Notes under the pieces: model-generated | What the model was told of the DNA's origin: nothing | The model's database searches: none | What the model saw: the letters and a program-made list of their open reading frames with translations, nothing else | DNA from: Candidatus Tectimicrobiota bacterium | Lineage (GTDB): Bacteria > JACPUC01 | Length of the DNA stretch: 64,000 bases | Reading direction: 5' to 3' | Assembly (NCBI GenBank): GCA_016192455.1 | Contig: JACPUC010000003.1 | Location: 1 to 64,000, forward strand | Shown here: positions 1 to 64,000 of the stretch, piece by piece | Position numbering within the stretch: the stretch's first letter is position 1 | Layout: each line of letters opens with the position of its first letter | Translations under genes and position numbers: made by a program

Positions 1-120
1 AGGGTTGGTCGTGCGGAACTTGCGTGGCATAACACCCCCACCAGCAAACAGCGGAACAGGGCCGGCACCCCGCCGGTTGCGAACACCTCACAGTCTACCA
101 AAAACCAGACGCCTGCGGGG

Positions 121-141
121 GTTTCTCCGACAGGCTCCTAG
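121..141. mobile_element. Possible IS terminal inverted repeat followed by CTAG target
   Basis: GTTTCTCCGACAGGCTC-CTAG resembles IS5/IS1182-type ends; no transposase visible within the window. Confidence 0.25.
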
Positions 142-451
142 AGGAGTCATGGACGAGCGGCTGGGGGACCCGTAACTCAAGAGATGATGCCCGGCGACTA
201 GGTGACCCTGAAACAACAGCGTGGTCAGCCCGTCTCGTCGTCGGGACAGCGGAGGGAAGAACGGTGGATGGGTTTGTAAGAGTCGGCGATAATAGAGTAC
301 GTGATAGTAGGGTGATCAGCTGTCAGGCCCCGTAGATACCGCGGGGCCTCAAAAGAAGCGACAATTCACCTTACCTGTCCATGGCCCCAAAGGCATCATA
401 AAACCAGCTCTACCTTGGAGTTGACCTGGTTTCAGGGAGGCGCGAGGTTCT

Positions 452-751
452 TCAGTATCCCGTCGCGCGGTCGAGGGTGCGGTACATGATCGCTTCGCTG
501 AGGTGGGCGGCGCTGAGGCGCTCCTCGCCCGCCAGGTCGGCGATGGTGCGGGAGACCTTGAGGATGCGGTCATGGGCGCGCGCCGACAGGCCAAGCTGGT
601 TGATCGCCGCGTCCAGCAGGCGCTGCGACGGCTCGTCGAGCTGGCAGTGGCGCCGCAGGTGCTTCGAGGTCATGTGGGCGTTGCAGTAGAGGGAGTCCTT
701 GGCGAAGCGGGCAAGCTGCCGCTGCCGCGCCGCCTCGACGCGTTCCCGCAC
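452..751. repeat. 300-bp duplicated comM 3' end, copy 1 (copy 2 at 16211-16510)
   Basis: Near-identical by direct comparison (roughly 90-95% by eye); C-termini differ: RATGY vs RTLSY. Confidence 0.9.
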
Positions 752-911
752 CCGGCGCGACGGCTCGCCCGGCACGGCGCCGCGCAGCTCGTCGTGACTC
801 AGGGGCGGAACCTCGACGTGGATGTCGATGCGGTCCAGCAGCGGCCCGGAGATGCGGGCGCGGGAGGGGCGAATCTGCACGATGGGGCTGGTACACTCCC
901 GCTTCGGATCG

Positions 912-931
912 GTGAGGTAGCCGCAGGGGCA
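912..931. repeat. att-like direct repeat, left copy
   Basis: GTGAGGTAGCCGCAGGGGCA, exact match to 16511-16530. Confidence 0.85.
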
Positions 932-939
932 CTGTCGCG

Positions 940-1398
940 TTGCCTTACTGCCATGCCAGCCTGAAGGCTACCAAGCCGCTTCCCCAGGCTTATCCGAAGA
1001 ATATCAAGACGTTGGGAGATCAACTCAGGAAAAAACGCCTCGATCTCGGCCTCCTCCAGAAAGACGTTGCTGAAGTGATAGGGGTCGATGCTACCACAAT
1101 CTACAACTGGGAGAAAGGTCGTGTTGTGCCGGCAAGGCGGTATGTCAAGGAGATAATCAGGTTTTTGGATCAATTGCGGTCGTGTTCCGCAAGTAGAGGA
1201 GGTTCTCAGTTCCCCTCGGGATGTGATTCATCTTCATCAGTTCAGGATGCCTCCCCAATAGGGTGCCGATGTGCGCTGCGCTTGCTGAGCATGCAGACAG
1301 ATTCCCGCCTGCCCGCCAGCCTGCGCCGGACTCTCATTGACATCACCCCTGCCTACCGGCAGACAGGGCTAAGATCCACCGTGGTGTCGGCACCATGA
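940..1398 (+). CDS. XRE-family helix-turn-helix regulator (C-terminal tail probably spurious; start uncertain)
   Basis: TLGDQLRKKRLDLGLLQKDVAEVIGVDATTIYNWEKGR is a typical HTH_3 motif; begins immediately inside the att repeat. Confidence 0.7.
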   Translation: MPYCHASLKATKPLPQAYPKNIKTLGDQLRKKRLDLGLLQKDVAEVIGVDATTIYNWEKGRVVPARRYVKEIIRFLDQLRSCSASRGGSQFPSGCDSSSSVQDASPIGCRCALRLLSMQTDSRLPASLRRTLIDITPAYRQTGLRSTVVSAP

Positions 1399-1973
1399 CG
1401 GACGTCCTCAACTCCTTCTGTCTGCGCATCGACGACGGAGCAATCGAAGACATGAACAATAAGGCCAGAGTGATTGGCCACCGCTGCTAGGGGTTCCGCA
1501 CCCGTCAGCCGTGCTGGCAAAGGCAGGCCGCCCGCACCACCATCACCGTCCCCCAGAACGTTTTCTAGAAACTCCCAGAACCCGCACATGTGCGCAGATT
1601 CTTGTGCGGAGCCGGAAGGATACTTAACGCAGGTAATGATCATGAAAGGGACACAGAAGGCTACAAATGAAGTTTGTCGGCGCCCACCAGCAACGGCAAC
1701 AATCTCGAATGGCATGTCAGGATAGGACAATCCCACATACCTCTCGGCCTCAGTTTATTGCACCGTGTAGACAAGAAGCGAGAAGTTCAGCGTCACTTTA
1801 GTCTCCTGATATACCTCTGGAATATAACGTCCTTGGTTTCCAAGAATAAAGAACTAAGCTTGATCCTGCAAATTGTGAAAAAAGGGTTCCTATGATTTTC
1901 ACGTTATCGCCTTCTTTATTGTCCTCCCTCGCTACAGAAGGCGAGCATTCCTATCCAAAGATGCGACGGCACA

Positions 1974-2369
1974 CTATTCCTCCTCCGAACCAACCTCAGC
2001 CTTTCTCGGCCTCCCGCGCCGCTTCGCACCCGGCTTTACCGGCTTTGCGCCAGACTTTGGGAAGGCAAGCGTGCCTTCTGCCTCTACTTTCTTAGGCCTG
2101 CCTCTCCGCTTCCTTGCCTCTTCAAGATAGAAGCTAACCGCGCTTCGCTCACCCCTGAAGGGGAATCGAACGCCCTTGTACAGCGATGCAGCAGCAGCCT
2201 TAAGGGCTTTCTTGACCTTGCCAGGGTCCTCGTCATCATCCAAAGTGATTCTGCCACCCTGATCATTGGCAAGGCCTGCAAGGTAGCCTTTCAGCTCGTC
2301 AACCATCGGCAGAAGTTCGGCAGGAATCTTCGTCTTGAGTTCTGCAAGTGGCACGGGTTCAAATTTCAT
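1974..2369 (-). CDS. Small basic protein with two AT-hook-like motifs
   Basis: KRRGRPKK and KRRGRPRK motifs; AAGGAG RBS upstream of the ATG. Confidence 0.7.
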   Translation of the reverse strand: MKFEPVPLAELKTKIPAELLPMVDELKGYLAGLANDQGGRITLDDDEDPGKVKKALKAAAASLYKGVRFPFRGERSAVSFYLEEARKRRGRPKKVEAEGTLAFPKSGAKPVKPGAKRRGRPRKAEVGSEEE

Positions 2370-2491
2370 GCTGCATCGCTCCTTTCGGACCTGGCGGAAT
2401 GTAAAACTGTCACTGCTCGCGGTAACATAAAGCTATGGGCGCAAGCCCGTCAAGGGAATTTTGACTCTTCCAGTTCGCCGTCGAGCTTGAT

Positions 2492-3100
2492 GTGATGAAG
2501 CGGTGGTGTGCCGGATTTGGCTCGCGCCAACTGCGGCGCGCCCGGGCGAGGATTGACGCGGTGGCGGCGGACATGGCGCCCGCCTCCATCAAAGTGGTGC
2601 GGCGGCACCTCCCCGGTGGACCATCGTCTCGAACCACTTCCACCTCCTCGGGCTCGTCAATGCAAAGGTGGCGCTCCTACGCCAGTTGTTGCACCGCGCG
2701 GCGGAGAGGGTGCTCCAAAAACAGGTCCTGAAGGGCAGCCGCTTGTTGCTGGTGAGGAATCCTGAACATCTCGATGCGCGGCGCCATGTGTGGCTGCGGC
2801 TCCACGAGGCCCTGGCGCTCAACCAACCCCCGGCCACGACGTACGACGTGAAGGAGGACCTGCGACAGCTCTGGACGCAGCCGGACAAGGTTACCGCAGC
2901 CCGCCTCCCTGAGGACTGGATTGCTCGCTCCGAGGCCTCAGGCATCCGCATCCTGCAACGGCTGGTCAGAACCCTTGCCACTTACCGCCGGGACATCCTG
3001 GCCGTCTAAGACATCTCCATCTCCACGGGACCACTAGAGGCCGTCAACAAGAGAATCAAGGTGCTCCAGCGCTAGGCCCTCGGCTTCCGCGATTCGGATG
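2492..3100 (+). pseudogene. ISL3-family transposase remnant
   Basis: Fragments IDAVAADM, LKGSRLLLVRNPEHL, YDVKEDLRQLW, STGPLEAVNKRIKVLQR*ALGFRD with frameshifts and stops. Confidence 0.8.
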
Positions 3101-3113
3101 AACCTCATAATGT

Positions 3114-3824
3114 TCAGGCAACCCCGAAAGAGTTCCTCAGTTCGCTGGGGCGCGCATCAGATTTGGCAGGTAAACTGAAAATGAAGGTAACTCCGTGTTG
3201 CAAATCTGTTGAGTTGCTTGCAAGGTGATCTCCTGAAAGCACGAAAGGACAGGATATGGTGATCCCGAAATCGTTGTCTTCGTTGTATCTCTGAAAAATT
3301 CTCTCGAGTTCCCGTCGCAGGGTTTCAGGCATATACTGCGTTGTCGTAGCAATTACGGTACTTACATGGTTATTTCTTACTTGGCTCGATATCTGAAGTT
3401 CTCCGCCATCCGGAATCGTTTGAAGAGCAAGGATAAGTAGATTAGTGAGTGCCAAGCGGACTTTCGACGGGTTGCCAATCCCTATCGGTAAATCATTCAA
3501 CGTTAAATTAACCGTGAGCTCTGCCCCGCGTTCTCTTGTCTGCTGAATCAATGGCTTAATAACTTCTAGCACCTCGCCAATTGCCGTATTCAACTCTATC
3601 TCGTCGAGCGAATGAATGTGCTTGGAGAGAGGTTTATCGTGTAAGCTTTCTAAGACCCTCGTAACGTCACCACAGCACTGCATGATCAGAGAAAGCTCCT
3701 CCGCGACCGAGGGTTTGGGGAGCAGGGCAGGGTGGTTTTCCAGTAGCCGCGCACTCCTCAAAATCACTAGATCGAGCATTTGGATAAGCTCTTGATAAAA
3801 CCTTTCTAATGCTGGCGCCGACAT
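3114..3824 (-). CDS. Degenerate histidine-kinase ATPase (HATPase_c)-like protein
   Basis: ELNTAIGEVLEVI...GNPSKVRLALTNLLILALQTIPDGGELQIS...GVTFIFSLP; G boxes not recognisable. Confidence 0.6.
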   Translation of the reverse strand: MSAPALERFYQELIQMLDLVILRSARLLENHPALLPKPSVAEELSLIMQCCGDVTRVLESLHDKPLSKHIHSLDEIELNTAIGEVLEVIKPLIQQTRERGAELTVNLTLNDLPIGIGNPSKVRLALTNLLILALQTIPDGGELQISSQVRNNHVSTVIATTTQYMPETLRRELERIFQRYNEDNDFGITISCPFVLSGDHLASNSTDLQHGVTFIFSLPAKSDARPSELRNSFGVA

Positions 3825-3828
3825 GTAA

Positions 3829-4143
3829 TCACTCCTCCATAACTATCCAACCATCCCTCGGCTGTGCCCGGGACTGTCCGTGGTCAGCCAGAGTCTCAAA
3901 TCCGAGACGCCGTACATGGTGTTGCGCCACCCAACTGCAAAACATATGCCAGAAATAATCTGCAGCAATAATTATGAGAATCACCAATATCTCACACAAT
4001 ATCAATATGTTATTCAGCATGACGCCTTCGTCGAAAGCCCACAATTTTCGATTGCGTCTCCTTTCAAAGACGCATAGTATCTTTTTTGATACCCTCATAA
4101 CTGAGTACCTCTCAGGTGCTGGGCGCCACACGCGGGCCTTCAT
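3829..4143 (-). CDS. Small hypothetical membrane protein (start uncertain)
   Basis: Hydrophobic stretch ILILCEILVILIII; ends 5 bp before the next gene and supplies its GAGGAG RBS. Confidence 0.35.
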   Translation of the reverse strand: MKARVWRPAPERYSVMRVSKKILCVFERRRNRKLWAFDEGVMLNNILILCEILVILIIIAADYFWHMFCSWVAQHHVRRLGFETLADHGQSRAQPRDGWIVMEE

Positions 4144-4155
4144 TGGGAAGGGGCT

Positions 4156-5856
4156 ATGCCAATGAGTACTAATGCACAGTGTTTAGTGAGTATAAGAACT
4201 AAAATGCTACGTACTGTCATCCCACTCGTGGCCGTGCCGATCCTCCTCCTAGGGCTGGGATGGTTCGCCACTTCCAAGCTTGAAGAATCAACAAAAAATG
4301 AGCGATTCTTTCAGCAGCGTTCTCAGGATCTGATCGCTATTTCTGAAATTCCTTCTATCCAGAACTTTTTTATTAACTTAGGTTACGGACCAGAGTTTCT
4401 CCCAGAGGCGGATCGTTTTCGCAGAGAAATAGAACGCTATAATGAGAGATTTTTTGTGCGAAACCAGCTTTTCAAGGGAACCCTTTATAAGGACATAAGC
4501 CTCATTGTGCTTATAAGAGACTCCAACGGTATGATTGTGCAATGGAAAGAGGCGCTTCGGTCGACGGCTCAAGAACTTTCTGCTAATCCTACGGCAATTA
4601 TTCCATCGAACACGTACTTGCAATCCGCCCTTCAAAGCGGACCAGGAAAGGTTTCATTCAGCGCCCTGGCCCCAATCATGCACGCCGTAATTCCGATCTA
4701 CAGAGACGAAAACTTTGATGGCCTGAACTCGCCTGCGGAATTAAAAGGGATACTAACGAGCAGCTTTACTTATCCCATGGCTGAATTTCAGCATATTAGG
4801 AAAATGGCATCTTTGACAATTGTATCTATCCTCTTCGCAAGCCTGCTCATAGCGGTGATTATTGTGAGCTTCGTCATCGGCAAAATTACTGAACCCATCA
4901 ATCATCTTGCTGAGGCAACCCAAAGAATTGCGAACGGTCAACTCTCTCTGACGCTTGACGTCAAGACCAATGACGAAATTGGAGCATTGGCTCACGATTT
5001 TAGCAAGATGACCCTTGAACTCAGCCGTTCGATTACGGCGAAAGAGCACTATGCGGCGGAGCTTCAAGCACTGAACACTGAATTAGATATACACGTCCAC
5101 CAACGAACCGAAGAACTCCGTGAAGCAAATAAGAAGCTTCAACTTGCCAACAGGGAGCTTGAAGAAGCTGATCGGATGAAATCAGAATTTCTCGCCAACG
5201 TTTCTCATGAGATTCGTACCCCACTCACCATTATTCGATCTTCGGTATATAACCTTCTCTTAGGTATTGGCGGACCTCCTTCTGAGAAGCAGCAGAAATA
5301 CTTGAAGACGGTGGAGAATAATATACATCGGCTCACGAGTTTTGTTAACGATTTACTAGATTTAGAGCGAATCCGTGCAGGCTTTGTACAGTTCACGCTT
5401 CGCCCTGTCCTGACCTGCAATCTTGTTGAAGTAGTCTTGGACAATCTCGTCGCACAGGCGGCAGAAAAAAATATTACGCTGAACTATGAACGAACTAATC
5501 CGCCCATAGTTGCTTATGCTGACCGGGATCAGACAATTCAAGTACTGACAAATCTTGTCGAAAATGCTATCAAGTTTACCCCCCAAAATGGCAGCATTGT
5601 ACTGAAGACGTATTACGAAAATGGGTCGTGTGTATTAATGGTACAGGATAGTGGAGAAGGAATTCCAGAGCGCGATCTGCCGTTCATCTTTGATCGGTTT
5701 TATCGAGTACAACGTGGGACTGCCGCCAAGGGGAGCGGGCTTGGGCTTTCTATTTGCAAAAGGCTAGTTGAACTTCAAGGAGGCCAGATTCAGGTACAAA
5801 GCAGTCCAGGAGCTGGAACGACGTTTTTTGTTACCTTCGCATCCTACACGCAATAA
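4156..5856 (+). CDS. Membrane sensor histidine kinase (HAMP-HisKA-HATPase)
   Basis: Two TM segments, HAMP (DEIGALA), H box EFLANVSHEIRTPL, NLVENAIKF, DSGEGI, GSGLGL. Confidence 0.95.
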   Translation: MPMSTNAQCLVSIRTKMLRTVIPLVAVPILLLGLGWFATSKLEESTKNERFFQQRSQDLIAISEIPSIQNFFINLGYGPEFLPEADRFRREIERYNERFFVRNQLFKGTLYKDISLIVLIRDSNGMIVQWKEALRSTAQELSANPTAIIPSNTYLQSALQSGPGKVSFSALAPIMHAVIPIYRDENFDGLNSPAELKGILTSSFTYPMAEFQHIRKMASLTIVSILFASLLIAVIIVSFVIGKITEPINHLAEATQRIANGQLSLTLDVKTNDEIGALAHDFSKMTLELSRSITAKEHYAAELQALNTELDIHVHQRTEELREANKKLQLANRELEEADRMKSEFLANVSHEIRTPLTIIRSSVYNLLLGIGGPPSEKQQKYLKTVENNIHRLTSFVNDLLDLERIRAGFVQFTLRPVLTCNLVEVVLDNLVAQAAEKNITLNYERTNPPIVAYADRDQTIQVLTNLVENAIKFTPQNGSIVLKTYYENGSCVLMVQDSGEGIPERDLPFIFDRFYRVQRGTAAKGSGLGLSICKRLVELQGGQIQVQSSPGAGTTFFVTFASYTQ

Positions 5857-5893
5857 GAGTAATCTGCCGCAGCCCAAGAAGGAGGAATGTGGT

Positions 5894-7279
5894 ATGGCAA
5901 AGTATGAAGCAAAAATCCTTATCGCTGATGATGAAGAGGAAATCGTCGATGTCCTGCGCGATATGCTCGAAGCACTTCATTATGAAGTTATTGTAGCTGT
6001 TGATGGATTTCAAGCGCTTGCGCTGATTCGCGAGGAAGAACCTGTTGTCGTGCTGCTGGATTTGAAGCTTCCAAAGTTAGATGGGCTGGAGGTCCTACGC
6101 AGGCTTGCAGAATTGGCAGTAGAAACCACGGTGATTATGCTCACGGCATATGGTACGGTCGAAAACGCCGTAAGGGCAATGAAGATAGGCGCCTATGACT
6201 TCATAATTAAACCTTACAACCCTGAACAGTTGCAGCTGGTTATTGAAAAGGCAGTCGAGCGAGATCGTTTGCGAAGGCAAAACACCTTCTTAAATGAGTT
6301 GGTCAATACCAGGTATAGTCTGCTTATTGGAGGGAATAGGGCCTTCAGAGATGCGTTAGATGAAGCACGTGTGTCCGCAGAAACGGACACGAACATTTTG
6401 CTCGTTGGCGAGACAGGAACAGGGAAGGAAATATTTGCCAGAGCCATACACCGTTGGAGTCGTCGTGCACGTGAGGCATTTGTTCCGATAAATTGCGCAG
6501 CACTCTCAGAGGAACTTCTCCTGAGTGAATTATTTGGGCACGAGAAAGGTGCGTTTACGAGTGCCCATCAAAGAAAACTTGGTAAGTTGGAAATTGCGCA
6601 TAAGGGTACAGTATTTTTGGATGAAATTGGTGATATTGATTTATCAATTCAAGCAAAGTTGTTGCGGTTTTTGCAGGAATATGAATTTGAACGTCTTGGA
6701 GGTAATAAGCAAATCAAGGTTGATATCCGTGTAATAGCCGCCACAAATAAGGATTTGCGGCAGGCTATAAAGAATGGAACTTTTCGGGACGATCTCTACT
6801 TTCGGCTCAATGTCGTTAGCATTATGTTGCCGCCATTGAGAAAGCGACTAGATGATATTCGACTGCTGGCGGACTATTTTCTCCAAAACTGTAATTATTC
6901 AATGAAAAAAAGTGTAAAGGGGATTACCGATGAGGCCTTTGAAGTACTCCAAAACTATACCTGGCCAGGCAATGTTCGGGAACTGCAAAATGTCATTGAG
7001 CGGGCAGTGGTATTCTGCCGCTCCGATGGTATCCATCCCCAGGACATTCTTCTGCAACCCCTTGATGGGCAAATTCTTGCTGGGAGCACTACCACTGCCT
7101 ATCACGACTGTGTCCGGGAATTCAAGCGGCGTCTTATTTATGAAGTACTTCAACAATCCTCCGGAAGCCCAACAAAGGCGGCGCGGACGCTCAAATTACG
7201 AAGAACCTATTTGGCAAGGTTGATCAAACAATTCGACGTTAAATTAACCCCAGCAGGTAGCAGCGACCGGCATGTCTGA
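5894..7279 (+). CDS. NtrC/AtoC-family sigma54-dependent response regulator
   Basis: Receiver (ILIADDE, LLDLKLP), GETGTGKE, ELFGHEKGAFTSA, WPGNVREL, C-terminal Fis-type HTH. Confidence 0.95.
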   Translation: MAKYEAKILIADDEEEIVDVLRDMLEALHYEVIVAVDGFQALALIREEEPVVVLLDLKLPKLDGLEVLRRLAELAVETTVIMLTAYGTVENAVRAMKIGAYDFIIKPYNPEQLQLVIEKAVERDRLRRQNTFLNELVNTRYSLLIGGNRAFRDALDEARVSAETDTNILLVGETGTGKEIFARAIHRWSRRAREAFVPINCAALSEELLLSELFGHEKGAFTSAHQRKLGKLEIAHKGTVFLDEIGDIDLSIQAKLLRFLQEYEFERLGGNKQIKVDIRVIAATNKDLRQAIKNGTFRDDLYFRLNVVSIMLPPLRKRLDDIRLLADYFLQNCNYSMKKSVKGITDEAFEVLQNYTWPGNVRELQNVIERAVVFCRSDGIHPQDILLQPLDGQILAGSTTTAYHDCVREFKRRLIYEVLQQSSGSPTKAARTLKLRRTYLARLIKQFDVKLTPAGSSDRHV

Positions 7280-7505
7280 GCCACAGATAAGCCAAGAAGC
7301 TTCCACTTTCGGAGACCCCGGGTCCCTTTTTCGGTACTTCCTCTAACCCACGAGGAGTAGGAGCGTTCACGGTTTTCATGCGGGTTGCACGTCTGCACAG
7401 CTGCACATGTCGAGGTTTGGCCTTGTTCTTGCTCTTTACCCTGCGCATAGCGCTAACTCCTGTTGAAAAAAACATTTAGAGAAAGTCTTTGCCCGCCTCA
7501 GATTC

Positions 7506-7522
7506 CTGGCATTCGACTTGCT
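7506..7522 (+). promoter_or_regulatory. Sigma54 (-24/-12) promoter
   Basis: CTGGCATTCGACTTGCT: GG-N10-GC spacing, upstream of the GNAT-GT-precursor operon. Confidence 0.75.
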
Positions 7523-7559
7523 TAGTCAGCGATTGTTGCCTTCCGGCCAGGAGTTCACA

Positions 7560-8096
7560 GTGGGCGGTATAAGTCTATTACATCTACATACAAGTACGCG
7601 TGTTCGGACGGTTGAAATAGACGATTATTACTTTATACTCTCCAGCGCCAGCAGGTGGTGGGGAGAACGAGGGCCAGCGATCTTTCCGAGATTCTTTGTC
7701 ACGCACTTCGCTGATACGTGTTTCGTAGCTGAAGGAGCAGAGACCATTGTCGGGTTTCTCTTTTCCTTTCTTTCACAGAAGTACCAGGATGAAGCTTACA
7801 TTCAGGGGGTGGTGGTCGATCCGCAGCACCGCCGCTGCGGCATCGCCTCTCTCCTCTACAAGAGCTTTTTTTCCAACATGATTACGCGAGGGGTCAGGCG
7901 CGTGACAGGCATCCTTTCCCCTGAGAATACTGAGGCGCTCGCGTTCCAAATTTCACAGGGTTTTCGTATCGCTTCCCCTATCCAGTGGGGACAAACACCA
8001 ATCATCGTCAATGGCCTTCCTGCCTTTCCTGATTACCTCGGGGCAGGAAGAAATAAGTTACTCCTTATCAAGACTCTAAAGGAGTCCGGAGCGTAA
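7560..8096 (+). CDS. GNAT-family N-acetyltransferase
   Basis: VVVDPQHRRCGIASLLY acetyl-CoA motif; GTG at 7560 with AGGAG RBS preferred over TTG 7518, which lies inside the promoter. Confidence 0.85.
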   Translation: MGGISLLHLHTSTRVRTVEIDDYYFILSSASRWWGERGPAIFPRFFVTHFADTCFVAEGAETIVGFLFSFLSQKYQDEAYIQGVVVDPQHRRCGIASLLYKSFFSNMITRGVRRVTGILSPENTEALAFQISQGFRIASPIQWGQTPIIVNGLPAFPDYLGAGRNKLLLIKTLKESGA

Positions 8097-8100
8097 GCGT

Positions 8101-9315
8101 ATGAAAATCTGCCTCATCAGCAAGTATCCTCCCATCGAGGGTGGTGTGGCAGCAAAAAGTTACTGGCTCGCAAAGGCACTAGGAGCACGCGGACATCAAG
8201 TGCACGTTGTAACGAACGCTGACGAAGTGGAGGACTCCTATAGGGAGGAAATTCCCGAAGAAGAGAGGGGTCTGCTCGAACCGCAAAACGTTCGCCGTTG
8301 GAGCACTTCGCCTTCGATGAGAAAGCGTTTTATCCCGCAGTACAATCCACACATTGCCAAACTCGCAAATCTCGCGCTTGCAGTGGTGAGAGAAGTTGAT
8401 GTAGACCTTGTGTACTCACATTATCTCCTTCCGTACGGTGTAGCTGCGCTTTTGGTCAAGCAGTTGGGGAAACTGCCTCTGATCGTAAGACATGCCGGCT
8501 CAGATATCACGTCCCTATATCGCGCTCCTTTTTTGCATGAGATCTTGCGTGAAGTCCTCGCAGGCGCAGACGTAGTGCTCGGTACACAAAGGACAAAAGC
8601 TATCCTTAAAGGAAGCGGGATCAACCCAGAAAAGGTGGCCGTAATCAAACAGGCAGTCAATCTACGAGAGTTTCATCCTGACAATCCGGCTTATGATTTC
8701 CGACCGTATGGTATTCCCCACACTGCTGAGTACCCCGTCATCACCTATATCGGAAAGGTTTCAGCGTTGAAGAACCCCACTGCCTTGTTACGCGCTGCAG
8801 CGCGCCTAAAGGATCTCCAATTTTCCTTAGCGTTCGTAGTAGGACGGGGAACGACGATTGAGCAGCTTAAAGGTTTGGCAAAAGAATTGGGAATTGATCA
8901 AAAATGCGTCTTTCTACCCTTTGTCCCCCCTTGGAGCATGTCGCGGATCATGACTGCCTCAACGTGCATCGTAAAACCGGAAAGTGACGAAGAACCGTAC
9001 CTGCCGAGAGGTACCCATTATCCAATCGTATCTCTCGAGGCGATGGCTTGTGCATGCTGCACGATTATCGGTGAAAAAGTAAAAGGGAAGGGTATATACA
9101 GATTCTTTCAGGATGGCGTGCATACCCTCGCAGTGAATCCTTCCAATCCAGAATCATTTGCAGAAAAGCTGGCTTTTATAATTCAATACCCCCAATTGGC
9201 AAAAAAAATCGGCGCAGCAGCTCGGGCGCTCCTGGAACAGCATGACGAGTGGGACGACGCAATCCAAATAATCGAGTCCGTGTTTCTGCGCTGTGTAGAA
9301 ACACATCACGGCTAA
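8101..9315 (+). CDS. GT4 (GT-B fold) glycosyltransferase
   Basis: MKICLISKYPPIEGG, LGARGHQVHVVT, HAGSDI, YIGKVSALKN, IVSLEAMAC. Confidence 0.9.
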   Translation: MKICLISKYPPIEGGVAAKSYWLAKALGARGHQVHVVTNADEVEDSYREEIPEEERGLLEPQNVRRWSTSPSMRKRFIPQYNPHIAKLANLALAVVREVDVDLVYSHYLLPYGVAALLVKQLGKLPLIVRHAGSDITSLYRAPFLHEILREVLAGADVVLGTQRTKAILKGSGINPEKVAVIKQAVNLREFHPDNPAYDFRPYGIPHTAEYPVITYIGKVSALKNPTALLRAAARLKDLQFSLAFVVGRGTTIEQLKGLAKELGIDQKCVFLPFVPPWSMSRIMTASTCIVKPESDEEPYLPRGTHYPIVSLEAMACACCTIIGEKVKGKGIYRFFQDGVHTLAVNPSNPESFAEKLAFIIQYPQLAKKIGAAARALLEQHDEWDDAIQIIESVFLRCVETHHG

Positions 9316-9340
9316 CCCCAGTAGGAGAGGAGGTTGATTG

Positions 9341-9532
9341 ATGGTCAGCACGAGAACCATGTTGGCGTCGGACGTTGCTCAGCTTCTTGAGGTGCGAACC
9401 GCCCGCATCTCAGCAGCTGTCGGGACAAGCATTCCCGGCGGTAACCTGAATCCCGAGTTCGAAGAGGTTTCCCTCTGGGAACCCGCAGATGGATTCTGTG
9501 GTTGCGGTTGCGGGTGTGGGTGCGGTGCCTAA
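9341..9532 (+). CDS. Putative RiPP precursor peptide with C-terminal (Cys-Gly)5
   Basis: Strong RBS AGGAGAGGAGG; 63 aa ending WEPADGFCGCGCGCGCGA; located among tailoring enzymes. Confidence 0.8.
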   Translation: MVSTRTMLASDVAQLLEVRTARISAAVGTSIPGGNLNPEFEEVSLWEPADGFCGCGCGCGCGA

Positions 9533-11022
9533 CGCGCAGCACCGGGTGTCGGTGCGATGCGCACACTTCTCAGAAAGGTGCGCTGGTCCTCTTCTGGTCC
9601 CAGCGCACCAACCCTCTTATTCCTCACCAGGATAAACGGGGAATCATACAGAAAAAGGCAGCAGAGATTGTCGTGGAGCATCTTTTCTAATCTCTGTAGG
9701 AGAACCTTCTGGGTATGAATATCTTGTTCGAGGCTGACCCGCTCCAGCACTTCATCAAAAAGATTATCTTTACGTGACCACCTGAAGATACCATCCTTTG
9801 AGAAGAAGCTGGAAAAAAGGCCAAACGAATCAAATTGGGGGAAAATCGAGGCAATCAATATGTCCCAATCTTGTTGCTGAAGCGCCTCCTTGCTGTATCG
9901 CATGACGTTGATCAGGGGGAAAAAGGCTGACGGATGGAGAGCACTGAAGCTCATGGAAATGCCGAAGGGCTTCAATTGAGCGCGAATAATAAGAGCTAGC
10001 TTTCCCAGGAAATCTGGAACAAGGAGCTTGATGTGAACCTCCGTTCGCTCCTTTTCCATAAAATTTCTCAAGATTCGAGCTCCTTCCGTTGGGTCAAACG
10101 TATAAGGTTCGAGGTCGGGGTTAGAACCAAACATTGAGGGAGGAAGCAGTCCGGCGATAACCCGCCCATTGCCTCCAAGGAAATGATCAATGATTTCGTC
10201 TCTGTTAATTAATAAGTTTAGAGCACGGCGTAAGGGCTTCTGCAGCCAGAGAGAGTTATGTTTCCGTTGGTTAAATACAGCGATCGTCAAGGGCCCAGGG
10301 AGCTTTGAGATTTCGATGTTCGGGTGTGCCACATCGATGTCGGTGAGTGAGTAGCGTGCAACGGTCAAATCAAGTTGACCGTTTTTTACGGCCTCTATTG
10401 CCCATTGGGGATTCGCAGGAGCCGGCACGAGAATGATGCTTGAGATCTTCGGGAAGCGCTTGTCCCAATAGTAGGGGTTGGCCTTGAGCACGATCTTTGC
10501 TGAGGTATGAAAGGTTGTCGAGTGTCCGGAATGAAGAATAAAGGGGCCGGTGCCATAGGGTCCCGGCTCCTTGAGAATGGCGATGGGGGGCTCGGCGTAC
10601 TTGTGTAGGTAGCTGCTTGAGGCAAGAGGAAAAAGGGACAGGCTCAACATAGGAAGCCCTGGCTTATGTGGATAGATAAACCTAATGGTGAAGGGGGAGA
10701 TGACCTCCATCTTCGTGTTGTTAGGGAAAGCCCTGGTCCTTCCTCGTGCTGGTTGGTAGGATTTGTAAACCTCAAAATTCTGTCGCACGACCTCGGCATC
10801 AAATGGCGTACCATCGTGAAAGCGCACACCCCTTCGCAGGTGGAGTTCAAGCGTTCGGACATTGCTCCAGCGCCAGTCCGTCGCCAGGACTCCCTTCGGT
10901 TCGCCATTCAGAACTTCTATCAGTGGCTCGAAGACCAAATCGTGGACATGTGTAAATGGCCGAATATGCCACCCAAAGGTAAGCTGAAAATCTGAGGACG
11001 AAACTACTACCTTTGGATACAT
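9529..11022 (-). CDS. Family 5 (OppA/DppA/NikA-like) solute-binding protein (start uncertain, may extend upstream)
   Basis: LATDWRW, LRRGVRFHDGTPFDAEVV, PYGTGPF, LRRALNLLINRDEII. Confidence 0.85.
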   Translation of the reverse strand: MYPKVVVSSSDFQLTFGWHIRPFTHVHDLVFEPLIEVLNGEPKGVLATDWRWSNVRTLELHLRRGVRFHDGTPFDAEVVRQNFEVYKSYQPARGRTRAFPNNTKMEVISPFTIRFIYPHKPGLPMLSLSLFPLASSSYLHKYAEPPIAILKEPGPYGTGPFILHSGHSTTFHTSAKIVLKANPYYWDKRFPKISSIILVPAPANPQWAIEAVKNGQLDLTVARYSLTDIDVAHPNIEISKLPGPLTIAVFNQRKHNSLWLQKPLRRALNLLINRDEIIDHFLGGNGRVIAGLLPPSMFGSNPDLEPYTFDPTEGARILRNFMEKERTEVHIKLLVPDFLGKLALIIRAQLKPFGISMSFSALHPSAFFPLINVMRYSKEALQQQDWDILIASIFPQFDSFGLFSSFFSKDGIFRWSRKDNLFDEVLERVSLEQDIHTQKVLLQRLEKMLHDNLCCLFLYDSPFILVRNKRVGALGPEEDQRTFLRSVRIAPTPGAAR

Positions 11023-11038
11023 AGTGATGAGGCAAAAA

Positions 11039-11959
11039 ATGAAGAGACATGCAAGACCCCTCCCCCAGCTACCGGCCGTCGGTGTCGGCCTCGGATATCG
11101 CCCTGCGCTACACAGAGAGATAGTATCACATTTGCGCGAAATCACCTGTCTTGAAATCATTATCGACCATTTCCTTGATATGACCCCAGAAAAAGAGGCA
11201 CAGTTTCATGACCTCGCCAGTAATGTCTGTCTCCTCTCCCATGGCATTGGTATGTCCTTGGGAACGGCACTTCCGGTAGAAAGTGCGTATGTCAATAAAG
11301 TTAAGCGAACGCTAGACATCGCGCGCTCCCCCTGGTTCAGTGAACATGCAGCGTTTACGAAAGTACCAGGAATTGACCTTGGGCAGTTGATGCCACTGCC
11401 CTTCACTGAGGAAGCCGTTGATGCGATCACGCAAAATATAGGAAAACTGAAAAACAAAATCAAGCAGCCACTTCTCTTGGAAAACATAGCCTACTATCTC
11501 GCACACCCCGCTGGGGAAATGACGGAAGCGGAGTTCCTCACGCGCATATTGCACAAAGCTAATGTCTACTTGCTCTTGGACATCAATAATGCCTATACCA
11601 ACTCGGTCAATCACAACTACGACCCATATGAGTTTATTCTCTCGCTGCCTCTCGACAGAGTTGTCCAAATTCACCTCGCTGGAGGTGAATGGAAGGGACA
11701 ATACCTTATCGACTCTCATCGGAGGTCGATCTCACGTGAGGTTTGGAGGCTCTTCGATTTTGTCGTCCCGCGTTGTGCGGTGAAGGGCGTTATTGTAGAA
11801 CGCGATGGTCATTACCCGCCATTTTCAGAACTTCTCGAAGAGGTGCGCACGGCGAGGTCCACATTGAGAAAATACGGAATCTTCGTTCGCAGTCTTCGGA
11901 GGAGGGTAACAAGTGTTCCTGGCAGAACAACAAATGCTGCTCGCCCGAGTTCTTACTGA
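11039..11959 (+). CDS. DUF692 / MNIO multinuclear non-heme iron oxidative enzyme (MbnB/TglH/ChrH family)
   Basis: GVGLGYR, SHGIGMSLG, FSEH, LLLENI, LLLDINNAYTNSVNH, QIHLAGG, IDSH, VERD. Confidence 0.92.
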   Translation: MKRHARPLPQLPAVGVGLGYRPALHREIVSHLREITCLEIIIDHFLDMTPEKEAQFHDLASNVCLLSHGIGMSLGTALPVESAYVNKVKRTLDIARSPWFSEHAAFTKVPGIDLGQLMPLPFTEEAVDAITQNIGKLKNKIKQPLLLENIAYYLAHPAGEMTEAEFLTRILHKANVYLLLDINNAYTNSVNHNYDPYEFILSLPLDRVVQIHLAGGEWKGQYLIDSHRRSISREVWRLFDFVVPRCAVKGVIVERDGHYPPFSELLEEVRTARSTLRKYGIFVRSLRRRVTSVPGRTTNAARPSSY

Positions 11960-12761
11960 TGAAGTTGTGCGGCAGGCGATTGCTGGCAGTAATGATGTGG
12001 AGGGATCACTCCGTGAGTTTCCTGACGAGGCTCGTGCCTACCTGCGCGCGCTCGATAGCAGCCGTTTAACCCTCTGTGCCGACCTCATCAAGCAAAAGCG
12101 CGAAGCGAAGATTCGTCAGATGCTTCCTTTAACTATTGGTTTGCTGGGCACGGACGCGGAAGGATTGTTTGCCTCTTTTTTTCCTATGACTCCACCAACG
12201 ACAATCAGTTTTCTTGAGGAAGCGATTGCGTTTTACCATTTTACTTGCTCTCCAAAGTTCGAGACCAGGAATGGCATCCAACTGGTAAGGGAGGTAGGCC
12301 GCTGGGAATTGTTGTGCCATGAAATTTCCCAGGAAACAAAAACCAAGATCTGTCTCTTGTCGTGCTGCACGCAGCATGCGCAACCCCGTGGCCGGATTGA
12401 TGCGAGCACGATTCTACAGAATTGCGCACATGCCAGATGGGAATCGTTTACCTATGAGATACACACTATTGCCAAAAATTACAATGCGAACAATTGCGTG
12501 AAAGCGCCGCGGAAGGATCCTCAGACTTATCTCTTTTACAAGATATCAGGAGTGGAGCAAATACACATTAGCAAAATCAATGAGGTAACAAGGTTATTCC
12601 TCGACTGCTGTGTCGGCGGAAGTCACTTTCGCAAGATAGAGATGGTTTTGCAGGATCGACTAGGAATGAATACCACAGAGAAGAGGAAGGCATTTCGATT
12701 AGCGTTGCATGAGCTTGCCGAACGCCTCTATATGAAGCGCATCATAAGCAGAGTAAACTGA
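11913..12761 (+). CDS. MNIO partner protein (DUF2063/ChrI-like)
   Basis: Overlaps the DUF692 3' end with GGAGG RBS; N-terminus LAEQQMLLARVL...LPLTIGLLG...EAIAFY fits partner proteins. Confidence 0.65.
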   Translation: MFLAEQQMLLARVLTDEVVRQAIAGSNDVEGSLREFPDEARAYLRALDSSRLTLCADLIKQKREAKIRQMLPLTIGLLGTDAEGLFASFFPMTPPTTISFLEEAIAFYHFTCSPKFETRNGIQLVREVGRWELLCHEISQETKTKICLLSCCTQHAQPRGRIDASTILQNCAHARWESFTYEIHTIAKNYNANNCVKAPRKDPQTYLFYKISGVEQIHISKINEVTRLFLDCCVGGSHFRKIEMVLQDRLGMNTTEKRKAFRLALHELAERLYMKRIISRVN

Positions 12762-12763
12762 CA

Positions 12764-14644
12764 ATGTTTCCTCAGGAAATCTCTAACATAGGACGTATTA
12801 ATTTTGCCGGAGCAACGGCGCATCGGGTAACTAATTGGCCGTTTCGACGGATTTTCTCATATTTTTCGAGGTTTAAGAGAGAACTTGTCTTCATCCTTTT
12901 AAGCATTGTACTTGCAGCGGTTGCGCGCACGCTAGTTCCGTTAATTCTGCGCAACATTATTGACCATCAGATAGTTGCGTATGAACCATATCGACTCGCG
13001 CTAACTGTATTATTACTCATCAGTCTCACCCTTGGTGCGGCGCTCGTTGGAATTGTCGAGAATCATGTCAACACATCCGTAACACAGCATGTCATCTTGA
13101 ATTTAAGACAGGAATTATATGAGAGATTGCAGGAGAGCTCTTTGCAAAAGCTTACCAATACCGCAACGGGAGATCTGCTGTCGCGCTGTACGAACGACCT
13201 GACAGGGGTGCAGGAAGTATTGGCGCGTTCATTTGCCCTCAGTACGGCGAATCTCGTGACCGTCCTTGCGACATGCGTCGTTATGTTTTACCTTGACGCG
13301 TGACTTGCGACTTTTACGCTTGCGATTCTCCCCCTCTTTGTCCTCCCGGTTCGGCGCATTGGAAAATTACGTCAAACCGTGAAACATGCTGTGCAAGAAA
13401 GATTAAGCCTTTTGACTTCGCTCTTGGACGAAGCTACTCGGGTTCAAACCGTAATCCTAACTCGGTCATTTAATTTGACAAAACAGCGCACGAAGCACTA
13501 TCGAGAAATAACAGATGAGGTAAGAAAGCTTGAATGTCGGAACCATTTCATTGGAAGATGTTTTCTTCTCCTTCTATCAACAGCCTCGCCAGTTGGGGTT
13601 GCGCTACTGTTTTGGTACGGCATCCCAAAAGTAGCACATGGTGATCTCACCCTAGGCACGTTGATAGCTTTCAGTGCTTACCTGGGAAGGATTTATGCTC
13701 CGGTGAGCCAATTACTTAACGTCCAGATCGATTTTCTTGCCTCCATTGCGTTGTTCCAAAGAATATTTGAAGTCTTTGATCATTATGGCAAACCGAATCG
13801 CCGGGTAAGGGAGAAGAGAATTGTCGAATTTACGAAGGGATCAATAGCGGTAAGAAATCTCTCATTTACGTACGATGCCCAATGTTGGGGCATCAAAGAC
13901 GCTTGTTTTGACATCAACCAGGGGGAGATTGTAGCTCTTGTTGGTCCGTCTGGAGCGGGAAAGACTACCTTGGCATACCTCCTTGCGGCCCTGTATGAGC
14001 CGACCCTCGGCAGTATTTCTATAGATGGCTATAATGTTTTGGATCTTGATGAAAAAAGTCTGCGCCGGTGCGTCGCACTTGTGACAGAAGATAATTGCTT
14101 GCTGGATGCGACGATAAGAGATAATCTTCTACTTGGCAATGAATTGGCCCGCGAGGATGAAATTCTGAAGGCTTGCAAAGCGGTGGGCATACATGATTAT
14201 ATCACCTCACTTTCTAAGGGATACGAGAGTTGGTTACACCAGGGTGGTGCCCAGTTGTCCGCAGGACAGAAAAGGAGGGTGATGCTCGCGAGGGCAATGA
14301 TTAAGAATCCGCTCATTCTTATTCTTGATGAAGTTACTTCTTCCCTTGACCCGATGGCTCAGGATTCCATCAACAATGTTATCAAAGCATTGTTTGCTCA
14401 GCGAAGCGGTCTTATTATAGGTCATCATCTCCCAACAATATTGCTCGCAGATAGAATTCTCGTCATCGAGAACGGAAGAATTGTTCAGCAAGGCGTCCAC
14501 GAAAAACTTGTAAGAGAGGGCGGCCTCTATGCGCGTTTATTTTCCTCATATCCATATAATGGCAGGGATAATAGTATGGAAATTGTGCTCCAGAATTCCA
14601 GGGTAAATACTGCAGATCATAAAGAATACATTCAGGAAAGATAA
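12764..14644 (+). pseudogene. ABC exporter (TMD+NBD) interrupted by one in-frame TGA at 13301-13303
   Basis: ORFs 12764-13303 and 13379-14644 are in the same frame; reads YLDA*LATFTLAILPLF; GPSGAGKT, LSAGQ, ILDE motifs. Confidence 0.85.
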
Positions 14645-14817
14645 CCGAGAGTTGAAGCTTCAAGCATTGCAATACATTCTTTTTATACCTGGTATGAGTG
14701 TTCACGCTGTCTGAGACATACTGACTTGGAAAGTATCGTATTTAATCTGCCCTAGACAGCCTTCACAAAAGAGTGGGGGAAGCGTGGACTTTGAGCTGCT
14801 CAGGATGGAGTATTATT

Positions 14818-16068
14818 ATGAGTATCACAAAACGTCCTTACGAAATTTCAGCAGCAGTGCAGTCTGTCTGCGACCGACTAAATAGACTTTATGACGAGGG
14901 TGCGAAATTATATTTTAATACTATTCGCAGAAAACTTGTGCCTAAACCATCACTACACATTTCCGTCACCAATAGGTGTAATCTGTCTTGCACTTACTGT
15001 TACGACAAGATGAGCCAACCTCCTTTTGTCAAGCGCCGCGATATGAGTACGGATGTTGCGACGAGAATATTCAAACAATATCCTGACCCATCTTATGTAT
15101 TTGTACTGGGAGGAGAACCCTTTTTAAATCCTCACGCTGTTGAAGTTCTGCTCGATCATTGTCCCAACAGAATGGTAATCTCTTCGAACGGGCAAGTGCT
15201 CAATGGCCATGTGGAGAGAATTCTCAAGAAGATTATGCGTCGGAACGAAGAAGGACGTGGGACATTACTCCAGATTTCCTGTGAGCTCGGAGGGGTGAGC
15301 TGCGAGCGAAATACAAGAAATGCTGAAGAAATTCTGCGCTACTTTTCTCATGTATGTGGTAGATTCATGAAAGTAAAATATACCCTGACAGCCCCAGACC
15401 TTATCCATATAGATGCAATAGCCCGTTGGTACTGGGACCGAAATATCCTTGTGCAATTTGACTACGTTGATGGCGGCTACGAGAAGGGAGAAGCAATTGA
15501 TCTCTCTGAGACCAACTGGAAAAGGGTGTTTGCGTTTATTCTTAGCGTGCTGCACGAGAGCTTCGAGGAGTGGGCGCAAGGTAACTCCGATGAATGGTTA
15601 ATTCTTCGCGCCAAAACTCTGGTGCACTATGTTTTTCCGCTGACGGTCATGCAGATCAAACATAAGCATCCGCTCTGGTCAATGTGCGGCGTGTTTGGTA
15701 ATTCTGTCTACATTGGCCCTGGGGGTGAGCTCTTCCCATGCCATCGTTGGAAAGCTAGTGTGGAATCCTACGGTTCTTTAGGAGAGCCATGTGAGAGTCG
15801 CATGTTAGCGTTTCATACCGAATCCTGGCCTTCTCTTCAACGTTACTGTGAAGAGTGTGTGTGGCGGGGAAGTTGTGGCGGTGTGTGTCCAGCGGTAACT
15901 TGCACATATGGCGGATTGAGCCTTATTGGACGGTGTAAATTTATGGGAGCGTTACGGGATGCGGTGTGGTCATTTCTATTGGATAAGACAATTGTGTGTC
16001 ATCCACAAATTGATCAATATCTAGACCTCATAAGAGAACTTTCGCCCTTCTACAAGGCTTTAATATAG
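14818..16068 (+). CDS. Radical SAM/SPASM peptide maturase
   Basis: CNLSCTYC, GGEPF; SPASM CG...GELFPCH...CEECVWRGSCGGVC. Confidence 0.9.
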   Translation: MSITKRPYEISAAVQSVCDRLNRLYDEGAKLYFNTIRRKLVPKPSLHISVTNRCNLSCTYCYDKMSQPPFVKRRDMSTDVATRIFKQYPDPSYVFVLGGEPFLNPHAVEVLLDHCPNRMVISSNGQVLNGHVERILKKIMRRNEEGRGTLLQISCELGGVSCERNTRNAEEILRYFSHVCGRFMKVKYTLTAPDLIHIDAIARWYWDRNILVQFDYVDGGYEKGEAIDLSETNWKRVFAFILSVLHESFEEWAQGNSDEWLILRAKTLVHYVFPLTVMQIKHKHPLWSMCGVFGNSVYIGPGGELFPCHRWKASVESYGSLGEPCESRMLAFHTESWPSLQRYCEECVWRGSCGGVCPAVTCTYGGLSLIGRCKFMGALRDAVWSFLLDKTIVCHPQIDQYLDLIRELSPFYKALI

Positions 16069-16210
16069 CCAGACGAAGGCAGTCTTTTCTATGTCATGTG
16101 TAACGATGTTGTATGAGAATAATACTTTTTCGCCAGCACTTCTTTCAACCCCATTCGTTCATAGTCCTGGTATTTAAAATGTTCACCGCCGTGGGTGCGG
16201 CGCGACAGGT

Positions 16211-16510
16211 TCAGTAGCTCAAGGTGCGGTCGAGGGTGCGGTACATGATGGCTTCGCCGAGGTGGGTTGCCGTGAGGCGCTCCTCGCCCGCCAGGTCGGC
16301 GATGGTGCGGGAGACCTTGAGGATGCGGTCGTGGGCGCGCGCCGACAGGCCGAGCTGGTTGATCGCCGCGTCGAGGAGGCGCTGCGACGGCTCGTCGAGC
16401 TGGCAGTGGCGCCGCAGGTGTTTCGAGGTCATGTGGGCGTTGCAGTAGAGGGAGTCCTTGGCGAAGCGGGCAAGCTGCCGCTGCCGCGCCGCCTCGACGC
16501 GTTCCCGCAC
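16211..16510 (-). repeat. 300-bp duplicated comM 3' end, copy 2
   Basis: Matches 452-751; joined out of frame to the comM 5' half. Confidence 0.9.
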
Positions 16511-16530
16511 GTGAGGTAGCCGCAGGGGCA
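16511..16530. repeat. att-like direct repeat, right copy
   Basis: Exact match to 912-931. Confidence 0.85.
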
Positions 16531-17583
16531 GGGGTTCATCGCGGCGGTGAGCATGAAGCGCGCCGGGAAGGTGAGGGAGAGCTTCGAGCGGCTGATGGTG
16601 ACCTTGCCATCCTCGAGGGGCTGGCGCAGCACTTCGAGGACGTGGCGGCGGAACTCCGGCAGCTCGTCGAGAAAAAGGACGCCGTTGTGCGCCATGCTCA
16701 CCTCGCCGGGCCGCGGCAGGCTGCCGCCGCCGACCAGGCCGGCATCGCTGATGCTGTGGTGCGGGTTGCGGAAGGGGCGGGCGCCGACCGGCGCCTGCCC
16801 CTGGCCGAGCAGCCCCATGACGCTGTGGACTTTCGTCGTCTCGATGGCCTCCTCGAACGACATGCTCGGCAAGATCGTCGCCAGGCGCCGCGCCAGCATC
16901 GACTTGCCGGCACCGGGCGGGCCGAGCATGAGCATGTTGTGTCCACCCGCCGCCGCCACCTCGAGGGCGCGCTTGACGTGCTGCTGCCCCTTCACCTCGG
17001 CGAGATCGACGCTCTCCTCGGCGGCCTGCCGCAGCACCTCGTCGCGGTCCACCCGGTAGGGGATGATGGTCGCCGCCTGGTTCAGGAAATCCACCGCGTG
17101 GGGGAGGTTCTTCACCGCGTAGACCGGCATCTCCTCGACGACGGCTGCTTCCGCCGCGTTCTCCGCCGGCACGAGGAGTCCCCGGTACCCATGCGCGCGC
17201 GCGTAGACCGCCACCGGCAGGGCGCCCTGGATGGGTTTCACCAGGCCGTCGAGGGAGAGCTCGCCCAGGATGAGGTAATCGCGCAGGCCGTCGCTCTCCA
17301 CCACCCCCAGGGCGGCGAGAAGGCCGACGGCGATGGGCAGGTCGAACGCCGAGCCGCGCTTCTCGACATCGGCCGGGGCGAGGTTGAGGGTGATGTTCTT
17401 GGGCGGGAATTCGAAGCCGCAGTTGCGCACCGCGGCGCGCACGCGTTCCTTGCTCTCTTTGACGGCGGCGTCCGGCAGGCCGACGATGTTGAAGGCCGGC
17501 AGGCCGCGCGCAATGTCCACCTCCACCTCGACGCGGAAGGCCTCGATGCCCACCACCGTGCAGCTATGAACCTTGGCGAGCAT
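16511..17583 (-). pseudogene. comM: 5' half of comM/YifB
   Basis: MLAKVHS...[11 protein letters not shown]...[11 protein letters not shown]...[13 protein letters not shown]...[10 protein letters not shown], then goes out of frame. Confidence 0.92.
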
Positions 17584-17755
17584 GGCGGCTGGACACCCCC
17601 CGCAGGCGCGGCAGCGCGGCAAGGCGAAGACCTCGCGCGCGCACCAAATCATGGCGGCGCGTCATGCAGCGGTTGCAGCATACTCTGTGCCAGCGGGAGC
17701 GTCCAGGGGATTGCAAAGGGGCCCCCATGGGGCCCCGAGGTGGGCGCCGCGTGCC

Positions 17756-17953
17756 CTACGCCGTCGCCTGTGCCGCCACGCGGTTCAGCTCCTCGATGAG
17801 CTGGTCGATGGTCGTGACGCCGCAGGCCCTGGCGGTCTGCTCGATCGAGTGGCTGCCGCCGCAGCAGAAATCGACCCCGAAATTGCCGAAGACGTTGACG
17901 GTTTCCGGGTACTGCTCGGTGACGTCGCGAATGATCATCTCTTTGGTAATCAT
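17756..17953 (-). CDS. Stand-alone ScdA_N/DUF542-like domain protein
   Basis: YPETVNVFGNFGVDFCCGG motif of the RIC/ScdA N-terminus. Confidence 0.8.
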   Translation of the reverse strand: MITKEMIIRDVTEQYPETVNVFGNFGVDFCCGGSHSIEQTARACGVTTIDQLIEELNRVAAQATA

Positions 17954-19875
17954 GGGTGAACCTCCTCTGTCTCGGTGATGACTTCCCTGATCCGCGCGAT
18001 GAGGGTTTCAAGCTTCAGGCCGTGCATCTGCGAGGCCATGCCGAGGGTGACCATCGGCGGCACGGCGGGAAGCTGGCGGAGATGCTCGAACCCGAGGTCG
18101 ACGAGCGCCTCCTTGATCACAGGCCAGCGCTCGACGAGCGGGGCGATGCGCGTCTCGGCGTTCAACTCGACCGCCGCACCCTTGCCGCTTGCCGAGGTGG
18201 GGGCGGCCGGCGCGGCTGGCACCGGGGTGGCGGGCGGGCGGGTCGCCGTTACACTGGCAAGGGGGACAAACCGCGGCCCTGCCTGGGCCGGCGGCTGCGG
18301 CGCGGATGCGGTCGGGTAGCTGGGCAGCGTGGCCTGGCGAATCGACGGCGACTGCGCCGCGCTGACCCGCTGCCGCATCGTCTGCCAGAGATTGACGGCG
18401 AAGCAGACGATCGCCGCAAGCTGCAGGTAGCCGGAGAGACCGACCGCTGCCCAGACGGCCGCGGCGGCGCTGCCGGCGTAGGGAACCACTGACTCCCCCC
18501 CAACCCGCAGTACGTTCCCGGCCAACAGCAGCCAGAAGGAGGCGCGCAGCAAGGCGGGGTTGTAGAGGGTGACGCCCTGGAAGACGGGAAGCACGCGGTA
18601 GCCGACGCCGAGCATGAGGCTGGTGACGAAGCCCACGGCGAGAGCGTGGCGCCCGGCGCCCAGGACCTCGAGCGGCAAGGGCCGGCCCGCAAGGCTGGAG
18701 GCCGCCGCGACCACCAGGAGGATGGCCAGCCCCACAAGGAGCCAGCCGTAGCCCGTGATGATGAACCAGGCGAAGGCCGGATCGACGCCGCGGATGGCGA
18801 CGCGCATGCGGGGCGGCTCGAAGATGCGCAGCCCCGCCGCCACGAAGGCGGCGCCGACGAGCATGAGGAGCGCGGCGGCGAAGGAGGGACCCGCCGGCAG
18901 CAGACTCAGCGCCACGCCGGCGTTGAAGCAGAGGAAGCCGGTGGTGCTGAAGCGCGGCAGCGATGGCTTGAGCCCCAGGAAGTTCGGCAGGATGCGCTGC
19001 GATACGCCGAAGATGAGGTTGCCGGCGAAGCCGAGGAGCGCCAAGACGATCAGCCCGTCGTTGAGGCGCCCGAACATGAGGCCGAAGCCGCCCCGCGCCA
19101 TCACCCAGGCGGTCCAGAGGTTCCAGACGCCAAGCAGCAGGAAGGAGCCGAGGGCGGCGGCGAGGAATTTCTCGTAGCCCTCGTTGGGCGCCTGTCCCTT
19201 GGCAAGCACCCACACGGCGCTCGCCGCGAAGATGACGACGGCCGCCAGCTCGAGGAGGGCGGAGGTCACCATCACCCCGGCGGCGTAGCCTTCACTGACC
19301 CACGGCTGGGACGACACCCGCAAGAGGACGCCGGCCAGCATCAGCCCCAGCGAGGTGAGCGCCAACGGCGCTGGCGCGGCGGGAGCGTTGCGGAACTTCG
19401 GCAGCACGTAGTAAGCGATCCCCATGATGAAGAGGGCCACCCAGCCGAAAATCTGCGCGTGCCCGTGCGCCTGCGACCAGCTCAGCGGCGCGCCGCCGAG
19501 GGAGCGCGAGAAGGCGATGCGGCTGAGGTTGTAGACGCCCCAGGCGCCGCCCAGGGTGAGGGTGATGCCCAAGGCGCTCCAGACGAAGGGGCGGAAGATC
19601 GCCGCGGGGGTTGGCGGCGTGGCGGCGGCTGGTTGGCTTGCCGGAGGCGCCACGGGCGCCGCGGCGGCGCGCTCCAGGTCGCGCAGCAGGTCAGGCAGAT
19701 TGATATGATGCGCCGCGGCAAAGAAGCTCAGCGGCTCCGGCGGACCGTACGGCCCGCCGCACCCCGCCATGCCGTGGCGCTCGAAGACGGCCTGGCAGGC
19801 CGGGTAGGTCATGTTCACCTGCTGCACCGTCATCTCGGCGTCGATGTGGATCGTTGCGGCTCGGTTGTCTGACAT
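17950..19875 (-). CDS. NnrS-like multi-pass membrane protein with terminal DUF1858/ScdA-like domains
   Basis: AHGHAQIFGW, RHALAVGF, about 12 hydrophobic segments; soluble N- and C-terminal domains. Confidence 0.75.
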   Translation of the reverse strand: MSDNRAATIHIDAEMTVQQVNMTYPACQAVFERHGMAGCGGPYGPPEPLSFFAAAHHINLPDLLRDLERAAAAPVAPPASQPAAATPPTPAAIFRPFVWSALGITLTLGGAWGVYNLSRIAFSRSLGGAPLSWSQAHGHAQIFGWVALFIMGIAYYVLPKFRNAPAAPAPLALTSLGLMLAGVLLRVSSQPWVSEGYAAGVMVTSALLELAAVVIFAASAVWVLAKGQAPNEGYEKFLAAALGSFLLLGVWNLWTAWVMARGGFGLMFGRLNDGLIVLALLGFAGNLIFGVSQRILPNFLGLKPSLPRFSTTGFLCFNAGVALSLLPAGPSFAAALLMLVGAAFVAAGLRIFEPPRMRVAIRGVDPAFAWFIITGYGWLLVGLAILLVVAAASSLAGRPLPLEVLGAGRHALAVGFVTSLMLGVGYRVLPVFQGVTLYNPALLRASFWLLLAGNVLRVGGESVVPYAGSAAAAVWAAVGLSGYLQLAAIVCFAVNLWQTMRQRVSAAQSPSIRQATLPSYPTASAPQPPAQAGPRFVPLASVTATRPPATPVPAAPAAPTSASGKGAAVELNAETRIAPLVERWPVIKEALVDLGFEHLRQLPAVPPMVTLGMASQMHGLKLETLIARIREVITETEEVHP

Positions 19876-19945
19876 CGGAAATCCCTCCAGGGACCATGGG
19901 ACTAGCGTCGTACCGTAACGATAGGGTAGCTAGACGCCGGCAGCA

Positions 19946-19959
19946 TTGATGTGGATCAA
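19946..19959. promoter_or_regulatory. FNR/DNR/NnrR-type box
   Basis: Perfect TTGAT-GTGG-ATCAA about 70 bp upstream of the NnrS-like start. Confidence 0.8.
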
Positions 19960-20368
19960 CGGCGGCAATTTTTCCCGTGGGGAGTGGAGGGGCGCCGCTC
20001 GCCCCGCAACGAACCCACGGTGCTGGAGCTCCGTGCCACCGCAACGCGAGACGTGCCCTGGAAGCGGTCTCTTGACATAGACGCCGCCTCTGTTATGATA
20101 CCTGCTAAATCAGTCGATGTTCGCTTCGTCCGCCAGCAGCGAGCACGGTGGCATGGGTGCACAAGTCCTGGCAACCTAACAACAGTAGGTGAAGCGAACA
20201 CAAAAGTGGGTCCGTTTCCTGAAGGAAGCAGCGACGCTGTGCGTTACGGGCATCGCCATGTGCCGTCGATGGCGCAGACTCCTAAGATACGCCGATTGCA
20301 AGGGAAACGATTAAGAATGAGTGGCTATTCTACCACTTGCCGTATTCACACAGTTAGGGGACTAAACA

Positions 20369-21262
20369 ATGGGATCAATACCAAAGAAGGTGGAAAGTCG
20401 TCTGGCTGACGGACTGAAGAAGTACCAACCCATCATCCGATCGGCACGTGATCGAGATATAAACGAATCGGATACAAGCGTAATTGTTGCGGACGTTCTT
20501 GCTGAGTTATTCGGCTACGATAAATACTCCGAAATTACTACAGAATATGCTATTCGAGGAACCTACTGCGATCTTGCTATTAAGATTGATGGCAAGCCCC
20601 ATCTCTTGATTGAAGTAAAAGCTGCTGCAGTTGACTTCAAAGAGTCACACGTCAAGCAGGCCGTTGATTATGCCTCGAATCAAGGTGTCGACTGGGTTGC
20701 CCTCACGAACGGAGTGATTTGGAAGGTGTTTCGTGTTATCTTTGCCAAGCCAATACATGCAGAACTTCTTGTAGAAATTGACCTGCTCAGTCTCAATCCT
20801 CGGAATTCATCGCATTTAGAAAGTCTCTATCTCCTGACTCGAGAGGGAGTGCTCAAATCGGCACTTCTAAATTACCATACGCAGAAGCAAGCCTTGGACA
20901 GGTTTTCTCTTGCCGCCATCCTGACAAGTGACCTTATGCTCAATGTAATTAGGCGGGAACTTCGCCGCCTCTCTCCTGGTATTAGTATTCAGATTCCTGA
21001 AATAAGATCAGTATTGGAGCAAGATGTACTAAAACGTGAAGTTGTTGAGGGTGATTACGCTAATGAGGCGAAGAAGAGAATTCAACGTGTCAGCCGCCGA
21101 CTTAAGAAGCTTGATCAGCCCAAGACTGGCGATAAAGGTATGCACGAGGATATTGATGAACCTCCTACCATTAGGAGCACACTGTTGAAAAACGATTCGG
21201 CCTCAAAGGTCACTGGTGAATCGGTTGAAAACCAAGCCAAAGATGAAAACCAAGTTTCCTAG
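20369..21262 (+). CDS. Type I restriction HsdR N-terminal-like PD-(D/E)xK nuclease domain protein
   Basis: NESDT, LFGYD, CDLAI, LIEVK, QAVDY, LTNG; low GC. Confidence 0.8.
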   Translation: MGSIPKKVESRLADGLKKYQPIIRSARDRDINESDTSVIVADVLAELFGYDKYSEITTEYAIRGTYCDLAIKIDGKPHLLIEVKAAAVDFKESHVKQAVDYASNQGVDWVALTNGVIWKVFRVIFAKPIHAELLVEIDLLSLNPRNSSHLESLYLLTREGVLKSALLNYHTQKQALDRFSLAAILTSDLMLNVIRRELRRLSPGISIQIPEIRSVLEQDVLKREVVEGDYANEAKKRIQRVSRRLKKLDQPKTGDKGMHEDIDEPPTIRSTLLKNDSASKVTGESVENQAKDENQVS

Positions 21263-21435
21263 TTTAATCCTTTATGTAACACCGCTCCGAGGATACTCCT
21301 CTTATAGAATTCTCGGTCAACGGAATTTAATGCTTAATGCTATGTTACAAGCCAGGCGCGTAGCAGATCAATGTCTAACTAGCATTCCTGCATTTGCGAA
21401 AATAATATCCGTTGCTTAAATAGAACAAGTGAAAG

Positions 21436-23445
21436 CTAACGTCCCCCCTCCTTCTCCCCGCCCACCAGGTCGTAGATGCGCGTTTCGAGGAAGAGCTGGA
21501 AGAGGTCGGGATCGAGGTGGCCGCTCTTCATCTCGGCCTCGAGGATGGAGAGGGCGCGCTCGGGGGGGATGGCGCGCTTGTACGGCCGGTCGCGCGCCGT
21601 GAGGGCGTCGTAGATATCGGCGATGGTCATCATCCTCGCCTGCGGCGGGATCACCCCCGCAATGACGCTGCGCGGGTAGCCGGAGCCGTCCAGCTTCTCG
21701 TGGTGGGCATAGGCGATCTCGGGCACCTGGCGCAGCTCGCGGGTCCAGGGGATCTTGCTGAGGAAGTTGTAGGTGTGGGTGACGTGCGACTCGATCTCCA
21801 GGCGTTCCTCGGGGTTGAGGCTGCCTTTGCTGATGCTGAGGTTGTAGTACTCGCGCTCGGTGAGGTACGGGATGATGCTGCCCTCGGGCTCGGCCAGGGC
21901 CTGGTTGGCGATCTCCGAGAGTTTCTCGAAGCCGGTCGCCGGCAGCACCGTCGGCTCATTCACCTGCAGAATGAAGGCGTACGCCTCGTTGACGGCTGCC
22001 ACCTTGGCCTGCAGTTCGGCGTCGAGGGCCGCAAGCGGCGCGGCGCCGGCGCCGCCTTGCTGCAGGCAATGCAGCTTGCGGCGCGCGACGTCGAGCTCGA
22101 TGGCCTTGCGCAGGAAGCAGTAGCGCTGCGAGAGCAGCTCGAGCTCGTTCGGGTAGAGCTTCTTCGCCTTCACCAACACGGGCTCGCGCACGCCGATCTT
22201 GCCGAAATCGTGCAGCAGCGAGGCGTAGTTGATCTCCTTCATCTGCTCGGGAGTGAAGTGCACGTCGCGGTAAGGACCGCGGTCGAGGCGGTCCACCTGC
22301 TCGGCCAGCGCCACGGTGAGGATCGCCACGCGCGTCGAATGACCGGAGGTGGTGGGGTCGCGCGCTTCAATCGCGGTGACGGAGGCGCGGATGAACCCTT
22401 CGAAGAGTTTCTGGATCTCCTCGTAGAGGAGGGCGTTCTCGATGGCGATGGCCGCCTGGCTGGAGAGGGAGTAGGCGAGCTCCTCGCACTCCGCATCGAA
22501 GGGGATGATCGCCTCGGCGATAGCCTCCGGGGTATCCAGGGTGATGGCGGCGCTCTTTTTTCGGTTGATGAGCTGCAGCACGCCGATGCTCTCATTTTTC
22601 TGGTTGCGCATCGGCACCACCAGCATCGATTTGGTGCGGTAGCCGGTGGACTCGTCGAAGGAGCGATTGATGCTGAACTCGCAGCCCGGCGGCAGCTCGT
22701 AGCAATCCTGAATGTTCTCCGGCGCGCCGGTGATGGAGACGAATCCCGCGATGCTCTGGCGGTTGATCGGCATCGTGAACTGCTGGTAGGGAACCGGGCG
22801 GGTGTCGTTCTGGGCCAGGGTGAAGCGCAGGCGCTTGTTGGCGAGAAAATCTTTCTCGTCCGCCGGCATACCCTCGATCTCGTCGATGAGGTAGAGGCTG
22901 CCGGCGTCGGCCACGGTGATCTCGCGGGCGAGGCGCAGGATCTTCTCGAGCAGGGTGTCCAGGTTGTGCTCGCTGGAGAGCGCGGTGCCGATGCGGTTCA
23001 GCTCGTGCATGGCGTGTTCCTGGCGCGTCACCTGCTGCTGCAGCGCCAGGCGCTCCGCCTTCAGGCGCAGGGTGTCACTCGCCAGTCGCAGGGTGGTGCG
23101 GAGCTGGGGCGGGCGCACCGGCCTCGTCAGGTAGCCACCAAGGTACGGGTTCGCGAAGCTGTGCTCCTCGAGGGAGGCCTCCTTCTCCGCGTCGATGATG
23201 GGCACCAGGGCGAAGGGGCGAGGCCTCTCCCCGCTCTTCAGGGAGGTGATTTTCCCAAGAGCCTCGAGACAAAGCTGCTGATCGACAAGGAGGAGCAGCG
23301 GGTTCTCGTCGTGATCGAGCGACAGCAGCTCGACCGACCGCAGCGTGGGCAGCAGGCGATAGTCGGGCTGGAGCTGCTCGAGGGTCTGCTCGATGAGGCT
23401 GTCCGGAGAGGCGTCAACGTACAGGAGCGTAATCGGGAGGCTCAT
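21436..23445 (-). CDS. GAF + HD-GYP cyclic-dinucleotide phosphodiesterase
   Basis: GAF (GYRTKSMLVVPM, GVLQLIN), LLHDFGK, HHEKLDGSGYP, DRPYK. Confidence 0.92.
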   Translation of the reverse strand: MSLPITLLYVDASPDSLIEQTLEQLQPDYRLLPTLRSVELLSLDHDENPLLLLVDQQLCLEALGKITSLKSGERPRPFALVPIIDAEKEASLEEHSFANPYLGGYLTRPVRPPQLRTTLRLASDTLRLKAERLALQQQVTRQEHAMHELNRIGTALSSEHNLDTLLEKILRLAREITVADAGSLYLIDEIEGMPADEKDFLANKRLRFTLAQNDTRPVPYQQFTMPINRQSIAGFVSITGAPENIQDCYELPPGCEFSINRSFDESTGYRTKSMLVVPMRNQKNESIGVLQLINRKKSAAITLDTPEAIAEAIIPFDAECEELAYSLSSQAAIAIENALLYEEIQKLFEGFIRASVTAIEARDPTTSGHSTRVAILTVALAEQVDRLDRGPYRDVHFTPEQMKEINYASLLHDFGKIGVREPVLVKAKKLYPNELELLSQRYCFLRKAIELDVARRKLHCLQQGGAGAAPLAALDAELQAKVAAVNEAYAFILQVNEPTVLPATGFEKLSEIANQALAEPEGSIIPYLTEREYYNLSISKGSLNPEERLEIESHVTHTYNFLSKIPWTRELRQVPEIAYAHHEKLDGSGYPRSVIAGVIPPQARMMTIADIYDALTARDRPYKRAIPPERALSILEAEMKSGHLDPDLFQLFLETRIYDLVGGEKEGGR

Positions 23446-23676
23446 GGTCCGCCTGCTCCCTCCTGCCCTGCGGGTTCATGGCCCTCATGCCATGGACGCC
23501 GTGGGGATGCCCGTCGTTCCAGGTGGGGATGGGGCGCGCCGCCCACCTCCGCGGCTGCCCCGCTCCTGACCACCATGCCCCTGGGGAACTGACGAGCGAG
23601 GCATCCTGCGATCCTTCGCCGCGCTGCCTCCGCACACCAACTCACAAGCCCTGGGAACAGCGGCGCACTGCACGAC

Positions 23677-23693
23677 AGCAAGTTTCGTGCCAA
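23677..23693 (-). promoter_or_regulatory. Sigma54 (-24/-12) promoter
   Basis: Minus strand TTGGCACGAAACTTGCT, perfect TGGCAC-N5-TTGC, about 230 bp upstream of the HD-GYP gene. Confidence 0.75.
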
Positions 23694-24298
23694 AACTCAT
23701 CCACGGCGCCGCCTGCACAGGCTCCCCGGCCTGGGGCTCCCCGCCGGCGACCCACCCTGCAGCCCCATTCCCGGCGACAATGCTTGCGGTACGGGCGGCG
23801 ACGCGCAGGATGCGTCTGCCGGCTCGTTCCCGCCTCGCCGCGAGGCGCATGGAGCAGCCTTAGGCGTCACCCCCGCCAGCCGCTCTCTCGTTGCCCCCTC
23901 TGCTCCTCAAACCTGAGGAAGCCGCAGCGTGGAGACGCTCTTCCGCCCTCCGGAGTCGCGCGTCGCTCCGTTGCGGGGAGACCTCGGCGCGGAATCCACC
24001 CTTCCCTGATTTCTCCTTCCTATTCTAAGTCAGAAAACCGCCTCTTCAAGAGCAAAGAGAGCTTCAAAACGTGCCCGAGGGAGACTTTTCGCCAAGGGGG
24101 AGACGGACCCCTTCGCGCTCGACCCTTGCTGTGGTGAAACCGCCACTCCATGGTCCAACCTTCCCCCTTGGTGTGGCCAACGCGGCGGGGGTATTGCCGC
24201 GCCCCTCTCCTCCCCCGGCGCCGAAGCTTCCATCCCCCTCGCCTGAATTGACGCTTTCTTGCCCCCGTTCCTTGCGCCTCGTCGCGGCGGCACAGGCC

Positions 24299-25612
24299 TT
24301 ACGGGTTGGCACCCACGAGGGCCTCGAGGGCGTCCGGTTCCTTCTCCAGGCCGCCGGTCAAGACCTCGCAGCCGTCCTGCGTGACCAGGACGTCGTCCTC
24401 GATGCGCACCCCGATGCCCCAGAACTGCGAGGCCACCCCCTCGCTCCGTGGAGCGATATAGAGTCCCGGCTCCACGGTGAGGACCATCCCCGGCTCCAGG
24501 GCGCGCCAGGTTTCGCCAAGCTTGTACTTGCCCACGTCATGCACATCCATCCCCAGCCAGTGGCTGGTGCGGTGCATGTAGAAGCGCCGGTAGGCTTCCG
24601 CGGCGATGAGCTCCGGCACGTCGCCCCGCAGGATGCCGAGGTCCACGAGCCCCTCCACCAGGCAGGCCAGGGCGGTCTCGTGCACCTCGACGAAGCTGGC
24701 GCCGGGACGCACCCTGGCGATGGCGCGCTGCTGCGCGCGCAGGACCACCTCGTAGACGGCGCGCTGCGGCACCGTGAAGCGCCCGCTGGCGGGGAAGGTG
24801 CGGGTGATGTCGGCGGTGTAGAAGGCGTGCTCCGCCCCGGCATCAATGAGCACGAGGTCGTCGGCGCCGATGGTGGCGTCGTTCCTAACGTAGTGCAGCA
24901 CCGTTGCATTGGCGCCGCTGCCAACGATGCTGGGGTAGCCGGCCCCCGTGGCGCCGCGGCTGCGGAACTGGTACTCCATGAGCGCTTCGAGCTCGTACTC
25001 CCGCATCCCCGGTCGCACCGCCCGCATGACAACGCGGTGGGCCTCCATGCTGACGGCGGCGGCGCGCCGCATGAGCTCCACTTCGGCGGCGCTCTTGAAG
25101 AGGCGCATCTCGTGCACCGTCTCCGTCGGGTCGAGGATACGGCTCGGCCCATGCACCCCCAGCCGCCGCTGCAGACGGTACTCCTGCAGCAGCGCGGCAA
25201 CCGCGGCATCGAAGGCGACATCCCGCCCGACGCAGTAGTAGAGCGTGTCGACGTTCTTCAGGTGCTCCTTCAGGCGAGCCTGAAGCTCCCCGATGGGGTA
25301 GGCGGCATCCGCGCCGTACTGTTCCACCGCCCCTTCGACGCCGGCGCGCCATCCCGTCCACACCTCCTCCTCCGCGTTCTTCGGCTGCACGAAGAGGACG
25401 CAGCGGTGCTCCGCATGCCCAGGGGCCAACAGCAGCGCGGCGTTCGGCTCCTCGAAGCCGCTCAGGTAGTAGAAATCGTTATCGGCGCGATACTTGAAGT
25501 GCACGTCGTTCGAGCGCAGGGCGAGGGGGGCATTGCGAAACAGCGCCACCCCTCCTTCCATGGTCGACATGAACTTCTCGCGCCGCATCTGGAACATGGC
25601 GGAGCGGTCCAT
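24299..25612 (-). CDS. pepP: Xaa-Pro aminopeptidase P
   Basis: DFYYLSGFEEP, YTADITRTFP, HRTSHWLGMDVHD, TVEPGLY, GVRIEDD; ATG with GGAGG RBS. Confidence 0.93.
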   Translation of the reverse strand: MDRSAMFQMRREKFMSTMEGGVALFRNAPLALRSNDVHFKYRADNDFYYLSGFEEPNAALLLAPGHAEHRCVLFVQPKNAEEEVWTGWRAGVEGAVEQYGADAAYPIGELQARLKEHLKNVDTLYYCVGRDVAFDAAVAALLQEYRLQRRLGVHGPSRILDPTETVHEMRLFKSAAEVELMRRAAAVSMEAHRVVMRAVRPGMREYELEALMEYQFRSRGATGAGYPSIVGSGANATVLHYVRNDATIGADDLVLIDAGAEHAFYTADITRTFPASGRFTVPQRAVYEVVLRAQQRAIARVRPGASFVEVHETALACLVEGLVDLGILRGDVPELIAAEAYRRFYMHRTSHWLGMDVHDVGKYKLGETWRALEPGMVLTVEPGLYIAPRSEGVASQFWGIGVRIEDDVLVTQDGCEVLTGGLEKEPDALEALVGANP

Positions 25613-25840
25613 CTGCCTCCCCGGATCAAGAGCGGCGTTCCATGCCGCGCGGCAGAGCTGAGAAACATCGTGCCTCGCGGGCCGGTCCTCTGTCGTCCTC
25701 ATGATAGTCAACCCGGCGCGGGCTGTCACGCCTTTGCGCGCCTGCGGTTTTCTGGCATACTGACGCCTCTGGGGAAGAGACCGGGGGGCCGCCCGGCGGC
25801 TCAGGGCGGCCGCCGGTTCGCGCATGGCTAGGGGGAGAGC

Positions 25841-26005
25841 ATGGAGAAGATGGTCTGCGGCATCTGCGGCTACGTCTATGATCCCGCCGAGGGAGACGAT
25901 ACATCCAGGGTGGCCCCTGGCACGAGCTGGGCGGACCTGCCGAGGGACTGGTCCTGTCCAGTCTGCGGGGCCGATCAGGGAAGCTTTGTCCCCATGGAGG
26001 AGTGA
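25841..26005 (+). CDS. Rubredoxin (54 aa; absent from ORF track)
   Basis: MEKMVCGICGYVYDPAEGD...WADLPRDWSCPVCGA. Confidence 0.93.
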   Translation: MEKMVCGICGYVYDPAEGDDTSRVAPGTSWADLPRDWSCPVCGADQGSFVPMEE

Positions 26006-26122
26006 AGTTGAACCGCGGCGGCAGGGTTCCCTTGTCGCGAGGAACCGGGGGAGGTTCCGCTGGAGCTGGCGCGCCTGATCCTGCACCCGGCCTCTGTATC
26101 TTTCTCCAGCCCGGAGTTCGAT

Positions 26123-26860
26123 ATGTCGTTGGAAGGAAACGTGGCGCTCGTGACTGGCAGTTCGCGCGGCATCGGCAAGGCGATTGCCTTGGAGCTGGCG
26201 GCGAAGGGGGCCGACGTGGTGGTCAACTACCGCCGCCAGCGCCAGCTTGCCCTCGACGTGGTGACAAAGATTCGCGCCATGGGGCGCCGCTCCATCGCCG
26301 TGCGCGCCGATATCGCCCGGCTGTCGCACGTCATGGCCCTCATGGACCGCATTGCCAAGGAGTTCGGCTCCCTCGACATCCTCGTCAATAACGCCGCCAT
26401 CAGCGCCTTCCGCCGCGTGGAGGATATGCGCGACCGCGACTGGGACCGCACCTTGAACGTCAACTTCAAGGGCGTCGTCTGGTGCGTCCGCGAGGCGCTG
26501 AAGATCATGAACCCCAACGGCAAGATCGTCAGCCTGACGAGCTTCGGCATCTTCACCTACATCCCGCGCTACGGCCCCATCGCGGCCTGCAAGGCGGCCA
26601 TCGAGAGCCTGACGCGCACCCTCTCGGTGGAGCTCACCGAACGCGACATCAACGTCAACGTCGTCAACGGCGGCCCCATCGCCACGGAGTCGTTGAAGTT
26701 CTTCGTCGCCGAGGCGAGGCAGTGGAGCGAACGCACGCCGATGAAACGCATCGGCACGCCGGAAGACCTCGCCCACGTGGTGGCGTTCCTGTGCAGCGAC
26801 GAGGCGCGCTGGATTCGCGGCCAAAGCATTCTCGTCGATGGCGGCATGACGATCATGTAG
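26123..26860 (+). CDS. Short-chain dehydrogenase/reductase (FabL/FabG-like)
   Basis: TGSSRGIG, LVNNA, YGPIAACK. Confidence 0.9.
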   Translation: MSLEGNVALVTGSSRGIGKAIALELAAKGADVVVNYRRQRQLALDVVTKIRAMGRRSIAVRADIARLSHVMALMDRIAKEFGSLDILVNNAAISAFRRVEDMRDRDWDRTLNVNFKGVVWCVREALKIMNPNGKIVSLTSFGIFTYIPRYGPIAACKAAIESLTRTLSVELTERDINVNVVNGGPIATESLKFFVAEARQWSERTPMKRIGTPEDLAHVVAFLCSDEARWIRGQSILVDGGMTIM

Positions 26861-26980
26861 GGGCGGGCTTCGTCCTTCCCACCCGCCGCCTCCGGGCAGG
26901 CCGACAGAGGCCCCTTTCTCAACGCGACGGGCGAACAAGGCGCGGCTGGGAGGCGCGCGAGGAGCGCCGCTGGCGCGCGG

Positions 26981-27778
26981 CTACGCGCCGGCGTGCCGGC
27001 GCAGCCAGGTGAGCACGATGCGGTCAAACTCCTCCGGCTGCTCCATGCTGGGGAGGTGGCCGGAGCCGAGAATCTCCACATACTCCGAGCCGGGGATGCG
27101 CTCGTAGATTTCCAGCGACAGGTGGGGCGGATCGAGGCGGTCCTCGCTGCCGACGAGAACCATGGTGGGGGCTTTGATGGCGGAGATCTGATCGACGATA
27201 TCGTAGTGCAGGAAGGCCTCGCTGGTGAGCTGCAGGGCCTTGCGGTCGGCGGCCATGCCGCGGGCAACCTCGGAGTCGACCACCTGGGGATTGCGCTCCA
27301 AAAAGCCGGGGCTGAAGATGATGGGGATGCGCCGGCGGGCGTAGGCCTCCATGTTGGCGGGATCATCGAGCATGGCGATGGTCTCGTGGTGGTACTTGTG
27401 GAACATCGGGTCCGCCGAGGCCCAGGTGCCGATGAGCACCAGGCTGCGGGCGAACTGCGGGCGCTTCAGGGCCATGATCATCGCCAGGCAGCCGCCCATG
27501 GAGGTGCCGACGAGATGGGCGCGCTCGATGCCGAGCGCGTCGCAGAGCGCCAGGTGGTCGTCGGCGAAGCCGTCGATGCTGTACGGCGCGCGCGGCTTGT
27601 CGGAGTCGCCGTGGCCGCGGCAGTCAACGGCCACGGCGCGGAACTCCGCGGCGTAGCGCCGCACCTGCGGCAGCCAAAAGGCGTGCGACCAGCCGTAGGC
27701 GTGCATGAAGAGCACCGCCTCCCCCCGACCGGCCTCCGTGTAGTTCAGCATGATGCCGTTGACGAGTGCTTGTGGCAT
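26981..27778 (-). CDS. Alpha/beta hydrolase
   Basis: GTSMGG nucleophile elbow, GSED, GHLP. Confidence 0.9.
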   Translation of the reverse strand: MPQALVNGIMLNYTEAGRGEAVLFMHAYGWSHAFWLPQVRRYAAEFRAVAVDCRGHGDSDKPRAPYSIDGFADDHLALCDALGIERAHLVGTSMGGCLAMIMALKRPQFARSLVLIGTWASADPMFHKYHHETIAMLDDPANMEAYARRRIPIIFSPGFLERNPQVVDSEVARGMAADRKALQLTSEAFLHYDIVDQISAIKAPTMVLVGSEDRLDPPHLSLEIYERIPGSEYVEILGSGHLPSMEQPEEFDRIVLTWLRRHAGA

Positions 27779-28062
27779 GGCCCGCGCCTCTCCCCTCGGG
27801 TGGGTTGCAGAACTTCATTCCCTGAATCGAAACCGCTGCCTGGTCGTGCGTCTTCGAAGCTGCGAAAGAACGTGAGGCGTCGGAGGCGGCCTAGGGAGTG
27901 GGGTTCTCGCGGGGAACCCTCGCTCCCCCCACCTACCTCCCGCCACGGCAGTGGCAGGCACCACCATGCTCCGCGAGCCGCGCGGCAGCTCGCGTAAACG
28001 GGGTGCGCGAGGGGGCGCGGCTCCCTCGCAAAAAGACGCGAGGTAACGTAGGTGACACTCCC

Positions 28063-28332
28063 TTAGTTCTCCACGTGGATGCAGTGCGCCATGCAATGGT
28101 GCACGCAGCTCGGTTGTTCGCCCCTGGCGAGCAGGTGGGCGCAAAGCGTGCAGCCCGCGTCGAGCCGCAGCTTCCAGGCCAACGTCAAGTTGCCGTTCAC
28201 CAGTTGAGGGCCATCGGTCGAGACGTGGATCCAGCTCTTTGCCGGCCCCAGCTCGTTTTCACTGCCGCACGCCACCTCGCACGCAAAACACCCGACGCAG
28301 CGCGCTTCATCCAGCACCAGCCTTGCTGCCAC
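28063..28332 (-). CDS. Small 4Fe-4S ferredoxin-like subunit
   Basis: CVGCFACEVAC and CTLC...PSCVHHC. Confidence 0.8.
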   Translation of the reverse strand: MAARLVLDEARCVGCFACEVACGSENELGPAKSWIHVSTDGPQLVNGNLTLAWKLRLDAGCTLCAHLLARGEQPSCVHHCMAHCIHVEN

Positions 28333-28395
28333 GGCTCCATCCTCACTGCAGGGCCGGGGTGGTCCTCCACCCGCGGCGGGTTCATCGCACGATGG

Positions 28396-30534
28396 CTACG
28401 CCGGGCGCACGCGGCAAAGGAGCGTCCGGATGCTCACCGAGCCGGCATAGGCGTCGTACGGCGGGCCGCTGTCCGTCAGCATGTTGACATTGGCCTCGCG
28501 CCAGCCGTGGTCGGGGCTGGTCTTCTCCGGGAACCACCAGCAGTGCGGCGCCGCCACCACGCCGCGCAGGACGCCCGGCGTCACCTTCACCTTCATGGAA
28601 ATGCTGCCGCGCGGCGACTCGATGACCGCCATGGCGCCGTCCTTCAGGTTGTACCGCGCCGCCGTCTCCGGGTGGACCTCCGCCAGCGGCTCGGGCCACT
28701 TGGCGCGCAGCGAGGGAATCTGCCGCGATTCGCTGTGGAAGAACATCGGCTGGCGGTAGCCGGTGCTGAGGATAAGCGGGTACACCTTGCAGAGTTCCGG
28801 CTTGCTCACCGGGCTCTCCGGCGGCTCCAGGTAGGTCGGCAGCGGGTCTCTCCCCATCGCCGAAATCTTCTCCGGCACGAACTCATACTTGCGCGACGGG
28901 GTCGAGAAGCCGCGCGTGCGGTACTTCTCGTACCGCAGCTCGCCCGGCAGGAAGCCCACCTCCTTGAACTGCCGCCAGGTGAGGCCGGAAGGGGTGAGCA
29001 GATCGGTGAGGGCGTCCTCCATGGTGGGAAAGAACTTGTCGGCATAGCCCAGGCGCTTGCCCAGCTCCATGAGGATTTCCTGATCCGACTTCACCTCGCC
29101 GCACTGCACGATCTTCTGCCGCACCGAGACCTTGCCGTGGCGCGTCCAGTAGGCCGCCACGTCGTCGGTCTCCAGCCAGGTGGCCACCGGCAGAACGATG
29201 TCCGCGAGCTCCGCCGTGGGCGTCATGAAGAGCTCGGTGACGACGAGGAACTCCAGGGCGTTGAAGGCCTTGTAGACGCGCTGCGAGTCCGGCCAGCTCA
29301 ACAGCGCGTTGCTGCCGTGGACGAGCACGGCGCGCGTCCGGTACGGCGTGCCGTCGAGGATCGAGTCGAGGAGCTTGGGGTGGGTGGTGATCATGCCCTG
29401 GTTGGCGACGGGGAACTCCGCGCCCCCCAGGCGCTTGGCGTTGGCCTCCGGCGGCAGCTCGCCGTGCAGGGCGAACTGGCTGAGGGTCTTCACCTTTGGC
29501 GGCGAGAAGAGGACGTTGCCGCCCTGGCGGTCGAGGTTGCCCGTCAGCGCCATGAGATGGCCCAGGCAGAGGGCGTTGCTGGCGGCATTCACCGAGCCGT
29601 CCAGCACCTGCCCGGGATTGATGGCGGCGGGTTTCTCCCTGGCGTAGAGCTCCGCCGCGTCGGCGATCTTCCGCGCCGGCAGCCAGGTGATCTCCGCCAC
29701 CCGCTCGAGGGGCCACAGGCGCGCGCGTTCCGCGAGCTGCTCGAAGCCGATGGTGTAGTTCTCCACGAAGTCGCGGTCGTAGAGCTTGTTGCTGATGATG
29801 TGGTGCAGCATGCCGAGGGCCAGGGCGGTATCGGTCCCCGGGCGGAGTTGCAGCCAGATCGTCGCCCGCGACGCCAGGGTGGTGAAGCGCGGGTCGATGA
29901 CGATGAGCTTCATGCCGGCGTTGAGGGCATCGACGAGCTGCGCGCCCTGGTACTCCTCGGGGCTGGTGATGTGGGGGTTGCAGCCCCAGATGACGGCGCA
30001 CTTCGGGTGCGCCTCGTAGTTGGCGATCGGCAGGCCACCGCAAACGGCGTTGTGCACGACGACGCGCGGGAAGTAGCAGATGTAGCCCGGCGTCGCCACG
30101 CTCGGCGTGCCGAAGACGTTGGCGAAGCGGTAGAGGAACTCGGCGTAGTCCCGCCCCGTCCCCTGCACCAGGCAGACCGATTCGGCGCCATGCGCCTGCC
30201 GCAGGCCCTGGAGCTTCGCCGCGATGGTGTCGAACGCCTCATCCCAACTGATGCGCTCCCACTGGCCGCTGCCCCGCGCACCCCGCCGCTTCATCGGGTG
30301 GAGGAGCCGATCCTGGTGGTAGAGAAGCTCCGGCGCCGCCAGCCCGATGCTGCACAGGCTGCCGCGGTTCATGGGGTTGTCGGGATCGCCCACCACCTTG
30401 GTGACGACGCCGTCGCGCACGTGCACGAGCACCCCGCAGGCGCCGTGGCAGCCCCGGCAGGTGCTCTTCACGACGCGCTCGCTCTGCGTGGCTTCGACCT
30501 CCGACCGCTGTTCGATGGTTGCCGCCTCAGCCAT
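28396..30534 (-). CDS. Molybdopterin oxidoreductase, DMSO-reductase family (acetylene-hydratase-like clade)
   Basis: CRGCHGAC...C Fe-S motif, WERISWDEA, RPGTDTALA, ADIVLP; no Tat signal. Confidence 0.88.
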   Translation of the reverse strand: MAEAATIEQRSEVEATQSERVVKSTCRGCHGACGVLVHVRDGVVTKVVGDPDNPMNRGSLCSIGLAAPELLYHQDRLLHPMKRRGARGSGQWERISWDEAFDTIAAKLQGLRQAHGAESVCLVQGTGRDYAEFLYRFANVFGTPSVATPGYICYFPRVVVHNAVCGGLPIANYEAHPKCAVIWGCNPHITSPEEYQGAQLVDALNAGMKLIVIDPRFTTLASRATIWLQLRPGTDTALALGMLHHIISNKLYDRDFVENYTIGFEQLAERARLWPLERVAEITWLPARKIADAAELYAREKPAAINPGQVLDGSVNAASNALCLGHLMALTGNLDRQGGNVLFSPPKVKTLSQFALHGELPPEANAKRLGGAEFPVANQGMITTHPKLLDSILDGTPYRTRAVLVHGSNALLSWPDSQRVYKAFNALEFLVVTELFMTPTAELADIVLPVATWLETDDVAAYWTRHGKVSVRQKIVQCGEVKSDQEILMELGKRLGYADKFFPTMEDALTDLLTPSGLTWRQFKEVGFLPGELRYEKYRTRGFSTPSRKYEFVPEKISAMGRDPLPTYLEPPESPVSKPELCKVYPLILSTGYRQPMFFHSESRQIPSLRAKWPEPLAEVHPETAARYNLKDGAMAVIESPRGSISMKVKVTPGVLRGVVAAPHCWWFPEKTSPDHGWREANVNMLTDSGPPYDAYAGSVSIRTLLCRVRPA

Positions 30535-30628
30535 GGAGCACCTCCAGATGCTTAGGAGTCATCGGCGCGCCGCGGCGCCGCCCGCCAGGTCCCCCGCCGG
30601 CCCCCTTCCCCTCGCCGCCCCAGCGCCG

Positions 30629-31966
30629 CTAGAACGGCACCTCCGTGCGCTCATCGACGACGCGGCGCGCTTTATGTTCAAAGCGCGGCAGGGAGCCCGA
30701 GGCGACGATCTCCACGCTCACCCGCAAGCCAAGCTCGTTGCGCAGCTCCGCCGACATCCGCTGGCGCAGGTGCTGGCGCTCCTCTTCCGCCAGCGTCGGA
30801 GAGGGATCGACCCGCACCAGGATGTCATCCAGCCCCTGCCGGCGGCGGAAGATGATCTGGAATTCGTCGGCCGCCTCGAACCGCCGCACCGCCTCCTCGA
30901 CGCGGGAGGGGTAGACGATGACGCCGCGCACCTTCTTCATATCGTCGAGGCGGCCGATGATGCCGCCGTCGATGCAGGCCAGGGTGCGGCCGCACGGGCA
31001 GGGCTCGGCGGCCCGGCGCACCAGGTCGCGGGTGCGGTAGCGCAGCAAGGGGAGGCTCTTGCGGAAGAGGTTCGTCACCACCAGCTCACCCACGTCGCCG
31101 GGGGGCGCCTCGGCGCCGCTCTCCGGATCGAGAATCTCGCAGTAGCAGTAATCCTCGTTCAGGTGCAGCTTTCCCGACTGCTCGGCGCACTCGAAGCCCC
31201 ACAGGACCACCTCGGTGAGGCCGGGCAGGTCGAAGGCGAGGGCCCCGAACCCCTCCTGCAGGCGGCGCTTCGTGCCGGCGATGCTGGCGCCCGGCTCGCC
31301 GGTGTGGAAGGTGAGCCGCACCTTGCTCTGCGTCGCCAGATCGATGCCTTTGCGCCGCGCCTGCTCGATCATGTAGAGGGCGTAGGAAGGGGTGCAGCCG
31401 ACCACCGTGATGGGGTAGGTCAGCAGGGTGTCGAGGCGCTGCTCGGTGCTCATGCCGCCGCTGGGATAGAGGAGGGCGCCGATCTCTTGCAGCGCGTAGA
31501 CCGACAGCCAGAAGCCGATCCAAGGGCCGAAGCTGAAGGCGGGCATCGCCATGTCGGCGGGGCGCACGCCCGCCGCGTAGAGCGCCCGCGCGTAGGCAAG
31601 GTAGAGGCCGCGCCAGTCCTCCCAGGCGTCCAGCACCAGCAAGGGCCGCCCCGTCGTCGCCGAGGTCTGGTGGATGCGCAGGCATTTCTCCACCGGCACC
31701 CCCATGAAGTCGCCGTACGGGGGGACAGCAACCTGGCTCTCGCGCAGCTCGTCCTTGGTGACGAAAGGGAGCTTCGGCAGGTGGCTGAGGTCCGGGAGGT
31801 CGGAAGGGCGCAGGCCGACGCTGTCGAACTTGCGGCGCATCAGCGGGCTGTGCTCGTAGGCATGCCGCTGCATGACCTGGAAACGCTCCTCCTGCACCGC
31901 CCGCAGTTCCGCCCGGGAGCCCATCTCAATCTTCGCATCGAGGCACACGGCATGGCCAGCTTGCAC
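30629..31966 (-). CDS. Phenylacetate-CoA ligase family protein (start uncertain)
   Basis: HQTSATTGRP, TGEPG, LRYRTRD, GRLDDM. Confidence 0.88.
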   Translation of the reverse strand: MQAGHAVCLDAKIEMGSRAELRAVQEERFQVMQRHAYEHSPLMRRKFDSVGLRPSDLPDLSHLPKLPFVTKDELRESQVAVPPYGDFMGVPVEKCLRIHQTSATTGRPLLVLDAWEDWRGLYLAYARALYAAGVRPADMAMPAFSFGPWIGFWLSVYALQEIGALLYPSGGMSTEQRLDTLLTYPITVVGCTPSYALYMIEQARRKGIDLATQSKVRLTFHTGEPGASIAGTKRRLQEGFGALAFDLPGLTEVVLWGFECAEQSGKLHLNEDYCYCEILDPESGAEAPPGDVGELVVTNLFRKSLPLLRYRTRDLVRRAAEPCPCGRTLACIDGGIIGRLDDMKKVRGVIVYPSRVEEAVRRFEAADEFQIIFRRRQGLDDILVRVDPSPTLAEEERQHLRQRMSAELRNELGLRVSVEIVASGSLPRFEHKARRVVDERTEVPF

Positions 31967-32198
31967 GGTCGTCGTCCCGTCGAGGGTGGGGAGGGTGCGG
32001 CATTAATTATACGGGAGCCAGGCGCAGGAGGCAACCGCTGCGCAGGCGCGGCGGCTGGGGCCGGCGGCGCGGGCGCCTGCCATGCTTGACAAGCGCTGCC
32101 GCCGTTTCTAGCTTTCAAGGGGAACGGCGAACGGCGCGCGCCGCCGTCGCATCCGCGCTCATGCCGCGGCGCTCACCCGAGTCTGAGGACGACGAGCC

Positions 32199-33290
32199 AT
32201 GCAGCGAAGCCCCATTGCAGAGGCGGCGGCCACGGCGGGCGCGCGCCTGCGGCTGTACCAGGAGTGGGAGGTCCCCGGCGTCTTCTCGCGGGTCGAGGAG
32301 GAATACCGCGCCGCCTGCGCGTCAGCCGCCGTTGCCGATCTGTCGCACCGCGGCGTGCTGCGCGTCGCCGGGTCGGAGCGCACCGCCTACCTGCAGAGCA
32401 TGCTGTCGAACGAGGTGAAAACCCTGCGCTCCGGCGATGGGAACCATACCACCCTGTTGACGCCGCAGGGGAGGGTCCTCGGCGATATGGGACTCCTCTG
32501 CGGCGGCGACGAGGTGCGGCTGGTCTGCGAGCCTCTTGCCACGCAACCGGTCTTCGAGCTGCTGGCGAAGTACGGCGTGCTGAGCGACGTGGAGGTGGAG
32601 GACGTGTCGGCGCGGTACGCGCAGCTCGCCGTCCTGGGGCCGGGGGCCGCCGCGGCGCTGGGGCGGGCGGGAGTGGCCGGCGCCTCGGCGTGGCCGAGCG
32701 AGCCGTGGCGCTGGGTCGAGGCGCGCTGGCGGCGGCAGCCTGTCACCATGGTGCGCTCGAGGCTGGCGGAGGCGGGCGGCTTCGAGCTCTTGCTGCCGCG
32801 CGAGCTCGGCGTGGACCTGTGGACCGTCCTCGGCGCCGCCGGGGTCACGCCGCTGGGGTTCGAGGCGCTGAACCTCCTGCGTCTCGAGGCGGGCGTGGCG
32901 CTCTTCGGCGTCGACTTCGACCACACCCACCTGCCGGTGGAGGCGAACCTCCTCGACGCCATCAGCTACACCAAGGGCTGCTACGTCGGCCAGGAGATTC
33001 TGGCGCGCCTGCGGGCGCGGGGCCACGTCAGCCGCCTGCTCAGCGGGCTGGTCCTCGAGGGCGACAGCGCGCCGCCCGCCGGAGCAACGGTGCTGCACGC
33101 CGGAGAGAACGTGGGCGAGGTGACGAGCGGCGGCATCTCCCCCAAGCTCGGCAAGCCGATCGCGCTCGCCTACGTGCGCTGGAAGACCCTGGAGGAGCAG
33201 GCGCCCCTGACGGTCGTCTGGGAGGGGAACGAGGTGGCGGCGGCGGTCGTGGAGCCGCCGTTCTCGAAGACCGTCGCCAAGACGCCGTGA
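32199..33290 (+). CDS. ygfZ: YgfZ/GcvT folate-binding protein
   Basis: KGCYVGQE signature. Confidence 0.88.
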   Translation: MQRSPIAEAAATAGARLRLYQEWEVPGVFSRVEEEYRAACASAAVADLSHRGVLRVAGSERTAYLQSMLSNEVKTLRSGDGNHTTLLTPQGRVLGDMGLLCGGDEVRLVCEPLATQPVFELLAKYGVLSDVEVEDVSARYAQLAVLGPGAAAALGRAGVAGASAWPSEPWRWVEARWRRQPVTMVRSRLAEAGGFELLLPRELGVDLWTVLGAAGVTPLGFEALNLLRLEAGVALFGVDFDHTHLPVEANLLDAISYTKGCYVGQEILARLRARGHVSRLLSGLVLEGDSAPPAGATVLHAGENVGEVTSGGISPKLGKPIALAYVRWKTLEEQAPLTVVWEGNEVAAAVVEPPFSKTVAKTP

Positions 33291-33328
33291 CGCGAAGGGC
33301 TGCGCCGTCGATGCGCCGGAGGAGCAGG

Positions 33329-33700
33329 ATGCACCTCTTCACCCTCGCCGAGAAACTGGCGGAGATGCGGCGGATCAACCAAGAGATCAGCTACGCCCGC
33401 TGCCTGCGCGGGGACTCCTTTGAAGCGGGTGTGATCTCCTTCGCGCCGCGCGCCTCGGCGGACCCGAAGCTCATCACCCACGCCGACCAGGAGGTGGTGG
33501 CCCAGGTGATCGCCGGGCAGGGGTTCGTGCGCATCGGCGGCACCACCCACGAGCTGCGGCCGGGCGCCGTCTGCCACATTCCGGTGAATACCCCGCACGA
33601 CTTCTACACCACCGCCGCGCAACCCTTGTCGCTCTTCTACCTCCTCATCCGCAGCGCCGCGGCGAGGTCCGCGCCAGCCGCCGGCGCAGCGCCCGCCTGA
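33329..33700 (+). CDS. Cupin domain protein
   Basis: HADQEVVAQVIAGQG...GAVCHIPVNTPH. Confidence 0.8.
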   Translation: MHLFTLAEKLAEMRRINQEISYARCLRGDSFEAGVISFAPRASADPKLITHADQEVVAQVIAGQGFVRIGGTTHELRPGAVCHIPVNTPHDFYTTAAQPLSLFYLLIRSAAARSAPAAGAAPA

Positions 33701-34655
33701 AGGCCGCGGCCGTGAGGTAGGACGCCTGGGCGCCAAGCCGCTCCGTGGCCAGGGCGGCATAGAGCGTCGCCTGGGTGATCGCCTCGGGCAGGGCGAGTCC
33801 CTGCGCCACGCCGTGGGCGAAGCTGCCGACGAAAGCATCCCCGGCGCCGGTGGTGTCCACCACGTCGGCCCGCTGCGCCGGCCACCGCCAGGCCCCCTCG
33901 CGGCTCACCCACAGGCACCCCTGCCGGCCCAGCGTGACGATGACCTGGCGGCAGCCGTCCGCTTGGCCGGGAGTCGCCGCCGGCGCCTCGGCCCACGCCA
34001 GGAGCCCCTGCGCCGCCCGCACCATGGCGTCGCGCCCGCCCCGCCGCGGCGGCAGGGGGCGCGGCGGCGTCAGCATCCCCAGCTCGAGGCGGTTTGGAAT
34101 CAGGCACCAGACGCCGCCCAGAAGGTCGCGCGGCAGCGGCCGGCCGGGAGCGGGATTGAGGATCACCCGCGTGCCCAGGTCGCGCGCCATGGCGACCGCC
34201 GCCGCCACCGTCTCCAGGGGCAGCTCGAGCTGCAGGAGGAGCGCGCCGGCGCCCGCCATCAGCGGCTTCAGGGGCGCCAGGTCCGCCGGCAGCATGGCGG
34301 CGTTCGCCCCGGGCGCGACGATGATGCGGTTCTCGCCGGCGGGTCCGACGATGATCGTCGCCAGGCCGGTTGGGGCGTCGTCCGTTTGCCGCGCGGCGGC
34401 GACGTCCACGCCGCTGCGCCGGAGGTGGGCCAGCACCTGCCGTCCCAGGAGGTCGCGCCCGACCTTCCCCGCCAGGACCACCCGGCTGCCGAGGCGCGCC
34501 GCGGCCACGGCTTGGTTCGCGCCCTTGCCGCCGAAACTCAGCAGGCTCTCCTTGCCGAGGACGGTCTCTCCGGCGCGAGGCAGGCGGTCGGTCGTGGTGG
34601 TAAGGTCCACATTCATGCTGCCGATGACCAGGAGGTCACACGCCGCGCCGCTCAC
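33645..34655 (-). CDS. rbsK: Ribokinase
   Basis: GSMNVD, GGKGANQA, NPAP, DTTGAGDAF. Confidence 0.88.
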   Translation of the reverse strand: MSGAACDLLVIGSMNVDLTTTTDRLPRAGETVLGKESLLSFGGKGANQAVAAARLGSRVVLAGKVGRDLLGRQVLAHLRRSGVDVAAARQTDDAPTGLATIIVGPAGENRIIVAPGANAAMLPADLAPLKPLMAGAGALLLQLELPLETVAAAVAMARDLGTRVILNPAPGRPLPRDLLGGVWCLIPNRLELGMLTPPRPLPPRRGGRDAMVRAAQGLLAWAEAPAATPGQADGCRQVIVTLGRQGCLWVSREGAWRWPAQRADVVDTTGAGDAFVGSFAHGVAQGLALPEAITQATLYAALATERLGAQASYLTAAAFRRALRRRLARTSPRRCG

Positions 34656-34970
34656 ATGCTTGCTCCCTTGCCGCTCGGGCCTGTTCACCGCCCTTGCCGG
34701 GCGACGGCAGGGCCAACCCGCGGCGAGCGGCTGAAGGCGTGCTGAAGCGCGCCTGGCCGCTCCCGCGTCGTCCGGCGGCGGCGCGTTGTCCCATGTCGAG
34801 GATGCCCCACCGCCTTCTCCGCCTGGAATGCCCTTGCCTGGTGGGGGGTGACATCTATAATGAAGAAGAGGATGCTTCCCTATGTTCTTCTGAATGAGCC
34901 GCGGCCTGGTGAACCTCGCTCCGCCCCGCCGAGGTGGCGGCGCCGCAGCGCACCTCCCCCACCACGAAGG

Positions 34971-36626
34971 ATGATGCTCATGCTCCTTACCGGCGGACAG
35001 GCAGTCGTTCACACCTTATACCAGGAAGGTGTCCGGTGCGTCTTCGGCATTCCGGGTGTCCACAACCTCGCCATCTATGACGCCCTGGCGGAGTTCCCGG
35101 ACCTGCAGCACTTCGTGACGCGGCATGAGCAGGGGGCGGCGTTCATGGCGGATGGCTACGCCCGGGCGAGCGGCAAGGTAGGGGTGGTGCTCGTGACCAC
35201 CGGCCCGGGCGCCCTGAACACCTTGACCCCGGCGCTCGAGGCGTACGGCTGCTCCTCGCCGGTGCTCATCATCTCCAGTCAGATCACCTCGAAGTATCAT
35301 GGGCAGGGCAAGGGGCTCTTGCACGAGGTGGAAAACCAGCTTGCGATGTTCAGGCCGGTGACCGCCCAGCAGCGCTACGTCGACGAGGTGGCGGCGATTC
35401 CGGAAACGATCCACGAGCTGCTGCACGGCATGCGCGCCGGCCGGCCGCGCCCGGCCTACCTCGAGATTCCATTCGACGTGCTGAACAAGGAGGCGGAGGT
35501 CGATCTCGGCAGGCCGCGCGAGGTGATCCGCCCCGCCGCCACCGCGGCGGAGGTGCGGGCCATCGTCGAGGCCCTGCGCGGCGCGGAGCGCCCGCTCATC
35601 GTCTGTGGCGGCGGCGTCATCTCCTCCGGCGGCACGTCCGAGCTGCTCGCCCTGCTCGAGCTGGTGCCCGCCGCCGTCACCACCTCGCTCAACGGGCGCG
35701 GCGCCATCCCCGAGGACCATCCCCTGGCCTGCGGAGCGCTTGTGGCGCAGGCGCCGATCAAGGAGTATCTCGCCAGCTGCGATTTCGTGCTGGCCCTGGG
35801 GACGAAGTTCTGCGATCGCTCCACGCAGACCTGGACGACGCCGTACTCGAAGAACCTCATCCACGTCAACATCGATGCCGGCGAGTTCAACAAGAACTAC
35901 CCCTGCCGGCTCGGCGTGGCCGCCGACGCCGCCACGGTGTTGCGGCAGGTGCGCGGGGAACTTGAGGGGAAGGCGGTGGCCGCCAGCCGCGAGGTGGAGA
36001 AAGAGATCAGCAGCCGCAAGAGGGAGGTGTTCGCCGCCTTGCGCGAGGAGCACCCCACCGTCGACGCGGCGCTGCGCGACCTGCGCCAGGCGCTGCCGCG
36101 CGAGTCCTGCCTGGTGATGGATATGACCCTCCTGAGCTACTGGTGCCGCACGCACTACGAGGTCTACGGGCCGAGCACGTTCGTGCAGCCCATCGGCAGC
36201 GGCACCTTGGGAGCGGCGCTGCCGCTTGCCATCGGCGCCAAAATCGCCCGCCCCGAGCGGCAGGTGTTCGTCGTCTGCGGTGATGGCGGCTTCCTCTTCA
36301 CCTGCCAGGAGTACGCCACGGCTCTGCGCTATGGCTTGGAGCTCCCGATCCTGCTCTTCAACGACAACAAGTACGGCGCCATCGAGTGGTTCCAGCAGAA
36401 CCGCTACGACCGCGTCGTTGACGCCACGCTGGCGAACCCCGATTTCATGAAGTTTGCCGACGCCTTCGGCGTGGAAGGGGTGCGCATTTCATCCCTGCAT
36501 GAGCTGCCGGGGGCCATTCGCTTCGCCGCCAGGAAAGGGGGACCGGTCATCATTGAGACCTCGATCAGCTTCGAACCGCCGTGGGACCCCGCAAGCCTGC
36601 GACCGAAGAAACGCGTCGCCTCCTGA
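34971..36626 (+). CDS. Thiamine pyrophosphate-dependent enzyme (acetolactate synthase-like)
   Basis: FGIPG, RHEQGA, GPG, GDGG...N TPP motif. Confidence 0.9.
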   Translation: MMLMLLTGGQAVVHTLYQEGVRCVFGIPGVHNLAIYDALAEFPDLQHFVTRHEQGAAFMADGYARASGKVGVVLVTTGPGALNTLTPALEAYGCSSPVLIISSQITSKYHGQGKGLLHEVENQLAMFRPVTAQQRYVDEVAAIPETIHELLHGMRAGRPRPAYLEIPFDVLNKEAEVDLGRPREVIRPAATAAEVRAIVEALRGAERPLIVCGGGVISSGGTSELLALLELVPAAVTTSLNGRGAIPEDHPLACGALVAQAPIKEYLASCDFVLALGTKFCDRSTQTWTTPYSKNLIHVNIDAGEFNKNYPCRLGVAADAATVLRQVRGELEGKAVAASREVEKEISSRKREVFAALREEHPTVDAALRDLRQALPRESCLVMDMTLLSYWCRTHYEVYGPSTFVQPIGSGTLGAALPLAIGAKIARPERQVFVVCGDGGFLFTCQEYATALRYGLELPILLFNDNKYGAIEWFQQNRYDRVVDATLANPDFMKFADAFGVEGVRISSLHELPGAIRFAARKGGPVIIETSISFEPPWDPASLRPKKRVAS

Positions 36627-36672
36627 GGCGATTCGGGGCTGTCGCGGGGGAGCGCCGCGGGGGTGGTGGCGC

Positions 36673-37581
36673 GTGCGTGCAGGCCCTGCCTCGGAAAGAG
36701 AGCGCGAGCGCAGGTCCGCCGTTGGAGGTCTGCCCCTCCTGGGACTGGCGCTCCTCGTGGCGGCGGTCTTGCCGGTTGCCGCGGCGGCTGACGAGCCGCT
36801 GGTGCTCAAACCCGAGGACGCCGCCATCCTGCCGCTGGCGGCGATGCCGATCGAGCTGCGCCAGCGCGTCACCTTTGTCGTCGTCAAGCGCACCCTGCGG
36901 CGCGTCATGACGAGCGAGCCGTTCGCCAGCTCCCTGGAGGGATACACCTTCCTCCTCGACCACCTGCCGCTGGCGGCGCGCCTCGCCGCGGCCCTGGCGA
37001 TCGACCGCTACCGCATCGAGGCGACGGCGCCCGGGCAGTTCTTCGGGGATGACCAGAGCGGCCTGACGGGGAACTTCACGGTGGCCTACCAGGCCACCGG
37101 CAGGCGTATTTACTATGGCGAGGGGGTCTATGTAGGCGCGCTGCTGCCGAGGATGTCCGGACGCACCGTCATGGTGTTGGAGTTCCACCCCATCGAGCGC
37201 CAGGGGCGACCCTTCGTGGAGACCCGGCTGACGGTCTATCTGCGCCTCGAGCAGCGCCCCCTGCGGTACCTCTTGAAACCGCTGCTGCCGTTGGTGAGCG
37301 GCCTGGTGAATCGCAAGCTGAGCCGCTTCCTCACGGCGGCGCGGCGCCTGAGCGAAGCGCTGGCCGCGGAGCCGCGCCAGACCTGGCGGGAGGTCCAGCA
37401 GAGCCAGACGCTGAGCGAGGCCGACAAGCGCTGTGTGCGGCAACTCCTGAGCCGTCTGCCCGGCGCCGGCGACCTCGCCGCGGCCGCCGAGGAGGTGGAC
37501 TCCCCTAGTGATGAAGCGCCGTATCCCGAGGCCGCGGGCAACTCCGCCGCGGCAGCGGATGCTTGCGCGGCATCGCCGTAG
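36673..37581 (+). CDS. Hypothetical exported protein (start uncertain)
   Basis: Signal-like LLGLALLVAAVLPVAAA; GC3-biased codons. Confidence 0.6.
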   Translation: MRAGPASERERERRSAVGGLPLLGLALLVAAVLPVAAAADEPLVLKPEDAAILPLAAMPIELRQRVTFVVVKRTLRRVMTSEPFASSLEGYTFLLDHLPLAARLAAALAIDRYRIEATAPGQFFGDDQSGLTGNFTVAYQATGRRIYYGEGVYVGALLPRMSGRTVMVLEFHPIERQGRPFVETRLTVYLRLEQRPLRYLLKPLLPLVSGLVNRKLSRFLTAARRLSEALAAEPRQTWREVQQSQTLSEADKRCVRQLLSRLPGAGDLAAAAEEVDSPSDEAPYPEAAGNSAAAADACAASP

Positions 37582-37657
37582 GAGGCCGCGCCGCGCTGGG
37601 CGCCGGGTCCCGTCCGCGTTCGTCGAACGCCGCCATGGAGGCGCGGCAGGAGGGGAG

Positions 37658-37924
37658 ATGGCCAGGTTGTTCAAGAAGTCACGCCTCGACGCCTACCGCT
37701 GCTGGGTGCCGATCTTCCGCACCCAGAACGCCGTGGAGGCCCATCTGGTGCGCGGCCTGCTGGAGGGCGAGGGGATCTCCTGCTGGGTGCGCTCGAAAGG
37801 GATCGCGCTCCTGCCGCTGACGGTGAACGGGCTCGGCGAGGTGGTGGTGTGCGTCGACGCCGCCGATCAGGAGGCCGGCCAGCGCATCCTGGACGACGTT
37901 CGCGGCGCTCCGCCGCATCCATAA
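37658..37924 (+). CDS. DUF2007-like small protein
   Basis: EAHLVRGLLEGEGI motif; RBS present. Confidence 0.7.
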   Translation: MARLFKKSRLDAYRCWVPIFRTQNAVEAHLVRGLLEGEGISCWVRSKGIALLPLTVNGLGEVVVCVDAADQEAGQRILDDVRGAPPHP

Positions 37925-38217
37925 GCCGACACCCGGGTGGGCGCGCCGCCGCTCTCGACAGCGCTGCCTCGTGGGTGGGCAGTTTAGAGCAGGCCGTGGC
38001 GCCGCAAGAAGTTAGCTCATGCATAGGGCGGCTTCTCCACACTTCATGCACAAGACGTGTGGAGAACCCCCCACGCCCCTGGGGGGCTCCTGCGGCGTGT
38101 CCGGCGTGATTGACGGCGCGGCAGCCGCAAGAGTATAGTGAGGTCTCTCCGAGGAAGAGTGCGTGGGTTCAAGCGCAAGGGAAGGTTTCCGGCTGGCGTC
38201 CGAGGAAGGAGCGCACC

Positions 38218-38607
38218 ATGCCAGACGATAGTAAGTATCCCAAGGACCTCGAGGAGCTGTCGAAGGCGATCAGCAAAGCCATCATGAACTCGGAGGATGT
38301 GCGCCACACCCTCTATCGCCTGCACCGCCAGCGTCTCGTTGGCCCGGAAAGCTTCCTGGCCCTCGTCCTGCGCATGCATGACCTGGTGGACCTGGTGGAG
38401 GGCGCGGCGACAAAGAGCCGCGGCGCACCCGGCACGGGGGGAAAGAAGACGACGCGTCGCACCGTCAGGAGTCGGCGCAAAAACGTCGATCCCCAGCTCG
38501 TCGATGGACGGAAACTCTCGCCAAGCGAGCTGGCCTTTCTCGAGTACTGCCAGAAGCGGTTCGATGAGACGGCCTGGTTGCGCGAGCAGCGGCTGCGGCT
38601 TGAGTGA
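38218..38607 (+). CDS. Hypothetical protein
   Basis: AAGGAG RBS, coding-like codon bias. Confidence 0.7.
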   Translation: MPDDSKYPKDLEELSKAISKAIMNSEDVRHTLYRLHRQRLVGPESFLALVLRMHDLVDLVEGAATKSRGAPGTGGKKTTRRTVRSRRKNVDPQLVDGRKLSPSELAFLEYCQKRFDETAWLREQRLRLE

Positions 38608-38740
38608 GGCATGGCGACCCAACCCGACCATGCCGCGAGGCACGGGACGCGGCGGCCGGGGTGCGGCGCGGGAAGGGCCGCGGGCGGCGCCGCGAGGTGG
38701 GCGCCACCCCTGGGGCGCGCGGCAGGCGTGGATGACGCGC

Positions 38741-39085
38741 ATGCGTGACTGTATCTTCTGCCGCATCATCGAAGGGAACCTGCCGGCGAGCCGCGTCTAC
38801 GAAGATGAGACTCTGATCGCGATTGAGGACGTACACCCTCAGGCCCCGACCCACCTCCTCATCATTCCACGCCAGCACCTGGCGACGGCGCAGGACTTCG
38901 ACTCCAGCCACCGTCAGCTCATCGGCAGCGTCTTCCTGGCGGCCAAGCGGCTCGCGGAGGAGCGCGGGGTGGCGGAACAGGGCTATCGCGTGGTGCTGAA
39001 CTGCAATCGAGCCGGCGGCCAGACGGTCTTCCACGTCCACTTCCATCTGCTGGCGGGACGTCCGATGCGCTGGCCACCGGGATAA
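38741..39085 (+). CDS. HIT family nucleotide hydrolase
   Basis: DCIFCRI, GQTVFHVHFHLL. Confidence 0.92.
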   Translation: MRDCIFCRIIEGNLPASRVYEDETLIAIEDVHPQAPTHLLIIPRQHLATAQDFDSSHRQLIGSVFLAAKRLAEERGVAEQGYRVVLNCNRAGGQTVFHVHFHLLAGRPMRWPPG

Positions 39086-39098
39086 GGAGCCGGCCACC

Positions 39099-39920
39099 GT
39101 GGACGCGGCTGTGCGGGAGAAGTACGAACGCCTGCGGCGCACCGTCGCCGAGATGGCGAGTGTGGTGGTGGCGTATTCCGGGGGGGTGGACAGCGCCCTC
39201 GTCGCGGCGCTGGCCCAGCAGGAGCTTGGCGATCAGGCGCTGGCCGTCACCGCCGTCTCCCCCTCCTATCCATCGTCCGAGCGCCAGGAGAGCGCAGCGC
39301 TGGCGCGGCGACTGGGGATCGCGCATCGCTGCATCGAAACGCGCGAGATGGAGAACCCATCCTACACCGCCAACGCGCCGAACCGCTGCTACCACTGCAA
39401 GAGCGAGCTCTACGAGGCGCTTACCGCCCTGGCGCGGCGCGAGGGGTACGCTTGGGTGGCCGATGGCTTCAACGCCGACGACCGGGGGGACTATCGCCCC
39501 GGGGCGCAGGCGGGGCGCGAGCGCGGCGTGCGCAGCCCCCTCCAGGAGGCCGAGCTGGGGAAGGCCGAGATTCGCCTCATGGCGCGCGAGCTGAAGTTGC
39601 CGGTGTGGGACAAGCCGGCCCTGGCGTGCCTGTCGTCGCGCCTGCCGTATGGGCAGGTGATCACCCTCGAGAAGCTGTCGCGGGTGGATCAGGCCGAGTC
39701 GTTCCTGCGGCAGCTCGGCCTGCGGCAGCTCCGGGTGCGCCACCATGACACCGTGGCCCGCATCGAGGTGGAGCCGGCGGAGATGCCGCGCCTCATCGAG
39801 CCGGGCGTCGCGGCGCTGGTCGTCGAACGCCTGAAGGCGCTCGGGTTCGCCTATGTGACCCTCGACCTGCAAGGGTTCCGCTCCGGCAGTCTGAACGAAA
39901 CGTTGCCCCCGCGGACGTAA
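39099..39920 (+). CDS. larE: LarE ATP-dependent sacrificial sulfur transferase
   Basis: AYSGGVDS, RCYHCK, DYRPG, ACLSSR, GFRSGSLN. Confidence 0.9.
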   Translation: MDAAVREKYERLRRTVAEMASVVVAYSGGVDSALVAALAQQELGDQALAVTAVSPSYPSSERQESAALARRLGIAHRCIETREMENPSYTANAPNRCYHCKSELYEALTALARREGYAWVADGFNADDRGDYRPGAQAGRERGVRSPLQEAELGKAEIRLMARELKLPVWDKPALACLSSRLPYGQVITLEKLSRVDQAESFLRQLGLRQLRVRHHDTVARIEVEPAEMPRLIEPGVAALVVERLKALGFAYVTLDLQGFRSGSLNETLPPRT

Positions 39921-40240
39921 CACCCTACCCGGCATGCCATGCAGGAAACGCCACGGCGGGCGGAGGCGCCGGCGCCGTGAGGTGTTCCATCGGCGCCCGC
40001 GCTGGTCGCCGGTTCACGTCTCAGGGTCCCGGACGGAGCCCCGCATCCCCTTGCCCGCCGCATCTTCGTGAGTGGCCCCCGCGTGCGAGGAGCGAGGGAA
40101 TCTGCGTAAATCTGCGTAATCTGTGGATGCGAGTGGCCCCCGCGGGCGGTGATCGGACCTGCGGGAGAGCGCCAGGCCCTCTCTGGGGGCGTCGGCAGGG
40201 CGTCGGTCGATGGCGGCGGCGAGGGAACAGAGAGGTTGCG

Positions 40241-40705
40241 GTGCAGCGTCAACCCATTGTCGTGATCGAGGCGACCCTCGACGATCTGAACCCGGAGGTG
40301 TACGAGTACGTCATCGAACGCCTCTTCGAGTGCGGCGCCCGCGACGTCTTCCTGCAGCCGGTGATCATGAAGAAATCGCGGCCCGGCACCACGCTGACGG
40401 TGCTCTGCGAGGCCCCGCAGGTGGAGACGCTGGCGGCGCTCATCCTCACCGAGACCACCACCCTCGGCGTGCGCTGGCGCACCGAGGAGCGCTTCGTGGC
40501 GGAGCGGCGCACCGAGTCGGTGTCGCTGCGGGGCGGCAGGGTGCGGGTGAAGCTTGCGGAAGTGGACGGCCGGGTGATCAACGCGGCGCCGGAGTACGAG
40601 GACTGCAAGCTGCTCGCCCGGAGCAGCGGCCGGCCGCTGAAGCTGATCCTCGACGAGGCGCGGAGCACGGCGTGGCGGCGGTTCGGCGCGGAGTCGCAGG
40701 CGTAG
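40241..40705 (+). CDS. larC: LarC nickel-insertion protein, C-terminal domain only
   Basis: EATLDDLNPE, MKKSRPG, ETTTLGVR, PEYEDC. Confidence 0.8.
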   Translation: MQRQPIVVIEATLDDLNPEVYEYVIERLFECGARDVFLQPVIMKKSRPGTTLTVLCEAPQVETLAALILTETTTLGVRWRTEERFVAERRTESVSLRGGRVRVKLAEVDGRVINAAPEYEDCKLLARSSGRPLKLILDEARSTAWRRFGAESQA

Positions 40706-40811
40706 GGGCGGGCCGCGCCGCCAGGTGCGAACCGGAGGAGCGCCCGCGGCGTTCCGCGCTCGGTGTTGATGCGGGGGATGCCGGCTCCTCCCCTCTCCCA
40801 CGGATCGACCC

Positions 40812-42236
40812 ATGAGCGGGCAACCCGACACGGCAGCGGCGGCGAAGCCGGCAAAGCTCTGGGGCGGCCGCTTCAGCGAGGCGACGCACCCGAGCGTCGA
40901 GGCGTTCACCGCCTCGATCAGCTTCGATGCGCGCCTGGCGCCCTACGACCTGCGGGGCAGCATGGCCCACGCCCGCATGCTGGGCCGCTGCGGCATCATC
41001 ACGGACGAGGAGGCGCGGACCCTTATCGCGGGCCTGCAGGCCATCGCCGCGGAGGTCGAGCGGGGCGAGTTCACCTTCCGGCCGGAGCTGGAGGACGTGC
41101 ACATGAACATCGAGCACGCCCTCGCCGAGCGGCTCGGCCCGGTCGCCGGCAAGCTGCACACCGCCCGCAGCCGCAATGACCAGGTGGCGCTCGATGTCCG
41201 TCTCTACCTACGGCAGGCGTTGGATGAGCTGCGCGCCGCCCTGCGACGCCTGCAGGAGGCGCTCCTGGCGCAGGCCCGGGCCCACGTCACGACGCTCATG
41301 CCGGGCTTCACCCACTTGCAGCACGCCCAGCCGGTGGTGCTGGCGCATCACCTTCTGGCCTACCTCGAGATGTTCGAGCGCGACCGGGCGCGTCTGGCCG
41401 ACTGCCGGGGCCGGGTGAACGTCCTGCCCCTGGGAAGCGGCGCCCTTGCCGGCACCTCGTTCCCTATCGATCGCGACTTCGTGGCGCGCGAGCTGGGGTT
41501 CGACGGGGTGAGCGCGAACAGCCTCGATGCGGTGAGCGACCGCGATTTCGCGGTCGAGGCGGCGGCCGCCGCGGCCCTCGTCATGGTGCACCTCAGCCGC
41601 TGGTGCGAGGAACTCGTCCTCTGGAGCAGCAGCGAGTTCCGCTTCGTCGAGCTGCCGGACGCCTTCTGCACCGGCAGCAGCATGATGCCGCAGAAGAAGA
41701 ATCCGGACGTGCCGGAGATCATCCGCGGCAAGGCGGGGCGGGTGTTCGGCGACCTCACGGCGCTGCTGACGCTGCTGAAGTCCCTGCCGCTCGCCTACAA
41801 CCGCGACCTGCAGGAGGACAAGCCGGCGCTCTTCGACGCCATGGACACCGTGACGGCGTGCACGCACCTGATGGCGCAGCTTGTGCCGGGGATCGCCTTC
41901 CGGCGCGAGCGCCTGGCCGCCGCCGCCGGCGAGGGCTTCACGGGCGCCACGGAGCTGGCGGATGCGCTGGTGCGGCGCGGTCTCCCCTTCCGCCAGGCGC
42001 ACGAGGCGGTGGGGAAGCTGGTGCGCCGCTGCATCGAGCAGGACCGCAGGCTCGAAGAGCTGACCCTCGAGGAGCTGCGGGCCGCCTCACCCCTCTTTGA
42101 CGAGGAGGCCCGGGAGGTGCTGCGACCGGAGGCGGCGGTGCGCGCCAAGGCGGTGACCGGCGGCACGGCGCCGGCTCGGGTGGCGGCCCGCCTGGACCTT
42201 CTGACCGCAACCTATGAGCGGGAGCGGGGGGCGTGA
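40812..42236 (+). CDS. argH: Argininosuccinate lyase
   Basis: LWGGRF, HTARSRNDQ, GSSMMPQKKNPD. Confidence 0.96.
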   Translation: MSGQPDTAAAAKPAKLWGGRFSEATHPSVEAFTASISFDARLAPYDLRGSMAHARMLGRCGIITDEEARTLIAGLQAIAAEVERGEFTFRPELEDVHMNIEHALAERLGPVAGKLHTARSRNDQVALDVRLYLRQALDELRAALRRLQEALLAQARAHVTTLMPGFTHLQHAQPVVLAHHLLAYLEMFERDRARLADCRGRVNVLPLGSGALAGTSFPIDRDFVARELGFDGVSANSLDAVSDRDFAVEAAAAAALVMVHLSRWCEELVLWSSSEFRFVELPDAFCTGSSMMPQKKNPDVPEIIRGKAGRVFGDLTALLTLLKSLPLAYNRDLQEDKPALFDAMDTVTACTHLMAQLVPGIAFRRERLAAAAGEGFTGATELADALVRRGLPFRQAHEAVGKLVRRCIEQDRRLEELTLEELRAASPLFDEEAREVLRPEAAVRAKAVTGGTAPARVAARLDLLTATYERERGA

Positions 42237-42237
42237 G

Positions 42238-42480
42238 ATGCGACGACGCGCTGCGATGGTCCTGAGCGTGGTGCTCCTGATCGCCGGGCTGATGCTTTTG
42301 GGATGCGGCAAGAAGGGGCCGCCCCGGCCGCCCAAAGAGCCCACTCCCCCCGGCAGGTCGGGGCATGTCCCGGCGCCTTCCACCCTGCTGGCGCAACGCG
42401 CGGAACCTCGGCTGCCGACCGCGCAGTCCCCGCGCCGCGGCCTCTCGCCGGCAACGCCGGTGAGACAGGGTGGCGCCTAA
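42238..42480 (+). CDS. Small lipoprotein (LptM/LppL-like)
   Basis: Lipobox LLGC followed by GKKGPP; typical position upstream of lysA. Confidence 0.65.
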   Translation: MRRRAAMVLSVVLLIAGLMLLGCGKKGPPRPPKEPTPPGRSGHVPAPSTLLAQRAEPRLPTAQSPRRGLSPATPVRQGGA

Positions 42481-42605
42481 CGCGCGGGGCGCTGGAGCGC
42501 GGCCGGGGGGCCTCTCCCGCGGCGTCAGGCCGCGACGCGGCGGCTGCCGAGCCAGACGCCCGGCTGCGGTTCCGGTGCCTCGGCGCAGAGTTCAGGAGTC
42601 AAACG

Positions 42606-43904
42606 GTGTCGAAGGTGACGGCCTGCGAGACGCTGCCGCAGGCGCCGGCTTTCTCCTATCGCGACGCCGAGCTGTGGTGCGAAGACGTGCCGCTGCGGCG
42701 TCTGGGCGAGGCGGTGGGGACGCCCGCCTACGTGTACAGCCACGCCTCGTTAGCGGCGAACTTCCACGCCTTCTCCAAGCCGTTCGCGGCTATCCCCCAC
42801 CTCATCTGCTTCGCCGTCAAGGCGAACGGCAACCTTGCCATTCTGCGCCTGTTGGGGAACGAAGGAGCGGGCGCCGACATCGTCTCCGGCGGCGAGCTCT
42901 TCCGCGCCGTGCGCGCCGGCATCGAGCCGCGGCGCATCGTCTTCTCCGGCGTCGGCAAAACCCACGCCGAGCTGCGCGCCGCCCTCGAGGCGGATATCCT
43001 CATGCTCAATATCGAGTCAGGGCAGGAGCTGCAGGCCTTGCAGGCGGCCGCCGCCGAGGTAGGGAGGAGCGCGCCGATCGCCCTGCGGGTGAACCCCGAC
43101 GTTGACCCGCAAACCCACCCCTACATCGCCACCGGCCTGAAGAAGAGCAAGTTCGGCCTGGCGCCGGAGGCGGCGCTGCAGCTCTACGCCGAGGCGACGC
43201 GGCTGCCAAATATCAGCGTCATCGGCATCCACATCCATATCGGCTCGCAGATCACCAGCGTGGGGCCCTTCTGCGAGGCCGTCGCCAAGGAGCTGGAGCT
43301 GGTGCGCCGGCTGCGCGAAAGCGGCATCGACCTCCACTACCTCGACATCGGCGGCGGCCTCGGCATTCAGTATGCCGACGAGGCGCCGCCGCGGCCCGAG
43401 GAGTTCGCGCAAGCCTTGGCGCCGCTCCTCAGCGATACGAACTGCACGCTCATCGTCGAGCCGGGCCGCGCCATCGTCGGCAACGCCGGGGTGCTCCTCA
43501 CCCGCGTCCTCTACGAGAAGGAGACCGCCGCGAAGCACTTCTACATCGTCGATGCGGCGATGAATGATCTGCTGCGCCCGAGCATCTACGGCGCCTACCA
43601 CGACATCCTGCCGGCGCAGCGGCGGCAGCGCGGCGACATCGTGGCGGATGTGGTGGGGCCGATCTGCGAAAGCGGCGACTTCCTGGCGCGCGACCGCCAC
43701 CTCGGCCGGCTCGACCAGGGCGAGCTGCTGGCGGTCCTCAGCGCCGGCGCCTACGGATTCTCCATGTCGTCGAACTACAATGCCCGTCCGCGCGTCGTCG
43801 AGGTGCTCGTGAAAGGGGATGAGTTCCACGTCATCCGCGAGCGCGAGACGTACGCCGACCTGGTCGCCGGCGAATGCATCCCCCCATTCCTGGAGCGCCC
43901 TTGA
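42606..43904 (+). CDS. lysA: Diaminopimelate decarboxylase
   Basis: AVKAN, HIGSQI, EPGR, GPICESGD, AGAYG...SNYN. Confidence 0.95.
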   Translation: MSKVTACETLPQAPAFSYRDAELWCEDVPLRRLGEAVGTPAYVYSHASLAANFHAFSKPFAAIPHLICFAVKANGNLAILRLLGNEGAGADIVSGGELFRAVRAGIEPRRIVFSGVGKTHAELRAALEADILMLNIESGQELQALQAAAAEVGRSAPIALRVNPDVDPQTHPYIATGLKKSKFGLAPEAALQLYAEATRLPNISVIGIHIHIGSQITSVGPFCEAVAKELELVRRLRESGIDLHYLDIGGGLGIQYADEAPPRPEEFAQALAPLLSDTNCTLIVEPGRAIVGNAGVLLTRVLYEKETAAKHFYIVDAAMNDLLRPSIYGAYHDILPAQRRQRGDIVADVVGPICESGDFLARDRHLGRLDQGELLAVLSAGAYGFSMSSNYNARPRVVEVLVKGDEFHVIRERETYADLVAGECIPPFLERP

Positions 43905-44052
43905 GGGCTGCGGGCGTGCGGGCGTGCCGCGGTTTCTCTCCGCATCCCCTCCAAGGACATTTACGGAATGTCTTAGATTACGGTAGGGTCTTATAGATTT
44001 GTCTGCTAGTCTATGCTATGCTTCATAAAACCTCAATATGAGGAGGCGGGCA

Positions 44053-45516
44053 ATGACTGGCAACATTCTTTTTTACGGTGATAATCTAGATATTCTGCGG
44101 CGACATATTGGGGATGAGACGGTAGACTTGATTTACCTGGATCCACCGTTCAACAGCAAGGCGACCTACAACGTGCTGTTTGCGGAAAAGAACGGCTCGC
44201 AGGCGGCAGCACAATTCAAGGCTTTTGAGGATACTTGGCGGTGGGATCAGGATGCGGCAAAAACATATGAAGAAATAGTTGAGGGCGGTAAGAATATAGC
44301 CAGGACTTTAATCGCATTCAACGAGTTGTTTGGCAAGAACGATATGCTGACCTACCTGGTGATGATGGCGTCACGGCTGGTGGAGCTGCAGCGTGTCCTG
44401 AAGCCTACTGGAAGCATCTACCTACACTGTGATCCAACTGCCAGCCATTACTTGAAAATTCTAATGGACGCAAGTTTTGGACCAAAGAATTTCAGGAATG
44501 AGATTGTCTGGCATTATCGAAAATGGGCGACCGGAAAATACGCGTTTCAGAAAAATCATGATGTGCTGCTTTTCTACTTCCGTTCAGACAGCCGAAAAAG
44601 GACTTTCAATCAACTTTACATGGAACGTGCTCCTTCGACGCTGAAGAGGTTTGGAACTTCCAAGATCGTATCTGGGCATGATGAGACTGGCCGTCGCGTG
44701 CCCTCTCGGACAAAGCAGCAGGAATCAGAGGGAGTTCGCCAAGATGATGTCTGGGCAATTGGGCGCGTTCCACCGATAAAGCAATTGTTCCCAACGCAAA
44801 AACCTGGGCCCCTATTGGAGCGGATTATTACGAGCAGCAGTAATGAAAACGACTTGATCTTAGACCCGTTTTGTGGCTGTGGAACGACGATAGCTGTAGC
44901 ACAACGCCTTCATCGGCGGTGGATAGGTATCGACATTACCTATCTGGCAATTACGGTAATTAAACACCGCTTGCGCGATGAGTTTGGTGAGGGTGTGGTG
45001 GACTACAAAGTGAAGGGGGAGCCGATAGCGTTGCCGGATGCGAAGGTGTTGGCGGAACAAAACCCGTATGAGTTTCAGTGGTGGGCGTTGGGGCTTGTCG
45101 GAGCGCGCCCAGTGGAACAAAAGAAAGGGGCTGACCGGGGGATCGACGGACGGCTCTACTTCCACGACGAAGGTCTCGGCGGGAAAACGAAGCAGATCAT
45201 CTTTTCAGTAAAAGCCGGTACTACCACCGTGGCGCATGTGCGCGACCTTCGTGGCGTGATTGAGCGAGAGAAAGCCGAAATCGGTGTTTTAATCACCATG
45301 CAGAAAATGACGCAACCCATGAGGAGCGAGGCAGCGGGAGCCGGCTTCTATGAATCGCAGTGGGGAAAGCATCCTCGGATACAGATACTGACGATTGAAG
45401 AATTGTTAGCTGGGAAGAGAATCGACTATCCGCCCTCGCGGCAGGTGAATGTGACTTTTAAGAAAGCGCAAAAGGCTAATAAAAATGAGTCCGCAACTCA
45501 AGAACCCTTGCTCTGA
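44053..45516 (+). CDS. N6A/N4C DNA methyltransferase with C-terminal restriction-endonuclease-like domain
   Basis: YLDPPFNS, PTQKP, DPFCGCGTT; C-terminal DRGIDG...FSVK; lower GC than neighbours. Confidence 0.88.
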   Translation: MTGNILFYGDNLDILRRHIGDETVDLIYLDPPFNSKATYNVLFAEKNGSQAAAQFKAFEDTWRWDQDAAKTYEEIVEGGKNIARTLIAFNELFGKNDMLTYLVMMASRLVELQRVLKPTGSIYLHCDPTASHYLKILMDASFGPKNFRNEIVWHYRKWATGKYAFQKNHDVLLFYFRSDSRKRTFNQLYMERAPSTLKRFGTSKIVSGHDETGRRVPSRTKQQESEGVRQDDVWAIGRVPPIKQLFPTQKPGPLLERIITSSSNENDLILDPFCGCGTTIAVAQRLHRRWIGIDITYLAITVIKHRLRDEFGEGVVDYKVKGEPIALPDAKVLAEQNPYEFQWWALGLVGARPVEQKKGADRGIDGRLYFHDEGLGGKTKQIIFSVKAGTTTVAHVRDLRGVIEREKAEIGVLITMQKMTQPMRSEAAGAGFYESQWGKHPRIQILTIEELLAGKRIDYPPSRQVNVTFKKAQKANKNESATQEPLL

Positions 45517-45546
45517 TCCCTTCATCGCCGCAGAAGGAACCCCAGC

Positions 45547-46722
45547 GTGGCAGCATTGAACCCCCAGCGTTCCCAACGCCTGCGGCAGCTCCCGCCGTAC
45601 CTCTTCGCGGAGGTCGACCGCATGAAGCGCGCGGCGCTGGCGCGCGGCGTCGATCTCATCAACCTGGGGGTGGGCGACCCGGACCGCCCCACGCCCAGGG
45701 AGATCGTCGAGGCCCTCAAGGTCGCCGCGGCGAAACCCGAACACCATCAGTACCCCTCCTACGTCGGCATGCTGAGTTTCCGCCAGGCGGTGGCGCGCTG
45801 GTACCTGGAGCGCTTCGGCGTCGAGCTCGATGCGGAGCGCGAGGTGCTGTCGCTCATCGGCTCGAAGGAGGGCATCGGCCACATCACCCTGGCCTTCGTG
45901 AACCCGGGGGATGTCGTGCTTTGCCCTGACCCCGGCTACCCCGTTTACCCCGCCGCCACGATCTTCGCCGGCGGCGCGCCGGTGAGCATGCCGCTGCGGG
46001 CCGAGCGCGGCTTCCTGCCGGACTTCGACGCCATCGCCCCGGCGGACGCCCGGCGCGCCACCATGATGTACCTCAACTACCCAAACAACCCCACCGCCGC
46101 CTGCGCCGACGCGGCATTCTTCCGGCGCGCCATCGACTTCGCCCGGCGGCACTCGATCATCATCTGCCACGACGCCGCCTATTCCGAGATTTTCTACGAT
46201 GAGCAGCCGCCGCTCAGCTTCCTACAGATCGAAGGAGCCAGGGAAGTCGGCGTCGAGTTCCACTCCCTGTCGAAAACGTTCAACATGACCGGCTGGCGCA
46301 TCGGCTTCGCGTTGGGGCACGCCGAGGTGCTCGCCGGCCTGGGCGCGGTGAAGACGAACCTCGACTCGGGCATCTTCCAGGCCGTCCAGGAGGCCGGCAT
46401 CGCGGCGCTCCACGCCAATGCGCGGCTGGCGCCGCGGGTGCGCGCCATCTACCAGGGGCGGCGCGACCTCTTCGTCGCCGGCCTGAAGAAGCTCGGCTAC
46501 GAGGTCAACCTGCCGATGGCGACCTTCTACGTCTGGGTGAAGACGCCCGCCGGCTGCGGCTCCACCGCCTTCACCGCCCGGCTGCTGCAGGAGGCCGGCA
46601 TCGTGACGACCCCCGGCGTGGGCCTGGGGCAGGCCGGCGAAGGCTACATCCGCATGACCCTCACGGTCGAGGAGCCGCGCCTCGAGGAGGCGCTCGAGCG
46701 CCTGCGCAAGGTGCAGGTGTGA
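45547..46722 (+). CDS. dapL: LL-diaminopimelate aminotransferase
   Basis: LPPYLFA, IGSKEGI, NYPNNPT, SLSKTFNMTGWR; near lysA. Confidence 0.88.
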   Translation: MAALNPQRSQRLRQLPPYLFAEVDRMKRAALARGVDLINLGVGDPDRPTPREIVEALKVAAAKPEHHQYPSYVGMLSFRQAVARWYLERFGVELDAEREVLSLIGSKEGIGHITLAFVNPGDVVLCPDPGYPVYPAATIFAGGAPVSMPLRAERGFLPDFDAIAPADARRATMMYLNYPNNPTAACADAAFFRRAIDFARRHSIIICHDAAYSEIFYDEQPPLSFLQIEGAREVGVEFHSLSKTFNMTGWRIGFALGHAEVLAGLGAVKTNLDSGIFQAVQEAGIAALHANARLAPRVRAIYQGRRDLFVAGLKKLGYEVNLPMATFYVWVKTPAGCGSTAFTARLLQEAGIVTTPGVGLGQAGEGYIRMTLTVEEPRLEEALERLRKVQV

Positions 46723-46809
46723 GCCGGGGGCGCCGCGCTCCTCTGTCGGCCGCTCCTTCTGGACCGCGGCAGGGGACGCGCCGCCAGCCGCGCAGAGGGG
46801 CCGTGGGGC

Positions 46810-47313
46810 ATGGAGACCGCGGCGGGCGATGTTTACATCGGCCTGGGGTCGAACCTCGGCGATGCCGCCGCCAACTGCCGGCGGGCGGTGCGCGAGCTGG
46901 GGCGCAGCGAGGGTATCCGGGTGCTGCGCGCCTCGCGCTGGTATCGCAGCGAGCCGGTCGGGGGAGTCGAACAGGACTGGTTTGTCAACGGCGTGGTCGC
47001 CGCGCGGACGACGCTCGAGCCCCTTGCGCTCCTCGCCGCGTTGAAGGAGCTGGAGCGCCGCCTGGGCCGCGTGCCCGGCCCGCGGTGGGGGCCGCGCCGC
47101 ATCGACCTCGACCTGCTCCTGTACGGCGAGCGGCTGATCGACACCGCGGAGCTCATCGTTCCCCATGCCGCGCTGCACGAGCGGCGCTTCGTCCTCCTGC
47201 CGCTGTGCGATTTGGCGCCCGATCTGACGCACCCCCTCCTGGGCCTGCCGATGCGGGAGCTCCTGCGCCGGCTGCCTGCCGGTCAGGTGGTGGAGCTCTT
47301 GACGGAAGCTTGA
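46810..47313 (+). CDS. folK: 6-hydroxymethyl-7,8-dihydropterin pyrophosphokinase
   Basis: IGLGSNLG, WGPRRIDLDLL, PH...RRFVL. Confidence 0.95.
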   Translation: METAAGDVYIGLGSNLGDAAANCRRAVRELGRSEGIRVLRASRWYRSEPVGGVEQDWFVNGVVAARTTLEPLALLAALKELERRLGRVPGPRWGPRRIDLDLLLYGERLIDTAELIVPHAALHERRFVLLPLCDLAPDLTHPLLGLPMRELLRRLPAGQVVELLTEA

Positions 47314-47417
47314 TGCGGGCGACCTCGACGGCCCGGCGCCCGCCAACCCTCCGCGTCGAGCCACGTCTGAGCGCTTTTCGTTGTGCACCTGTGGACGAGT
47401 GATGTATACTTGGTGGG

Positions 47418-48083
47418 ATGATGACGATACCGCGAGCCGTACGTACTCCGCCGCGCTACATCGCCGTTGAAGGCCCCATCGGGGTCGGCAAGACGAGCTT
47501 GGTGCGCCTGCTCGCGGATCGGCTGGACGGTCGGGTAGTCCTGGAGGCGAGCGAGGAGAACCCCTTCCTGGAGAAGTTCTACGCCGAAGCGCGTCATCAC
47601 GCCTTCCAGACGCAGATTTTTTTCCTCTTGAGCCGCTACCGCCAGCAGCTCGAGCTGAGCCAGGCGCCTCTGTTCGAGCGCACCACGGTGACGGACTACC
47701 TGTTCGTCAAGGATCGCATTTTCGCCTACCTGAACCTTGACGAAGATGAGTTGCAGTTGTATGAACAGTTGTATCCGCTCCTGAAGGCGCGCATCCCCAC
47801 GCCGGACCTGGTGATCTTCCTGCAGGCCAGCACCGAGGTGTTGATGCGGCGCATCGCCAAGCGCCAGCGCGCCCTCGAGAAGAGCATCACGGGGCGCTAC
47901 GTCGACCAGGTGAACCAGGCCTACAATGAGTTCTTCTTCACCTACGACGAAGCGCCGCTGCTCGTCGTGAACACCAACGAGGTTGATTTCATCGCCCATG
48001 AGGAGGACCTTGACGACCTCATCACGAAGATCACGAGCTTGAAGCAAGGCCGCGAATACTACGTTCCGCTGGGATCCGTGTAG
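47418..48083 (+). CDS. Deoxynucleoside kinase
   Basis: IAVEGPIGVGKT, ENPFLEKFY, FLLSRY. Confidence 0.9.
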   Translation: MMTIPRAVRTPPRYIAVEGPIGVGKTSLVRLLADRLDGRVVLEASEENPFLEKFYAEARHHAFQTQIFFLLSRYRQQLELSQAPLFERTTVTDYLFVKDRIFAYLNLDEDELQLYEQLYPLLKARIPTPDLVIFLQASTEVLMRRIAKRQRALEKSITGRYVDQVNQAYNEFFFTYDEAPLLVVNTNEVDFIAHEEDLDDLITKITSLKQGREYYVPLGSV

Positions 48084-48084
48084 G

Positions 48085-48290
48085 ACGGACCGAGACGGAA
48101 GGCCACCAGCTAGGTAGCGCCCCTTGCCCTGTGGATGGGTGACCGGTCGCCGGCGCCCAATCGCTGCTCCGCCGGAACGAACTGCGATTGCGACCAGAGG
48201 CGGAGTGGGCAAGCTGCTTGCCGAAGCGGGCGCGCCGCGTCTCGCCGCGAACCTTCCATCCCACCGGGACGGAAGGTTTTTTTTGTGGCC
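48085..48290 (+). promoter_or_regulatory. Structured panB leader (pan-motif-like attenuator)
   Basis: GACGGAAGG occurs near 48094 and in the terminator 3' arm; intrinsic terminator lies before panB. Confidence 0.55.
48250..48284 (+). terminator. Intrinsic terminator in the panB leader
   Basis: AACCTTCCATCCC-ACC-GGGACGGAAGGTT followed by a T8 run. Confidence 0.8.
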
Positions 48291-48366
48291 CCAGGCTCAG
48301 CAGTCCCAGGTGAGACCCAGAAGCCGCCGTAGTTTCGGCGACGCGGCAGGAGGGGAGGAGGCCGCC

Positions 48367-49176
48367 ATGCGACGCGACAAGGTCACGGTGACCAAAATCT
48401 TGAAGATGAAGGCCGCCGGCGAGCGGATCAGCATGATCACCGCCTATGACCAGCCCTTCGCCAGGCTCTTCGACGACGCCGGCGTGGACGTGCTCCTGGT
48501 CGGCGATTCCGTCGGCAACGTCATGCTCGGCTACGACACGACGCTCCCCGTCAGCATGGAGGAGATGCTGCACCACACCAAGGCGGTGGCGCGCGCCAAC
48601 CCCCGCGCCATGGTGGCGGCGGACCTTCCCTTCCTCTCTTACCAGTGCTCGGTGCCGGAGGCGGTGAGGAATGCCGGGCTCTTCCTGAAGGAGGGGGGAG
48701 CGGAGGCGGTGAAGCTCGAGGGGGGCGTGGCGGTGCGCGAGCAGATCGCCGCCATCTGCGCCGCCGGCATCCCGGTGGTGGGGCACGTGGGGCTGACGCC
48801 GCAATCGGTGCACCAGCTCGGCGGCTACAAGGTGCAGGGGAAGACCTCCTCGGCGGCCGAGCGCATCGTCGAAGACGCCCGCGCCATCGAGGAGGCGGGG
48901 GCGTTCTGCGTCGTCCTCGAGTGCGTGCCCGTGAAGCTGGCGAAGACGCTCACCGAGATGCTCCTCATCCCGACGATCGGCATCGGCGCCGGCCCTTACT
49001 GCGACGGTCAGGTGCTCGTCATGCACGATCTCCTTGGGCTGAACCCCGATTTTACCCCCCGCTTCGTGAAGCGCTACGCGCAGCTCCACACGATCGTGCG
49101 CGAGGCGGTCGCGGCTTACAGCCGCGAGGTGAAGGAGGGGAGTTTCCCGAGCCTCGAGCACAGTTTCAACGACTGA
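48367..49176 (+). CDS. panB: Ketopantoate hydroxymethyltransferase
   Basis: MITAYD, LVGDS, VKLEGG, GHVGLTPQ. Confidence 0.96.
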   Translation: MRRDKVTVTKILKMKAAGERISMITAYDQPFARLFDDAGVDVLLVGDSVGNVMLGYDTTLPVSMEEMLHHTKAVARANPRAMVAADLPFLSYQCSVPEAVRNAGLFLKEGGAEAVKLEGGVAVREQIAAICAAGIPVVGHVGLTPQSVHQLGGYKVQGKTSSAAERIVEDARAIEEAGAFCVVLECVPVKLAKTLTEMLLIPTIGIGAGPYCDGQVLVMHDLLGLNPDFTPRFVKRYAQLHTIVREAVAAYSREVKEGSFPSLEHSFND

Positions 49177-49307
49177 CGGCGCGGCGGTTCCTAGCCCCTC
49201 CGCCGGCGGGGCCCGGCAGAGGCGGCGCCTCGATACGCCCAGCGAGCGCGCCGCGGCCGGTGCCGACCGGGAAGCACGGCGCGGCGACGCCCCATGAGGC
49301 AGGAAGG

Positions 49308-50222
49308 ATGCTCCACATCATCCGCACCGCCCAGGAGATGCAGGCGCACGCCCTGCGACAGCGGCTGGCGGGCAAGCGCCTCGGCTTCGTCCCCACCATG
49401 GGCTGCCTGCACGAGGGCCACCTCTCCCTGGTGCGGGCGGCGCGGCGCGACTGCGACGTGGTCGTCGTGAGCATCTTCGTGAACCCCTTGCAGTTCGGCC
49501 CCCGCGAGGACCTGGCGGGTTACCCGCGCACCCTCGCCGACGATCTGGCGCGGCTCCTGGAGGTTTCAGCCGACGTGGTCTTCGCGCCGGCTGAAGGCAG
49601 CCTCTACCCCGCAGGCTTCGCCACCTTCGTGGAGGTGACGGGCCTCACCGAGGGTCTCTGCGGCGCCCGGCGGCCCGGCCATTTTCGCGGCGTCGCCACG
49701 GTGGTGTGCAAACTCTTCAACCTCGTGCAGCCGCAGCGCGCCTACTTCGGGGAGAAGGACTACCAGCAGCTCCAGGTCATCCGCCGCATGGTTGCCGATC
49801 TCAACCTGCCGCTCGAGGTCGTCGGCATGCCCACGCTGCGGCAAACCGACGGCCTGGCGATGAGCTCGCGCAACCGCTACCTGAGCGGGGCGGAGCGGCA
49901 GGCCGCCACGGCGCTGTGGCGCAGCCTCGAGGCGGCGCGCCGCGCCGTCGCCGCCGGCGAGCACGACGCCCTGGCGGTGCGGCGGCGCGTCACGGAGACG
50001 CTGCGCGCGGAGCCACTCGCGCGGCTCGACTACGTGGAGGTCTGCCATCCAGAAACACTGCGGCCGGTGGCCGTGCTCGACGGCCCGACGCTCATCGCGC
50101 TTGCCGCCTACGTGGGGCAGGCGCGCCTCATCGACAACCTGGTGGTGTGTCCCGCCTCCGTGGACACGCCCGACGCGCAAGGAAGGACCGAGGCGGCCGC
50201 CTCGTCGTCCCGCCAGGACTGA
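49308..50222 (+). CDS. panC: Pantoate-beta-alanine ligase
   Basis: VPTMGCLHEGH, RPGHF, GEKDYQQ, AMSSRN. Confidence 0.96.
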   Translation: MLHIIRTAQEMQAHALRQRLAGKRLGFVPTMGCLHEGHLSLVRAARRDCDVVVVSIFVNPLQFGPREDLAGYPRTLADDLARLLEVSADVVFAPAEGSLYPAGFATFVEVTGLTEGLCGARRPGHFRGVATVVCKLFNLVQPQRAYFGEKDYQQLQVIRRMVADLNLPLEVVGMPTLRQTDGLAMSSRNRYLSGAERQAATALWRSLEAARRAVAAGEHDALAVRRRVTETLRAEPLARLDYVEVCHPETLRPVAVLDGPTLIALAAYVGQARLIDNLVVCPASVDTPDAQGRTEAAASSSRQD

Positions 50223-50297
50223 CGCGGCCGCCCCGACCGTTACCCAGCAGCGGTGCCTCGCGCACCTCTTCGCGCACCTGGGGAGGACCATCCCGCC

Positions 50298-50672
50298 ATG
50301 CTTCGCACGCTGATGAAGTCGAAGATCCATCGCGCCATCGTCACCGAGGCCTGCCTCCACTACGAGGGGAGCATCACCATCGATCGCACCCTCATGGAGT
50401 CGGCGAACCTGATCCCCTTCGAGCAGGTGCACATCTACAACGTGGCGAACGGCCAGCGCTTCAGCACCTACGTCATCGAGGGCGACGCCGACAGCGGCAC
50501 CATCTGCTTGAACGGCGCGGCGGCCCGCTGCGTGGCGGTGGGCGACCCGATCATCATCGCCTCCTACGCGGCGATGAACGAGGAGGAGGCGCGCTCCTAC
50601 CGCCCCACCGTGGTGCTGGTGGATGAGAAGAACCAGATCATGCGCGCCATGCAGGCGAAGCCCAGCCACTGA
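50298..50672 (+). CDS. panD: Aspartate 1-decarboxylase
   Basis: [20 protein letters not shown]. Confidence 0.96.
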
Positions 50673-50888
50673 CGTAGGACCCGCCAGGCCGAGCCGCGCG
50701 CGAACCTGCGCGGCCGCGATGGATCACACGTTGCGGCGGGAAGGGAGGGGGGGCGAGATCATCTGGCGTGGCGCCGAGTCTCATCCCACCCCCCTCTCCC
50801 CCTCGCGGCGGAGGAGGGAGAGGAGGCGGTGGGGGAGCAAGGATGCCCCGGCGGCGCTTCTTGAGCGCGGCGCCAGGCGCCTGCGCGG

Positions 50889-51599
50889 CTACGCCGGCGC
50901 GTGAGCCGTAAGCTGGCTCTGCTGCGGCTCCAGGGTGGCGAGGTGCGCCAGCACCTCTTGGAGGTGCATCACATCGGCGTACTTCATGTCCATGTCGAAG
51001 AGGTTCACCTGGTGCGAGACGTCGCCGCGATCGGCCACGCACTCGATAGGGACCATGACCCGGAAATTGTGCGAGAAGGCGTCGATGACGGTGGCCCGCA
51101 CGCAGCCGGAGGTGACCATGCCGGTGACGATGAGCGTGTCGATGGAATGGTAGGTGAGCATGGCGGCGAAGGGGGTGCCGAAGAAGGCGCTCGGCTTCTG
51201 CTTGACGATGACGATTTCCGTCGTTCGCGGTCTCAGCACCTCGACGATTTCGTGGGCCTCCGGTTTCGACATGGCCGCATCGGGCTCGGTGTTCGTCCCC
51301 TTGTCGAGCCAGCGGCCCGCCAGGGTGGGGAGGATCCACGGTTCGGCCCGCGTGTAGAAGATCGGCACGTTGAGCGGGCGCGCCGCATCGAGGAGCCGCC
51401 GAATGGCCGCGGCGCACGGCTCGCCCGTCCGGCTGCAGCCGAGGGGGAAGCGATCCTCCACGAAGGCGCGCGTCATATCCACCACCACGACCGCCAGTCG
51501 CTCGCCAAAGCCTACCCGAACGCCCATGCTCCCTTTCTCGAACATCTTCAAGTCTGCTTCTGAGATAATCGGCGGGATGTATGCTTTGCTCCGTTCCAT
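50889..51599 (-). CDS. Isochorismatase/cysteine hydrolase family amidase
   Basis: VVVDM, KQKPSAFFGT, TSGCVRAT. Confidence 0.9.
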   Translation of the reverse strand: MERSKAYIPPIISEADLKMFEKGSMGVRVGFGERLAVVVVDMTRAFVEDRFPLGCSRTGEPCAAAIRRLLDAARPLNVPIFYTRAEPWILPTLAGRWLDKGTNTEPDAAMSKPEAHEIVEVLRPRTTEIVIVKQKPSAFFGTPFAAMLTYHSIDTLIVTGMVTSGCVRATVIDAFSHNFRVMVPIECVADRGDVSHQVNLFDMDMKYADVMHLQEVLAHLATLEPQQSQLTAHAPA

Positions 51600-51907
51600 A
51601 CCCTGCTCCTGTTCCCGAGGTGCGTCGGCTCGCCGGCGGCGGCCGACGCGCACCGCGCCTGCCTGGAACCCGCCGCGGGCCGAGCTGCCCTTTTGACAGA
51701 GCCGCCCGACATTGATACTATAGAGCTGCTGGCGGTTATCATACGGTAGAGGGAGGCTCAAAGCAAAACCTTTCCTGGGCGCCTCCTTACCGCCCCCTCT
51801 TCTCCAGGTGGTGGCTGGAGGAACGCCGAGGTTCCCACCCATGGCTCGGGCGGTCGCCACGCGCGCTGTCCCAAGCCCCCAGAGTCTCCCCTGCCACGCT
51901 CGCGCCC

Positions 51908-52525
51908 ATGAACCTGCCATTCCTCGATCTCAGCTTCGGCGCCAACCAGTATAGCATCTACGTGGGGCTCTTCCTCATCCTGCTGCTGGGCTGGAGTTTT
52001 CTGCCGATCAGCGAGGAGCTCATCCTGGTGACGGGGGGCTACCTCGCCTACGCCGGCTACACGAATCTCTACGCCACCGCGCTCACCTGCCTGCTCGGCT
52101 CGGTCGGCGGCGATATCATTCTCTACACCATGGGACGCCTCTGGGGCCCGAGCATCATTCGTTGGCGCATCTTCACGCCGTTGTTGCCGGATCGGCGTCA
52201 GCTCAAAGCGCGGCGCTACTTCGTGCGCTATGGCAACAAGGCGCTTTTCGTGGTGCGCTTCTTCTCCGGTTTCCGCATGGCCCTCTTCCTGGTCGCCGGC
52301 ACCCTGAAGATGCGCGCCTTGAACTTCATGGTCATTGACTTCGTCGCCGCCATCATCAACCTCTCCATCGTCATGGGTTTGGCCTACCGCTTCGGTGAAG
52401 AGATCGAGCGGGTCCTGCTCTTCTTCGGCAAGTTCGAGCGCATCACCATCCTCCTCGTGGTCCTCATCGTCGCCAGCTTCATCATCTACCTCGTGCGTCG
52501 GCGTCGCCCTGTCATGCCGGAGTGA
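51908..52525 (+). CDS. DedA family membrane protein
   Basis: LPISEE, GDIILY, RFFSGFR. Confidence 0.88.
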   Translation: MNLPFLDLSFGANQYSIYVGLFLILLLGWSFLPISEELILVTGGYLAYAGYTNLYATALTCLLGSVGGDIILYTMGRLWGPSIIRWRIFTPLLPDRRQLKARRYFVRYGNKALFVVRFFSGFRMALFLVAGTLKMRALNFMVIDFVAAIINLSIVMGLAYRFGEEIERVLLFFGKFERITILLVVLIVASFIIYLVRRRRPVMPE

Positions 52526-52979
52526 AGGGATTTCCGCCAGGCGTCCCGGCGGGCCCCGCGAGCCCGGCGCAGGAGCATCCGGCGCAGCCGTGGCGCGTTC
52601 CCCGCAGGCGCCGCGCGGGGCGCGGCCTGGTCCCTCGCCGAGGCGGCGGGAAAGCTTGCGCAGGAACCACCCAGGGACCATAGTGTCACACACCAGTATC
52701 GCACCGGCGGGCGAATCTGCCGGCGGAGGTACAGGCGCGGCGGAAGAGCTTGACGCTCGGCGGATTCCTCCACTACCATCGCGACCATCACCTGCCGCGA
52801 CCAGGCGGCGGCGAGGAGCTGGTGGGGGAGGCCGCCGGCAGCGGTCGGCCTGGCAGGCGAGTGGCGGCCGGGCGTGGCCGAAGCGCGGCGCCGCTCACTG
52901 ATCGCCTGAAACGTGGGGCGCGCCGGCGGCGGCAAGGTTGGGGCGCGGCAGCGAGCTGGAGAGGTGGGGAGAACGCGGC

Positions 52980-54389
52980 GTGAGCGCGAACAATCACCAG
53001 CACCTGACGGAGAAGCGGGCGGAGAAGGGGAACGCCCGGGCGCAGGATGCCTTGCCCGTGCGCGCCTGGTTTCGCTGCTACAACGGCTGCCCGGGGGAGT
53101 ACCGCCTGCAGGAGGTGATCTACCGCTGCCCGACCTGCAACGGCCTGCTCGAGGTGGCGCACGACCTCGAGGTGCTGAAGCGCCGCCCCCCCGAGTACTG
53201 GAAAACGCTCTTCGACAACCGCTACATGCGCACCGAATGGCCCTACGGCAGCTCCGTCTGGGGAAAGAAGGAGTTCGTCTGTCCGACGGTGGAGAATCGC
53301 AACATCGTCTCCACTTATGAAGGGGGCACCAACCTCTTCTGGGCGGAGCGTCTGGGCGCGCAGATCGGCATTGAAGCGCTGTGGGTGAAGCAGTGCGGCA
53401 ACAGCCACACCGGCTCCTTCAAAGACCTTGGCATGACCGTGCTCGTCTCCATGGTCAAGCAGATGCAAGCCGAGGGGAGCGACATCCAGGCCGTCGCCTG
53501 CGCCTCCACGGGTGATACCTCCGCCTCGTTGGCGGCGTACTGCGCCGTCGGCGGCATGCAGGCCATCGTCTTCCTGCCGCGCAACAAGGTCTCGGTGGCG
53601 CAGCTCATCCAACCGCTGGCGCACGGGGCCCTCACCCTCTCCCTCGATACCGACTTCGACGGCTGCATGAAGCTCGTCCAGGAGGTCTGCCGCAAGAATG
53701 ACGTCTACCTGGCGAACTCCATGAACTCCCTGCGCATCGAGGGGCAGAAGACCGTCGGCATCGAGATCACGCAGCAGTTCGACTGGCAGGTTCCCGACGT
53801 CATCATCATCCCGGGCGGCAACCTCGGCAACGTCAGCGCCCTTGGCAATGGGTTCCTGATGATGCGGGAGCTCGGCATGATCGATCGCCTGCCGCGTCTC
53901 GTCTGCGCCCAGGCCGAGCACGCCAACCCGCTCTACCAGAGCTACCAGGTCGGCTTCCGGGAGTTCCATCCGATTCAAGCCCGCAAGACCCTGGCAAACG
54001 CCATCCAGATCGGCGACCCCGTCAGCGTGCAGAAGGCCATCGACATCCTGCGGCGCTTCGACGGCATCGTCGAGCAGGCCAGCGAGGAGGAGCTGGCGGA
54101 GGCGGCGGCGCTCGGCAACCGCACCGGCCTCTTCAACTGCCCGCATACCGGCGTGGCCCTGGCGGCGCTCTTCAAGCTCGTGCAGCGCGGCGAGATCAGG
54201 CGCGATCAGCAGGTGGTCATCATCTCCACGGCCAACGGCCTGAAGTTCACCGATTTTCACCTGGGGTACCATGAGCGTCGCTTGGAGGGTGTCTCCTCGC
54301 GCTACGCCAACCTGCCGGTGGAGCTGCCGGCCGACTACGAGAAAGTGCGCGAGGTGGTGCTGCGGCAATGCGAGCGGCTGCGGCGCTAG
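52980..54389 (+). CDS. thrC: Threonine synthase
   Basis: [31 protein letters not shown]. Confidence 0.93.
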
Positions 54390-54537
54390 CTCGGCAGGAG
54401 GTCGCCGCGCCGGCGCCGCCGGGCGCCTCGCCAGCGGGCGCGCGGCCGCGGGATCACGGAGGCGCGGGCCGATTCCCCGCCTCGGCAGGGACGCTGGTCC
54501 CCCCACGAGGCAGACGATAGAGAGGAGAGGCTTTGAG

Positions 54538-54900
54538 ATGCCGAACCTGGCGCCGTCGGAGCTTGCGGATGTCCTGTTCCCCGCCTACTACTGCCCCACT
54601 TGCAACGATGATGTGCTCGTCCACACGAGGCTCGGCGCGGCGGGGGGCTCGCTGCGCACCTCGTGCGTGCGCTGCGACACCGAGCTGCCGCCCGGCGGCC
54701 CTGCGGCCGGCGCCAAACGGCTGAGCTTCAAGCAGCTCCAGGATCGCGGCTTCGTGGAGCTGCGGGATGGAGCGCCGAGCGAGCCGCGCGCATGCTCCGG
54801 TTGCGGCTGCGCCGCGCCCCGACCGGCGGCCGGGCGCCGCGCGCCTGTCGTCGTCCTCTCGCCAGAGCCGCTCCCTGCTCAGCGTTCAGCCCTCTCCTAG
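54538..54900 (+). CDS. Small zinc-ribbon hypothetical protein
   Basis: CPTC...CVRC and C-terminal CSGCGC; GAGGAG RBS. Confidence 0.6.
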   Translation: MPNLAPSELADVLFPAYYCPTCNDDVLVHTRLGAAGGSLRTSCVRCDTELPPGGPAAGAKRLSFKQLQDRGFVELRDGAPSEPRACSGCGCAAPRPAAGRRAPVVVLSPEPLPAQRSALS

Positions 54901-55000
54901 CGAGCCGTTCAGGAGGCCACCGGGCCGTCTCCTGCCGCAGCAGGCGCAGGGTCCCGCTGTCCTCTAGTTTCGCCCCCCCCAGCAGTCGTGGAGGGATGAG

Positions 55001-56572
55001 ATGCGACCCGTCGTGCGGGCTCTTGCCGGTGTCTTCTTCGTCATCCTGCTGAGCGCCGGGCTCCTCGCCGGAACGGTGGGCCCGGGCCGTGGCGCGAGCG
55101 CGCCCGACGCCGCGCCGGCGGCCACGGCGCCGACGCCGAGCTTCAACCTCGAGGCGCGCGTCATCGAGCATCGCCTCGACAACGGCATGCTCTTCCTGAT
55201 TGTTCGGCGCCCCTTCGCGCCGACGGTGGCCATGAACCTGCGCTTCAAGGTGGGCTCGGTGGATGAGGCTTCCGGCGAGACCGGCATGGCCCACATGCTC
55301 GAGCACATGCTCTTCAAGGGCACGGAGACGCTGGGGACCACCGACTTCGAGCGCGAGCGGACCCTCCTCGCCGAGATCGACGCGCGGGCGGCGGCGCTCG
55401 ATGCGGAGCGCCGCAAAGGCGAGGCGGCTGACGCGGCGCGCCTGGCCACCTTGCGCGCCGAGCTCCAGGCCCTGCAGGAGCGCCAGAAGCAGTTTATCGA
55501 CAAGGATGGGCAGATCGATGCCCTCTACACGCGCAACGGCGGCGTCGGCTTCAACGCCACCACCGGGCGCGATTTCACCACCTACTTCATCAGCCTGCCG
55601 GCGAACCGCCTGGAGCTGTGGGCGCGCATTGAAGCGGACCGCATGGTCAACCCGGTGCTGCGCAGCTTCTACGCCGAACGCGAGGTGGTGCTCGAGGAGC
55701 GCCGCATGCGCTACGAGTCGGAGCCGGGCGGGAAGCTCTACGAGCAGTTCCTGGCTCTGGCCTACCAGGCCCATCCGTACCGCAATCCGACCATCGGTTG
55801 GCCCTCCGATATCGCCTTCCTCAACCGCGCCGCCACGGAGCGCTTCTACCGGGATCACTATGGGCCGAACAACGCCGTCGTCGCCATCGTGGGCGATGTC
55901 GACCCGCAAGCGCTCATCCCCCTCCTGAGGCGCTACTTCGGGCCGATCCCGGCGGCCCCCGCGCGGCCTCGCCTGGTTACCGCCGAGCCGCCGCGGCAGG
56001 GGGAACGCCGCGCCGTGGTGCGCTTCAAGGCGGAGCCGCGGCTGGTGATCGGCTTCCAGAAACCGACCGCGCCGCACCGCGATGACTACATCTTCGATCT
56101 CATCGACCGGCTCCTCACCTCCGGCCGCACCTCGCGCCTCTATCGGTCCATCGTTGAGGAGCGTCAGTTGGCCGCCTCCGTCTCCACCTCGAACGGCGTG
56201 CCCGGCGTGCGCGACGACAACCTCTTCGCCATCTTCGCCACGCCGCGCCATCCGCACACCGCGGCCGAGGTGGAAGCGGCCATCCTCGCGGAGCTGGAGG
56301 GCGTGAAGAAGGGTGAGGTGAGCGAGCGCGACCTCCAGAAGGTGAAGAACCAGCTCGAGGCGAACTTCATCCGCGGCCTGCGCTCGAACAGCGGCCTGGC
56401 GGGCCAGCTCACGTACTACCAAGCCGGGCTGGGGGACTGGCGCTACATCACGCGCTACCCCCAAGCAATCGCCACCATCGGCGTGGCGGACGTTCAAAAG
56501 GCCGCCCAGCAGTACTTCAAGGCTGCCAACCGAACCGTCGTGACGATGCTCCCCCCCGAGGAGGAGCCATGA
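55001..56572 (+). CDS. M16 family zinc peptidase, catalytic subunit
   Basis: HMLEH inverted zincin motif, signal peptide. Confidence 0.92.
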   Translation: MRPVVRALAGVFFVILLSAGLLAGTVGPGRGASAPDAAPAATAPTPSFNLEARVIEHRLDNGMLFLIVRRPFAPTVAMNLRFKVGSVDEASGETGMAHMLEHMLFKGTETLGTTDFERERTLLAEIDARAAALDAERRKGEAADAARLATLRAELQALQERQKQFIDKDGQIDALYTRNGGVGFNATTGRDFTTYFISLPANRLELWARIEADRMVNPVLRSFYAEREVVLEERRMRYESEPGGKLYEQFLALAYQAHPYRNPTIGWPSDIAFLNRAATERFYRDHYGPNNAVVAIVGDVDPQALIPLLRRYFGPIPAAPARPRLVTAEPPRQGERRAVVRFKAEPRLVIGFQKPTAPHRDDYIFDLIDRLLTSGRTSRLYRSIVEERQLAASVSTSNGVPGVRDDNLFAIFATPRHPHTAAEVEAAILAELEGVKKGEVSERDLQKVKNQLEANFIRGLRSNSGLAGQLTYYQAGLGDWRYITRYPQAIATIGVADVQKAAQQYFKAANRTVVTMLPPEEEP

Positions 56573-58095
56573 GCAACCTTATCATGAGCCACCGCGCTAC
56601 GAACGAACGATGCCGGCGTCATCCTCGCCGCTGCTGGGTTCTCGGCCTTGTCGTCGCAGCGGCATGGCTGCTGCCGGCGCTGAGCTGGGCGCAGGAGGGC
56701 AGGGTCCCCTTGACTCCCCCCGCCGAGCTGCGGTTTCCAGCCCTGCGCTTCGCGCCGCCGCAGCCCCAGCGCGCCGTCCTCGGCAACGGCATCGTCGTCT
56801 ACCTCTTCGAGGACCACGAGCTGCCGCTCATCACGGTGCATGCCCTGGCGCGCACCGGGTCCATCTATGCGCCGGATGACAAGGTGGGGCTGGCGCGGCT
56901 CGCCGGCACCGTGCTGCGCTCCGGCGGCACCGAGCGCCGCGAGCCCGAGGCGCTGAACGAACGCCTCGAGTTCTTGGCCGCCAGCGTGGAGAGCTCCTTC
57001 GGCGTGGACTCCGGCACCGTCACCCTGTCGGCGCTCAGCAAGGACTTCGACGAGGTGCTGGAAATCTTCGACGATCTCCTGCGCCACCCGGCGTTCCGGC
57101 AGGAGAAGATCGAGCTGGCCAGGCGGCAGATGCTCGAGGGTCTCCGCCGGCAGAACGACAACCCCAACTCCATCGCCTTCCGCGAGTTCCGGCGCCTCGT
57201 CTACCCGGGACACCCGCGCGGCCGCAGCCCCAGCATCGAAACGGTGTCGCGCCTCAGCCGCGCCGACGTGGTGGAGTTTTACCGGCGCTTCTTCTATCCC
57301 CGCAATCTCATGCTCGCGGTCAGCGGGGACTTCGAGACCGCCGGCATGCTGGCGAAGCTGGAGCGCGTTCTGGGAACGTGGCATGACGAGCGTCCGGCCG
57401 TCGCCGCGCCGCCGCCGCCGCGCGGGGAGACCACCTCCTCCCTCAACCTCGCGAGCAAGGATCTGCCCCAGTCCACCATCGTCATCGGGCACCTCACCGT
57501 GGCCGAGAACCACCCCGATTTCTACGCCTTCACGGTGCTCAACACCATCCTGGGCGGCGGCGGCTTCTCCTCGAAACTGGTGAGCAAGGTCCGCGCCGAG
57601 CGCGGCCTGGCGTACTCCGTGGGCAGCTTCTATCGGGGGGACATCGACTATGGCGTCTTCGCGGCCTACGCGCAGACGAAGTCGCAGAGCACCGTGGAGG
57701 TGATTGAACTGCTGCGGCGCATCCTGCAGGAGGCGACCGAGGGGAAGATCAGCGAGGACGAGCTGGCCTGGGCCAAGGAGTCGATCATCAACCGTTTCAT
57801 CTTCTCCTTCTCCTCGCCCGAGCAGGTGGTGATGCAGCAGCTTCAGTTGGAGTTCAAGGGCCTGCCGGAGGACTCCCTGCGGACGTATCGCGACCGCATC
57901 GCCACCGTGACGTTGGCCGACGTGCAGCGCGTGGCGAAGCGCTTCTTGTACCCGCGGCGCAGCATCGCCCTGGTCGTGGGCGATGCCAGAAGCTTTACCG
58001 AGCCGCTCTCCTCCCTCGGCCAAGTGCAGTCCATCACCCTGCCGGTGAATGATCAGCCTGACCGCCAGCAGCCCGCCGCGGTGCCCCGGCCGTAG
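56569..58095 (+). CDS. M16 family peptidase, non-catalytic partner
   Basis: EDHELP, LGGGGFSSKL, GLAY; lacks HxxEH. Confidence 0.9.
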   Translation: MSNLIMSHRATNERCRRHPRRCWVLGLVVAAAWLLPALSWAQEGRVPLTPPAELRFPALRFAPPQPQRAVLGNGIVVYLFEDHELPLITVHALARTGSIYAPDDKVGLARLAGTVLRSGGTERREPEALNERLEFLAASVESSFGVDSGTVTLSALSKDFDEVLEIFDDLLRHPAFRQEKIELARRQMLEGLRRQNDNPNSIAFREFRRLVYPGHPRGRSPSIETVSRLSRADVVEFYRRFFYPRNLMLAVSGDFETAGMLAKLERVLGTWHDERPAVAAPPPPRGETTSSLNLASKDLPQSTIVIGHLTVAENHPDFYAFTVLNTILGGGGFSSKLVSKVRAERGLAYSVGSFYRGDIDYGVFAAYAQTKSQSTVEVIELLRRILQEATEGKISEDELAWAKESIINRFIFSFSSPEQVVMQQLQLEFKGLPEDSLRTYRDRIATVTLADVQRVAKRFLYPRRSIALVVGDARSFTEPLSSLGQVQSITLPVNDQPDRQQPAAVPRP

Positions 58096-58192
58096 GACGT
58101 CCGTCGCGCCGTCCGCCGCTGCTGCGCCGGCGTTACTGCCTGCCGGAGCACTGCGAGGCGGAGAGGGCTGCGGAGCGAGGTGGGGGGAGGAG

Positions 58193-59206
58193 TCAGGGGG
58201 TCGTTCGTCCCGGCTGGTACTGCCGCACCTTCACCCTGGCTTCCGTCAGGAGCTGCAGCGCCACCTCGGCCAGCGGGTACTCGTGGTGGTAGACGACCTC
58301 GCGGATGCCGGCGTTGATGATCATCTTGCTGCAGATGAGGCAGGGGGCGAAGGTGGTGAAGATGGTGGCGTCCCGCAGGGAGACGCCGTGGTAGGCCGCC
58401 TGGGTGATGGCGTTCTCCTCCGCGTGCGAGCAGAGGCACTCGCCGAGCTGCGAGCCGCCGGCGGCCAGGCTGCTACAGCGCGGGCAGCCGCCCTCGTTGC
58501 AGTTGCGGGTGCCGCGCGGCGTGCCGTTGTACCCCGTGGAGATGACCTTCTCGTCCTTCACCACGATGGCCGCCACCTTGCGCTTGATGCAGTTGCTGCG
58601 CGAGGCCACGACGCGCGCGATCTCCATGAAGTACTCATCCCACCCCGGACGCCGCTGATTCATCAGGAGATCGACCACCAGGGTCTGCAAGGCGAGGTGG
58701 AATTCCGCCAGGCCGCCGTCGTTGCGTAGGTTGCAATCAGCCAGCTCCCGGCAGCCTTCCACTTGCTGGCCGAAGTCGCTGGCACTCCGCGCTTCGCGGG
58801 CGTCGAGGTCGAGGAACTCCTCGTAGGTGCGCGGGTCGTGCTCCCGCCCGCGGGCGCGCAGGCGCTCGAAGCGCAGCCGCGGCTCGGCGTCGATACCGAG
58901 CAGGACGAAGTCGCGCCGCCTGCGCAGGGCCTGCACCTCCGCCGGATGCCGGATCGAGTCGACGATGGCGTGGCGGTCGTGCGGCAAGCGCTCCAGAATG
59001 CGCTCGGCGAGCACCGCCGGGCCGCAGCGGCGGCGCAGCTCGTTGCCCGTCTCGATGAGCCGCTCGCGGCTGATCTCCTGGCCGCTGCTGGTGATCTCCT
59101 CGCGAATCACGTCCGAGAGGGAGTGGTAGGCGAAGCTGCGCTCCTTCAGGAACTCCGCGGCGACCCCCTTCCCCGCGCCGTTCTTGCCGGTCAGCCCTAG
59201 AATCAT
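58193..59206 (-). CDS. P-loop kinase-like domain fused to dCMP deaminase
   Basis: GLTGKNGAGK; RPGWDEYFM, GYNGTP, HAEENA, PCLIC. Confidence 0.9.
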   Translation of the reverse strand: MILGLTGKNGAGKGVAAEFLKERSFAYHSLSDVIREEITSSGQEISRERLIETGNELRRRCGPAVLAERILERLPHDRHAIVDSIRHPAEVQALRRRRDFVLLGIDAEPRLRFERLRARGREHDPRTYEEFLDLDAREARSASDFGQQVEGCRELADCNLRNDGGLAEFHLALQTLVVDLLMNQRRPGWDEYFMEIARVVASRSNCIKRKVAAIVVKDEKVISTGYNGTPRGTRNCNEGGCPRCSSLAAGGSQLGECLCSHAEENAITQAAYHGVSLRDATIFTTFAPCLICSKMIINAGIREVVYHHEYPLAEVALQLLTEARVKVRQYQPGRTTP

Positions 59207-59441
59207 ACGTACTCCACGCCGCTCACGCCGGCGGATGGCGCGGTGGAGAGATTCACCTCTGCCTGCCGCGGTGCGCCGGACGTTCCACCGGCGCCCCCCT
59301 GGCTTGTCGGGATTATACGTGCCGCGGCGCCCCGGCGCAATCTCGTTCCCCCCGGCACGGCCCCACCCGGACGGCAAGGCCGGGGACCGCGCTGCCGCCC
59401 TCGCGCGTGGGTTACCGCCCATGCCGCAACGTTCTCCGTTC

Positions 59442-59470
59442 GTAGGGGCGGTTCGCGAACCGTCCCCTAC
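59442..59470. repeat. GTAG-family REP-like palindrome
   Basis: GTAGGGGCGGTTCGCGAACCGTCCCCTAC; near-identical copy at 60341-60368. Confidence 0.75.
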
Positions 59471-59580
59471 GGCTGGGCGCGGTTGCCATCCTCGCGGTGA
59501 GGCTCTACCCTCGCCGCCGAACAATCGTCCGGTCGGGGAATGCGCCCGGAGCGGCTGACGGAACCAGGGAGGAGCGCTCG

Positions 59581-60030
59581 ATGCGGGCAGTGGTGCAGCG
59601 CGTGCGCGAGGCGGCGGTTACGGTCGATGGCCGGGTGGTTGGGCGCATCGGCAAGGGGCTGCTCGTCCTGCTCGGGGTGGGGCAGAGCGATGCCGAGGGG
59701 GATGCCGCCTACCTCCTCGACAAGGTCCTCAACCTGCGCATCTTCGAGGATGAGATGGGGAAGATGAACCGCTCCCTACTGGACTGCGGCGGGGCGATGC
59801 TGGTCATTTCACAGTTCACGCTCTATGGTGACGCGCGCAAAGGGCGCCGACCCTCCTTCGTGGAGGCGGCTCCGCCCGCGCCGGGCAAGGTCCTCTACGA
59901 GCGCTTCGTGGCCCTGGCCCGCGCGCGCGGCATCGAGACCGCCGCGGGGGAGTTCGGGGCCATGATGGAGGTGAGCCTGGTCAACTACGGTCCGGTGACG
60001 ATTCTCCTCGATAGCGCGAAACTGTTCTAA
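59581..60030 (+). CDS. dtd: D-aminoacyl-tRNA deacylase
   Basis: [25 protein letters not shown]. Confidence 0.95.
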
Positions 60031-60187
60031 CGTCAGGGCCCCGAAGGTCGTTTCGCATTCGCAAAGTGGCCGCACCGACGCCAATCCGAGGCAGTTCCCC
60101 ATGGGCCTTCGGCTCACCCGCGAAGAGATGAAACTGGAGGTTACAGGGAGCGACCGTCTCTCATGTCGAAGGGTTCGGCACCCCGGG

Positions 60188-60662
60188 TGTAGGGGCGCCG
60201 CTTGCTGCGCCCCAGCGTGGCTCAGAGGGGGCGACTCGGCGGGCGGGGCAAGCCCCGCCCCTACGGCTCTGAACATCCCGTCCGCTGTGACACGCACGGT
60301 TCAACCACGTAGACGCTTATTTTCGAGGCAGCAGGCACTCGTAGGGGCGGTTCGCGAACCGCCCCTACGAGCGGGATGCAAAGAACCACTGATGAACACG
60401 GATGGACACTGATATTTGTGTGAACCCGTGTCCATCACCGGTTCCCTTCCCCTACCTTCTCCGCGTTCTCTGCGTCTCCGCGGTGCAATCCATGTAACCT
60501 AACCGCAGAGGCGCAGAGAGCGCCGATGTGGAGGAGACCGGCCGCACGCACGTCAGCCTCATCATCACGTAAAATCAACCGCTTAGACGCTTATTTTCCA
60601 AGCAGTTGTTGTGTGCGGGAGCCGCGCCCCCTCGCCTGTCTGCGTGCAAGGCACAGGCAGGC
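60188..60662. repeat. Cluster of REP-like palindromes and short inverted/direct repeats
   Basis: GTAGGGGCG...CGCCCCTAC units at 60188-60263 and 60341-60368; imperfect inverted pairs at 60383-60444 and 60457-60526. Confidence 0.65.
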
Positions 60663-60788
60663 GCACCCCCATGACGCGAACTGCCGCGCAGCTCGCGGGT
60701 ATGGAGGTGTGCGCGGGAGCACGGGCGCCCCACAAGAAATGGAACATGCCAGGCAGCAAATCCGCCAGTGAACTGTTGAGACCTCACC

Positions 60789-62297
60789 CTAGTACTTCAG
60801 CCGCCGCACCGTCGTCCCCAGCCCGGCGAAGCGTCCGTTGTCGCTGCACTCCAGGCGTTTGGCGTGCCAGTCGAGGCTGCGCTCGACGCGCTGCGGGATG
60901 TTGAAGGCCGGCAGGTCGGCGTCCTGCCAGCTCTCGTAGGCCTTCCACATCAGGTGCTTCGGCGGCAGCGACAGGTCGGTGTAGGAGTGGCCGATCTTGT
61001 GCGTGGCGTCGAGGATGAGCTTGCCGCCCATGCCCCGCTCGTCGCGCGAGGGGTCCATGAAGAAGGTGAAGCAGTCGTCGATGATCGTCACGTCCGTGGC
61101 CGGGTTCACCAGGGAGTTGTGGACCCAGTCGAGGTGTTGCTGGTAGCGGATGTCGATGCCCGTATCGACGACGGTGATGATCTTGAAGTGGGTGATCTCC
61201 GCCAGCAGGCGCCCCACCCTCTTGGCATGGCCCGGGTACATCGGCGTCATCTGCACCACGGCGTGGCCCAGCATGCCGCCGTGCGTCTGGGTCAGCGCCA
61301 CGTCGGTCACCGTCTGCTCGCCGAAGTGCGTCACAAGCTGCCAGTGCGCCATGCACTCGTTCGCCTGCCCCTGGATCATCGTGCTCTCGCTCGGCGGGCA
61401 CTGGCTGATGTAGCCGTAGTAAATCGGGTCCCGGCGATGCGTGATGGCGGTGACCTCGAACCAGATGCGGTCGGCGGACGTGCCCATGTAGCCGAGGAAC
61501 TCGCCGAAGCCGTCCTCCACCATGCGCCCGGTGGGGTGCAGCAGCCCCTCGACGACGATCTCGGCGTGCGCCGGCACCAGGATATCGACCGTCTTCCCCC
61601 GCACCACCTCGATCGGCTCCCCCTTCAGGGCGCCGGCGACATGAAGCTCGTCCATCCCCTTCGGCAGGGCGGCCGAGGTGGCCAGGTGCACCGCCGGCTC
61701 GCAGCCGATGGCCACCGCAACCGGCGCCGGCTCGCCGTGGACGGCGTAGGACTCGTAGTTCTGGTAGCCCTGGCGGCCCGGGTTGGTGTTGAAAGTGATC
61801 TGGTTCTTCGACTGCACCTGGCAGCGGTAGGTGCCGATGTTCTGCACGCCGCTGTCGCGGTCGCGGGTGATGCAGCAGGCGGTGATGCAGGGGCGCTTGT
61901 CCTTCTCCGGCGTCCAGGTCGGCACCGGCAGGTAGGAGAGGTCCACCTTCTCCTTGGGGATGACGACCTCATGCACCGGGCCGCTGGCGACTGTCTTCGG
62001 CGCCAAGGGCTGGGAGAGGACGCGCAGCCAGGTGTCATGAATCTTCTCCGGGGGAGTGCCGAGGGCCAGGGCGTAGACATCCCGCGAGGCGCCGACGAGG
62101 GCGGTGCCCACCGACATCGAGGTCCCCTTGACGTTCTCGAACAGCAGCCCGAAGCGGCGGTCCTCCGGGAAGCCCTGGTAAATCCAGCGCGCCATGCAGG
62201 AGACCTCCCAGCTCGGATCAACCTGCCGCTTCACCCGGCGCAGCTTGCCATTCTCTTCCAGCACCCTCAGGTAGTCGCGCAGATCCTTGTACGCCAT
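60789..62297 (-). CDS. UbiD-family (prFMN) decarboxylase, paralog 2
   Basis: YKDLRDYL, NIGTYR, PAHAEIVVEG, EDGFGEFLGY. Confidence 0.9.
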   Translation of the reverse strand: MAYKDLRDYLRVLEENGKLRRVKRQVDPSWEVSCMARWIYQGFPEDRRFGLLFENVKGTSMSVGTALVGASRDVYALALGTPPEKIHDTWLRVLSQPLAPKTVASGPVHEVVIPKEKVDLSYLPVPTWTPEKDKRPCITACCITRDRDSGVQNIGTYRCQVQSKNQITFNTNPGRQGYQNYESYAVHGEPAPVAVAIGCEPAVHLATSAALPKGMDELHVAGALKGEPIEVVRGKTVDILVPAHAEIVVEGLLHPTGRMVEDGFGEFLGYMGTSADRIWFEVTAITHRRDPIYYGYISQCPPSESTMIQGQANECMAHWQLVTHFGEQTVTDVALTQTHGGMLGHAVVQMTPMYPGHAKRVGRLLAEITHFKIITVVDTGIDIRYQQHLDWVHNSLVNPATDVTIIDDCFTFFMDPSRDERGMGGKLILDATHKIGHSYTDLSLPPKHLMWKAYESWQDADLPAFNIPQRVERSLDWHAKRLECSDNGRFAGLGTTVRRLKY

Positions 62298-62437
62298 CGC
62301 CATCATCCTCTGCGAGAAGGTGAACCGCGTCGCCGGCTGCTGAGTGCCGCACCCCTGTCCCTCTCCCCTCCGTCCTCCGGTCATGCCACCCCCGTCCCCC
62401 ACCCTCGAGGGCAGCGGCGGAGGCGGCGCCGCCAGCC

Positions 62438-63919
62438 CTAGCCCAGGCCGAGGAAGCGCCCCTTCTCGGAGCGCTCAAGTCGCCGGGCGTGCCAGTCGAG
62501 GCTGTGCTCGACGCGCTGCGGGATGTTGAAGGCCGGCAGGTCGGTATCTTGCCAGCTCTCATACGCTTTCCAGAGCAGGTGCTTGGGGGGAAGCGAGAGG
62601 TCCGTGTAGGAGTGGCCGATCTTGTGCGTGGCGTCAAGGACCATCTTGCCGCTCCTGCCCGCCGCATCCTGGGAGGGATCGAAGAACATGCAGGCATCCT
62701 TGATGATCACTACGTCCGTGGCCGGGTTGATGAGAGAGTTCCAGACCCAGTCGAGATGTTGCTGGTAGCGGACATCGATGCCCGTGTCGACCAGGGTGAC
62801 CATCTTGATGTGGCTCATCTCGCAGACCAGGCGGCCGACCTTCTTGGCATGGCCGCCGTAGAGCGGCGTCATCTGCACCACGGCGTGCCCCATGAGGCCC
62901 CCATGGGTCTGGTTGATGGCGACGTCGGTCACCGTCTGCTCGCCGAACACATCGATGAGCTGCCAGTGGATGACGCACTCGTTCGCCTGGCCCTGGATCA
63001 TCGTGCTCTCGCTCGGCGGGCACTGGCTGGTGTAGCCGTAGTAAATCGGGTTCCGGCGGTGCGTGATGGCGGTGACCTCGAACCAGATGCGCTCCGCGGC
63101 GTGGCCCATGTAGCCGGCGAACTCGCCGAAGCCGCCCTCGACCATGCGCCCGGTGGGGTGCAGCAGCCCCTCGACGACGATCTCGGCGTGCGCCGGCACC
63201 AGGATATCGACCGTCTTCCCCCGCACCACCTCGATCGGCTCTCCCTTCAGGGCGCCGGCGACGTGCATCTCGTCCATCCCCTTCGGCAGGGCCGCCGAGG
63301 TGGCCAGGTGCACCGCCGGCTCGCAGCCGATGGCCACCGCAACCGGCGCCGCCTCGCCGCGCGCGGCGTAGGACTCGTAGTTCTGGTAACCCTGCCGGCC
63401 GGGGTTCGTGTTCAGGGTGATCTGGTTCTTCGACTGCACCTGGCAGCGGTAGGTGCCGATGTTCTGCACGCCGCTGTCGCGGTCGCGGGTGATGACGCAG
63501 GCGGTGATGCAGGGCGTCACGTCTTTCCCCGGCGTCCAGGTCGGCACCGGCAGGGAGGTGAGGTCCACCTTCTCCTTGGGGATGACCACCTCGTGCGCCG
63601 GGCCGGAATTGACGAGCTTCGGGGGCAGCGGGTTGCGCAAGGCGCGCAGCCAGGTGTCGTGGATCTTCTCCGGCGTGGCGCCCATCGCCAGGGCGTAGAC
63701 ATCCCGCGAGGCGCCGATGAGCGCCGTGCCGACGGACATCGAGCTTCCCTTGACGTTCTCGAACAGCAGCCCGAAGCGGCGGTCCTCCGGGAAGCCCTGG
63801 TAAACCCAGCGCGCCATGCAGGAGAGCTCCCAGCTCGGATCGACCTGCCGCTTCACCCGGCGCAGCTTGCCGTGCGACTCGAGCAGGCCGAGGTAGTCAC
63901 GCAAATCTCGGTAGGCCAT
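62438..63919 (-). CDS. UbiD-family (prFMN) decarboxylase, paralog 1
   Basis: YRDLRDYL, NIGTYR, PAHAEIVVEG, EGGFGEFAGY. Confidence 0.9.
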   Translation of the reverse strand: MAYRDLRDYLGLLESHGKLRRVKRQVDPSWELSCMARWVYQGFPEDRRFGLLFENVKGSSMSVGTALIGASRDVYALAMGATPEKIHDTWLRALRNPLPPKLVNSGPAHEVVIPKEKVDLTSLPVPTWTPGKDVTPCITACVITRDRDSGVQNIGTYRCQVQSKNQITLNTNPGRQGYQNYESYAARGEAAPVAVAIGCEPAVHLATSAALPKGMDEMHVAGALKGEPIEVVRGKTVDILVPAHAEIVVEGLLHPTGRMVEGGFGEFAGYMGHAAERIWFEVTAITHRRNPIYYGYTSQCPPSESTMIQGQANECVIHWQLIDVFGEQTVTDVAINQTHGGLMGHAVVQMTPLYGGHAKKVGRLVCEMSHIKMVTLVDTGIDVRYQQHLDWVWNSLINPATDVVIIKDACMFFDPSQDAAGRSGKMVLDATHKIGHSYTDLSLPPKHLLWKAYESWQDTDLPAFNIPQRVEHSLDWHARRLERSEKGRFLGLG

Positions 63920-64000
63920 GGCTCATCACCTCATGGAGTGGGTTCATCGAGCTGGTGCGTCCCTGTGACCGTGTACCACTTACCAAGTTCGGCGCCTCGG

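Follow-up and report, generated by a model that had tools for sequence, protein, structure and literature searches.

The window analysed here, a stretch of 64,000 nucleotides from the genome of a groundwater bacterium, contains a low-GC foreign island inserted in comM. GC content is 0.45–0.51 across 4–16 kb versus 0.66–0.73 for most of the remaining window, and GC3 is 0.44–0.61 in the island genes versus 0.90–0.91 in the flanking genes. A 300-nt direct repeat of the 3' end of comM, with copies that are 94% identical, lies at both ends. The left copy (451–750, minus strand) is the displaced comM 3' end (Mg_chelatase_C) and marks one island border; the ORF that covers this region (452–880) matches PF13335 in Pfam (E 2.9e-34). 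The right copy (16210–16509, minus strand) abuts the truncated 5' part of comM (16429–17652), which is out of frame at 16429–16510. An earlier note on this DNA had placed its genes of interest inside one island, and the low GC, the low GC3 and the terminal repeats bear this out. Contigs of run X6 give the empty-site form, connecting position 863 directly to 16518, and in run X1 an independent contig of 15,425 nt spans 890–16302 at a depth of 17.4, versus 18.7 for the flank. Pieces identical to the island occur in another study (X5), and a third (X6) contains a diverged copy, 87–97% identical, that spans the kinase, regulator, GNAT, GT4, MNIO/partner and ABC genes described below. These independent assemblies indicate that the island is genuine DNA.

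The plus strand of the island encodes a sensor histidine kinase (4156–5856; HATPase_c E 2.3e-28, HisKA E 1.2e-18, HAMP E 7.2e-12) and an NtrC-type, sigma-54-dependent response regulator (5894–7279; Sigma54_activat E 3.9e-68, Response_reg E 4.5e-28). Directly 5' of the next operon, at 7507–7521 on the same strand, is a sigma-54-type promoter-like site, TGGCATTCGACTTGC, with one mismatch to the sigma-54 consensus TGGCAC-N5-TTGC. As 62 such matches with up to two mismatches were found in the window against 71.9 expected, there is no enrichment, and we therefore treat this site as a lead only. The operon itself consists of genes for a GNAT acetyltransferase, a GT4-family glycosyltransferase and a small peptide. 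The GNAT ORF (7518–8096, plus strand) opens at a TTG at 7518, but a GTG at 7560, preceded by GGAG, is the likelier start; the product of 7560–8096 matches PF00583 (E 1.1e-10, 42.2 bits versus a cut-off of 20.7). The glycosyltransferase (8101–9315, plus strand, 404 aa) matches PF00534 (E 1.5e-19) and PF13439 (E 3.8e-15), and its nearest NCBIfam models fall far under their cut-offs (MshA, 88 bits versus 462.5; BshA, 72 versus 273.7). Spacing is tight, with the GNAT stop at 8096 and the GT4 start at 8101, and the GT4 stop at 9315 and the peptide start at 9341.

The peptide gene (9341–9532, plus strand) encodes 63 residues which, from the ORF and one homologue, divide into a leader and the core FCGCGCGCGCGA behind it. 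The sequence runs MVSTRT...ADGFCGCGCGCGCGA, its C-terminal end is made of five Cys-Gly pairs, and it has no hydrophobic N-terminal stretch. A Shine-Dalgarno sequence, GGAGAGGAGG, lies 7 nt 5' of the ATG, and the synonymous codons vary, with the 6-nt repeat matched only 80%. A search of 1.84 billion representatives gave a single homologue (P0261, 65 aa, E 1.5e-11, FCGCGCACGCGCGS). Twenty-eight of 65 alignment columns are invariant; the two share the block PE-EE-S-W---DGFCGCGC, and Glu/Asp/Ser are conserved upstream of the cysteines. Judged by its Shine-Dalgarno sequence, its varied synonymous codons and its conserved homologue, the peptide is a real gene. Two strong RNA hairpins (9534–9609, plus strand) lie directly 3' of its stop codon (-43 kcal/mol, z -4.95; 0 of 200 shuffles equal the fold). 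A Cys/Gly-rich tail is found on no other island protein in the ORF list, and no leader-removing protease was identified on the island with Pfam. The GNAT, the GT4 and the 63-aa Cys-rich peptide reported in the earlier note were thus recovered, by ORF, Pfam and NCBIfam analysis, at or near where it had placed them.

That note had described a co-oriented run of genes. The genes it named do lie in one orientation, but the run is interrupted by a minus-strand gene that it had missed (9529–11160), which sits between the peptide and the MNIO and encodes a family-5 solute-binding protein of 543 aa, NikA/GsiB/DppA-like (SBP_bac_5 E 1.5e-45; 79 bits on the NikA model of NCBIfam, under cut-off). If translated from 11160, this protein is hydrophobic at residues 35–45. 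The peptide belongs to the GNAT-GT4 operon, and the antisense gene sets the MNIO operon apart. That the peptide and the MNIO lie in separate transcription units, with a 1.6-kb antisense gene between them, counts against the explanation we favour below.

The MNIO operon begins with the MNIO (DUF692) gene (11039–11959, plus strand; PF05114 E 1e-80), whose ORF opens at 11024 and whose likely start is the ATG at 11039. It is overlapped by 47 nt, as the earlier note had seen, by the gene for a DUF2063-like "PME-type 2" partner of 282 aa (11913–12761, plus strand). An ABC exporter gene (12764–14644, plus strand; ABC_membrane and ABC_tran, no peptidase domain) begins 3 nt past the partner end. The exporter is present as claimed, but its single reading frame is broken by a TGA at 13301–13303 (codon 180) that had previously been missed; TGA serves as an ordinary stop in four other island genes. 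A contig of run X4 matches this region without differences, and the 15.4-kb X1 contig over it has two differences overall, none listed at the TGA, so that the stop recurs in the assemblies of two samples from the same study. Since the exporter is interrupted, the pathway may be impaired in this genome.

It is possible to read the whole cluster as a decaying, non-functional one in this genome, carried by a comM-targeting island that has lost its mobility genes and had its exporter knocked out. The reproduced TGA and the truncated, out-of-frame comM favour this, and with no integrase seen on the island (Pfam) and a fragment of an ISL3 transposase present, the island may be decaying. However, the nine other island genes, from kinase to radical SAM (rSAM) enzyme, have uninterrupted ORFs that give HMM matches over their full length wherever there is a model; 8 of the 10 X6 differences listed within the MNIO and ABC frames are synonymous, four of these eight lying in the ABC gene 3' of its in-frame stop; the host genome retains rpoN; and a lone nonsense codon may have arisen recently, allow some readthrough or be limited to this population. 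We consider a non-functional cluster rather unlikely.

The last of these genes encodes a radical SAM/SPASM enzyme (14818–16068, plus strand, 416 aa on record; ORF opens at 14773), an identity proposed in the earlier note and upheld by HMMs (PF04055 E 3e-11; TIGR04085, 31.2 bits versus a cut-off of 27). Its family is tiny, with 15 full-length relatives at 41–56% identity among 5.8 billion clusters, and the CX3CX2C motif and seven SPASM cysteines are invariant across 15 family members. The best NCBIfam match is PapB (E 2.8e-19, 69.6 bits versus a cut-off of 340), among solved structures CteB (5WGG, E 8.5e-13) comes closest, and Atlas structural neighbours, taken as a lead only, include QhpD-type enzymes (TM 0.76) and SCIFF maturases (TM 0.73). 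Only 53 residues precede CX3CX2C, not enough to hold a fused peptide-recognition domain.

The MNIO scores 224 bits on the BufB model of NCBIfam (cut-off 310), 216 on HvfB (360) and 28.8 on MbnB (325); its nearest solved structure is 3BWW (E 1.4e-63), and no relative above 48% identity was found. Residues invariant in it and 12 relatives include H73, H108, E153, D186, N189, H217, D230, H232 and E259, a His/Glu/Asp/Asn pattern that we take to be the iron-ligand set of MbnB. The partner has no Pfam match and a weak HvfC match in NCBIfam (E 4.3e-5), and its family (the window partner and 8 relatives) aligns with 10 HvfC/DUF2063-type partners at an hhalign probability of 96.6% (E 5.8e-10). In a tree of 96 MNIO rows a branch with support 99 splits a clade of 27 rows that includes the window, 23 of which adjoin type 2 partners, from one of 69 rows, 41 of which adjoin DUF2063/HvfC partners; an IQ-TREE run with 37 rows gave the same split with support 100. 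By these trees, the window MNIO falls in the type 2 partner clade, outside the captophorin/bufferin clade. With scores under the BufB and HvfB cut-offs and a type 2 partner, its chemistry is not readable from the known enzymes. According to the sections of PMC12452194 that treat them, TglH, ApyH and PbsC, whose chemistry is quite different, work with type 2 partners as well, and an assignment of thiooxazole formation is therefore one of analogy, not homology.

The window's MNIO subclade comprises 20 rows, of which 19 are relatives, and upstream DNA was at hand for 17 of these. In 15 of the 17, the ORF that runs up to the MNIO carries three or more Cys within its last 30 residues; these ORFs are TIGR04222 membrane proteins ending ...GGCGGCGG (identity confirmed by NCBIfam for two) or short leader peptides, and their tails include SCACVCVCAC (locus L019), CGGCDGCGKPGCSKCG (L021) and CSGLCGSCTCCSG (L024). 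On this recurrence, the link of peptide, MNIO and partner is well supported. The earlier suggestion of a RiPP-like cluster, with a Cys-rich precursor, an MNIO and the partner of that enzyme at its centre, is supported too. Metallothioneins carry Cys-x-Cys motifs, which the alternating cysteines resemble, and peptide and MNIO belong to separate transcription units, so that the peptide might work without modification, as a small thiol peptide of the metallothionein kind, while the MNIO acts on another substrate. This is very improbable given the tails directly 5' of the MNIO in those 15 loci, the lack of such a tail on any other island protein, and a conserved leader of 50 residues that would be pointless in a plain metallothionein.

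Whether homologous loci keep the rest of the gene set has a mixed answer. Locus L021 has the gene order GT4-peptide-MNIO-partner, as in the window, and a GT4 adjoins the MNIO in L021 and L034. These two GT4s end in a partner-like domain (hhalign 85.7%, E 5.5e-6; NGO1945_C E 0.071) that the window GT4 does not have, and the latter groups apart from them, among some 33 GT4s that come without gene context. Elsewhere in the 27-row clade, L001 has a GNAT and an ABC exporter and L005 a GrrM/OscB SPASM rSAM. BLASTP (E<=1e-3) against 95 related loci found in none of them a homologue of the window's rSAM, GNAT, binding protein or peptide; only 39 of these loci have flanks of at least 3 kb both before and after the MNIO. 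The claim that four chemistries converge on one peptide is thus not sustained, adjacency being what ties the rSAM and the GNAT to it. The island could instead be a mosaic in which modification of the peptide falls to the MNIO and its partner, while the rSAM, GNAT, GT4 and/or binding protein serve other substrates or were joined to them as the island was assembled; the peptide would then undergo no more than two chemistries. Besides the absence of rSAM and GNAT homologues from the 95 loci, this would fit the division of the cluster by the antisense gene, the lack of room for a recognition domain in the rSAM, the breadth of the window GT4's clade (Woesearchaeota, Omnitrophica and others, 36–48% identity) and a crude check in which the contig-length fingerprints of the nearest rSAM, GT4 and MNIO relatives did not coincide. 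Against it are the tight spacing within both operons, foreign composition that is uniform over the island, the joint presence in the X6 copy of kinase, regulator, GNAT, GT4, MNIO/partner and ABC genes, and the recurrence of every accessory enzyme class beside some other MNIO of the same clade. We regard a mosaic as possible but doubtful.

No characterised class that combines these enzymes, or whose core alternates as (Cys-Gly)n, emerged from the HMM libraries or the literature searched, in agreement with the earlier note. The closest relatives are the clusters of TIGR04222 protein, MNIO and PME-type 2 partner, which Antoine et al. 2025 describe, in the part of PMC12452194 concerned with them, as an uncharacterised group. 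These have the nearest MNIO relatives (43–46% identity), the same DUF2063-like type 2 partner and candidate substrates with Gly/Cys-rich tails. In the window, however, a cytoplasmic leader peptide of 63 aa carries the tail in place of a polytopic membrane protein, the MNIO is outside their 14-row core clade (support 97), and a GT4, GNAT, SPASM rSAM, ABC exporter and binding protein are added. In the captophorins (bufferins, oxazolin, fontiphorin and gonophorin), MNIO-PME1 pairs install 5-thiooxazoles, as stated in the passages of PMC13097082 on these products, which also place 3BWW in the MNIO-PME1 set and report that FonB favours the Cys-Gly dyad found in our peptide. The window shares with them the MNIO superfamily, with BufB and HvfB as best models, a Cys-rich precursor and a likely metal-binding role, but its MNIO is under both cut-offs and in a separate clade, its partner lacks the DUF2063 Pfam signature, and its peptide has no Sec signal peptide and has Cys at every second residue rather than in 5-mer repeats.

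Methanobactins (MbnA/MbnB/MbnC) resemble the window system in a signal-less, leader-bearing precursor, in cytoplasmic modification followed by export, as proposed for the window, and in a family-5 binding protein in the cluster, the methanobactin periplasmic binding protein MbnE being of family 5. Unlike them, the window MNIO scores far below the MbnB cut-off, no MbnC match was found among nine cluster proteins scanned with Pfam and NCBIfam, nor was a gene for a TonB-dependent receptor noticed in the cluster, and the 45 structure matches (E up to 1e-5) of the window binding protein include no solved methanobactin-binding protein. The SPASM rSAMs of ranthipeptides/SCIFF (CteB, PapB) and QhpD join Cys sulfur to carbon. 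The window rSAM matches these best, it has the full seven SPASM cysteines, and its presumed substrate is Cys-rich with Glu/Asp/Ser conserved upstream; it differs in scoring far under the PapB cut-off, in lacking an N-terminal recognition domain and in the small size of its family. We know of no link of these classes to an MNIO.

The ranthipeptide-like rSAM, the location on a mobile island, and a leader peptide with a dedicated ABC exporter in place of the Sec signal given as typical of bufferins in the relevant part of PMC12452194 could also point to a bacteriocin-like antimicrobial, with the exporter providing secretion and immunity and the binding protein an unrelated passenger. This is unlikely, as all characterised Cys-modifying MNIO products named in PMC13097082 and PMC12452194 bind copper, a NikA/CntA/GsiB-like binding protein is within the cluster, a five-thiol core should have an obvious affinity for metals, and no immunity gene is evident. 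We read the cluster as a Cys-modifying MNIO RiPP system that differs from those known and whose product is probably a metallophore.

The best explanation, which as a whole we hold to be somewhat probable, is that this horizontally acquired, comM-inserted island of about 15.7 kb is a RiPP-type biosynthetic island in which the FCGCGCGCGCGA tail is the substrate of the MNIO and its type 2 partner. The histidine kinase and sigma-54-dependent regulator would turn on the GNAT-GT4-peptide operon, after which the partner would grip the conserved leader block (PE.EE.S.W...DGF) and the MNIO would oxidise the Cys of the Cys-Gly dyads to sulfur-bearing heterocycles, most likely 5-thiooxazoles by analogy with the nearest characterised enzymes, or alternatively oxazolone/thioamide groups. 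The CteB-like SPASM rSAM would probably install thioether or carbon-carbon cross-links, and the GT4 may attach a sugar and the GNAT an acetyl group. The outcome would be a thiolate-rich peptide binding soft metals. It would leave the cell through the ABC exporter, and the NikA-like binding protein may retrieve it. The island carries a rare, uncharacterised gene set, which probably makes a sulfur-rich, metal-binding product from a small peptide with five Cys-Gly pairs at its end.

The island that interrupts comM carries a co-oriented run of genes for a GNAT acetyltransferase (7518/7560-8096, PF00583), a GT4 glycosyltransferase (8101-9315, PF00534 and PF13439), a 63-aa peptide without an HMM match (9341-9532), an MNIO (11024/11039-11959, PF05114), its partner protein (11913-12761), an ABC exporter (12764-14644, ABC_membrane and ABC_tran) and a radical SAM/SPASM enzyme (14773/14818-16068, PF04055 and TIGR04085), all on the forward strand. 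A histidine kinase (4156-5856; HATPase_c, HisKA and HAMP) and a sigma-54-dependent response regulator (5894-7279; Sigma54_activat, E 3.9e-68) are encoded on the same strand, and an SBP_bac_5 binding protein (9529-11160, E 1.5e-45) on the minus strand. Every element listed in the earlier note is thus present, and PF05114, SPASM, GT4 and GNAT all scored above their HMM cut-offs; that list had missed the gene for the binding protein, which runs antisense, and the condition of the exporter gene. A binding-protein start at 11160 would place 46 codons of this gene antisense over the start of the MNIO gene (11024-11160), and the third codon positions of the two frames would then coincide.

A sigma-54-type site with one mismatch, TGGCATTCGACTTGC, is found at 7507-7521 just 5' of the GNAT gene, and rpoN is present in the host; the site is a lead only, because matches of such quality are not enriched in the window. 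The exact sigma-54 consensus is absent from the island, and scans for sigma-70 promoters and terminators gave no excess over shuffled sequence. A second one-mismatch site, TGGCATATGTTTTGC (3937-3951, minus strand), lies 5' of a 236-aa ORF (3114-3824, minus strand) that has no Pfam match and is divergent from the histidine kinase gene.

The MNIO matches PF05114 at 271.3 bits (cut-off 25) over profile positions 1-261 of 263. All 13 sequences compared share H73, H108, E153, D186, N189, H217, D230, H232 and E259, which are candidate counterparts of the iron ligands in the solved MbnB and TglH. The nearest solved structures are, in order, 3BWW, TglH and MbnB. Against NCBIfam models the enzyme scored 224.4 bits for BufB (cut-off 310), 216.1 for HvfB (cut-off 360), 104 for ApyH (cut-off 400), 80 for ChrH (cut-off 600) and 28.8 for MbnB (cut-off 325). 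Its closest relative besides itself shares 48% identity among 5.8 billion protein clusters and 42% among 185,579 species genomes, and relatives on plasmids are all below 38%. The host genome is the sole member of its "phylum" in the collection, and one of 40 genomes of the same domain has an MNIO, at 36% identity.

We assembled a set of 95 related MNIO loci and classed every MNIO according to the adjacent protein, with local profiles built from HMM-verified seeds. A FastTree phylogeny of 96 rows split into two clades with support 99. The clade of 27 rows that holds the window MNIO has type 2 (DUF2063-like) partners next to 23 of them, while among the other 69 rows 41 adjoin HvfC/DUF2063 (type 1) partners and a single row adjoins a type 2 partner. 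IQ-TREE recovered the same split with support 100 from the 27 rows and 10 chosen type 1 rows (59 rows being left out), and left the window MNIO unresolved among L019, L021/L024, L034 and a 14-row core linked to TIGR04222 proteins. The partner has no Pfam match and only a weak HvfC match (23.5 bits, cut-off 142); phmmer matched it to six type 2 partners, and an alignment of it with eight relatives showed remote homology to the type 1 partner alignment (hhalign 96.6%, E 5.8e-10). This fits the "PME-type 2" proteins that Antoine et al. describe (PMC12452194). In three type 2 partners (L021:8847-9716, L034:4911-5744 and L029:8862-9383) the N-terminal ~60 residues match the leader-peptide-like NCBIfam "Os1348 family NHLP clan" domain, with E values of 6e-7 to 5e-11. 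A profile of the partner family searched against the PDB gave a weak touch on the nitrile hydratase alpha chain (E 0.21).

The candidate substrate is the 63-aa peptide, which ends in five Cys-Gly dyads. A strong ribosome-binding site precedes the gene, its synonymous codons are mixed, the product has no hydrophobic N-terminus, and two strong hairpins (z -4.95) directly follow the stop codon. Within the genome the (Cys-Gly)n coding pattern occurs at this locus only, and among 1.84 billion representative proteins the peptide has one homologue, of 65 aa and ending FCGCGCACGCGCGS, with which it shares the block P-E-x-E-E-x-S-x-W-x-x-x-D-G-F. A single DNA-pattern match for DGFCGCGC in viral contigs (L182) was spurious, being antisense within a phage tail-fibre gene. 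The window's subclade comprises 20 rows, that is 19 relatives, two of which lack upstream DNA; in 15 of the remaining 17 the ORF that runs up to the MNIO gene encodes 3-9 Cys among its 30 C-terminal residues. The majority of these ORFs encode TIGR04222 membrane proteins with the C-terminus ...GGCGGCGG (two confirmed by NCBIfam), a group put forward in PMC12452194 as a probable MNIO substrate that awaits a test. Basal members of the subclade encode short leader peptides that lack a signal sequence, with C-termini SCACVCVCACIISAA in L019, CGGCDGCGKPGCSKCGDEV in L021 (47 aa) and CSGLCGSCTCCSG in L024 (46 aa), and L036 has nine Cys within the last 30 residues. L032 has two Cys-rich peptides, but downstream of the MNIO, and L034 has just a doubtful substrate candidate. 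The window tail FCGCGCGCGCGA fits the apparent rule of a Cys-rich tail before the MNIO. The expectation that homologous loci would keep the same genes and a (CG)n peptide holds for a Cys-rich tail in 15 of 17 relatives; the radical SAM enzyme, GNAT, binding protein and peptide have no homologue in the 95 related loci (only 39 of which have at least 3 kb on each side of the MNIO).

Captophorin clusters pair an MNIO with a type 1 partner and form 5-thiooxazoles. The window cluster resembles them in encoding a Cys-rich precursor; however, its MNIO is outside the BufB and HvfB equivalogs and in a separate clade (support 99 and 100), and its partner lacks the DUF2063 signature. With the TIGR04222-MNIO-type 2 clusters it shares a type 2 partner without a Pfam signature after the MNIO, but no TIGR04222 membrane protein adjoins the enzyme: none was found within 2.5 kb by a profile built from five proteins (ORFs of the first 20 kb), nor by NCBIfam among the nine cluster proteins. 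Unlike methanobactin clusters, it has an MNIO below the MbnB cut-off and no MbnC match in any cluster protein. Its radical SAM enzyme has the CX3CX2C motif and seven-cysteine SPASM domain of radical SAM/SPASM maturases, but scores below the cut-off of the PapB equivalog that would mark a ranthipeptide. By their defining tests the predicted cluster is outside the captophorin, methanobactin and ranthipeptide classes. Its nearest kin is the uncharacterised TIGR04222/type 2 partner group, from which it differs by a free leader peptide and unusual added enzymes. The earlier view that no characterised class has this gene set is supported by a literature search, exclusive of supplementary files, which found neither an MNIO with a GT4 nor a (Cys-Gly)n core. 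In the main text of PMC12452194, radical SAM appears in the reference list only, and terms for glycosyl, SPASM, acetyltransferase, ABC transporter and solute-binding are absent.

The best-supported part of the mechanism is the predicted action of MNIO and partner on the peptide. The chemistry proposed follows that of the closest characterised enzymes: MNIO-type 1 partner pairs are described as installing 5-thiooxazoles on Cys, and FonB as preferring a Cys-Gly dyad (PMC13097082), which would suit the window tail. The window MNIO is outside the type 1 class, and type 2 partners are also described as serving TglH, ApyH and PbsC, enzymes of other reactions (PMC12452194). The chances of thiooxazole formation, if the peptide is indeed the substrate, are therefore roughly even.

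The window GT4 scores 56.8 bits for Glyco_transf_4 (cut-off 28.5) and 70.6 bits for Glycos_transf_1 (cut-off 26.4), and the GNAT 42.2 bits for Acetyltransf_1 (cut-off 20.7). Two related loci also encode a GT4, with the gene orders NusG-like, GT4, peptide, MNIO, partner, AsnB-like, 2OG oxygenase, MBL, MacB in L021 and partner, MNIO, GT4, AsnB-like, methyltransferase in L034; the window matches L021 for GT4-peptide-MNIO-partner. These two GT4s are sisters (support 100), and each (L021:5269-7305 and L034:6568-8487) has ~250 additional C-terminal residues. The L021 extension matches the type 2 partner alignment (hhalign 85.7%, E 5.5e-6), and that of L034 has a weak NGO1945_C match (E 0.071). The extension resembles a domain for peptide recognition joined to a glycosyltransferase, which argues that the L021 and L034 enzymes recognise the peptide; we found no literature report of such a fusion in an MNIO-linked GT4. 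The extensions have no match in the window, whose GT4 lacks such a domain and groups at 36-48% identity with GT4s of unknown context, from Woesearchaeota and Omnitrophica among others. Action of the window GT4 on the peptide is a candidate role, for which the gene order shared with L021 and the partner-like domains of the L021 and L034 enzymes are indirect evidence only.

The radical SAM enzyme scores 44.2 bits against PF04055 (cut-off 29.5) and 31.2 bits against TIGR04085 (cut-off 27). It belongs to a tiny family of 15 full-length relatives (41-56% identity), in which C54, C58 and C61 of the CX3CX2C motif and C290, C308, C344, C347, C353, C357 and C373 of the SPASM domain are invariant, and the predicted protein leaves no space for a recognition domain at its N-terminus. 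The best NCBIfam model is PapB (69.6 bits, cut-off 340) and the nearest solved structure CteB; its structural neighbours in the Atlas are SPASM enzymes that modify peptides, QhpD-type and SCIFF maturases among them, and serve as a lead only. No relative was found on plasmids at E<=1e-10, and matches in viral contigs were mostly of 21-25% identity, reaching at most 36% over short partial segments. A crude check for co-location of MNIO, radical SAM, GT4 and peptide relatives, by comparing the lengths of their longest contigs, gave no coincidence; L037, the one case of an equal length (4388), has no radical SAM homologue by BLAST. Legionella shakespearei (L001:8624-14890) has a GNAT, type 2 partner, MNIO, PhnY-like dioxygenase and ABC exporter in a row, with no Cys-rich small ORF seen nearby, and L002 and L003 resemble it by BLAST. 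In a Verrucomicrobiales MAG (L005:8168-11209) a GrrM/OscB-type cyclophane-forming radical SAM/SPASM enzyme (444 bits, cut-off 310), a 116-aa ORF and a 409-aa MNIO are encoded side by side, a further predicted MNIO/radical SAM pairing within the window MNIO's clade. The GNAT and exporter of L001 and the radical SAM enzyme of L005 are non-orthologous counterparts of the window genes.

The two ABC ORFs are a single frame interrupted by TGA at 13301-13303, one residue after a conserved Trp, where solved ABC exporters have Q, R or K. Recoding of this codon was ruled out: it is the only in-frame TGA, and TGA terminates four other island genes, so that we read it as a nonsense mutation by which the exporter is predicted to be broken in this genome. 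Nor is it an assembly slip, because a contig of run X4 spans 13050-13997 with zero differences and neither of the two differences listed for a 15,425-nt contig of run X1, from the same study, is at this site.

The window covers the first 64 kb of a source contig of 365 kb, in an assembly of 31 contigs (4.46 Mb, 88% complete). GC is 0.45-0.51 at 4-16 kb versus 0.66-0.73 over most of the remaining window, and GC3 is 0.44-0.61 in island genes versus 0.90-0.91 in the flanking comM and NnrS genes. The insertion site is comM, a Mg-chelatase-like competence gene (452-880 and 16211-17652), whose 3' end forms a 300-nt direct repeat (451-750 and 16210-16509, 94% identical). The 5' part of comM (16429-17652) enters the right copy out of frame, and since this island-side 3' copy does not restore the frame, comM is probably inactivated. 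We saw no integrase on the island, only an ISL3 transposase fragment at 2668-3009; no tRNA gene lies in the window and no Rfam family in 1-18500. A second low-GC patch at 20-22 kb (GC 0.52) contains an ORF of 297 aa (20369-21262) whose composition is foreign, and GC dips again at 44-46 kb (0.55). The 15,425-nt X1 contig spans 890-16302 with its two differences, at a depth of 17.4 compared with 18.7 and 21.5 for flanking contigs. Run X5, from another study, gave short pieces identical to the island, and X6, from a third, gave pieces 87-97% identical across the kinase, regulator, GNAT, GT4, MNIO/partner and ABC genes; ten X6 differences listed within the MNIO and ABC frames, from a total exceeding these by more than 1,100, were synonymous in eight cases and conservative in two. 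Contigs of X6, a related population, also join 863 straight to 16518, an empty site. All runs containing island sequence are groundwater metagenomes, and no RNA dataset is among those listed.

From gene content, the radical SAM enzyme would cross-link the peptide, GT4 and GNAT would glycosylate and acetylate it, and the product would be exported and recaptured. The earlier note's proposal that four chemistries converge on a single peptide is unproven. We consider it improbable, if worth stating, that the cluster founds a new RiPP family in which a type-2-partner MNIO, a CteB-like SPASM enzyme, a GT4 and a GNAT build a metallophore from an alternating (Cys-Gly)n tail, the product being a poly-thiooxazole (or another sulfur heterocycle) that is glycosylated and cross-linked, ABC-exported, recaptured by a NikA-like protein and controlled by a sigma-54 two-component system. 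If so, it would set two precedents, a glycosylated MNIO product and an MNIO/radical SAM hybrid that acts on cysteines.

MNIO enzymes yield a rapidly expanding range of new peptide chemistry and copper-binding natural products, and the type-2-partner clade with Cys/Gly-rich tails has been noted in print, with no characterised member found. In most of its members a large membrane protein, awkward to handle, bears the tail that is presumed to be the substrate; on the island and in L019, L021 and L024 this tail belongs to a leader peptide that is short and soluble, making the chemistry of the clade directly testable by co-expression. The partner-like domain on the GT4s of L021 and L034 suggests that MNIO peptides are glycosylated in nature, of which we found no report in the literature. 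The cluster is real, rare and testable, and should the peptide also be a substrate of the radical SAM enzyme, two metalloenzyme chemistries would meet on one five-cysteine core.

Follow-up and report, generated by a model that had tools for sequence, protein, structure and literature searches.

The question raised by this locus is whether a short open reading frame ending in five successive Cys-Gly dyads encodes a precursor peptide that the products of neighbouring genes convert to a natural product. The ORF is located in the window, the whole stretch of 64,000 nucleotides analysed here, inside a 14.5-kb island of 49% GC that belongs to a groundwater MAG of 66-67% GC. Both island borders are bridged by contigs from a sample of the first study, and over the 1619 nt of positions 8173-9791 a contig from another groundwater study aligns with 137 differences and 2 gaps. 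The island carries genes for a GNAT protein, a GT4 glycosyltransferase, an SBP5 protein, an MNIO (DUF692), a DUF2063/RRE-like partner, an ABC exporter, a radical SAM/SPASM enzyme and a sigma54 two-component pair; the MNIO, partner, GT4 and radical SAM proteins named in the preliminary description of this DNA are all encoded there. The precursor gene is not adjacent to the MNIO gene, with the convergent SBP gene in between. The encoded peptide, P0001, very probably serves as starting material for a metal-binding natural product that iron-dependent and sugar-transferring enzymes encoded nearby form by modifying it. More specifically, the ORF is likely to encode a signal-less MNIO RiPP precursor that matures in the cytoplasm and whose Cys-Gly dyads are modified by the neighbouring enzymes. 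The preliminary observation of the ORF was confirmed, and the interpretation given to it is partly supported.

P0001 consists of 63 amino acids and is encoded on the forward strand at 9341..9532 (ATG 9341-9343, TAA 9530-9532), with a leader of about residues 1-50 and a core, F52-A63, that contains the five Cys-Gly dyads. The C-terminal end translates as GFCGCGCGCGCGA, and the ten codons of the tail (tgt ggt tgc ggt tgc ggg tgt ggg tgc ggt) are mixed exactly as had been written. The ribosome-binding site, earlier called very strong, is the purine-rich Shine-Dalgarno sequence AGGAGAGGAGG (9323..9333, forward strand), positioned 7 nt ahead of the ATG. Tandem Repeats Finder assigned the Cys-Gly codon run a period of 6, 4.5 copies, 80% matches and a score of 33, and since the default threshold is 50 the run is not a clean microsatellite. 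When all 4.46 Mb of the genome were translated in six frames (8.9 million residues), at least three consecutive Cys-Gly units occurred three times, with the run of five found in the precursor only. The absence of a signal peptide, also claimed before, agrees with the hydropathy of the first 40 residues, where the top 11-residue Kyte-Doolittle window reaches 1.15 and the N-terminus is broken up by Asp, Glu and Arg; by this measure P0001 appears to have no hydrophobic stretch of the Sec type.

A homology search, proposed earlier as a check, revealed one homologue in which both leader and core are kept. This single match among 1.84 billion representative proteins, P0003 (65 amino acids, encoded on a 1209-bp contig), shows 55% identity to P0001 over residues 9-62 (E 1.5e-11). 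Residues common to both peptides in leader and tail are D11, V12, L16, E17, R19, A21, R22, L36, P38, E39, E41, E42, S44, W46, D50, G51 and F52, with substitutions scattered across the leader. The P0003 tail is a six-Cys alternating sequence in which Ala replaces a Gly and one extra Cys is present relative to P0001. Together with the repeat score and the uniqueness of the five-dyad run in the genome, this homologue speaks against microsatellite slippage, which the preliminary description had contrasted with protein-level selection. Judged from its sequence, the ORF is a genuine conserved small gene. Searches with P0001 elsewhere retrieved no curated family in NCBIfam and Pfam, the self-match alone in a word-based protein search, four chance-level rows (E 4 to 10) in a plasmid collection and no usable match in the ESM Atlas; in a JGI metagenome scan based on the two-peptide alignment, 589 stretches matched the pattern and tblastn confirmed none.

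The acidic segment ahead of the core, LNPEFEEVSLWE, had been proposed as a recognition motif. Its residues L36, P38, E39, E41, E42, S44 and W46 are kept in P0003, and the segment starts with NLNP, which is positioned at -19 from the Cys cluster like an F-x-L-x-P-like leader motif of the sister families described below. These points favour the proposal; on the other side, the motif was significant at only one of the three widths used, where none of 40 shuffles reached it (width 5), while 12 did so at width 6 and 3 at width 7 (40 shuffles each), and P0001's own best site moves with the width. A three-chain structure prediction with MNIO, partner and peptide was made as well, in which the controls did not separate.

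The MNIO (11024..11959, forward strand) matches PF05114 with 1e-80 and 271 bits (cut-off 25). It retains all 29 columns that are invariant in a 33-sequence alignment, including H68, H103, E148, D181, N184, H212, D225, H227, E254 and D256, among which we take the iron ligands to be included on the basis of the MbnB and TglH structures. With respect to the first component expected of an MNIO-dependent RiPP pathway, the locus thus appears from its sequence to encode a DUF692 enzyme with intact conserved, presumed metal-binding residues. Among the NCBIfam models, BufB and HvfB rank far above ApyH, ChrH and MbnB, and neither cut-off is reached (BufB 224.4 bits versus 310, HvfB 216.1 bits versus 360). 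The best match among PDB sequences is 3BWW (1.1e-38, 136 bits), followed by TglH (3.6e-33, 118 bits). The enzyme scores below both the BufB and HvfB cut-offs and is almost as close to TglH as to 3BWW, so that more than one type of reaction is conceivable for it.

The next gene (11913..12761, forward strand) encodes a divergent MNIO partner with, according to its predicted fold, a DUF2063-like helical domain and an RRE. The ESM Atlas model (pTM 0.74) has TM scores of 0.74-0.79 to DUF2063/NGO1945_C/HvfC clusters, the match covering the whole protein with 245-269 residues aligned; a single-sequence AlphaFold2 model had a pLDDT of 35 and was set aside. A two-domain partner of the DUF2063-like plus RRE type is therefore predicted to follow the MNIO. 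At the sequence level the protein has no Pfam family at E ≤ 0.01 and scores 23.5 bits with NCBIfam HvfC (cut-off 142). A word search of 5.8 billion proteins with 706 candidates gave the protein itself alone, and neither the protein nor its 10-sequence profile matched anything meaningful among PDB sequences. Homologues were found in none of the 40 genomes of the 'relatives' set, all of which are kin at domain level only, nor in the plasmid collection. The partner fits the 'PME-type 2' as defined by Antoine et al. 2025 (PMC12452194), and the combination of a signal-less precursor with a partner that has no Pfam DUF2063 signature matches a correlation described there.

Evidence on the role of the GT4 glycosyltransferase (404 amino acids, 8101..9315, forward strand; Pfam, NCBIfam) comes from its relatives. 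The curated models MshA (88 bits) and BshA (72 bits) are both far below cut-off, and phmmer connects the protein to nine loci with E-values of 2e-57 to 7.5e-31. It is homologous, with 30-33% identity across residues 1-398, to the N-terminal half of GT4s of 639-726 amino acids encoded beside related MNIOs. Seven full-length homologues of this size are fusions with a partner-like RRE domain, which the window GT4 lacks. For one of these (locus L023), a model of the C-terminal ca. 250 amino acids (pLDDT 71.7) matched TglI (8hi7_A, 7.6e-6; 8hci_A, 5.8e-5), NGO1945 (3dee, 1.5e-3) and PqqD (5sxy, 3.3e-2). The RRE part of the window's partner is homologous to these fused domains, as the profile of the C-terminal domains aligned to the partner-family profile with a probability of 98.6% and an E-value of 1e-15 in hhalign. 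GT4 relatives with their own leader-binding domain are direct genomic evidence for glycosylation of an MNIO product. In the literature searched, no paper describing MNIO/DUF692 clusters with a glycosyltransferase, a radical SAM enzyme or a PME2 was found; supplements may hold related sequences.

The GT4, the partner and the small ORFs occur in the same part of the MNIO family. In a tree of 95 MNIOs, obtained with a quick search and with long branches flagged, the window's enzyme is on a side of 35 rows (SH-aLRT 90), the smallest starred set containing 40 rows (96). All nine loci with a homologue of the window GT4 and all 16 partner-match loci in the tree are on this side, and the other side of 60 rows has none of either. 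The gene following the MNIO matched the partner by phmmer in 17 loci, the 17th of which (L038) is outside the tree. Of the 34 loci on this side other than the window, 16 have a short Cys-rich ORF near the MNIO gene and on its strand; with the filter applied, none was found in the other 18. Tails of these sister ORFs include SCACVCVCACIISAA, CSCSCSCS, CGCGCGC and CGCGCSCSCS. Runs of at least three Cys-Gly, Cys-Ala or Cys-Ser units occur in nine frames of the 95 loci; seven are short Cys-rich ORFs, all on the window's side, and the two others (L039 and L080) look spurious. The sister Cys-rich ORFs inspected have, by eye, acidic N-termini without a hydrophobic signal-like stretch, and seven sister peptides gave no family in NCBIfam and Pfam at E ≤ 1, except for two chance-level rows. 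A contig scan with the MNIO yielded 15 loci with at most 42% identity, all on the other side of the tree. By MNIO grouping, the homologous GT4 and the short signal-less Cys-rich ORF, the window appears from its gene content to belong to the clade defined here.

The remaining island genes are linked to the peptide in a different way. Since phmmer found no homologues of the radical SAM, GNAT and SBP proteins in the 95 related MNIO loci, it is adjacency that links these three to P0001. The GNAT acetyltransferase (7518..8096, forward strand; PF00583, 1.1e-10) has a probable true start at GTG 7560, which is preceded by a GGAG RBS. The solute-binding protein of the SBP_bac_5 family (9529..11160, reverse strand; PF00496, 1.5e-45) is closest to nickel and metallophore binders, with 79 bits for NikA and 54.5 bits for CntA, all below the cut-offs; its start codon is uncertain because the ORF overlaps the start of the MNIO gene. 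The ABC exporter (12764..14644, forward strand) has a transmembrane domain and an ATPase and no peptidase domain. Export of a signal-less peptide by an ABC transporter, as suggested earlier, is plausible insofar as the island encodes this exporter, the point against it being one in-frame TGA at 13301-13303. Selenocysteine was considered at this TGA, given that the genome has a tRNA-SeC, and is unlikely within a membrane helix.

The radical SAM/SPASM enzyme (14773..16068, forward strand; PF04055; TIGR04085 SPASM, 31.2 bits, cut-off 27) could suggest that P0001 is a substrate of this protein only, with thioethers that join Cys sulfur to carbons of Asp, Glu or other residues as in ranthipeptides or sactipeptides, and that the MNIO acts elsewhere or is a bystander. 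The enzyme has a canonical CX3CX2C motif and the full SPASM motif (CX2CX5CX3C), its top curated matches are peptide maturases that form Cys thioethers (PapB, 2.8e-19, and the QhpD, SCIFF and CefB families), and ahead of the Cys run there are acidic residues shared with P0003 (E39, E41, E42 and D50). The arrangement resembles that of PapB-type ranthipeptides in which a SPASM radical SAM enzyme is encoded beside a Cys-rich peptide with acidic residues. However, none of the maturase matches comes near its cut-off (PapB 69.6 bits versus 340, the best stretch covering the SPASM region only), and a homologue of the radical SAM enzyme is found in 0 of the 95 related loci, while Cys-rich small ORFs accompany MNIO, partner and GT4 there. 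The roles of the two enzymes are moreover not exclusive, and the reading in which the MNIO has no part is improbable. The suggestion that Trp, Asp and Glu residues of P0001 serve as radical SAM acceptors is, in view of the weak similarity to the PapB family, only compatible with the sequence.

Two further readings dispense with peptide modification altogether. Five closely spaced Cys residues and a neighbouring NikA/CntA-like binding protein would also suit an unmodified, metallothionein-like metal-binding protein or chaperone in a metal-related island, but the conserved Cys-free leader of some 50 residues is typical of RiPP precursors and not of metallothioneins, and the linkage of such Cys-rich ORFs with MNIO, RRE-bearing partner and RRE-fused GT4 argues for enzymatic processing; we consider this quite improbable. 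It is hardly credible that the ORF has no product and arose as a random reading frame or a repeat prone to slippage: it is short, belongs to no curated family and has one homologue only, whereas the P0003 match, with substitutions across the leader and a tail kept with Ala for Gly and an additional Cys, the strong RBS at 7-nt spacing, the mixed codons with their low repeat score and the genome-wide uniqueness of the tail all speak against it.

For the signal-less MNIO RiPP, the following route is proposed. The RRE domain of the partner would, by homology, hold the leader of ca. 50 residues with its L-x-P/acidic stretch, and the Cys residue in each of the five dyads would be oxidised by the MNIO. 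By analogy to captophorins and bufferins, 5-thiooxazoles would be the most likely outcome, to which we give close to an even chance; another MNIO reaction on Cys, such as formation of an oxazolone-thioamide or excision of the beta-carbon, is a lesser prospect. The product would contain closely packed heterocycles, each bearing a thiolate and set apart from the next by one glycine-derived carbon, and may act as a soft-metal ligand. The conserved linkage of the GT4 and the RRE fusions in sister clusters suggest that the GT4 glycosylates the peptide. More speculatively, the GNAT and radical SAM/SPASM enzymes could tailor it further by acetylation or by a thioether from Cys to an acidic residue, after which the ABC exporter could release the product, whose metal complex may return via the NikA/CntA-like binding protein.

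In captophorins, bufferins and oxazolin, an MNIO with a PME-type 1 partner converts Cys to 5-thiooxazole, as described by Gadgil et al. 2026 (PMC13097082) and Antoine et al. 2025 (PMC12452194); the former report that 5-thiooxazole absorbs UV light at about 305 nm. The window resembles the captophorin and bufferin systems in the order of MNIO and two-domain partner, the Cys-rich ribosomal precursor, BufB and HvfB as best curated models, and a plausible role in metal handling. The Cys-Gly dyads of P0001 correspond to the preferred context reported for FonB, a thiooxazole-forming MNIO, in PMC13097082. Whereas most MNIO-PME1 precursors carry a Sec signal peptide according to PMC12452194, P0001 has none by hydropathy. 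The window's partner also differs in having no Pfam DUF2063 signature, and its MNIO scores below both cut-offs and is separated in the tree from the Legionella- and Cellvibrio-type loci, which fall on the other side. Instead of EGKCG or DUF2282, the precursor has a plain (Cys-Gly)5 run as its core, and the window adds genes for GT4, GNAT, radical SAM/SPASM, ABC exporter and SBP5; a DoxX gene was not found among the island ORFs scanned. The adjamnio-1 and adjamnio-2 families are described in PMC12452194 as Cys-motif candidate precursors without Sec signal located beside small-cluster MNIOs with PME-type 2 partners, and they have no known product; the window and its sister loci follow the same scheme, and the adjamnio sequences are in Fig. 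S3 of that paper. The main text of PMC12452194 contains no 'glyco-' words and no 'SPASM', and its four mentions of 'radical' describe no MNIO cluster with a radical SAM gene.

Similar to the TglHI/pearlin system (PDB 8HI7, 8HCI), the window has a signal-less substrate and a DUF2063-like partner of non-Pfam type, with TglH as second-best PDB match of the MNIO and TglI as top structural match of the sister GT4 RRE-type domain. In the pearlin pathway the PEARL enzyme adds one Cys at the C-terminus, and this is the residue on which TglH acts, whereas P0001 has five internal, genetically encoded Cys residues; a general family scan of the island ORFs found no gene resembling peptide-aminoacyl-tRNA ligases. 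Methanobactin (MbnA, MbnB and MbnC, with MbnE and the exporter MbnM) is likewise a secreted metal chelator for which an MNIO acts on Cys, and according to PMC7558416 an OppA/AppA-related periplasmic binding protein takes the metal-loaded peptide. This binding protein, MbnE, is comparable to the SBP_bac_5 protein of the window. The precursor is different, the window's MNIO scores 28.8 bits with the MbnB model (cut-off 325), and neither MbnC nor a TonB-dependent transporter was found among the island ORFs scanned.

Few subjects in RiPP enzymology are studied as actively as the MNIO enzymes. To our knowledge, nearly all characterised Cys-modifying MNIOs work with secreted, signal-peptide-bearing precursors and a DUF2063 partner. 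The window provides a concrete member of a different, barely described branch of this known enzyme family, with a cytoplasmic precursor, the simplest core, (Cys-Gly)5, and a divergent partner. A run of adjacent modified Cys residues would bear on how densely an MNIO installs heterocycles and could yield a new type of metal chelator; for comparison, a set comprising 16 loci with candidate precursors and nine with the GT4 is at hand. A wider proposal is tenable but, taken as a whole, rather unlikely: window and sister loci would represent an uncharacterised RiPP class in which the MNIO clade, the divergent partner and the GT4, mostly RRE-fused, turn alternating Cys residues into a glycosylated sulfur-heterocycle ladder, and the window's five dyads with radical SAM and acetyl tailoring would lead to a secreted Cu or Ni chelator with re-uptake via its own NikA/CntA-like SBP, all encoded on a mobile sigma54-controlled island of a deep-branching groundwater bacterium.

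Expression of the GNAT-GT4-precursor operon may be switched on by the adjacent kinase and NtrC-type regulator from a sigma54-type promoter. Inside the island, a sensor histidine kinase (4156..5856, forward strand; HAMP, HisKA and HATPase_c in Pfam) is followed by an NtrC-type response regulator with a sigma54-interaction AAA+ domain (5894..7279, forward strand; Pfam Response_reg and Sigma54_activat, 3.9e-68), for which the listed ORF begins at TTG 5768 and Met 5894 is the inferred start. A candidate -24/-12 element, TGGCAT-N5-TTGCT (7507..7522, forward strand), lies 38 nt ahead of GTG 7560, and the genome has an rpoN gene (461 bits). As the number of sigma54-type sites in the window as a whole is not above chance (62 found versus 72 expected), it is position that points to this element. 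A sigma70 promoter scan of 7200-11300 gave 3 sites versus 3.1 expected, none adjoining the peptide gene. Right after the precursor stop codon, two stable hairpins (9534..9609, forward strand) have an RNA fold of -50 kcal/mol (z -4.23), a stability that none of 200 shuffles reached, and are a possible terminator or transcript stabiliser. These hairpins overlap the 3' end of the convergent SBP gene.

The ORF at 9341-9532 (+) runs from ATG 9341 to TAA 9532 and encodes a polypeptide of 63 residues (P0001, the candidate precursor) with the C-terminus GFCGCGCGCGCGA. The tail has five Cys-Gly pairs in mixed codons, for which Tandem Repeats Finder reported a weak period-6 array (4.5 copies, 80% matches, score 33), and the ribosome-binding stretch AGGAGAGGAGG stops 7 nt upstream of the start codon. 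Two stable hairpins (z -4.2) are located 3' of the stop codon. When the complete 4.46-Mb genome was translated in six frames, at least three consecutive Cys-Gly units were seen three times, and five units at P0001 only. No hydrophobic stretch is present at the N-terminus, where the top 11-residue hydropathy window is just 1.15. The frame, its mixed-codon Cys-Gly units, the ribosome-binding site and the absence of an obvious signal peptide, all proposed in the preliminary description, were confirmed from the sequence, and the conservation of the ORF was upheld by a homolog. A word-indexed protein search with P0001 returned a self-match alone, and HMMER, run exhaustively over 1.84 billion representatives, recovered a single true relative, P0003, a protein of 65 amino acids known from one 1209-bp contig (E 1.5e-11, 55% identity, residues 9-62). 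The third row of this search, a repeat protein (E 6e-4), matches residues 11-39 only and was disregarded. Common to P0001 and P0003 are the leader positions D11, V12, L16, E17, R19, A21 and R22, followed by L36, P38, E39, E41, E42, S44, W46, D50, G51, F52 and the Cys run; the C-terminus of P0003, GFCGCGCACGCGCGS, contains six Cys, with one Gly replaced by Ala. Because substitutions are found across the Cys-free leader while the tail is preserved, the substitution pattern is that of a coding gene under selection.

The nearby MNIO gene (11024-11959, +) encodes a DUF692 oxidase that matches PF05114 at 271 bits, retains 29 of the 29 invariant columns in an alignment with 32 homologs, and has a top homolog of 48% identity among 5.8 billion proteins. 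The nearest curated models, BufB (224 bits, cut-off 310) and HvfB (216 bits, cut-off 360), are followed by ApyH (104), ChrH (80) and MbnB (29 bits), and among PDB entries the HvfB-like 3BWW (1.1e-38) and TglH (3.6e-33) are nearly tied. The partner protein (282 amino acids; gene at 11913-12761, +) belongs to no Pfam family, matches HvfC weakly (23.5 bits vs 142) and had no relatives by word search. Its ESM Atlas model (pTM 0.74) aligns over nearly the full length to DUF2063/NGO1945_C/HvfC clusters with TM 0.74-0.79. Antoine et al. 2025 (PMC12452194) describe a PME-type 2 partner with a DUF2063-RRE-like structure overlooked by the Pfam signature, accompanied by precursors lacking a Sec signal; with its DUF2063-like predicted fold outside any Pfam family, the window's partner fits this type.

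All ORFs of 95 related MNIO loci (80 from a second scan of metagenomes, with the alignment of MNIOs as query, and 15 genome loci) were searched with the window's proteins. Homologs of the glycosyltransferase GT4 (8101-9315, +) were found in 9 of the 95 loci (E 2e-57 to 7.5e-31) and homologs of the partner in 17 (E 4.5e-13 to 9e-4); the radical SAM/SPASM enzyme (14773-16068, +), the GNAT protein, the binding protein (SBP) and P0001 had no homolog in any ORF of these loci. In a maximum-likelihood tree built quickly from 95 MNIOs, the window's enzyme belongs to a side of 35 rows (SH-aLRT 90; the smallest starred set has 40 rows), with long branches flagged around its row that leave its exact sister unsettled. 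This side holds all nine GT4 loci and all 16 partner-match loci present in the tree, and the opposite 60 rows, including Legionella and Cellvibrio loci, contain neither. Some sister loci have further tailoring genes after the MNIO and partner genes: an asparagine-synthase-like gene, a 2OG-Fe(II) oxygenase, a metallo-beta-lactamase fold protein and MacB in L022, and a carbamoyltransferase, an asparagine-synthase-like gene and a methyltransferase in L040, whose partner shows a weak N-terminal 'Frankia_peptide' match.

A search for small ORFs near the homologous MNIO genes gave Cys-rich candidates: a short Cys-rich ORF is present on the MNIO strand in 16 of 34 loci of the window's side, mostly directly upstream of the MNIO gene, and none passed the filter used in the other 18, many of which are short contigs. 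At the level of the clade, small Cys-rich ORFs are linked with the genes for MNIO, partner and GT4. By eye, the inspected ORFs have acidic N-termini without a hydrophobic signal-like stretch. The peptide of L020, the locus with the closest JGI MNIO (46%), has the tail SCACVCVCACIISAA; other alternating tails are CSCSCSCS (L060), CSCGCS (L049) and CGCGCSCSCS (L056), and CGCGCGC followed by a basic tail occurs in L051, L062 and L074. L023 has CACHAECACHGGLCACSCACIA, and the peptide of L022 has five Cys, three of them within Cys-Gly dyads. The pattern (C[GAS]) repeated at least three times was found in nine frames of the 95 loci, seven of which are short Cys-rich ORFs, all in the window's clade; the frames in L039 and L080, the latter on the opposite strand, look spurious. 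None of seven sister peptides tested matched a curated family. Five loci (L051, L062, L066, L074 and L082) share a family of proteins of 53-159 amino acids adjoining the MNIO genes, in which a WRLYPN-like stretch precedes a short run of alternating Cys (CGCGCGC or CGCNCGC), in many cases with a tail rich in Lys/Arg after it; this family also matched no curated family.

Residues 1-398 of the window's GT4 (404 amino acids) are 30-33% identical to the N-terminal part of the sister GT4s. The seven complete sister proteins, encoded beside MNIO genes (L022, L023, L037, L040, L056, L060 and L062), are larger, with 639-726 amino acids, and in four of the seven the C-terminal part of ca. 250 residues weakly matches PqqD or NGO1945_C. 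A model of the L023 C-terminal domain from a seven-sequence alignment (pLDDT 71.7, pTM 0.65) matched TglI (7.6e-6 and 5.8e-5), NGO1945 (1.5e-3) and PqqD (3.3e-2) in the PDB, and the domain profile matched that of the partner family, which has the window's partner in its first row (98.6% probability, E 1e-15, 114 columns). On these grounds the sister GT4s are fusions with their own partner-like, RRE-type leader-binding domain, and this argues strongly, at the genomic level, for the same ribosomal peptide being the substrate of GT4. The window's GT4 has no such domain and would have to do without one or rely on the separate partner protein.

When ten leaders, each from a different family, were searched for motifs by expectation maximisation, eight of them had an F-x-L-x-P-like 5-mer located 17-25 residues upstream of the Cys cluster, with a score reached by none of 40 shuffles; widths 6 (12/40) and 7 (3/40) were not significant. 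In P0001 the best 5-mer is GNLNP at -19, which takes in L36 and P38, both shared with P0003, and the best 7-mer is FEEVSLW at -13. The proposal that the acidic segment LNPEFEEVSLWE holds a recognition motif thus receives modest support.

By comparison with the sister loci, the reading of P0001 as a precursor, put forward in the preliminary description, is well supported. Against it stand the in-frame TGA of the exporter gene, the convergent gene between P0001 and the MNIO gene, and the radical SAM enzyme, GNAT and SBP, which among the 95 loci are unique to the window's island. If P0001 is a precursor, the RRE of the partner would bind its leader and the MNIO would oxidise Cys residues of the Cys-Gly dyads. 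Thiooxazole would be the best guess for the product: the nearest characterised MNIO families produce 5-thiooxazoles, and a preference of FonB for Cys-Gly has been reported (PMC13097082). Given the near tie with TglH, the reaction may also be another type of Cys chemistry. More speculatively, GT4 might glycosylate the peptide at some site, acetylation might also occur, and the radical SAM enzyme might form a thioether to the conserved acidic residues. The product might then be exported and recaptured by the SBP, as an analog of MbnE, the OppA/AppA-related binder of copper-methanobactin in the methanobactin system (PMC7558416).

Such a pathway would work like that of the captophorins/bufferins, but differs in three defining features: the MNIO scores below the curated cut-offs, the partner lacks the Pfam DUF2063 signature, and the peptide lacks a Sec signal. 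By curated models the system is also not a member of the methanobactin or PapB-type ranthipeptide groups. The nearest printed description is that of the 'adjamnio-1/-2' candidate precursors, reported without a known product (Antoine et al. 2025, PMC12452194); the main text of that paper contains no word beginning with 'glyco' or 'SPASM'. Literature searches for MNIO with glycosyltransferase, for DUF692 with glycosyl, radical SAM or cysteine-rich, and for MNIO with PME2 returned no paper that deals with clusters of this kind.

The genes are part of a 14.5-kb island (bases 2001-16500) of 49% GC, by far the longest low-GC stretch of an assembly whose 31 contigs have 66-68% GC. The host genome is an 88% complete MAG, to which the 40 nearest genomes compared are related at domain level only. 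Along the island follow the genes for a histidine kinase, a sigma54-dependent response regulator, GNAT, GT4, P0001, a convergent SBP_bac_5 binding protein (nearest curated models, all scoring under cut-off, NikA and CntA, the binder of staphylopine), the MNIO, the partner, an ABC exporter and the radical SAM/SPASM enzyme. No tRNA gene was found within 1-24000 of the window, and no integrase among 12 flanking ORFs scanned. The genome contains rpoN, and a site TGGCAT-N5-TTGCT lies 38 nt upstream of a GTG with a GGAG ribosome-binding site, the putative GNAT start; with 62 sigma54-type sites in the whole window vs 72 expected, there is no enrichment, so that only its position speaks for this assignment. 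Another sigma54-like site, TGGCATATGTTTTGC (3937-3951, -), is located 113 nt upstream of an ORF (3114-3824, -), divergent from the kinase gene, whose 236-aa product belongs to no Pfam family.

The island stretch was detected in groundwater metagenomes. Contigs from a further sample of the first study span the left (1156-5624) and right (13974-16302) borders, and parts of the stretch are present in runs of three other studies. One contig covers 8173-9791, including the P0001 ORF, with 137 differences and 2 gaps over 1619 nt; further island and flank pieces are 90-95% alike. The exporter gene (12764-14644, +) is a single reading frame with one in-frame TGA (13301-13303), not a frameshift; identical letters are present in contigs from another sample of the first study, four distant ABC proteins aligned with the product do not reveal which residue belongs there, and the genome has a tRNA-SeC gene. 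At the right border, yifB (16211-17652, -), for a Mg-chelatase-like ATPase, is split near 16430-16510 into overlapping frames of 407 and 99 amino acids by either a frameshift or an assembly error, in a region (16303-16516) that the contig pieces listed do not reach. A second, small low-GC patch (19501-22000, about 50-56% GC) contains a gene with a type I restriction HSDR_N-like domain (20369-21262).
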